Source: Nitrososphaerota archaeon
GTDB taxonomy: Archaea > Thermoproteota > Nitrososphaeria_A > Caldarchaeales > JAVZCJ01
Length of the DNA stretch: 24,000 bases
Assembly: GCA_038874475.1 (NCBI GenBank)
Contig: JAVZCJ010000004.1
Location: 1 to 24,000 of the forward strand
Reading direction: 5' to 3'
How positions within the stretch are numbered: position 1 is the first letter of the stretch; each line of letters opens with the position of its first letter. Of this stretch, positions 1-24,000 are shown one piece after another. Below the pieces are notes generated by a model, which made no database searches, was not told the DNA's origin, and saw only the letters and a list, made by a program, of their open reading frames with translations. Made by a program: the position numbers and the translations under genes.

Positions 1-776
1 GAAACAAGCTTAGAAGTTTCATATATTAAATTTGTTTTTATATTTGTTTTATATCCATATAAAATTTCTAAATTTGCTACAATTTCTTCTAATGCTGCAT
101 TTCCAGCTCTTTCACCTAATCCATTTATTGTTACATGAATTTGAGTTGCTCCTGCTTCTATCCCAGCTAAAGAATTTGCAACAGCCATTCCAAAATCATT
201 ATGGCAATGAACACTAATGGGTTTATTTACAACTTTCTTTAATTCTAGTATTAACTCATAGAATTTCTTTGGTGTCATTATCCCAACAGTATCTGGTACA
301 TTTATTCTATCTACTCCTGCTTTACAAACATTTTCATAAAATTTTTTTAAGAAATCTATGTCCGTTCTTGTTGCATCTTCAGCTGAAAATTCTATAGTCA
401 ATCCATGTGCTTTAGAATAATCTATTGCTTCAATAGCCTTTTCTAAAACTTGTTCTCTAGTCATTTCTAATTTATACTTAAGATGAATATCTGAAGTAGC
501 TATAAATAAATGAATGCTTTTAATATTACAATCTATAACACTATCGATATCACTTTTTGTCGTTCTAGATAAAGCACATATTTCTGCTTTTAGATTTTCA
601 TTAGCTATAAGCTTAATAGCTTCAATTTCTCCTTTAGAAGTTGCTGGAAAGCCTGCTTCTATAACATCTACGCCTAATTTATCCAATTGCTTAGCAATTA
701 TTAATTTTTCTTCAGGAGTTAGAGATACTCCTGGAGTTTGTTCTCCATCTCTTAATGTAGTATCAAATATTCTAAT
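1..776 (-). CDS. 2-isopropylmalate / citramalate / homocitrate synthase family protein (LeuA/CimA/AksA type), N-terminal portion; the 3' end runs off the window
   Basis: My own minus-strand translation reads QIRIFDTTLRDGEQTPGVSLTPEEKLIIAKQLDKLGVDVIEAGFP...SVHCHNDFGMAVANSLAGIEAGA...INGLGERAGNAALEE, the HMGL-like DRE-TIM signature of this family. It is absent from the ORF track because it runs off the edge. The plus-strand ORFs 32..217 and 514..780 are its antisense shadows. The start is uncertain: no ATG, GTG or TTG lies in frame after the TAA at 807..809. End 776 assumes the ATT codon just before RIFDTT. Confidence 0.85.
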   Translation of the reverse strand, partial: MRIFDTTLRDGEQTPGVSLTPEEKLIIAKQLDKLGVDVIEAGFPATSKGEIEAIKLIANENLKAEICALSRTTKSDIDSVIDCNIKSIHLFIATSDIHLKYKLEMTREQVLEKAIEAIDYSKAHGLTIEFSAEDATRTDIDFLKKFYENVCKAGVDRINVPDTVGIMTPKKFYELILELKKVVNKPISVHCHNDFGMAVANSLAGIEAGATQIHVTINGLGERAGNAALEEIVANLEILYGYKTNIKTNLIYETSKLV

Positions 777-858
777 TTGAGGAAAAGAGACACCCCCGAA
801 AGTTTTTTATATTTTATCATGTAAAATATTTAAATTTTTCTATAATATTTATATAAAG

Positions 859-1881
859 TTAAAATTCTTTAATAAAAGAAGCTATTTTTAAACCCATTTC
901 TTTTGTTGAAAGTTTTCCTCCTAGATCTTTTGTAGTATAACCTTTTTCAAAAGCTAAAATTAATGCTTTTTCAATAATTTTCGCTGCATCTAGACATTTT
1001 TTATCTCCATATTTTTCATGAAGCCATTCTAACATCATTTTTGATGATAAAATTGTTGAGCTTGGATTAGCTATATTTTTTCCAGCTATATCAAATGCTG
1101 CTCCATGAACAGGCTCAAATAAAGCTTTATCGTAACCTATATTAGCTGAAGGTGCTAAACCTAACCCTCCAACTGTTTGAGCGGCTTCATCACTTAGAAT
1201 ATCTCCAAACATGTTTGTTGTAACTATTACATCAAACTTCTCTGGAGAACGAATAAGCTCCATGGCTGCTGCATCAACATACATTTCTTCGTATTTAATA
1301 TTTGGATATTGTTTAGATGCCTCTCTACAAGCTTCGGCAAATAAACCGCATGTAGCTTTTAAAACATTCGATTTATGAACTGCTGTTACTTTCAGCTTCC
1401 TTTTGGAAGCTTCTTTAAAAGCATATTGTGCTATACGCAAAGATGCCTTTTTGGTTATTATTCTCATACCTATTGCTACTTCTTCACTTATTCTATATTC
1501 AAAACCTTTATAAAGACACTCAGTATTTTCTCTAACTATAAGTAAATCTATGTTAGGTTTAAGAGATGGAATATTTGGATAAGATTTTGCAGGTCTTAAA
1601 TTAGCATATAAATTTAAGAGCTGCCTAAGCTTAACTATAACTTCTGCAGCTGTTTCTCCTACTGGGCCTTTAAGAGTAGCATCAGCTTTTTCGATAGCTT
1701 TGATAGTTTCTTCAGGTAAGGCAATTCCATATTTTTTAAAACAATTATCTCCAGCTTCTAAGAAAGAATACTTAAATTTTAAATTTAATTTTTCTTGAAT
1801 AGCATCTAAAACTATTAAAGTTGCTTCAATTTGCTCAGGTCCTATACCATCTCCAGGTATTATTGCTATATCATAAACCAT
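859..1881 (-). CDS. leuB: 3-isopropylmalate dehydrogenase (beta-decarboxylating dehydrogenase family; homoisocitrate/isocitrate specificity not excluded)
   Basis: 340 aa. The N-terminus is IAIIPGDGIGPE, and NLRP, LIVRENTECLY and TTNMFGDILSDEAA motifs are typical of the IPMDH/IDH family. Its start overlaps the leuD stop (TAATG at 1881). Confidence 0.85.
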   Translation of the reverse strand: MVYDIAIIPGDGIGPEQIEATLIVLDAIQEKLNLKFKYSFLEAGDNCFKKYGIALPEETIKAIEKADATLKGPVGETAAEVIVKLRQLLNLYANLRPAKSYPNIPSLKPNIDLLIVRENTECLYKGFEYRISEEVAIGMRIITKKASLRIAQYAFKEASKRKLKVTAVHKSNVLKATCGLFAEACREASKQYPNIKYEEMYVDAAAMELIRSPEKFDVIVTTNMFGDILSDEAAQTVGGLGLAPSANIGYDKALFEPVHGAAFDIAGKNIANPSSTILSSKMMLEWLHEKYGDKKCLDAAKIIEKALILAFEKGYTTKDLGGKLSTKEMGLKIASFIKEF

Positions 1882-2375
1882 TATAACTTACCTTTATTTT
1901 TTATATGATTTATTAATCCATCATCTTTAATTATTTCAATGATTATTTCTGGTAAAGGTTTAATTTGATATTCTTCTTTTTTACTTTCATTTAAAATTAA
2001 TCCTTTAGACAAATCTATTGTTATATCATCGTCATTATTTATTTTTTCCAAAGCTTTAGGGAGTTCTAATACTGGTAAACCAATATTTATAGCATTCCTA
2101 TAGAATATTCTTGCAAAACCCTCAGCAATAATACATTTTACTCCAGAAAATTTTAAAGCTAAAGCTGCTTCTTCTCTGCTTGAACCACATCCAAAGTTTT
2201 TTCCAGCTATTAAAATACCTTTTTTAGAAATTTTTTCTGGAAATTCTTTATCTATGCCTTCCATTGCATGTTTCCCCAACTCATTTGGATCTGTTATTCC
2301 AAGATATTTTCCTGGGAGAATAACATCCGTATCTATGTTATCTCCATATTTTATAGCTTTACCTTTAAAGATCAT
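1881..2375 (-). CDS. leuD: 3-isopropylmalate dehydratase small subunit (aconitase swivel domain)
   Basis: 164 aa with GDNIDTDVILPGKYL and GKNFGCGSSREEAA motifs of archaeal LeuD/HacB small subunits. It is translationally coupled to leuB. Confidence 0.85.
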   Translation of the reverse strand: MIFKGKAIKYGDNIDTDVILPGKYLGITDPNELGKHAMEGIDKEFPEKISKKGILIAGKNFGCGSSREEAALALKFSGVKCIIAEGFARIFYRNAINIGLPVLELPKALEKINNDDDITIDLSKGLILNESKKEEYQIKPLPEIIIEIIKDDGLINHIKNKGKL

Positions 2376-2466
2376 TCTGTACGCCCTCCATTAGCTCTTA
2401 ATACATATTTTTTATTCTATATAGGTTTTCATTAATTTTTATAAAATATTTAAATCATAAATAGTA

Positions 2467-2808
2467 TCATTTATGTGTATATGGTATGAGGCAGAGAAGC
2501 TTTACTATTCTCTTACCTGTATTTCTGAATTGATGTTTTTCTCCAGGAGGTATAAAGACAACATCTCCTTCCTTAAATTTTTTCTCTTTATCTCCACCAA
2601 TTACCATTCCTTCTCCCTCTAGAATGAATACTTCATGTTCCCAAGGATGCTCATGGAGAGGAGTGTAACCTCCTGACTCTATCTCAAATAACCTCATAGC
2701 AAAATTTTCAGCTCCTATCTCTTTAGTAATTAGCCATCTTACTTTTACCTTTAATGCTCCTTCCTCAGCTTCTATTGCCTTGACACTTTGATAAGGAAAT
2801 ACTTGCAT
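2467..2808 (-). CDS. Cupin-2 domain protein (small single-domain metal-binding cupin)
   Basis: Both cupin motifs are present: GGYTPLHEHPWEHEVFILEG and GDVVFIPPGEKHQFRN. I prefer the ATG at 2808 (MQVFPYQ...) over the track start at 2838, because a GGTG Shine-Dalgarno motif lies about 8 nt upstream of 2808. Confidence 0.75.
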   Translation of the reverse strand: MQVFPYQSVKAIEAEEGALKVKVRWLITKEIGAENFAMRLFEIESGGYTPLHEHPWEHEVFILEGEGMVIGGDKEKKFKEGDVVFIPPGEKHQFRNTGKRIVKLLCLIPYTHK

Positions 2809-3037
2809 TATCTCACACCTTCTTTTCTTAAATAACACATGACTTAGAACTCTTCTATCAAAAACTCTTATTTAAACCTTTTAATAATTTATCTTTGAAC
2901 TAAAGTTCTAAGTTCTTGTCGATTTTTTCTGAAAGAAATAGCCTTTTTAATATAAGCACAGAATTTCTAATTATAGGATAAAAACATGGTTTTAAAATAT
3001 ACAGCCATAAGGATTGAATGGTATTGAAGAAGTTAAT

Positions 3038-4303
3038 TTAAAACAAGTATCTCCTAGGATCCGTTATTCTTCCAGTTATTGCAGATGCTATAACAGTAGC
3101 TGGAGATGCTAAATAAACTTTAGCTTTCGTACTTCCCATTCTTCCTATAAAGTTTCTATTAATAGACGCTATACAAGTTTCTTCATCAGCCAATATTCCC
3201 ATATGCGTTCCTATACAAGCTCCACATGTTGGATTACAAACCAATGCCCCGGCTTTTATGAAGATATCTATTAAACCTTCTTTTAAAGCATTTAAATAAA
3301 TTTCTTGAGAAGCTGGCACAATTATTGTTCTTACATTTTCATTAATTTTTCTATTTTTAACAATTTTTGCAACTAATCTTAAATCTTCTAATCTACCATT
3401 TGTGCATGAACCAATATAAGCTTGATCTATTTCTATTCCTTCTACTTCACTTATAGGTTTAACATTATCAACAGAGCTAGGACAAGCAACTTGAGGTTCA
3501 AGTTTTGAAACATTAAAATCAATTATTTCAGAAAATTCAGCATTAGGATCGCTTTTACAATTCAAATCAATTAATATGTTCTTTTCTTTAAAGTATTGTT
3601 CTGTAATTTTATCTGGCTCAACTATTCCTGTTTTAGCACCCATTTCAACAGCCATATTGCACATAGCCATTCTGCTATCTATTGTCATATTTTCTACTGC
3701 TTCCCCACTAAATATTACAGCCTTATAAACCGCTCCATCAACACTTAATTTGCCTATGATATACAAAATAACATCCTTAGAAGTTATTGGCTCTTTAATT
3801 TTTCCATTTATATTGATTTTCATTGTTTCAGGTACTTTAAGCCATGTTTCTCCTGTTAAAAGTATTGCTGCTACATCTGTAGCTCCCATACCTGTAGCAA
3901 ATGATCCTACAGCTCCATAAGTGCATGTATGAGAATCTGCACCTATTATAAGTTCTCCTGGTATAGCATGCCCTTTCTCAACCATTATTTGATGGCAAAT
4001 TCCTCCTCTGCCTATATCATAAAAATTTTTTATTCCTTGTTCAAAAACAAATTCTCTAATATTTTTCTGATTAAGTGCAGCTCTTTCATTATTTGCTGGA
4101 ACAAGATGATCAAATATAACAATTATTCTTTCAGGATCCCAAACTTTTTTTCCATTCATTTCTTTAAAGCTTTTTAAAGTTAAAGGACCTGTTAAATCAT
4201 GAAACATTACTTTATCTACTTTAGCTTTAATTATTTCACCAGCTTCAACTTTTTCTTTTCCAGCTGCTTTAGATAATATTTTTTCTACAATATTTGAATA
4301 CAT
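3038..4303 (-). CDS. leuC: 3-isopropylmalate dehydratase large subunit (aconitase-family Fe-S dehydratase)
   Basis: 421 aa with GADSHTCTYGA, YIGSCTNGR and NPTCGACIG, which carry the three Fe-S cluster cysteines. The length fits the archaeal-type LeuC/HacA large subunit. Confidence 0.88.
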   Translation of the reverse strand: MYSNIVEKILSKAAGKEKVEAGEIIKAKVDKVMFHDLTGPLTLKSFKEMNGKKVWDPERIIVIFDHLVPANNERAALNQKNIREFVFEQGIKNFYDIGRGGICHQIMVEKGHAIPGELIIGADSHTCTYGAVGSFATGMGATDVAAILLTGETWLKVPETMKININGKIKEPITSKDVILYIIGKLSVDGAVYKAVIFSGEAVENMTIDSRMAMCNMAVEMGAKTGIVEPDKITEQYFKEKNILIDLNCKSDPNAEFSEIIDFNVSKLEPQVACPSSVDNVKPISEVEGIEIDQAYIGSCTNGRLEDLRLVAKIVKNRKINENVRTIIVPASQEIYLNALKEGLIDIFIKAGALVCNPTCGACIGTHMGILADEETCIASINRNFIGRMGSTKAKVYLASPATVIASAITGRITDPRRYLF

Positions 4304-4441
4304 TGCAAATTTCCCTATGGATTATCTGGCTAAATTTTTTAACTAATTATAAAAACCTTTCTAAATAAATTTTTCCCTTTTTTATTTAAACTAAAATTTT
4401 TCAATAGTAAAAATGATTAAAAGAATGAAGAAGATTTAAAA

Positions 4442-5269
4442 TTATTTTTTAGTTTTATTAATTGGAATAAAGTTTAATAATATGCCACTAAAAGTCATGG
4501 AAAAACCACAAACAATGAACATATTTTTTATTAAATCTATTGTTAATGAAGCTACTTCAGGTTTGTATCTAATCGTTAATCCATTATAGATTATATTTAC
4601 TAAAGGTGTAAAATAGAGTGATAAACCTAAAAGAAGCATTATTATTCCAGGTAAAAGTATAGATAATATGAAAAATTTTGCTGGGAATTCTCGACTTAAG
4701 CTTGCATTTCTTACATCTATTGGAGTAATGTTTGGTAAAGCTATTGCTGAAATTTTTATCAAAAATGGCGTTAAAAGAAGCATAAATGGAAGCATTGTTA
4801 CAAACCACCAAATTATTAAAGAAATTGAGAGAAGAACTATGCCATTTATTGAAAGATTTAATCCAAATAGAAAGTTTATTGTTGGAACATATAGAAAAGC
4901 CACAATAGAATTTGCAATTATAAGTACGAAAATAGATGAAGAAATGAATCTTTTCCAATTGAATTTTCCTTTAAGAAGCCATCCATATAAATAGAAGCCG
5001 ATGAAATTTCCAGGAACAGCAGCTACTAAACTTGGTATATAAAGAGTGCCATGCTTTAATGAATCGCATAGAAATGTTCCTATTGCAGCTCCAAGTCCAG
5101 CCGGTATTGGGCCAAATATTATTGCAAAAAATGCGGGTATAATAATCGCAGGTCTAAATTGTCCATAGCCCCAAGGAGATGAAATATATGCTGTTAAATA
5201 AGATCCACTAGCATATAATGCGGCGCAAAAAGCAGTTGCAGATATTATTAGTGATTTTGATTTGACCAT
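4442..5269 (-). CDS. Polytopic membrane protein; the N-terminal half resembles an ECF-transporter S component or QueT-like substrate-capture protein
   Basis: 275 aa and highly hydrophobic, with about 7-8 predicted TM helices. The Gly/Pro-rich segment FRPAIIIPAFFAIIFGPIPAGLGAAIGTFLCD resembles ECF S components. No ECF A or T genes are nearby. The family assignment is tentative. Confidence 0.35.
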   Translation of the reverse strand: MVKSKSLIISATAFCAALYASGSYLTAYISSPWGYGQFRPAIIIPAFFAIIFGPIPAGLGAAIGTFLCDSLKHGTLYIPSLVAAVPGNFIGFYLYGWLLKGKFNWKRFISSSIFVLIIANSIVAFLYVPTINFLFGLNLSINGIVLLSISLIIWWFVTMLPFMLLLTPFLIKISAIALPNITPIDVRNASLSREFPAKFFILSILLPGIIMLLLGLSLYFTPLVNIIYNGLTIRYKPEVASLTIDLIKNMFIVCGFSMTFSGILLNFIPINKTKK

Positions 5270-5526
5270 ATTATTTTCTTTGATTATGAAATAAGCATTA
5301 AAATTTAAGTATTTTCTACATAATCTATAGAAAATATATACTTGTTTTAAGCTTAACTACTAGTGTTACTAAATGCCAAAAATAATTAATAAACACAATA
5401 ATTATTGCAAAATTGTTTAAAAAATAAAATTATTAAGTATGTTTTTAATAAAGTTAAAGTAAAAATATTCTATAATTAATAAAAAGAAAAAGGTAGAAGA
5501 ATATTGAACGATCATATTGCAATTTT

Positions 5527-6384
5527 TTATTTCTTCTTTACTATTAAAAATGGAAGACTCAACGCCAGTAATATTGCTACCAATAAAGTTAGGAAATATG
5601 ATGCCCAATTTCCTTCTTGTGGCACTATTGGTTCTTTAGGCATAGCAATAGAAATTGTGTAAGGTATTATTTCTGTTTTTATTTCTATTCTTGGCGTAGT
5701 CATGGTTGTTGTTCCTGTTATTGTTTCGGTAATCTTTTCTTCTTCAATTTTTGGAATTGTTATCGTTGAATATTCGTATTCTGTAATATATCGTGGATAT
5801 TTCAAAGCTACTGTTCTATATTTCGTTAAATATTTTGTTATTGTTGTAGGATTTTCAATCGTATGAATTATAGTTTTAGTTCCAGATACAATATCTGTTG
5901 AATATTCTGTTAATGTAGTAACTCCTGTTATTGTTTCAGTAGAAGTTGAAGTCTCAGTATTTGTTAGAACTTTAATTGTAGTTGTTAATTCTATTTCGGT
6001 TATTGTGGTAGAGATTCTTTCGGTTTTTATTTCTTCTTGAGTGGTTGTAGTAGTAATAGTTTGAATTTCTGTTGTGGTTGTTGCTATTGTTATTGTTGAA
6101 TTTGCAGTAATGGTTGGGGTGATTGTTGCTATTTCAGTCGTAATTTCGATTATAGTTGTTGTAGGTGTTGCCGTTGTAGTTTCAGTAATAGTAGGAGGTT
6201 TAAAAACAATAACAGTTTCATGCCAAGGTGGTTCTATTGTTGTCTCAAAAGTTATAGTTGTTGTAGGTTTTGATGGTGGAGCATTTACTCCTACAATAAA
6301 ATTTGAAAGTAGAGTATGACTGATTAATACTGAAATTAATATTATAATTAATGTATTTATTGCAGTTTTCCTATTTTTATTCAT
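5527..6384 (-). CDS. Thr/Ile/Glu-rich secreted, C-terminally membrane-anchored surface protein (probable glycoprotein)
   Basis: It has an N-terminal signal/TM segment (TAINTLIIILISVLISHTLL...VNA-PP), a long low-complexity T/I/E body with recurring ETITG(T/V)TT motifs, and a C-terminal TM plus basic tail (WASYFLTLLVAILLALSLPFLIVKKK). I prefer the ATG at 6384 (MNKNRK...) because AGGTGA lies about 10 nt upstream. The track start is 6447. Confidence 0.6.
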   Translation of the reverse strand: MNKNRKTAINTLIIILISVLISHTLLSNFIVGVNAPPSKPTTTITFETTIEPPWHETVIVFKPPTITETTTATPTTTIIEITTEIATITPTITANSTITIATTTTEIQTITTTTTQEEIKTERISTTITEIELTTTIKVLTNTETSTSTETITGVTTLTEYSTDIVSGTKTIIHTIENPTTITKYLTKYRTVALKYPRYITEYEYSTITIPKIEEEKITETITGTTTMTTPRIEIKTEIIPYTISIAMPKEPIVPQEGNWASYFLTLLVAILLALSLPFLIVKKK

Positions 6385-7056
6385 TTTTCTTTTTTCACCT
6401 CTAAACTTCCCCATGCTATTCAAACATGAGTTTAAAATTTTCCTCAAAAAGTACCTTGCTTTTTTATTGTTACAAAAAGGTACTTTTTTTATAAAATTGC
6501 GGCTAGGTTACACCTCTAATATCACTTCATTAATTGTTAAATCATACCATTTGAACCCATATATATACTTTTGTGTTTTGTTGGTGATTTGTTGATGACA
6601 CACATGTACATTATAGAAGTGATTTGGGAAAACTATAGAAATCTTATTAAAAGATGATATTATTTCTCGAATGTATTTTAAAAGTATATCCTAAAATATG
6701 AAAATCTTCTTTATGATACATTAAATAAAAATTTATTTTTTATATTTCATTTTTTTAGCAATTTTTAATGAAGAAAAATATTAAAGCAACATCGGGGACT
6801 TTTTTCTTTTAATTTATTTTTCAATTTCCTTGATTATGAATAATATTTTTAAAGAATTTGTTAATAATATTATTGGTATTCATTTCTATTTTAGTATTTA
6901 CAACACTAAATTGCGCTAAAAATCCTTTTTTCCTAGTTTTTTATACTTTTTTCATAATGTCAACTTTTTTGTATTTAAAAGCTTTAATTTCTTTGGTTAT
7001 TTTGCTTAATTTTAGTAAAAATACTCTTAATTGAATTTTTTTATTAAAAAATATTG

Positions 7057-7071
7057 AAAAATATATATTTT
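7057..7071 (+). promoter_or_regulatory. Candidate archaeal TATA box/BRE for the tRNA-His gene
   Basis: AAAAATATATATTTT is centred about 30 nt upstream of the tRNA 5' end at 7094 and is preceded by a purine-rich stretch. AT-rich background makes chance TATA-like strings common. Confidence 0.35.
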
Positions 7072-7093
7072 CCCAAAAATAAATAAGCAATGA

Positions 7094-7222
7094 GGCCTAG
7101 GTGAGGTAGAAAAGATATATATTACCGATTCTGGTAGCCTGAGGGCCTGTGGAGCCCTTCGCTGGGGTTCAAAAATTGTGGGGGATATGTCCCTCACAAT
7201 TGAACATATCCCCACCTAGGCC
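7094..7222 (+). tRNA. tRNA-His (anticodon GUG) with encoded G-1 and two apparent non-canonical insertions/introns, one in the D-loop and one in the T-loop
   Basis: Hand-folded. G-1 (7094) pairs with C73 (7222). The 7-bp acceptor stem is 7095-7101/7215-7221, all Watson-Crick. U8 and G9 are present. D stem AGGT/GCCT is 7104-7107/7137-7140. Anticodon stem AGGGC/GCCCT is 7142-7146/7154-7158 with loop CUGUGGA. T stem TGGGG/CCCCA is 7163-7167/7210-7214. The D-loop region is 29 nt where about 9-11 is expected. The T-loop region is 42 nt where 7 is expected: TTCAAA + 35 nt + T. This is a GC-rich island in AT-rich DNA. Confidence 0.75.
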
Positions 7223-7235
7223 CTTAATTAAGAGG

Positions 7236-7243
7236 CTCTTTTT
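7236..7243 (+). terminator. Oligo-T tract downstream of tRNA-His
   Basis: CTCTTTTT lies 14 nt after the discriminator base. Archaeal transcription commonly terminates at oligo-T tracts. Confidence 0.3.
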
Positions 7244-7397
7244 AAAAAAATTTACATATGAAACAATATTTTTTCTTTTATAAAATTAAGGAATAAACCA
7301 TACCAAAAATATCCTATACTATTCTTTAAGAAAAAAGTTTTAAGTAAAACATTTCTTACAAATTGTCATTCTTTTTTTTAAAAAAAGAACCTTTAAG

Positions 7398-7472
7398 CGG
7401 GCCCGGCGGGACTTGAACCCGCGACTTGCGGCTCCGCAGGCCGCTGCCCTATCCATTCTAGGCCACGGGCCC
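7398..7472 (-). tRNA. tRNA-Arg (anticodon GCG), intron-less, 75 nt, no encoded CCA
   Basis: The reverse complement folds cleanly: GGGCCCG UG GCCU AGAAUGGAUA GGGC A GCGGC CUGCGGA GCCGC AAGUC GCGGG UUCAAGU CCCGC CGGGCCC G. Confidence 0.93.
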
Positions 7473-9356
7473 TCACATTTCTTCTATAATTGGCAATCCA
7501 AGTAAATATAAACAATTATTTAATGTTTGCTTAAAAGCAGCCACTATTGCTAATCTATAATTTGTTTCTTTTTCATTAGAAGATATCACTTGACATTTTT
7601 CATAAAAATCATTGAAATATAATGCTAATTGATGTGTATAATTTACTAATTTTTTTATGAAAAGCGTTTTAGCTACTTCTTCTACAATTAATGGAAATAA
7701 AGCAATTTGTCTTATAACATTTCTCTCATACTCGTTTGGCTCTCTAAAAACTTCCACATTTTTATTAAACATTCCTGCTTTTTCAATTATTCTACATGCT
7801 CTTGCAAAAGTATATTGCAAATATGGTCCAGTATTCCCTTCAATTCTCATAGCTTTCTCGCTATCAAATACAATTATTTTATCAGTATCGCTTTTTATTA
7901 ATTCGTACCTTAAAGATGCTATTGCTAAAGCTTCTGAAGTTTTATCTATTTTCTCTATACTCCATTCAGGATGCCTTTTCTTAGTTTCTAAAATAAATTT
8001 TTCTTTTAGCATATTTAATATTTCTTCTACTTTTATGTATATCCCTTTCCTTCCTTCCATATGAATAATTTTTGTTTTTATATCTTTTATTCCAATTTTT
8101 TCAGCATCTTTTGAACTTAAAGAAACTACTTCATATGAGAAATGTATGTATTTTTCAGGATCTATTCCTAAAAGTGATAAAACATATTTTATTATTTCTT
8201 GTGGTCTAGATTGTCTAACATCTATTACAGATATTGCTTTATCACATCTACCAAATTTTTCTTCCATTTTCCCATTAAAATCTGTTATTAATAAAGGTGT
8301 ACCATCTGGATTTTTTGTAAATAAGCTATATTTAAAATCATCGCTTAATAAACCTAGCTTCCAAGCTGCATAAGCAATATCTTTTGCAATATATGTTATT
8401 GTCAAATCACTTCTTAAAAGAACTTCATCTTCTTCTTTAGAAAGAATTGGATGTTTTGATAAATCTATTAACCAACAACCTGCTTTATTCCCTCTTTCTG
8501 AAGGATATATTATTCCCGCCTCTTTTAATTTATTGAACATTTTATTCCATAAACCAAAAACGATTACATCTAATTCTCTATTTATTACATCATATCTTGC
8601 TCCTAATCTCCAACATGTTTTCAATTGATCTTTTAAAACTTTTTCGGCTATTTCTCTATTCAATTTAAATATTTTTGAATTAACATCTTCTATTTCTTTA
8701 AGAATGGTCTTCTTCTTTTTTTCAAGCTCCGAATTTTTTGAAATTAAATTGTTTACTTCAACGTATATTTTATCTCCACAATATTCATCAAATCTAATAC
8801 CTTTAGGTGGCTCCATAGGATATTTAAGCTCTAAAAAGCCTAGTAAAATATCGGCCATTTGACTTCCACTATCGTCTACATAATTTGCAACAATTACTTT
8901 ATATCCTGAGAAATTCAAAATTCTATAAATTGTATCTCCTAAACAAACATTTCTTGCATGACCTATATGCAATGCCTTATTAGGATTAACACTTGTATGT
9001 TCAAGAAAAATTCTTTTGTTTTCACCAATATTTGTTTTTCCATAATCATTTTTAAGTTTTAAAATATTTTTTATAGTAGCTTCAGTATATTTAATCCAAT
9101 CAGCATAAAAATTAATGTATCCAGGAGGTTTAACATCGAAACTTTTTAATAAACCATCTTTTTTAAGAATTATTTTTGAAGAAATTTCTTTAGCATATTC
9201 AATAGGGTTTAAACCTAATTTTTTTGCATCTTCAAAACATGAAATACATGATATTTCTCCAAATTCTATTTTTTTAGGAATTTCTAATATAGGCTTAGAT
9301 AATCCTGCATTTTTAAGAATTTCTTCAGCTTCTTCAAATAAGTATTTTACAGTCAT
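7473..9356 (-). CDS. argS: Arginyl-tRNA synthetase
   Basis: 627 aa. It has the class I HIGH motif (NPNKALHIGHARN), a DALR-type anticodon-binding C-terminal domain, and the conserved C-terminal Met (..PIIEEM). Confidence 0.92.
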   Translation of the reverse strand: MTVKYLFEEAEEILKNAGLSKPILEIPKKIEFGEISCISCFEDAKKLGLNPIEYAKEISSKIILKKDGLLKSFDVKPPGYINFYADWIKYTEATIKNILKLKNDYGKTNIGENKRIFLEHTSVNPNKALHIGHARNVCLGDTIYRILNFSGYKVIVANYVDDSGSQMADILLGFLELKYPMEPPKGIRFDEYCGDKIYVEVNNLISKNSELEKKKKTILKEIEDVNSKIFKLNREIAEKVLKDQLKTCWRLGARYDVINRELDVIVFGLWNKMFNKLKEAGIIYPSERGNKAGCWLIDLSKHPILSKEEDEVLLRSDLTITYIAKDIAYAAWKLGLLSDDFKYSLFTKNPDGTPLLITDFNGKMEEKFGRCDKAISVIDVRQSRPQEIIKYVLSLLGIDPEKYIHFSYEVVSLSSKDAEKIGIKDIKTKIIHMEGRKGIYIKVEEILNMLKEKFILETKKRHPEWSIEKIDKTSEALAIASLRYELIKSDTDKIIVFDSEKAMRIEGNTGPYLQYTFARACRIIEKAGMFNKNVEVFREPNEYERNVIRQIALFPLIVEEVAKTLFIKKLVNYTHQLALYFNDFYEKCQVISSNEKETNYRLAIVAAFKQTLNNCLYLLGLPIIEEM

Positions 9357-9486
9357 TATTTTCTTTTTGAATATTCACTTAAGAATTATATAAGCATAAT
9401 TTTTAAAAATCTTTTTTAAAGAAAAAAACTAATTTTAAACTAAATCTTTTTTTGTTTATGTTTAACTAAAGATGAGAGGGAACATA

Positions 9487-9599
9487 TGGGGCCGGCGAGA
9501 TTTGAACTCGCGACTTTGGGCAATTGTTTCGGGAAAAATATTAAATTTTTTTCTCCCGGTCCCTAGCCGGGTATCATAACCATGCTAGACCACGGCCCC
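9487..9599 (-). tRNA. Intron-containing tRNA with a Pro-like acceptor stem, apparent anticodon AGG, and an insertion of about 38 nt in the variable-loop region
   Basis: Reverse complement: GGGGCCG UG GUCU AGCAUGGUUA UGAU A CCCGG CUAGGGA CCGGG AG[38-nt A/U-rich insert]GUC GCGAG UUCAAAU CUCGC CGGCCCC A. The acceptor, T arm and anticodon arm are all Watson-Crick. Isotype and anticodon are uncertain (see findings). Confidence 0.75.
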
Positions 9600-9658
9600 T
9601 AAATCATTTTCAAATCAAAGTTATTTAAAAAAGTTACTGATTTTTTTTCAAATTAAAT

Positions 9659-10189
9659 CTATTCTTTTAAATGAGCTATTAAATGTCCAATTTCAGGCAA
9701 AATTATTTTCTTTAAAGCAATTTCAATTGCATGAGGAGAGCCTGGAAGAGAAAATATGGCTACCTTTTTATATATTCCAGCTGTAGCTCTTGATAAAAAA
9801 GATGCAGTACCTATTTTTTTAAAACTATGAATCCTAAATAATTCTCCGAATCCTGGAATGTTTTTTTCAAAAATTGGAGTTATTGCTTCTATTGTAACAT
9901 CTCTAGAGCTTAATCCTGTGCCTCCAATGGTGATTATTACATCTGGAGAAAATTCTTTAATACAAGAATCTATTTCTTCTCTTAATAATCCACTATCATT
10001 TGGTAAAATAATTTTTTTAATAACATTATATCCAGCTTTTTCTATTAATTTTATAGCTTTACTTCCAGATTCATCATTTATTTTTTCTCCTTTAACTTTT
10101 TTATTATAAAGTGTAGAACTTATAGTAAATATTACAAAATTAATTTTCTTAATTGCTTTTTCACGATGTTTTTTAACACTTTCACTCAT
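9659..10189 (-). CDS. moaB: Molybdenum cofactor biosynthesis protein B (MoaB/MogA family)
   Basis: 176 aa with the MoCF_biosynth signature DVIITIGGTGLSSRDVT and GSPHA. Confidence 0.8.
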   Translation of the reverse strand: MSESVKKHREKAIKKINFVIFTISSTLYNKKVKGEKINDESGSKAIKLIEKAGYNVIKKIILPNDSGLLREEIDSCIKEFSPDVIITIGGTGLSSRDVTIEAITPIFEKNIPGFGELFRIHSFKKIGTASFLSRATAGIYKKVAIFSLPGSPHAIEIALKKIILPEIGHLIAHLKE

Positions 10190-10251
10190 TTCTTTTCTAT
10201 AAATTTATATTTTTAAGCTATTTATAATATTTATTTTTTAGGTATCATGAT

Positions 10252-11244
10252 ATGAAAGTTTTATTCTTAAAAAGAAAAGATATAGAGCCCTTAATATCTA
10301 TGAATGAAGTTTTAAATGTAGTAGAACAAGCATTTAAAGAGAAAGGATTAAAAAGAGTTCAAATGCCTCCTAAACCTTATCTTTTTTATCATAAATATAA
10401 TGGCGACCTTAGAGCAATGCCATCTTATTTAGAAGCTTTGGATATTTCAGCTGTAAAAATAGTTAATTCTCATCCAAATAATATGAAATTATACAATTTA
10501 CCAACAGTTATAGCTACAATAATTTTAATAGACCCTAGAAATGGTTCTCCTCTATCTATTATGGAAGGCTCATGGATAACTGCTATGAGAACTGGAGCAG
10601 CAAGTGGAATAGCCTCAAAACATTTAGCTAGAAAAGATTCTCATAAACTTGGATTAATTGGAACAGGTGCTCAAGCTGAAACTCAAATATTAGCAATTTC
10701 TTCTATTCTAAATATTGAAGAAGTATGTGTTTATGATAAAGATAAAGAAAAAATGAAAATTTTTGCTTCAAAGTATATTAAAAAATATGGTGAAAAATTT
10801 TCTATAAATCCTGTTAATAAACCTGAAGATGCTGTAAAAAATATGGATATAGTTGTAACAGCTACTCCATCTAGAGAACCTATAGTTAAAAAAGACTGGA
10901 TTAAAGCTGGAATGCATATAAATTCTATCGGAGCAGATGCTCCAGGTAAAGAAGAACTTGATCCAGAAATTCTTAAAATATCAAAAATTGTTGTAGATGA
11001 TATTGAACAAGCTTCTCATGGAGGAGAAATAAATGTTCCTCTTTTAAAAGGTATTATTTCATTAAAAGATGTGTATGCTGAAATAGGAGAAATAGTAGCT
11101 GGTTTAAAGCCTGGAAGAGAAACTATAGAAGAAATAACGGTTTTTTGCTCAACTGGTTTGGCTATACAAGATGCTGTAACAGCTAAGCTCGTGTATGATA
11201 AAGCTTTAGAAAATAATATAGGACAGTGGATTGAATTCTTTTAG
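10252..11244 (+). CDS. Ornithine cyclodeaminase / mu-crystallin family protein (archaeal alanine dehydrogenase-like)
   Basis: 330 aa with ITAMRTGAASGIA and a Rossmann GLIGTGAQA motif typical of the OCD/mu-crystallin family. The substrate cannot be determined by eye. Confidence 0.75.
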   Translation: MKVLFLKRKDIEPLISMNEVLNVVEQAFKEKGLKRVQMPPKPYLFYHKYNGDLRAMPSYLEALDISAVKIVNSHPNNMKLYNLPTVIATIILIDPRNGSPLSIMEGSWITAMRTGAASGIASKHLARKDSHKLGLIGTGAQAETQILAISSILNIEEVCVYDKDKEKMKIFASKYIKKYGEKFSINPVNKPEDAVKNMDIVVTATPSREPIVKKDWIKAGMHINSIGADAPGKEELDPEILKISKIVVDDIEQASHGGEINVPLLKGIISLKDVYAEIGEIVAGLKPGRETIEEITVFCSTGLAIQDAVTAKLVYDKALENNIGQWIEFF

Positions 11245-11303
11245 AATTATTTCTTAAAATTTAAATAATATTATTTAAATTATGTGATTGAAAGGAATAA
11301 AAG

Positions 11304-12027
11304 ATGAATTACAAAAGTAAAGAAAATAAGAGACATAGTAGGTTATTTTATATTTGCATAGTAACATTCCTAACTATAGGATTTATATTCTTTTCTATAT
11401 TTATGAGTACTTTTAGCAAAAATAGGGGCAGCATTTCTATTCCAATATCTTTTCCAATTGTAGCAATAATAATCTTTTATGAGGGCATTATTAGAAAAAG
11501 AGAGTTAAGTGAATTAGGTATTAAAAAAGAAAATTTTTGGAGAAACATTGGAATTGGTATTCTATTAGCATTTTTCGGATTTTTTTATAATGTTTGCTGT
11601 AGTGAAACTTACTATTCCTGATTTGATTGAAGAAATCGGTGGAAGAACTGAGACGATAAGTAATTTCTTTAGATTTAATTTTTCATTTCCTTTAAATTAC
11701 ATTCTTCAAACAATTTATGCTTTTACCTTACTCGCTCCTGCGGAAGAACTTCTATTCAGAGGATTTATTCAAGGTAGGTTACAGAAGTGGATGAATCCTT
11801 ATTTAGCAATCAATATCCAATCTATTCTATATGGGCTAACCCATGGATTTCCTTTATATATGATTGGTTTACCTATTATTCATTGTATAGCTTATGGATT
11901 AATAGGCTTTTTTGGAGGTGTACTCCTTGGTATTGCTTTTTATAAAACAAACAATAATATTGTAGCTTCATGGTTTGCTCATGTAATCTCAGACTCACCT
12001 TTAGCATTATTATTCTTTGAATTTTAG
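11304..12027 (+). pseudogene. CPBP-family intramembrane glutamic endopeptidase (CAAX protease/Abi) interrupted by a +1 frameshift in a T7 run
   Basis: ORF 11304..11621 encodes the N-terminal TM region and ORF 11590..12027 the catalytic part (AEELLFRG, LYGLTHG, FAHVISD). They overlap in different frames. Removing one T from the run at 11580-11586 joins them into one continuous TM helix (..LLAFFGFFIMFAVVKL..). Confidence 0.7.
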
Positions 12028-12109
12028 TGAAATTTTAAAGAAAATACTTATAAATTTTAAAATAAAAGTAATTATTGAATAGTTTTTATATTGTTTTTAG
12101 GTGTAAATT

Positions 12110-14104
12110 GTGGAAAGAAATATAATTGACAAAAGAATTTTCAGAAAATATTTATTGAATAGTTTAATTTTCTTTTTAACAAATTTAATTCTCGCATTAA
12201 TAATGAATTTTTTCTTATTTTATAATCCAATGATTGAAAAATTTAATACCAATCTAAAGAATATAGGTTTTCTTGGAAAATTTCACTCATATATTTTATT
12301 TGTATTAAATGGTTTTGGTAATTCTTTAATGCAACCTAGATATCCTACGTTTAATATAATTTTTGAAAAAATTCCTATAACTTTAATAATAATGTTTTTA
12401 GCTCTTCCAATAGCTATTGTAATAGGGGTATTTATTGGAGCTTTTTCTTCAAGAATTTATAAACATAAGTTGGATTCATTTTTAACCACTTTCATGCTTA
12501 TAGCATATTCTACTCCAGCATGGTTAACCTGCTTATTATTCATAATTTTCTTTGGATGTTACTATAAAATATTTCCAATAGGTGGATTATATAGTGATAA
12601 ATGGATTTCTATTTCACCTTGGACAGATATAATAAGTTTTATAAATGATTTTACATGGCATTTAACTCCTTCAATAATGGTTCTTATTTTATGCCAAATG
12701 GGTTTTTATTTTTTAGTTACAAGGAACAGCATGATAGATATATATGATGAACCATACATTTTATTATGTAAAGCCAAAGGATTAAAAAATAAGACAATAA
12801 TTTTTAAGCATGCTTTAAGAAATGCTATTCTTCAAATAGTTACAATAATTGTTTTTAGTCCAGCAATAATAATGACTGCTGTGATATTTATAGAAATGAT
12901 ATTTTCTAAACCTGGTTTAGGATGGCTTTTATTTATTGCAATGGATAGAGATGATTATCCAGTTCTTCAAGCTACATTCATAGCTCTTACAATAATCACT
13001 TCTGGAATAAGTTTTATTGCTGAATTATTATATGCTTATTTTGATCCAAGAATTAAAAATATGAAAATTGAGAAAACTTTTTTTAATGAAGAAAAGAAAA
13101 TAATTAACTTTCAAAATCTTTTAAATTTTCGAAAATCTTTAAAAATATTTTTCAATAAGAGAAATTTAAAGAAAAGCTTCATTAATTTAAGAAGCTTTCT
13201 AGCATTTTATATAAAATCTTCTAAAGGAATAATTTCTTTTACGATTATGTCATTCTTCATATTATTAGCTATTTTAGCTCCTTATATTCCATATAATCCA
13301 AATGAAATGAATGCATTACAAACTTTCAAACCTCCAAACTTAGAACATTTACTTGGAACGGATGAACTTGGAAGAGATGTTTTTACTCGTTTAGCATGGG
13401 GGTCAAGAGCATCATTGATTGAATGTTTTGGAGCAGTATCTTTATCTATTTTAATAGGATGCGTACTAGGAGCAATTTCAGGATATTATGATAAAAGTTT
13501 TTTATCAATAATAATAGATTTATTTACAAATCTTTTCTTATCAATTCCATTGATAGCATTTGTAGGATTCTTCCCAACAGGTTTTGAAATGAATTTGATT
13601 GAAGGAGAGTTTGATACATGGCTAATAATAGTTTCAAGATCAATTATTTTAACAGGAATAGCTACATGGGGCGTTACAGCTAAACTTGTTAAATCAAAAG
13701 TTATTTCGATTAAAGAAAAAGGATATATAGAAAGTGCTAAAGCTATTGGTGCAAGTAATGAATATGTATTATTTAAACACATTTTTCCTGAAGCTATTAG
13801 AGTAGCTTTTTCAAGTCTTATATATACAGCTGTGATAGCTATAACTATACAATCTGGATTGGATATTCTAGGATATGGCAATCCATGGAGAATAAATCTT
13901 TCAAGAGCTGAGAAGCTTTTAGGCACACCTAAATCGCCAATAATTACTTGGGGAACAATGCTTTCTTGGTCATTTTACTATGGGGCTTCTCTTAAACCTT
14001 GGTGGACAATTGTTCCACCTGGATTATCTTTAATATTGTTAACATTATCTCTAATATTTATTGGAGATGTATTTTCAGATTATTTTAATCCATTTAAAAA
14101 ATAA
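12110..14104 (+). CDS. Fused ABC transporter permease (DppB/OppB-like N-half plus DppC/OppC-like C-half, peptide/nickel family)
   Basis: 664 aa with a GTG start and AGGTG about 6 nt upstream. The N-half carries CKAKGLKNKTIIFKHALRNAILQIVT and ends ..FDPRIK. The C-half carries LLGTDELGRDVFTRLAWGSRASL and ESAKAIGASNEYVLFKHIFPEAI. Confidence 0.8.
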   Translation: MERNIIDKRIFRKYLLNSLIFFLTNLILALIMNFFLFYNPMIEKFNTNLKNIGFLGKFHSYILFVLNGFGNSLMQPRYPTFNIIFEKIPITLIIMFLALPIAIVIGVFIGAFSSRIYKHKLDSFLTTFMLIAYSTPAWLTCLLFIIFFGCYYKIFPIGGLYSDKWISISPWTDIISFINDFTWHLTPSIMVLILCQMGFYFLVTRNSMIDIYDEPYILLCKAKGLKNKTIIFKHALRNAILQIVTIIVFSPAIIMTAVIFIEMIFSKPGLGWLLFIAMDRDDYPVLQATFIALTIITSGISFIAELLYAYFDPRIKNMKIEKTFFNEEKKIINFQNLLNFRKSLKIFFNKRNLKKSFINLRSFLAFYIKSSKGIISFTIMSFFILLAILAPYIPYNPNEMNALQTFKPPNLEHLLGTDELGRDVFTRLAWGSRASLIECFGAVSLSILIGCVLGAISGYYDKSFLSIIIDLFTNLFLSIPLIAFVGFFPTGFEMNLIEGEFDTWLIIVSRSIILTGIATWGVTAKLVKSKVISIKEKGYIESAKAIGASNEYVLFKHIFPEAIRVAFSSLIYTAVIAITIQSGLDILGYGNPWRINLSRAEKLLGTPKSPIITWGTMLSWSFYYGASLKPWWTIVPPGLSLILLTLSLIFIGDVFSDYFNPFKK

Positions 14105-14109
14105 TAATT

Positions 14110-14439
14110 TTACTTAAGATCTTTCATTATTTTCTTAAAAATATAAAAAATTATAAAAGCTATAATCACTCCTAGAAAATTACTTCCTAAATCAAAAATA
14201 TTGGAATTCCTCCATGGTATAATTAATTGTAATATTTCTGTTAAAGGTGTTAAAGCTATTGAAATAAATAAAGCCTTAGAATTAAAACCTATTGCATAAA
14301 CCCATAGAATTGATAAAATAAAATATGAAAAAATATGTCCAATACTTAAAAATTTATCATATCCTTCTGGTACTGGTAAAATGGATGCTATTGCAATTAA
14401 AAGGGTCCACATTATAGCAATAAATTTTTTCATGTTCAC
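14110..14439 (-). CDS. VanZ-like small membrane protein
   Basis: 109 aa with 4 TM helices. The pattern DK..H...Y followed by LTEILQLIIPWRNSNIFDLGSNFLGV matches the VanZ family. Confidence 0.55.
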   Translation of the reverse strand: MNMKKFIAIMWTLLIAIASILPVPEGYDKFLSIGHIFSYFILSILWVYAIGFNSKALFISIALTPLTEILQLIIPWRNSNIFDLGSNFLGVIIAFIIFYIFKKIMKDLK

Positions 14440-14586
14440 TTTAAATCATAATTCTAAAATAATCATTATATTTATAATTAATTTTTCTTTTTTTAAAAAA
14501 AAGAAGTTTAAGAGTTTTTAAGTATTTGATAATCATTTTTAAAAGTTTAATATCTCCCTTTTTTTAAAAGAAAATTTTGAATTTAA

Positions 14587-15360
14587 ATGAAAATTATGGT
14601 ATGTGGTAAAGGCGGTACAGGAAAAACTGCTTTAACAGTTCTTATTGCTAAGATTTTATCAAAATATTTTAAAGTTTACATAATCGATTCTGATGAATCA
14701 AACATAGTTTTACCAATACTTTTAGGCGTAGCTGCACCAAAATCTTTAGTAGAATATATAGGTGGAAAAAAAGAAGAGGAAGAATTTGAAAAAATGGAAA
14801 CAGATATAGCCAAAGCTTTAACTAAAGCAAAAGAAGGGATAAAACTCAATTTATTGCCATCTAATTATATTTCTTTTTCTAATGAAGGAATAGGATTAGT
14901 TATTATAGGAAAAGTTAGAGAATATGGTGAAGGATGTGCATGCCCATTTAATATACTTACGAAAATATTGTTAAGTAATTTAGCATTAGATAAAAATGAA
15001 GTTGTTTTAGTAGATACAGATGCTGGAGTAGAACATGTTGGCAGAAAAATTGAAGAAGTAAGCGATTGCATAATAGCTATAGTAGATCCTACGATAGAAT
15101 CTCTTGAAATAGCATTATTATTGAAAAAGATTGCTTCAAATTTAAATAAAAAATTTTGGATTATAGCTAATAAAATTACAAATGAAATCAGAGACATATT
15201 AATAAAAGAAGCAGAAAATATGGGATTAAAAATAGATGGAATTGTAAGATTTGATAAGAAGATGTATCTTTCATATTTGAAAAGGGAACCTTTAAAAGCT
15301 GGTGTAGCATTAATAGATTTAGAAAAAATATTAAAAAATTTAAATTTAATAATATCATAA
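14587..15360 (+). CDS. CooC-family (COG3640-type) SIMIBI/MinD-like P-loop ATPase, putative metallocentre (Ni) insertion accessory protein
   Basis: It has a deviant Walker A at the N-terminus (CGKGGTGKT), then IIDSDESN, the CxC metal motif (GEGCACPFN), and DTDAGVEHVGRK. All are typical of CooC/AcsF-type maturation ATPases. Confidence 0.7.
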   Translation: MKIMVCGKGGTGKTALTVLIAKILSKYFKVYIIDSDESNIVLPILLGVAAPKSLVEYIGGKKEEEEFEKMETDIAKALTKAKEGIKLNLLPSNYISFSNEGIGLVIIGKVREYGEGCACPFNILTKILLSNLALDKNEVVLVDTDAGVEHVGRKIEEVSDCIIAIVDPTIESLEIALLLKKIASNLNKKFWIIANKITNEIRDILIKEAENMGLKIDGIVRFDKKMYLSYLKREPLKAGVALIDLEKILKNLNLIIS

Positions 15361-15371
15361 ATTGATCAGCC

Positions 15372-16574
15372 TTGAAATTAGATTGGTTATTAATAAAAGC
15401 TAAAGAAATATTATATGAAAATTTAAAAGAATATGGAAAACATAAAATTGTTGTTCCACATCTTAATGGCTATCCTATACCATATTGTTGGGATACAGCT
15501 TTTCATGTATTAGCTTTATCACATATCGATCCATTACTTGCTAAAGAAAATATTGAAGCTCTCCTTTCTTTACAAAAAGAAGATGGTATGATTCCAAATG
15601 CTCCTATAGAAGTATACAATCAAGATTTAAGAAGTCAGCCACCTATTATAATATACGCAGTAAACTATTATTCAAATGTAACAAAAGATTTTGAAAGTTT
15701 AAAAAATTGGTATCCTAAATTAAAGAAGTTTTATGAATGGTGGAATAATTATGGTGATCCAATAGATTCAATTAATGGACTTGTAAGCCCATTTACCGGT
15801 GCAAGAGAAGAAAGTCCAATGATGGCATATTGGGCCATATGCTCAACTGGCATGGACAATCATGCTTTATATGATTTTGCTAATGGAAAAACTTTAAAAA
15901 GAAATGGATTTTATTATATACCAATCGAAGACCTTTTACTTAATAATGTTCTTGCTGCAAGTGCTGAAGCTTTATTTGAAATTGCTAATAAATTGGGAAT
16001 AGAAAATGATGCAAAAAATTTTCAATATGAATATCACAAAAAAGCCTCGCTTATTAATAAATATATGCGGTTTGAAAAAGAAAGTTTTTATTATCCTATT
16101 GATTGGAAAGGAAATATTGTTAAAGTTAAATCTATACAAGCATTCATGCCATTATTTTCTAAAATATTAGATAATGAAAGTGTTTCCCATCTTATTTCCC
16201 ATCTTACTTCTTCAAAAGAGTTCTGGGGAAAATATGGAATACCAACAATAGCTTTTGACGATGGAAAATATATGTCACCTCAGCCATCTTGGTTATATTC
16301 TTTAGATCCATATTATTGGAGAGGGCCAATATGGGCTCCTACAACTTATCTTGTTTTTAAAGGCTTATTAAATTATGGTTATAAAGAAATTGCTAAAAAA
16401 TTAGCAACAAAATGGTTTAATTTAATTAATAAAACAAAAGTTTTTGCTGAATATTATTATGAAGATGGTAAACCAGGTTTAACAGGTCTTTATAATTTTG
16501 GATGGACAGCAGCAGTAACAATTACTCTCGCAATAGAAAGCAATTTAATAAAATCTAAAACATTTATGAATTAA
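15372..16574 (+). CDS. (alpha/alpha)6-barrel glycoside hydrolase, GH63/GH37-like (trehalase or glycosylglycerate hydrolase type)
   Basis: 400 aa. TTG is the only start available after the in-frame stop at 15363. Motifs are YCWDTAFHVLAL, QKEDGMIPN and YYWRGPIWAPTTYLVFKGLLNYG. It lies 11 nt downstream of the CooC-like gene. Confidence 0.5.
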   Translation: MKLDWLLIKAKEILYENLKEYGKHKIVVPHLNGYPIPYCWDTAFHVLALSHIDPLLAKENIEALLSLQKEDGMIPNAPIEVYNQDLRSQPPIIIYAVNYYSNVTKDFESLKNWYPKLKKFYEWWNNYGDPIDSINGLVSPFTGAREESPMMAYWAICSTGMDNHALYDFANGKTLKRNGFYYIPIEDLLLNNVLAASAEALFEIANKLGIENDAKNFQYEYHKKASLINKYMRFEKESFYYPIDWKGNIVKVKSIQAFMPLFSKILDNESVSHLISHLTSSKEFWGKYGIPTIAFDDGKYMSPQPSWLYSLDPYYWRGPIWAPTTYLVFKGLLNYGYKEIAKKLATKWFNLINKTKVFAEYYYEDGKPGLTGLYNFGWTAAVTITLAIESNLIKSKTFMN

Positions 16575-16596
16575 AAATAATGAATTTCTTAATCTT

Positions 16597-17934
16597 TTAT
16601 ATCTTCTTCTTTCCAAGAGGATAATATTTTGCCGCGATTAAGAATACAACTAAAGCTATTATTATTACAAGAGCTAAACCAATACGCATGTTCCATATTA
16701 CTTCACTAGGTTGTACTGCTCCAGGTACATATCCACTTAATCCAAAAATGAAGGCGGTACTTGCACCTGTAAGAGCTAAAGCAAATCTATCAATAAATGT
16801 ACGTGCACCATAGTATATTCCTTCTCTTCTTAAACCTGTTTTATTAGCATCTTCATCTATCACATCTGGTATTAAGAGCTCCCTAGTAATTTGCACACCA
16901 CTATTCACAGCACCAAAGAAAGCTGTTAATATAATAGCTTTTATTATGGAATCTGCCCAAAATGCAAGTACCAATAGTCCAGAAGCCATTAATATTGTAG
17001 AAAGAATTAATGTAAATCTAGAGCCATAGCGTATACAAATTTTTCTCCAAATTGGATAAAATAGTATTGGAAAAATTATCATTGGTGCACCTACAATTGT
17101 TATATCGCTAGTTTTTCCCCCAAGGAAATGTTGGACGATGAATGGTATCATTGCTTCAAGAACGCTCCATATCCAGCTTGTTGTTAAAATTAGAAAAGCT
17201 GCTGTTAAAAAAGACTTATTTGTAAAAGTAATTTTAAAATATTCTTTAATGGGAAGTTTAGATTCTACTGAAGTTACTTCTCTCTCTTTACTTCCAAGAA
17301 GAGATAATAGAAATGATATTCCACCCATTAAACTTACTACTATTCCTACAAAAGTCCATCCTTGAAAAGTACCGAAATTTTCTGTAAAATACGTTATCAA
17401 TTGAGGAGTAAGTATTATTGTTATTATGATGCCAATTGTTGCAAAAATTTGTCTATATACTGCAACTTCACTTCTATCTGTAATATCTCTATACATTTCA
17501 GGAAATAACGCATTCCATCCTACATCAACAAGAGTATAAACAAATTCGAAAATAAAAATAACAATAATAAAGAATGTGAAAATACAAGGATCGAAAGGAT
17601 TGGATAAAGGCTTTCCACCAACTGGAGGAGACCATATCATTATGAATAACAAAATCATTATTGGTGAAAATATAGAAACATAAGGTATTCTTCTTCCCCA
17701 TCTAGTCCTTGTTTTATCAGAAATATATCCTGCAATTACATCATTTATTGCATTCCAAACACCATAAGTTGCCATAAATCCTATTCCAATTAAAACTGGA
17801 TCAAGAAGAACGATTTCGCTATAAAAATATATTAAATATGTTCCTATAATAGCAAATATTAAAGATTCTCCAAAAGCACCTGCTCCATATACTATTTTTC
17901 CAGTTTTTCCACTAAATCTACCTATAATAGGCAA
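16597..17934 (-). CDS. GPH-family (glycoside-pentoside-hexuronide:cation symporter, MelB/YicJ-like) MFS transporter
   Basis: 445 aa with about 12 TM helices. The family motif is NAINDVIAGYISDKTRTRWGRRIPY. The start is TTG with GGTGAT 5 nt upstream, 15 nt after the stop of the methyltransferase gene. Confidence 0.75.
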   Translation of the reverse strand: MPIIGRFSGKTGKIVYGAGAFGESLIFAIIGTYLIYFYSEIVLLDPVLIGIGFMATYGVWNAINDVIAGYISDKTRTRWGRRIPYVSIFSPIMILLFIMIWSPPVGGKPLSNPFDPCIFTFFIIVIFIFEFVYTLVDVGWNALFPEMYRDITDRSEVAVYRQIFATIGIIITIILTPQLITYFTENFGTFQGWTFVGIVVSLMGGISFLLSLLGSKEREVTSVESKLPIKEYFKITFTNKSFLTAAFLILTTSWIWSVLEAMIPFIVQHFLGGKTSDITIVGAPMIIFPILFYPIWRKICIRYGSRFTLILSTILMASGLLVLAFWADSIIKAIILTAFFGAVNSGVQITRELLIPDVIDEDANKTGLRREGIYYGARTFIDRFALALTGASTAFIFGLSGYVPGAVQPSEVIWNMRIGLALVIIIALVVFLIAAKYYPLGKKKI

Positions 17935-17949
17935 ATAACATCACCTTCT

Positions 17950-19077
17950 TCATTTATACCTTCCATATTTATCTCTTACTTCAGAAATTTTAAGTAAATT
18001 TTCTTCTGGAGTATTTGGACTCAATCCACATCCAGGGCCAAGCGCAAAAGATATGCAATTTTTTCCTAATTCTATTGAATTTTTTACCATTAATTCAACA
18101 TCTTTGGGCGTACCAGAGAAAAGTGGTCCAAGATGATCAATTCCAGCACAAAGTGGAATTTTATCACCAAATTTTTCAACAGCTTTTTCTAATGGATAAG
18201 TTGATCCTGGAGCATAAAATTGCAATTCATTTATAAGTTTAGGTTTTCCAAATTTTTCATATATAAAATCTAAATCTGGATCCCAACTACAAACATGAGT
18301 TGTAATAGGAACATCTTTACCTATTCTTGATCTAACTTTATTTAAATATTCTAAATCTAATGCAGCTAACCATTCTCTTAAATCTGGGCTTAAAATAGAT
18401 TTATCATATCCACTAAATCCCATACAAAAATTTGTAAAATTGATTGCTTCTACCATTTTATATGCTACATCAACTGTCCATTCCATTAAAGGCCCTCTAA
18501 CTATTCTTGTTAAAGTAGGAAGTAAATCTGGAAATATCATAACATCTCTCATTACTTCGGTCATTCCAATCGTTAAAGCTAAAGTTGCAGCAGGTCCAAG
18601 TATTCCTTGTCTTAAAAGGACTTTATTCCCAATTTTTTCTGCAACAATCTTCCATGCTTCAAATATTGCTTCAGCTCTTTTACATTTTCTAGGATCAAAT
18701 TCTTCTATGTTTTTTTCAATCCTTTCTACTTTTTCAATAAATCTATCATAAATACTGTGATCTGGTTTATAACGCCATGGTTGAATCTTTGCTTGTACAA
18801 CATGATCTAAAATTTCAACTTCAGCACCCAATATTTCATACATAACCCATTGATCTGTATTCACACCTGTAATATCAACTCTAAATTTTTCAGCTACAGC
18901 TATATGCCCTCTTGCTATGGCTTTTCCATCATAAACATATTCTCTTAAACTTGGCACACCAGAATATTTCCAAGCTAAATAAACAGATTCTAACCATATT
19001 GGCATTTTATCTGGTTTTTCTCCATTCAGATAAGTTAAAGCTCTTTCGAGACCTGTAATTTCAACCATATTTTTCAC
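17950..19077 (-). CDS. URO-D superfamily methyltransferase, MtaA/MtbA/MtsA-like (methylcobamide-dependent, Zn-thiol type)
   Basis: 375 aa. It has the N-terminal LNGEKPDKMPIW pattern, the H-x-C motif (THVCS), and a distal Cys in LGPGCGLSPNTPEENL, consistent with the MT2 Zn ligand set. The start is either GTG 19077 or ATG 19068, and AAGGAGGT lies just upstream inside the corrinoid gene. Confidence 0.7.
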   Translation of the reverse strand: MKNMVEITGLERALTYLNGEKPDKMPIWLESVYLAWKYSGVPSLREYVYDGKAIARGHIAVAEKFRVDITGVNTDQWVMYEILGAEVEILDHVVQAKIQPWRYKPDHSIYDRFIEKVERIEKNIEEFDPRKCKRAEAIFEAWKIVAEKIGNKVLLRQGILGPAATLALTIGMTEVMRDVMIFPDLLPTLTRIVRGPLMEWTVDVAYKMVEAINFTNFCMGFSGYDKSILSPDLREWLAALDLEYLNKVRSRIGKDVPITTHVCSWDPDLDFIYEKFGKPKLINELQFYAPGSTYPLEKAVEKFGDKIPLCAGIDHLGPLFSGTPKDVELMVKNSIELGKNCISFALGPGCGLSPNTPEENLLKISEVRDKYGRYK

Positions 19078-19693
19078 GTACCTCCTTAACTAATTTATTT
19101 GCAATTTCTAAAGCAGTTTTAGGATCATGAGCCCAACCATCTAATTCAAATTTTTTAGCTACAAATGGATTACCTTGTACACCTCCTATTATAACCTTAA
19201 CTTTATCTCTTAAATTATTCTCTTTTAAGAATTTAATTATTTTCTCTATTTCAAATATTGCATTTGTTAAAAATACTGAAAGCCCAATTAAGTGAGGCTC
19301 GAATTCTTTTATGCCTTTTATAAAATCTTCCGCCATTAAATTTTCACCCAAATCTTTAACTTCAAAACCATCTGCTATATACAATACTTTTATAATATCT
19401 TTTCCTATGTAATGCATGGAGCCTAACGTCCCTATTAAAATTCTACCTTTATCCATTTTTTCAATTTTATCTTTTAGAATTTCATAACCCATGTAAAAAG
19501 ATGCCATTATTGCAGAAAGTTGTGGGAGTGCAAATTCTTTACCATATTTATCACATGCATCAAAAATTGCTTTTCTTAAGCTATTAAGAATTTCATTAGG
19601 ATCCGCCCCGATTGAAAGAAGATGTTTAATCTCTTTTTCTACTTCAAATGGTTTAAATTCCATGGCTAGTTTATATATCTTATTTTCCATCAT
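19061..19693 (-). CDS. Corrinoid (B12-binding) protein, MtaC/MtbC/MtsB-like, with an atypical S-x-H-x-x-G motif
   Basis: 210 aa. It has an N-terminal helical cap plus a Rossmann B12-binding domain: GSMHYIGKD (19403-19420), LSVFLT and IIGGV. It overlaps the downstream methyltransferase start. Confidence 0.75.
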   Translation of the reverse strand: MMENKIYKLAMEFKPFEVEKEIKHLLSIGADPNEILNSLRKAIFDACDKYGKEFALPQLSAIMASFYMGYEILKDKIEKMDKGRILIGTLGSMHYIGKDIIKVLYIADGFEVKDLGENLMAEDFIKGIKEFEPHLIGLSVFLTNAIFEIEKIIKFLKENNLRDKVKVIIGGVQGNPFVAKKFELDGWAHDPKTALEIANKLVKEVREKYG

Positions 19694-19812
19694 TATTACC
19701 TAAAAATTCTATTATCTAATAAGGATATTTAAACATTTTTATTATTTAATAAATTAAAACAGGAATTATAAATATATAAGTTAATTAAGGTAATAAATTT
19801 TTTTAAAAGTGT

Positions 19813-20916
19813 ATGGTTATGAATGGCCAAAAAGAATGGGAGAAAAATAATGAAAGATTCTTAGCAACTTTAAATCTCGAAGAAAGTGATAGAGTTCCAA
19901 TTATGGATATAGTAAATAATGAAAAAATTAGAAAAATTGTTGAAACAAAAGATCCTCTTGAAACAAATGCAAGAGCATACAGATATTTAGGTATAGACAT
20001 AACTAGAGATTATTGGTGGCTTACAGATTTCATGTGGTTTAAAAATAAGTTTTTTGAATGGATGGATGTTTTAGGAATTGAAAAAGAAGGATGGGCTATT
20101 AAAACAAAAGCAGGAACTACATGGATTGATAAAAGACCCTTTAAAAATTTAGAAGAACTTAGTAATAAACTTCCTCCAGAACCAGATGAAAGTAAAATAG
20201 CAGAATGGTTTATTCCATATCATAAAAAAACTATTGAAGGATATAAGAAGCATGGCATAGTATTTGTAGGAAATTTTGAAGGCCCATTAACTGAAGCTTA
20301 TATGTTTACAGGTTATGATTTATTCTTTCAAGCCATGTTTATGGCGAAGAGTATAGTAAATAAACTTTTAGATATTTTTGAAAAATGGATAATAATTAGA
20401 CTTAAGCTTTGGGTAGAAGAAAATATGGGCGATGTAGTATTCTTAGGAGAAGATATAGCTTTTGATAAAGGGTTAATGTTCTCTCCTAAATGGCTTAATG
20501 AAAATTGGTTTCCAAGAATTAAACGTATAAGAGACTTTCTTTTTAGTAAAAATATAAAGATGATATTTCATAGTGATGGAAACCTTTATCCAATTTTAGA
20601 TACATTGGTTTTTGACCTAAAAATAGATGCATTGCACCCAATAGATCCAACAGCAGGAATGAAAATAGATGAAGTTAAAGAAAAATATGGAAATCATATT
20701 GCCTTAATTGGTTATATAGATTGTAGTCATCTCTTACCATTTGGAACAACAAAAGAAATAGTTGAAAAAGTAAAAGAAACATTATCTATAGCTGCTCCAG
20801 GCAGTGGTTATATTTTAGGGTCAAGTAGTGAAATACATGATGCTATATCTATAGAGAATGCAAAAGCTTTATATGAAACAGGAAGAAAATATGGTAAATA
20901 TCCAATTAAAAGGTGA
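19813..20916 (+). CDS. URO-D superfamily methyltransferase-like protein lacking the Cys-based Zn site
   Basis: 367 aa. It has the N-terminal FLATLNLEESDRVPIMD pattern and a C-terminal IFHSDGNLYPILD...IDALHPIDP...GYILGSSSEIHD fold pattern of PF01208-type proteins. The whole protein contains a single Cys. Confidence 0.65.
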   Translation: MVMNGQKEWEKNNERFLATLNLEESDRVPIMDIVNNEKIRKIVETKDPLETNARAYRYLGIDITRDYWWLTDFMWFKNKFFEWMDVLGIEKEGWAIKTKAGTTWIDKRPFKNLEELSNKLPPEPDESKIAEWFIPYHKKTIEGYKKHGIVFVGNFEGPLTEAYMFTGYDLFFQAMFMAKSIVNKLLDIFEKWIIIRLKLWVEENMGDVVFLGEDIAFDKGLMFSPKWLNENWFPRIKRIRDFLFSKNIKMIFHSDGNLYPILDTLVFDLKIDALHPIDPTAGMKIDEVKEKYGNHIALIGYIDCSHLLPFGTTKEIVEKVKETLSIAAPGSGYILGSSSEIHDAISIENAKALYETGRKYGKYPIKR

Positions 20917-20923
20917 GCGCATA

Positions 20924-21571
20924 GTGCAAAATGATATATTAAAAGAAATACAAGAAGCTTTATTATCAATGGACATAGAAAAAACTTTACTATTAACTAG
21001 AAGAGCTTTAGAGCAAGGATTGAATCCTATAAAAATAATAGAAGATGGGCTTTCAAATGGTATAAGAAAATTAGGAAATATGTATGAAAATGGAGAAGCT
21101 TTTTTGCCAGAACTTGTTATGGGTGCTGAAATTATGAAAAGAGCTGTAGAAATCGTTAAACCTGAATTGGAAAAAAGAAAGGAAGAAAGAAAAAAGCTTG
21201 GAAAAGTTATGCTAGCTACAGTTGAAGGAGATGTACATGATATAGGAAAAAATTTGGTGTCTCTTATGCTTTGGATTAATGGATTTGAAATAATAGATTT
21301 GGGTGTGGATGTCCCAGTAAGAGAAATAATTAAAAAGATTAAAGAATTAAAACCTGATGTTTTAGGTTTATCGGCACTTCTTACAACTACATTATTAGAA
21401 CAGAAAAGAGTTTTAGAAGAATTAGAAAAAGCTGGGTTAAGAAAAAATGTAAAAGTAATTGTAGGAGGAGCACCTGTTACTGAAGAATGGGCTAAAAAAA
21501 TAGGAGCAGATAGTTATGCTCCAGATGCTGTTAAAGCTGTAGATAAAGTAAAAGAGCTTTTAAAATCATAA
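20924..21571 (+). CDS. Corrinoid (B12-binding) protein, canonical MtaC/MtbC/MtmC type
   Basis: It has canonical GDVHDIGKN (from 21230), LSALLTT and VGGAP motifs. I prefer the GTG at 20924 as start, because AGGTGA at 20911-20916 overlaps the upstream stop. The track start at 20858 would overlap the upstream gene by 59 nt. Confidence 0.85.
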   Translation: MQNDILKEIQEALLSMDIEKTLLLTRRALEQGLNPIKIIEDGLSNGIRKLGNMYENGEAFLPELVMGAEIMKRAVEIVKPELEKRKEERKKLGKVMLATVEGDVHDIGKNLVSLMLWINGFEIIDLGVDVPVREIIKKIKELKPDVLGLSALLTTTLLEQKRVLEELEKAGLRKNVKVIVGGAPVTEEWAKKIGADSYAPDAVKAVDKVKELLKS

Positions 21572-21575
21572 ATTT

Positions 21576-21953
21576 TTATTCTTCTTCGTCAACATGTGCT
21601 TTTCCAAAGTATTTTTCAATAGGATATTTTTCTTCATTCTTCTTAATTTTATTTAAAACAGCTTTCGTAATATCTATTTTTGCATTTTCACTCATACTTA
21701 GCAAATAAATAATTATATCTGCAATCTCTTCTGAAATTCTTATTTTAAATTTTTCATTTTCCATTAATTTTTCTATTTCTTCACTATTTCTCCATTGAAA
21801 TATTTCTAATAATTCTGCAGCTTCGATACAAATAGATTCCGCTAAATCTTTTAAATTATGGTATTTCTCCCAATCTCTTTTTTTAATAAAAACTTTAACT
21901 TCTTCTTTTAATTCATTAAGAGTTGTATTCATATCTTCTTTCATTTTTTTCAC
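21576..21953 (-). CDS. MazG-like nucleoside triphosphate pyrophosphohydrolase (all-alpha NTP-PPase, DCTPP1-like)
   Basis: 125 aa with EAAELLEIFQW and EEIADIIIYL acidic metal-binding helices. Confidence 0.7.
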   Translation of the reverse strand: MKKMKEDMNTTLNELKEEVKVFIKKRDWEKYHNLKDLAESICIEAAELLEIFQWRNSEEIEKLMENEKFKIRISEEIADIIIYLLSMSENAKIDITKAVLNKIKKNEEKYPIEKYFGKAHVDEEE

Positions 21954-22067
21954 TCTATTTTTATTGAATTTAATAAAAATCTTTCAATAAAAATAAATAA
22001 TAAAAAGTTTATTAATATGATGATTTTTTATAATACATTAGTGCTTTCTTTTGGAGGTAAAATATTT

Positions 22068-23549
22068 TTGAAATTTATTGGTAGAATAGCTGATGGTTCT
22101 ACAGAAACCTCTGCTAGAGTTATTTTATTAAAAAATTTAGAAAGGGAAATAACTGCTGAAAATCTTGTTCTTATTAAGAATGGTGGAGATGAAAAACCGT
22201 CAAATCAATTATTGGGCGTTCTTAGAGGTGGATTGGGTAAAAACGAATTTCTTAGTCATACATCTTATAGGCCTGATGTTGCATATATGAAATATGGTGG
22301 AGAACCATCTGGTGCTAGAGAAGTTTTTTCTTTCTTAATTAAACCAATAGGTGCTATTACTGAAAATGGAATAGAGCCAAATTTATCTATAATTCAACCA
22401 AGGTCTCCAGTATACCTTTTAGAAGAAAAAGATAATCCTTTTCAATTAATGGTAAAAGGAGAAGATATTATTTGGACAGATGCATACATAGAAGGACATG
22501 AATCTTGGAAAGTACCAATAAAGAAATTTTTTATTCCTTATCATGTAGGTGTTTATGGGAGTACTGGTAGCGGTAAATCTTGGTTTACACGTTATATACT
22601 TATACCATTATACATCAAATCTGGATATAAAGTACTTGTATTAGATTGGAGTGGTACTGACTATGCACCTTATTACCAAAATTCAGATAATGCTGAAGTT
22701 ATAAAAATTACTGATATAGCTTTAGATGAAGAATCGATTTTAAGTTATTTTGATGATAAAACTAATGGTTTTGGAAGGAATGAGAATGTTAAAGATGGTT
22801 TTGATTCATTTATTGAAGGATGGATTGAAAAAATAAAAAATGCTATTGAAATTTCAAAAAAAGAAGGAGGAGATCCTGCTGAAATTTTATATAAACAACT
22901 TAAGAAACAAGTTAATGAAACTATTTCTAGTATGAGAAGAGAAGATTGGAAAAGTTCTGCTGAAAGAGCTAATAAAAGAGTATTTAGAAGATTTAAACCT
23001 CAAGATTTAAAACCAATAATGGGAACAATAAGTATAGAAGAAGTTATAAAAAAATTTGAAAATAAAAATTTAATCATTATAGATATGGGGGGAATTTTAA
23101 CAGAGGCTAAACTTGGTTTTTTCCTTTCTCTCTCTAGATATCTTTATGGCTTAATGGAAATTGGAAAAAATTTAATGATAAGTTTAATAATGGATGAAGC
23201 TCCTCAATACGCTCCTTGGGACCCAAGAGGCATTCAAAGTGAAACAACTGAAATGATAAAAAATTTAGCTGCTTTAGGAAGGAAAAGAATGCTTAATTTA
23301 ACTCTTATAGCTCAAGGAATAAAAGGGGAAATTGGGATAAATGCAGCTGTAAGAAGAAATTTAAATACTCATTTCTTTGGAAGGATACATCCATTAGATG
23401 CTGGAGGGGAAGGTGGGGCTTCAGAATGGCTATCACCTTATGATATAACATCTGATCAATTGTTACAACTTAAACCTGGAAGATTCTATTTCTCAGGAGC
23501 TATGAATGTATCACCAGTTCCATTACTTATAACATATAAAATTGAGTGA
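22068..23549 (+). CDS. HerA-like (DUF87/FtsK-HerA superfamily) ATPase with an N-terminal HAS-barrel-like domain
   Basis: Walker A is GVYGSTGSGKSW and Walker B is LISLIMDEAPQY. The N-terminal beta-rich domain is FIGRIADGS...VLRGGLG. I prefer the TTG at 22068 as start because GGAGGT lies about 9 nt upstream. The track start is 22017. Confidence 0.75.
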   Translation: MKFIGRIADGSTETSARVILLKNLEREITAENLVLIKNGGDEKPSNQLLGVLRGGLGKNEFLSHTSYRPDVAYMKYGGEPSGAREVFSFLIKPIGAITENGIEPNLSIIQPRSPVYLLEEKDNPFQLMVKGEDIIWTDAYIEGHESWKVPIKKFFIPYHVGVYGSTGSGKSWFTRYILIPLYIKSGYKVLVLDWSGTDYAPYYQNSDNAEVIKITDIALDEESILSYFDDKTNGFGRNENVKDGFDSFIEGWIEKIKNAIEISKKEGGDPAEILYKQLKKQVNETISSMRREDWKSSAERANKRVFRRFKPQDLKPIMGTISIEEVIKKFENKNLIIIDMGGILTEAKLGFFLSLSRYLYGLMEIGKNLMISLIMDEAPQYAPWDPRGIQSETTEMIKNLAALGRKRMLNLTLIAQGIKGEIGINAAVRRNLNTHFFGRIHPLDAGGEGGASEWLSPYDITSDQLLQLKPGRFYFSGAMNVSPVPLLITYKIE

Positions 23550-23555
23550 GAACAA

Positions 23556-24000
23556 TGGCTGAAGAATTAATAGAATGGATTAAGCTTCCGCAAGATCTTC
23601 AGCATCGCTTCTTTGAATTAACTGAGCAAGAAGCAAATAGATTGGTAGAAGATATTCAAAAAATGGACCTGCAGCTTAAAGAATTAAGTAAAGAACTTAG
23701 ACCATACATTCATGAAATTCCAATATCAGATAAAACTTCAATTGTTGCTGCTATTGATGGTTCAAGATCTCCAAGATTAAGTGAAAGACTTGGAATAAGA
23801 TATGGTGTATTTTCAGTTGGTGCAATTTTTTTAAAAGGCATTGAGAAAAGGAAGGAAAATTTTAGAGCTGGTGTTTTTAAAAGAAAACAAGCACTGTCGC
23901 CAGATAAAAGTAAATTTTCTTTTGATTTATTATCAACTTATGCTGAAAGGAAAATGGCTTTAGAAGCTTTAGAAAATTGTGATTTGTTAATCTTAGATGG
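23556..24000 (+). CDS. NurA-like nuclease, N-terminal portion; runs off the right edge
   Basis: My own translation reads MAEELIEWIKLPQDL...SIVAAIDGSRSP...ERKMALEALENCDLLILDG, which shows the NurA catalytic pattern (A-x-DGS ... E ... L-x-LDG). It starts 6 nt after the HerA-like stop. Confidence 0.65.

Follow-up and report, generated by a model that had tools for sequence, protein, structure and literature searches.

Does the GC-rich island at positions 7094-7222 of the window, i.e., of the whole 24,000-nucleotide stretch of DNA that was analyzed, encode a working tRNA-His whose gene is interrupted twice, or is its resemblance to such a gene that of a relic or of chance? The window as a whole has a GC content of 28%, and only three of its intergenic stretches reach at least 55% GC over 40 nt: Rfam identifies two of them as tRNA genes, and the remaining one is the island considered here. 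The unspliced locus draws no call from ARAGORN (default settings or -i) or from Rfam cmscan, even at E<=10. With both inserts removed, ARAGORN calls tRNA-His(gtg) with a regular cloverleaf. This call bears out the first-pass annotation, which had folded the island into a complete tRNA-His(GUG) with a G-1:C73 pair and the anticodon loop CUGUGGA. Its further claim that default annotation would miss the gene is borne out so far as ARAGORN, with and without -i, and Rfam cmscan are concerned; the archaeal mode of tRNAscan-SE 2.0 was designed for such intron-bearing genes, using BHB models trained on Crenarchaeota/Euryarchaeota and Thaumarchaeota and iterating for nested introns (PMC8450103). Taken together, the evidence set out below indicates that the locus is very probably a functional, doubly spliced tRNA-His(GUG) gene, and that its host is an uncultured hot-spring archaeon of thermophile type and low GC content with affinities to the Aigarchaeota/Caldarchaeales.

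On the plus strand, the gene runs from G-1 to the discriminator C73 (7094..7222), with no encoded CCA, and is divided into three exons. The 5' exon (7094..7110, or ending at 7109 in an alternative junction model) supplies G-1, the 5' strand of the acceptor stem, U8 G9, the 5' strand of the D-stem, A14, G15 and A16, and is followed by a D-loop intron of 18 nt (7111..7128; alternatively 20 nt, 7110-7129). The middle exon (7129..7172) carries the remaining D-loop with G18 G19, the 3' strand of the D-stem, the anticodon arm with GUG at 7149-7151, the variable loop, the 5' strand of the T-stem and U54-A58 of the T-loop. Beyond a 35-nt T-loop intron (7173..7207), the 3' exon (7208..7222) completes the molecule with A59, U60, the 3' strands of the T-stem (CCCCA) and of the acceptor stem (CCUAGGC), and C73. 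As read directly from the sequence, G7094 (G-1) pairs with C7222 (C73), and the acceptor stem has 7 bp (7095-7101/7215-7221), leading into U8 G9. The D-stem is AGGU/GCCU (7104-7107/7137-7140), and the anticodon arm AGGGC-CUGUGGA-GCCCU (7142-7158) places the 7-nt loop CUGUGGA (7147-7153) on a 5-bp stem. The 4-nt variable loop is UCGC and the T-stem UGGGG/CCCCA (7163-7167/7210-7214). Unspliced, the locus has about 29 nt at the D-loop position and 42 nt in place of the 7-nt T-loop. After excision, U8, A14, G15, G18G19, A21, G46, C48 and U54U55C56A57A58 are all present, and the D-loop has a length of 9 nt under one junction model and 11 nt under the other.

Two flanking elements could serve in the transcription of the gene. 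An A/T box, AAAAATATATATTTT (7057..7071, plus strand), lies 23-37 nt upstream of G-1 as a candidate archaeal BRE/TATA promoter element, and a T5 run (7239..7243, plus strand), 17 nt past C73, is a candidate oligo-T terminator. The box is invariant in the three species variants described below, the adjoining upstream sequence being 77-82% identical, and a similar box, TTTAAATAA, is found 22-30 nt upstream of the neighboring tRNA-Pro gene. The T-run recurs about 17-20 nt downstream in all three variants. Certain other gene architectures can be set aside at this point. The three exons are colinear within 129 nt, which rules out a split or permuted tRNA gene. Self-splicing introns of group I and group II measure hundreds of nucleotides and contain a ribozyme core; such introns are ruled out by the sizes of the inserts (18-20 nt and 35 nt) and by the lack of Rfam intron matches in them.

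The cloverleaf recovered by excision is not readily obtained from comparable random sequence. In a double-excision grid, 1309 of 2112 variants were called tRNA by ARAGORN, as against 0 of 126,720 when the same grid was applied to 60 dinucleotide-preserving shuffles; additionally, the unspliced RNA has a fold z-score of -4.9. Relatives of the locus provide a further line of evidence. The window matches the MAG contigs JAVZHF010000005.1 and JAVZDN010000019.1, and exact-pattern scans with the anticodon-arm region recovered one species-representative genome (L004) and three metagenome contigs. All copies found in these scans of genome and metagenome collections contain the introns, none being intron-free. 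They fall into three distinct variants, namely that of the window, shared with L001 and L002, that of L004, shared with L005 and L006, and that of L007. The neighboring coding DNA of the window is 87-90% identical to that of the relatives in two other species.

The two junctions were evaluated against the archaeal bulge-helix-bulge (BHB) rule, under which each strand comprises a helix, a 4-nt strand of the central helix H, a 3-nt bulge and a further helix, with cleavage after the second base of the bulge. This rule is well established, and it is backed here by internal validation on two introns. Applied to the tRNA-Pro intron of L004, it restores a canonical AGGUC variable loop, and it is therefore validated within this lineage. 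The first-pass annotation had made its reading depend on BHB motifs being foldable at the junctions, and they are: a textbook strict hBHBh' at the T-loop, and at the D-loop a weaker motif that can be drawn as a relaxed hBH.

The T-loop insert has the strict 3-4-3 hBHBh' structure of an archaeal BHB tRNA intron. Helix h consists of 3 bp (7164-7166/7209-7211: G7164-C7211, G7165-C7210 and G7166.U7209), H of GUUC 7167-7170 paired with GAAC 7202-7205 (4/4 pairs), and the bulges are AAA 7171-7173 and AUA 7206-7208. Helix h' extends over 11-12 bp (the 11 bp being 7174-7184/7191-7201) and is closed by the 6-nt loop AUAUGU. Cuts at 7172|7173 and 7207|7208 take out 35 nt and restore the loop UUCAAAU, which places the intron at position 58/59. 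The first-pass annotation had arrived at the same insert length and product, and its other option, 59/60, would yield the identical RNA. Among the six strict BHB motifs passing a "strong" filter over the whole window on both strands, this is the strongest, with by far the longest h'. Four more such motifs (6236/6285 on the plus strand; 17850/17766, 17517/17496 and 9802/9757 on the minus strand) all lie inside ORF coordinates and are presumed to be chance matches. The unconstrained centroid fold contains the H and h' helices with the 5' 3-nt bulge, shifted by one register within the A-run, but lacks helix h and the 3' bulge of the motif. The motif is kept in L004 (32-nt intron) and in L007 (35 nt) with no pair broken, the changes comprising one compensatory replacement of G-C by A-U and several one-sided wobble changes. 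Specifically, in H the pair G7167-C7205 becomes G.U in L004, and in h' a G.U becomes A-U, a U-A becomes U.G and, in L007, the terminal G-C becomes A-U by compensatory change. A 9-bp hairpin noted earlier within the insert, TTGTGGGGG/CCCTCACAA (7176-7184/7191-7199), is indeed present. The alternative 10-bp pairing proposed alongside it, GGGGATATGT/ACATATCCCC (7181-7190/7204-7213), does exist in the window, yet the L004 homolog cannot form it intact, as judged from the sequences read by hand; for this reason it was dropped and is probably incidental.

The D-loop insert presents a less regular picture. In the best strict register, H is formed by GGUA 7105-7108 and UACC 7123-7126 (4/4 pairs), such that the GGTA/TACC pairing pointed out by the first-pass annotation is present and serves as the central BHB helix. 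It is accompanied by a 2-bp h (A7104-U7130 and G7103-C7131) and the 3' bulge GAU 7127-7129, the 5' cleavage site lying in an A/U loop with essentially no h'; hence, the motif is a relaxed hBH (BHL-like) one. Strict cuts at 7110|7111 and 7128|7129 remove 18 nt and leave an 11-nt D-loop, AGAUUCUGGUA, with an unusually long spacing of 5 nt between G15 and G18. With a one-base slip the intron becomes 7110-7129, i.e., 20 nt, with 3/4 pairs in H, 1 bp in h and 2 bp in h', leaving a D-loop of the typical 9 nt, AGUCUGGUA. Both lengths fall within the 18-20 nt estimated earlier. The hBH motif (H 4/4, h 2 bp, no h') is conserved in the three species, the junction being ambiguous by one base on each side. 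An excision of 16 nt (7112-7127; H 4/4, h 3 bp) was rejected, as it would leave a 13-nt D-loop, and a scan of D-loop registers found none in which a strict BHB goes together with a D-loop of standard size. The AT-rich window contains about 1,400 motifs of the quality of the D-loop junction, which is not statistically significant on its own. Further, a competing hairpin, UACCG/UGGUA, in which the 3' end of the intron pairs with G18-A21, is favored over the BHB conformer by about 5.4 kcal/mol. Because the motif is both common and energetically costly, the placement of this junction rests on tRNA logic and conservation rather than on the motif itself.

These properties speak for a different account, according to which the T-loop insert is a genuine BHB intron, whereas the D-loop insert is not processed via a BHB and is instead retained as an expanded D-loop or removed by some other route. 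The D-loop motif is weak, lacks significance by itself and is thermodynamically disfavored, and the strict rule yields an odd D-loop of 11 nt. Retention, however, would call for a tRNA that works with a D-loop of about 29 nt, and none of that kind is known. Further, conservation and G/C content coincide in a single element of the D-loop intron, the 3'-terminal U(A/G)CCGA, and this element corresponds exactly to the H3 strand plus the bulge; its one substitution, A7124-to-G, turns U7107-A7124 into a U.G wobble and thus still pairs with U13. The window's own tRNA-Pro gene needs an equally relaxed H of 3 bp for its splicing. Finally, relaxed hBH motifs, including those of D-loop introns, are documented substrates of the (alpha-beta)2 and epsilon2 endonucleases (PMC3239211, PMC3241643). 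On these grounds we consider retention or non-BHB removal of the D-loop insert very unlikely. A somewhat broader formulation, in which this insert might be no conventional BHB substrate, being either cut as a very relaxed hBH with an exceptional 11-nt D-loop or else removed or tolerated otherwise, is also unlikely. Were it true, then together with the twice-interrupted tRNA-Pro(AGG) and its A34, it would point to unusually permissive tRNA processing and decoding in this low-GC Aigarchaeota-like lineage.

The comparison of the three variants also bears on whether the locus is a gene under selection at all. The three exons are identical to the window at 76/76 bases in both L004 and L007 (5' exon 17/17, middle exon 44/44, 3' exon 15/15), and the predicted mature tRNA is the same for all three variants. 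By comparison, identity to the window is 56% (L004) and 55% (L007) in the D-loop intron, 71% and 77% in the T-loop intron, and 45-82% in the 60-nt flanks. The D-loop intron measures 18, 18 and 20 nt and the T-loop intron 35, 32 and 35 nt in the window, L004 and L007, respectively. This is the pattern of BHB introns, with invariant exons and intron interiors that drift in sequence and length with indels, and all substitutions in the BHB helices keep the pair. The three species thus amount to a natural experiment in which the exons stay fixed and the intron interiors drift, whereas wobble and compensatory changes maintain the pairs of the BHB, a result that supports the view of the BHB as the only constrained part of these introns.

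Such a pattern is difficult to reconcile with a decaying tRNA-His pseudogene that has been broken by two insertions, with a working tRNA-His gene elsewhere. The silence of the standard finders (ARAGORN and Rfam) at the locus speaks for such a relic. Against it, the exons remain unchanged across three species whose introns and flanks have diverged; taking 80% as the neutral identity, which is an assumed round figure, the exon identity has a probability below 1e-7 of arising by chance. Moreover, both inserts preserve their BHB geometry, the promoter-like box and the T-run are conserved, and the exons behave like two undoubted adjacent tRNA genes, whose Rfam scores do not differ between L001 and L004. 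The pseudogene account is accordingly highly improbable. Least of all can the island be entertained as an antisense protein-coding region or a chance GC-rich hairpin, since the 62-aa antisense ORF (7027..7215), which exists and had already been called spurious, has its frame broken in L007 by a 2-nt indel in the D-loop intron, such that its downstream third is read in another frame, and since the shuffle controls (fold z-score and excision grid) exclude the hairpin.

For the locus as a functional, doubly spliced tRNA-His gene, the following pathway may be envisaged. Transcription would yield a precursor consisting of a leader, about 129 nt of gene sequence and a trailer, an archaeal tRNA-splicing endonuclease would remove both introns, and an RNA ligase would join the exons. 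At the T-loop, cleavage of the strict BHB behind base two of both 3-nt bulges would give UUCAAAU. At the D-loop, the 5' strand of the D-stem together with A14 (GGUA) would pair with the 3' end of the intron (UACC) to form the relaxed hBH; given this pairing, only the 3' bulge of the motif is well formed. Strict geometry would predict an 18-nt intron and an 11-nt D-loop, and the one-base slip 20 nt and 9 nt. A substrate of this kind would need a broad-specificity enzyme of the (alpha-beta)2 type. Genes for a splicing endonuclease and an RtcB-type ligase are absent from the window and the fetched loci; from its lineage, the host presumably possesses a broad-specificity splicing endonuclease, (alpha-beta)2 or epsilon2, and a ligase of this type (PMC3082918, PMC4090602).

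That lineage can be gauged from the arginyl-tRNA synthetase (ArgRS) encoded next to the locus, which is 92% and 85% identical to those of relatives in the genus. Beyond the genus, the nearest ArgRS proteins are about 55% identical and carry the names Nitrososphaerota, Aigarchaeota, Candidatus Caldarchaeum, HR01 or Calditenuaceae, and L004, the closest genome match, is designated "uncultured Nitrososphaeria archaeon". On account of these nearest homologs, the host is Aigarchaeota/Caldarchaeales-like and not a member of the Thermoproteales, the group to which the first-pass annotation had likened it. At the ArgRS loci of more distant relatives (L008-L011), gene order is not conserved and neither a tRNA-His nor an intron-less ortholog was found.

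For this archaeal group, tRNA genes with two interruptions are nothing new, and the present case leaves the understanding of archaeal tRNA splicing unchanged. Multi-intron tRNA genes with introns in the D-, V- and T-arms have been described from Crenarchaeota, Thaumarchaeota and Aigarchaeota (PMC3082918, PMC3293823, PMC4033280). In Caldiarchaeum subterraneum, for example, 13 tRNAs contain introns, three of them more than one (in the D-, V- and T-arms), and the endonuclease is a heterotetramer (PMC3082918, PMC3293823). The present host belongs to the same phylogenetic neighborhood (ArgRS 47-55% identical) and shares with Caldiarchaeum and the Aigarchaeota the non-canonical D-, V- and T-arm introns with BHB motifs at their junctions, the heterotetrameric endonuclease being reported for the Aigarchaeota lineage. 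However, tRNA-His is not among the three multi-intron genes of C. subterraneum, the host here represents another, much more AT-rich lineage (28% GC), and the introns are unrelated as far as can be discerned. Multiple-intron tRNAs are likewise found in Thermoproteales such as Pyrobaculum, Thermofilum and Caldivirga (Sugahara 2008, cited in PMC4033280; PMC8450103). These genes have up to three short BHB introns each and resemble the locus in the non-canonical positions, the mixture of strict and relaxed motifs, and the failure of default finders to detect them, but they belong to another archaeal class, and there is no evidence here of the large-scale intron transposition ascribed to that order.

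Enzymological precedents exist in the literature. The (alpha-beta)2 and epsilon2 enzymes accept relaxed hBH and HBh' motifs as well as bulges of 1-4 nt, and enzymes of broad specificity also cut T-loop introns located at 53/54 and 59/60 (PMC3239211). As in ARMAN, the T-loop intron is in a strict hBHBh', and a short intron with a relaxed hBH occurs at a second junction; unlike in ARMAN, which uses an epsilon2 three-unit enzyme, the T-loop intron here is at 58/59 and is combined with a D-loop intron. In addition, the enzyme of A. pernix is able to cut BHB introns of the D-loop in vitro (PMC3241643), a case that resembles ours in the location of the intron within the D-loop and in which removal by the (alpha-beta)2 endonuclease alone was demonstrated experimentally. 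There, however, the BHB is canonical, whereas the D-loop motif of the tRNA-His gene lacks h' and is only an hBH.

The practical consequence of the locus lies in annotation. Without this gene, a genome bin of the lineage would seem to lack tRNA-His, and because two of the three tRNA genes of the window are interrupted non-canonically, tRNA counts and completeness estimates of MAGs will come out too low unless intron-aware tools are used.

The second interrupted gene is a tRNA-Pro with the anticodon AGG (window 9487-9599, minus strand; L004 188-279, plus strand). Its A34 is very unusual in Archaea, with a precedent in ARMAN-4/5 (PMC3239211). The insert lies in the variable region at 45/46 and in L004 comprises 17 nt in an HBh' motif (H5 = CGGG, positions 40-43; H3 = CCCG). 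In the window it comprises 38 nt, in that a 25-nt homologous intron is joined by 13 further nt, ACAAUUGCCCAAA, which have a 3-bp H of their own, a layout suggestive of two introns, either adjacent or nested. After splicing, both species yield the same product, which ARAGORN calls tRNA-Pro(agg). The third gene, tRNA-Arg(GCG) (7397-7475, minus strand), abuts with its start at 7472 the last base, 7473, of the ArgRS stop codon; hence, the genes of the synthetase and its cognate tRNA are immediate same-strand neighbors, a pairing also seen in L004-L006.

Other genes of the window present peculiarities of their own. An Rce1-like/CPBP protease gene (11304-12027, plus strand) is split into ORFs of 105 aa and 145 aa with a 32-nt overlap; in the assemblies L001-L003 the 145-aa gene is annotated in this same position, and L002 and L003 have an upstream ORF annotated as well. 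An mRNA intron at a strong BHB-like motif in this overlap (11580/11642) was rejected, as joining at the predicted sites would create a TGA stop. The reading frame becomes continuous once one T is dropped from the T7 run at 11580-11586, and the split is most likely a real or artefactual +1 frameshift rather than an mRNA intron. A 306-aa ORF (5527-6447, minus strand) is very rich in Thr, Ile and Glu, is hydrophobic near the N-terminus and in a C-terminal tail, and does not match any Pfam family. Conservation between the species is lowest here, with only about 210 nt aligning at 72% identity and an apparent absence of the ORF from this place in L007; its product may be a fast-evolving surface protein. 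Finally, the region 17950-21571 contains two genes of the URO-D family (MtaA-like) and two for B12-binding corrinoid proteins, beside an MFS transporter gene, a set which suggests corrinoid-dependent methyl transfer in this Aigarchaeota-like lineage.

Follow-up and report, generated by a model that had tools for sequence, protein, structure and literature searches.

The window, that is, the whole 24,000-nt stretch of DNA that was analysed, belongs to the metagenome-assembled genome of an uncultured hot-spring-type archaeon of the Nitrososphaerota, a host of non-methanogen type. The following genes and features were identified.

14587-15360, plus strand: CooC-family P-loop ATPase with a Cys-x-Cys motif, a context gene (PDB CooC1 3kje)
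15372-16574, plus strand: GH63-related / MGH1-like glycoside hydrolase, 400 aa (PF22422, 2.2e-48; trehalase and GH63 C-terminal matches)
16597-17934, minus strand: cation symporter of the GPH family (MFS_2), 445 aa, encoded third in the minus-strand operon (PF13347 MFS_2, 1.3e-64)
17950-19068 (ORF to 19077), minus strand: MT-minus, MtaA-like URO-D-fold methyltransferase, 372 aa (PF01208 URO-D, 1.3e-20)
19061-19693, minus strand: CoP-minus, two-domain corrinoid protein, 210 aa (PF02310 B12-binding, 1.5e-13)
19694-19812, no strand: intergenic spacer with TATA-like elements facing both ways (12.6% GC)
19813-20916, plus strand: MT-plus, URO-D-fold methyltransferase, 367 aa (PF01208, 5.3e-22)
20924-21571 (ORF from 20858), plus strand: CoP-plus, canonical methyltransferase corrinoid protein, 215 aa (PF02310 and PF02607)
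15360-19794, no strand: indel block of 4.4 kb holding the glycosidase, GPH symporter, zinc methyltransferase and CoP-minus genes, missing from the colinear sister lineage L033

Reading frames and the intergenic spacer

An earlier note on this DNA had described the symporter, both methyltransferases and both corrinoid proteins. The coordinates of these five ORFs were borne out with minor start-codon corrections, and their domain assignments were upheld by Pfam, PF01208, PF02310, PF02607 and PF13347 each matching its expected ORF. MT-minus starts at the ATG at 19068 and not at the GTG at 19077, as all homologues are 372 aa long and begin there; its overlap with CoP-minus is therefore 8 nt, replacing the 17 nt that had been counted from the GTG. 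GGAGGT lies 11 nt upstream of this ATG. The gap of 15 nt reported between MT-minus and the symporter gene (17935-17949) is correct, with GAAGGTGA placed 6 nt ahead of the TTG start. CoP-plus most likely starts at GTG 20924, which gives 215 aa and matches both NCBI and relatives, and its Shine-Dalgarno motif, AGGTGA, overlaps the TGA stop codon of MT-plus, in agreement with the earlier note. MT-plus is taken as 367 aa, the NCBI call being 365 aa from the second ATG. The glycosidase gene (15372-16574), convergent with that of the symporter, had not been noticed as a member of the minus-strand cassette.

The AT-rich spacer is 119 nt long, as previously described, and has 12.6% GC compared with 28.4% for the window; in close relatives it is only about 76 nt. 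On the minus strand, TTTAAATA begins 40 nt before the ATG of CoP-minus, and the MT-plus ATG is preceded by TATAAATATATAA at a distance of 34-46 nt, TATA-like matches being weak evidence at such a GC content.

Two modules and an indel cassette

The five genes constitute two independent corrinoid-dependent modules, termed A (minus strand) and B (plus strand), and not one divergent system. The "divergent double locus" proposed earlier does not hold as a conserved unit, since the modules adjoin only in one species group (L008, L009, L012 and L034). The sister lineage L033 possesses the plus module and lacks the minus module, and the remaining relatives possess the minus module without the plus. 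In a blastn comparison with L033 (86% nucleotide identity; L033 GC 27%), positions 14132-15359 and 19795-21493 of the window align and 15360-19794 are skipped, so the glycosidase was gained or lost jointly with the CoP-minus, MT-minus and GPH trio. Because the colinear L033 contig lacks this block, module A (15372-19693) is regarded as a unit: its four genes form a self-contained, mobile cassette that encodes a glycosidase and an importer of sugar type. Under the best explanation, modules A and B became neighbours when 4.4 kb of DNA was inserted or deleted. In L033, the CooC-family gene is located directly upstream of the plus module, 116 nt from MT-plus; the ATPase matches PDB CooC1 3kje over its full length (1.5e-21) with the CxC aligned.

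The modules might, as the term "double locus" implied, cooperate here in one methanogen-like MT1/MT2 chain, in which a methoxy substrate would be demethylated by MT-plus (O-type), its methyl group going first to a corrinoid protein and then, through MT-minus (S-type), to a thiol. Complementary ligand types do lie side by side across a common AT-rich spacer, and in four groups of MT-minus orthologues (0, 11, 15 and 22) a second, different URO-D paralog is found within 5 kb. However, a separate corrinoid protein is translationally coupled to each methyltransferase, and the minus module stands alone in about 30 other groups, so that such cooperation is considered quite unlikely.

Methyltransferases and corrinoid proteins

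MT-minus carries His258, Cys260 and Cys347 at the zinc-ligand positions of MtaA, the HxC...C motif aligning to MtaA 4ay7, and these three residues are invariant in 22 sequences. Its AF2 model (pLDDT 92.7) has MtaA as best Foldseek match, with a TM of 0.82. The family is a small isolated clade, in which one representative scores 478 bits and the next 186 bits, and on the MtaA/CmuA subfamily model MT-minus reaches only 39 bits, compared with 110-158 for its nearest outgroups. Its partner CoP-minus aligns over its full length to the Moorella corrinoid protein 1y80 (7e-23) and scores 88 bits on TIGR02370 (cut-off 215). The corrinoid motif is atypical, GS-M-H-Y-I-G instead of GD-x-H-D-I-G, and G-T-L-G-S-x-H-Y-x-G-K-D is conserved across archaeal and bacterial orthologues.

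In MT-plus, the MtaA ligand positions are occupied by His253-Ser-Asp255 and Ser337-339-Glu340, HxC being replaced by HxD and Cys by Ser/Glu; H253, D255, S337-S339, E340 and C304 are the same in all 23 sequences compared. According to a rule in the literature on the UroD superfamily, His-Cys-Cys sites belong to S- or Se-methyltransferases and His-Asp/Glu sites to O-methyltransferases, so MT-plus is read as O-type. CoP-plus has the canonical motif D-V-H-D-I-G, scores 229.8 on TIGR02370, above the cut-off of 215.3, and matches MttC 7xcn (7.6e-59) and 1y80 (8e-53) in PDB. MT-plus orthologues of 50-56% identity are found together with corrinoid proteins, further URO-D paralogs and Peripla_BP_4/BPD_transp_2 sugar ABC systems, and genes of sugar-acid catabolism are nearby, the encoded products including PfkB, KDPG aldolase, MR_MLE and a fucose-isomerase domain. 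The corrinoid protein is adjacent in L010 and L011 and next but one in L032, in a gene order unlike that of the window. Many distant family members (Moorella, Armatimonadota) have no neighbouring corrinoid protein, and B12 dependence of the wider family is thus not assured.

The view that both methyltransferases are MtaA-like and not HemE was confirmed by profile comparison, with PDB MtaA matched at 2e-13 and 1e-10 and HemE at 3e-3 or not at all (MT-plus family profile: MtaA 2e-13, HemE 3e-3). Uroporphyrinogen decarboxylase was also rejected as an identity for either enzyme on the absence of hemE matches in NCBIfam. Neither has an orthologue among the curated characterised families, both scoring 31-57 bits against MtaA/MtbA/CmuA cut-offs of 235-600, as the note's proposal of an uncharacterised system had supposed.

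It is very improbable that the genes serve no methyl transfer, with the B12-binding proteins acting in sensing or regulation and the URO-D-fold proteins catalysing decarboxylations or other reactions of sugar metabolism. The distant MT-plus relatives in sugar loci without any corrinoid protein, and the loss of both Asp of the canonical motif from CoP-minus, would fit such roles. Yet both corrinoid proteins have the cap-plus-Rossmann structure typical of corrinoid proteins that serve methyltransferases, keep the His ligand and have no DNA-binding domain, MT-minus retains all MtaA zinc ligands, coupling of corrinoid protein and methyltransferase is universal in its family, and neither enzyme matches hemE models.

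As stated before, no MT1 (MtaB/MtmB/MtbB/MttB-type) or RamA-type gene is present in the window: all its ORFs of at least 310 aa fall in other families, and Pfam gives no match for the single sizeable ORF left unassigned (306 aa). Activase (RamA/RACE), pterin-type MT2 and Mcr were seen neither in the window nor in any annotated neighbourhood, and the pathway is therefore incomplete at locus level.

Carbohydrate neighbourhoods and proposed function

Neighbourhoods of MT-minus orthologues were counted over archaeal and bacterial loci dereplicated into 31 groups. A corrinoid-protein gene lies immediately upstream in 27 groups, the remaining four being explained by contig ends or ORF filtering (the corrinoid protein of group 24 is seen in L026), and overlaps of 1-13 nt between the two genes are common. 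This recurrence is not due to chance, as the same gene strings occur in dozens of independent contigs. A transporter nearly always adjoins the pair. The GPH transporter, which the earlier note had placed in the operon, is conserved with CoP-minus and MT-minus, within 5 kb in 13 groups, among them 10 of the 11 informative archaeal groups; ECF or SBP_bac_5 ABC importers stand in place of MFS_2 in others.

Carbohydrate or cyclitol enzymes are also frequent, and in lineages independent of one another. GH38 alpha-mannosidase occurs near the pair in Ca. Hakubella, Bacillota and group 23 (L028 of the Nitrospinota and the metagenome contigs L055 and L069), and GH29 fucosidase plus esterase, and GH51, are further glycosidase neighbours. 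In Dehalococcoidia (L027 and L022) an MGH1-like glycoside hydrolase is in the operon, after the MT-minus orthologue. Other neighbours are GT4 (five archaeal groups), IolN equivalogs in one archaeon and one bacterium (530 and 557 bits; cut-off 245), TIM-barrel proteins, and a GFO_IDH_MocA dehydrogenase whose best NCBIfam match is levoglucosan dehydrogenase at 399 bits, below the 650 cut-off. No sulfur- or selenium-metabolism genes were found among these neighbours. The glycosidases span several families of differing specificities, and no substrate can be named.

The glycosidase of the window has TTHA0978, YgjK and mycobacterial glucosylglycerate hydrolase as best PDB matches and scores 74 bits on NCBIfam GluglyHdase, below the 550 cut-off. 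The symporter scores 208 bits on TIGR00792 (cut-off 231), and its entire sequence can be aligned with MelB 4m64 (7.6e-24), with Y120, T121, D124, N58 and D59 kept and D19, K18 and D55 replaced by S, E and N, respectively. An imported methylated or methoxylated organic substrate had been suggested earlier, and the recurrent glycosidase, cyclitol and sugar-transport neighbours strengthen that suggestion. The transporter had also been called an unusual partner, a view that needs revision: the order corrinoid protein, MT2-family URO-D methyltransferase, MFS transporter has a precedent in mtpCAP of Methanosarcina acetivorans (methylmercaptopropionate utilisation).

By gene order and described function, mtpCAP is the closest architectural precedent; its MT2-family MtpA is a substrate-specific demethylase, and the operon has no MT1 or activase. 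The present locus differs in its non-methanogen-type host, GPH/MFS_2 transporter, glycosidase within the cassette and SxHY corrinoid motif, and in the distance of MT-minus from the curated models. By this likeness, module A might act on methylthioethers (or methylselenides) in the way of MtsA, MtpA or Mlp, with zinc binding the sulfur of an imported S- or Se-methyl compound and perhaps both half-reactions carried out with a thiol acceptor. The invariant His-Cys-Cys site, reported as diagnostic of S/Se-methyltransferases, the identical gene order, the specificity of MtpA for methylmercaptopropionate and the lack of a separate MT1 in the window are consistent with it. It is nevertheless judged unlikely: glycosidases, glycosyltransferase, IolN and sugar dehydrogenases recur where sulfur and selenium genes do not, the GPH-type transporter retains D124, Y120 and T121 of the sugar site of MelB, and MT-minus scores low on the MtaA/CmuA model. 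Type 1 mlp clusters likewise combine His-Cys-Cys MtaA-like enzymes with a corrinoid protein in non-methylotrophs, in a cluster without H4folate methyltransferase, but are associated with sulfur and selenium genes (Kountz and Balskus, PMC10418091), whereas module A has a single enzyme of this type, lacks an activase and has neighbours linked to carbohydrates. The soluble coenzyme M methyltransferases MtaA/MtbA/MtsA (4ay7) share the URO-D TIM-barrel, the His-x-Cys...Cys ligands and an MtaC-like corrinoid partner; MT-minus, in contrast, has 21-22% identity to them, forms an isolated clade, and has no known CoM/Mcr context and no MtaB/MtmB/MtbB/MttB partner.

The explanation preferred as a whole, with moderate confidence, is that of separate modules A and B serving carbohydrate-linked corrinoid-dependent demethylation. 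Module A is best read as a system for uptake, deglycosylation and corrinoid-dependent demethylation of a presumed methyl-bearing glycoside or cyclitol, with a presumed methyl acceptor. The GPH symporter would import the compound and the GH63/MGH1-like glycosidase would trim it. CoP-minus, His-on if atypical, and the zinc enzyme MT-minus would then move the methyl group onto Co(I), the pair acting as a substrate-specific "MT1" in the manner of MtpA/MtpC, and the methyl would be passed on to a thiol, a sulfide or a second methyltransferase not linked to this locus. Under the literature rule, the His-Cys-Cys site means that MT-minus may have a thioether as substrate, or a thiol acceptor as ligand, in place of a sugar ether. 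PMC10946705 describes a single pair of methyltransferase and corrinoid protein able to shuttle methyl groups from ethers to thiols.

The clade of module B is found within loci for the use of sugars and sugar acids, and the module's most likely activity is O-demethylation of a methoxy sugar, for which MT-plus would provide the O-type His-Asp...Glu site and CoP-plus the canonical corrinoid protein. Three-component aromatic O-demethylases (MtvB/OdmB/VdmB/MtoB, CdmB 9rui) also pair a UroD-superfamily MT I with a corrinoid protein and, like MT-plus, have non-cysteine residues at the zinc positions. MT-plus is shorter, however (367 aa versus about 430 aa), matches CdmB only at the C-terminus (5e-3), has no MtrH/MeTr-type MT II or activating enzyme here, and its relatives neighbour sugar genes, not aromatic ones. 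An O-methyl substrate is favoured over an S-methyl one. We infer the direction of methyl transfer, substrate class, methyl acceptor and route of Co(II) re-reduction, and functions are assigned to both modules by guilt by association only; the data show the gene content, the folds, the conservation of the ligands, the behaviour of module A as a cassette and the statistics of the neighbourhoods.

A similar role, stripping a methyl group that blocks sugar catabolism, is played in marine bacteria by the cytochrome P450 6-O-methyl-D-galactose demethylase, which is oxygen-dependent and oxidative and releases formaldehyde (PMC6292453). That enzyme belongs to an unrelated protein family, and the present system would instead work by anaerobic methyl transfer. 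If true, this would represent anaerobic methyl removal from imported carbohydrate-like compounds, so far undescribed for the corrinoid methyltransferase class.

Two modules in the window

The window has a GC content of 28% and lies in ordinary chromosomal surroundings, with genes for isopropylmalate/isocitrate dehydrogenase, aconitase-family subunits, ArgRS with tRNA-Arg, OCD and HerA. The five open reading frames proposed in the earlier note exist, with Pfam and NCBIfam matches to the domains guessed for them, and exactly these five proteins are consecutive NCBI entries of the metagenome-assembled genome (MEM3407479-83), with generic names only. Identical synteny is found in the closest representative genome, an uncultured Nitrososphaeria MAG (locus L012). 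The tRNA-Arg(GCG) gene (7397-7472) and the ArgRS gene (7473-9356) are both on the minus strand, the former abutting the stop codon of the latter without a spacer. The features considered below are as follows.

14587-15360 (+): CooC-like P-loop ATPase, 257 aa, with full-length homology to CooC1 (3kje, 1.5e-21); at 4025-4792 in the sister lineage locus L033
15360-19794: Module A, comprising an MGH1-like glycosidase, a GPH transporter, a URO-D-fold methyltransferase (MT-minus) and a corrinoid protein (CoP-minus), the last three forming a minus-strand operon; block missing in L033
19694-19812: divergent spacer
19813-20916 (+): MT-plus, URO-D-fold methyltransferase of Module B
20924-21571 (+): CoP-plus, corrinoid protein of Module B

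The gene coupling described earlier is mostly borne out. CoP-minus and MT-minus do overlap, by 8 nt and not 17, since MT-minus starts at ATG 19068 and is 372 aa long in all homologues and in the NCBI entry; the 15-nt gap between the MT-minus and transporter genes stands. The start of CoP-plus is corrected to GTG 20924 (215 aa), and the Shine-Dalgarno motif said to overlap the upstream stop codon is there as AGGTGA. The spacer has the 119 nt assigned to it and is AT-rich as claimed, its GC content of 12.6% making the TATA-like motifs within it weak evidence. MT1 genes of the MtaB, MtmB, MtbB or MttB types and RamA-type genes are indeed absent from the window.

The window holds two modules and not, as had been thought, one divergent double locus; the pairing is confined to the species group of the window (L008, L009, L012 and L034). 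L033, which shares 86% nucleotide identity with the window and has a GC content of 27%, is colinear with it but lacks precisely 15360-19794; MT-plus and CoP-plus there have the CooC-like ATPase directly upstream. In relatives whose MT-minus is 60-89% identical, the trio of corrinoid protein, methyltransferase and MFS_2 transporter has quite other surroundings, in which the plus module is missing. The interval 11253-14131 is a second indel relative to L033, and in part also to L008 and L012; in it are two small ORFs and a fused ABC permease of 664 aa (two BPD_transp_1 domains and OppC_N). Downstream of Module B, from 21576-23549 onward, the genes for a MazG-like pyrophosphohydrolase and HerA (DUF87) stand in this order, which is kept in L008 and L012; in relatives NurA comes next after HerA.

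The Cys-x-Cys of the CooC-like ATPase aligns with that of CooC1, the nickel-insertion chaperone of CODH, and no CODH gene is found near the ATPase in L033. This ATPase might conceivably help to mature or reactivate the corrinoid system.

Methyltransferases, corrinoid proteins and transporter

The alternative that both enzymes are uroporphyrinogen decarboxylases (HemE), on which the earlier note had staked its methyltransferase reading, was judged by the TIGR01464 equivalog model (E<=0.01) together with nearness to solved HemE structures. It is rejected for both: neither MT-minus nor MT-plus matches the hemE model at that threshold, and profile searches of the PDB favour MtaA, which is closest instead. 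The MT-minus profile finds MtaA only, with no HemE, and the MT-plus family profile matches MtaA at 2e-13 against 3e-3 for HemE. The AlphaFold model of MT-minus (pLDDT 92.7) has MtaA as its top Foldseek match (TM 0.82), ahead of uroporphyrinogen decarboxylases. Neither enzyme reaches the curated MtaA/MtbA/CmuA models (TIGR01463, NF004889, NF040654 and NF041608, with cut-offs of 235-600 bits), MT-minus scoring 31-57 bits and MT-plus 36-55.

MtaA provides the closest fold and ligand set to MT-minus, whose His-x-Cys and Cys are in register with the zinc ligands of MtaA (4ay7); these residues (H258, C260 and C347) are invariant in an alignment of 22 sequences. The MtaA-type combination of a URO-D TIM barrel and a His-x-Cys...Cys site is found in MT-minus only and not in MT-plus, which has His253-Ser-Asp255 and Ser337-339-Glu340 at the ligand positions of MtaA, invariant in 23 family members. 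The MT-minus clade is small and isolated: over 1.84 billion representatives, the score falls from 478 bits for a single one to 186 for the next, and the clade's next relatives are sub-threshold MtaA/CmuA-like proteins. A 212-aa fragment from Candidatus Bathyarchaeota archaeon BA1 (P0145) belongs to the family at 47% identity and is annotated 'methylcobalamin:coenzyme M methyltransferase'. This annotation may overstate the evidence for methylotrophic methanogenesis in the BA1 genome, since the family otherwise occurs in non-methanogen contexts beside sugar genes.

CoP-plus is a canonical methyltransferase corrinoid protein, with a TIGR02370 score of 229.8 bits (cut-off 215.3) and a DVHDIG motif. 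CoP-minus, a corrinoid protein of two domains, can be aligned with 1y80 from end to end and scores 88 bits against the same cut-off of 215.3. Its cobalt-ligand loop reads G-S-M-H-Y-I-G in place of the usual G-D-x-H-D-I-G, so that the His is kept, both Asp residues are lost and the D-x-H-x-x-G motif gives way to S-M-H-Y-I-G. The Asp-less loop is common to archaeal and bacterial orthologues; we infer that the loss may weaken His ligation and make Co(II) easier to reduce in the absence of a RamA-type activase. In both Thermofilaceae loci, FMN_red-type flavoproteins directly adjoin the corrinoid gene (L004, 6442-7212; L020, 8701-9219), and these are possible electron donors for corrinoid reduction.

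The transporter matches PF13347 at 218.7 bits (cut-off 27) and TIGR00792 at 208.2 bits, slightly below the cut-off of 231.35. It aligns over its full length to MelB, with Y120, T121, D124, N58 and D59 kept and D19, K18 and D55 changed.

Distribution and gene neighbourhoods

Homologous loci of Module A were collected from representative genomes and metagenomes by a scan seeded with a 16-sequence subset, the full 22-sequence alignment being too divergent as a seed, and the 65 loci obtained were dereplicated to 31 groups. A corrinoid protein is encoded directly upstream of the MT-minus orthologue in 27 groups; the other four are explained by contig ends or ORF filtering, and in group 24 the corrinoid protein is visible on inspection. 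The importer, which the earlier note had taken to belong with the methyltransferase, is kept with it in relatives, MFS_2 genes lying within 5 kb in 13 groups, including 10 of the 11 archaeal groups with usable flanks. The MFS_2 products of bacterial loci are 44-47% identical to the transporter of the window, and other groups have ECF or SBP_bac_5 ABC importers in its place. An MGH1-like GH is encoded in the same operon in Dehalococcoidia loci. Module A is a small cassette of four genes, conserved across domains.

Enzymes of carbohydrate and cyclitol metabolism are recurrent among the other neighbours. GH38 alpha-mannosidases are found near MT-minus orthologues in three groups and GT4 in five archaeal groups; GH51 and a GH29 fucosidase with an esterase also occur around members of the family. 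IolN equivalogs far above the cut-off are present at one archaeal and one bacterial locus. GFO_IDH_MocA dehydrogenases recur, the best NCBIfam match of that in L004 being levoglucosan dehydrogenase (399 bits against a cut-off of 650), and AP_endonuc_2 barrels and NagA are also encountered. Among the annotated neighbours of Module A we saw no sulfur or selenium genes and no activase, pterin-methyltransferase or Mcr genes, and neither the window nor the annotated neighbourhoods hold an MT1 or mcr gene. In the Dehalococcoidia locus L022, the corrinoid/methyltransferase pair is directly preceded, at 7151-9202, by genes for a SAM-dependent methyltransferase and for a DUF2284 protein whose relatives include the DUF2284 portion of arsenite-methyltransferase selenoproteins.

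Orthologues of MT-plus at 50-56% identity adjoin corrinoid proteins in a gene order differing from that of the window, and are surrounded by two or three more URO-D paralogs, sugar ABC transporters, PfkB kinase, KDPG aldolase, MR_MLE dehydratase and a fucose-isomerase domain. Family members at a greater distance, with about 34-39% identity, come from Moorella and Armatimonadota; their loci contain sugar ABC, GH65 and GH38 genes and lack a corrinoid protein. In Moorella thermoacetica CP017019 (L029, 7001-10358), DUF4432 and a sugar ABC transporter come after three consecutive URO-D paralogs of ligand classes HSD/SSSE, HSD/HNIQ and HSC/HNIQ, and no corrinoid protein is encoded within 7 kb; the three classes recur in L010, L011 and L032.

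Known systems and a possible function

The closest architecture to Module A is that of mtpCAP, the methylmercaptopropionate operon of Methanosarcina acetivorans, of which MtpA was compared by description only. The window has the same order of corrinoid protein, methyltransferase and MFS_2 transporter, with the 8-nt overlap and 15-nt gap, and a like order is kept in 10 of the 11 informative archaeal groups. Membership of the type 1 mlp clusters, which have components in common with the modules, is rejected, as Module A has a single His-Cys-Cys enzyme per locus and no Ram/RACE-type gene is present in the window or among the annotated neighbours. The three-component O-demethylases (Mtv/Odm/Mto/Cdm) share components with the modules but not their own defining features, and no MtrH/MeTr-type MT II or ATP-dependent activating enzyme is encoded in the window. 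Placement of MT-plus in the MtvB/MtoB/CdmB clade is rejected, its match to CdmB being marginal and C-terminal (5e-3 over 140 residues). The Bathyarchaeia O-demethylase 'MtgB' is unrelated, with about 300 aa and, according to its authors, no homology to known MT1. The system described here is real and conserved, and it is uncharacterised.

MtaB activates methanol via a Cys-containing zinc site and, if that is so, the His-Cys-Cys site of MT-minus leaves an aliphatic ether possible as its substrate. According to the literature, His-Cys-Cys enzymes of the UroD superfamily are S/Se-methyltransferases, and O-methyltransferases have carboxylates or non-ligands in place of the cysteines; by this rule MT-plus is of O-type and MT-minus of S-type. 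MtpA is a substrate-specific demethylase of the MT2 family whose gene neighbours are those of a corrinoid protein and an MFS transporter, and a biocatalysis paper reports that cobalamin-dependent methyltransferases can use thiols as traps for ether-derived methyl groups (PMC10946705). On these two precedents Module A may be read as a pathway in which a methyl-bearing glycoside or cyclitol would be imported, deglycosylated and demethylated in a corrinoid-dependent manner, the zinc of MT-minus binding either the leaving oxygen/sulfur of the substrate or a thiol acceptor. The substrate class is predicted from context only. The His-Cys-Cys site, the one DUF2284 and SAM-methyltransferase neighbour and the NagA neighbours brought 5-methylthioribose, selenosugars, arsenosugars and S-methylated glycosidic thiols into consideration; they were not adopted as substrates, as sulfur, selenium or arsenic genes do not form a consistent context for any of them.

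A more far-reaching version of this reading, tentative and rather unlikely, is that Module A is the first demethylase of aliphatic sugar or cyclitol methyl ethers to depend on a corrinoid and not on oxygen. The Cys2His zinc of the MtaA-like enzyme would act on the ether oxygen as a Lewis acid, as that of MtaB does with methanol, and the methyl group would pass to the Asp-less, His-on corrinoid protein and from there to a thiol or to sulfide, with no RamA-type activase involved. Importer and glycosidase would be packaged with these in a mobile cassette common to Thermoproteota, Dehalococcoidia, Actinomycetota, Nitrospinota and Bacillota.

Plant, algal and microbial glycans commonly contain methylated sugars and cyclitols, whose catabolism is blocked by the methyl group. 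The sugar demethylases of which the literature search gave a description are all oxygen-dependent P450s (PMC6292453), and it yielded no case of methylated sugars or polysaccharides being demethylated with the help of a corrinoid or cobalamin. An anaerobic corrinoid route, if true, would be a new substrate class for B12-dependent methyl transfer. It would account for the MtaA-like genes of non-methanogenic archaea and bacteria, and would advise caution against taking such genes in MAGs, for example that of the BA1 fragment, as evidence of methylotrophic methanogenesis.
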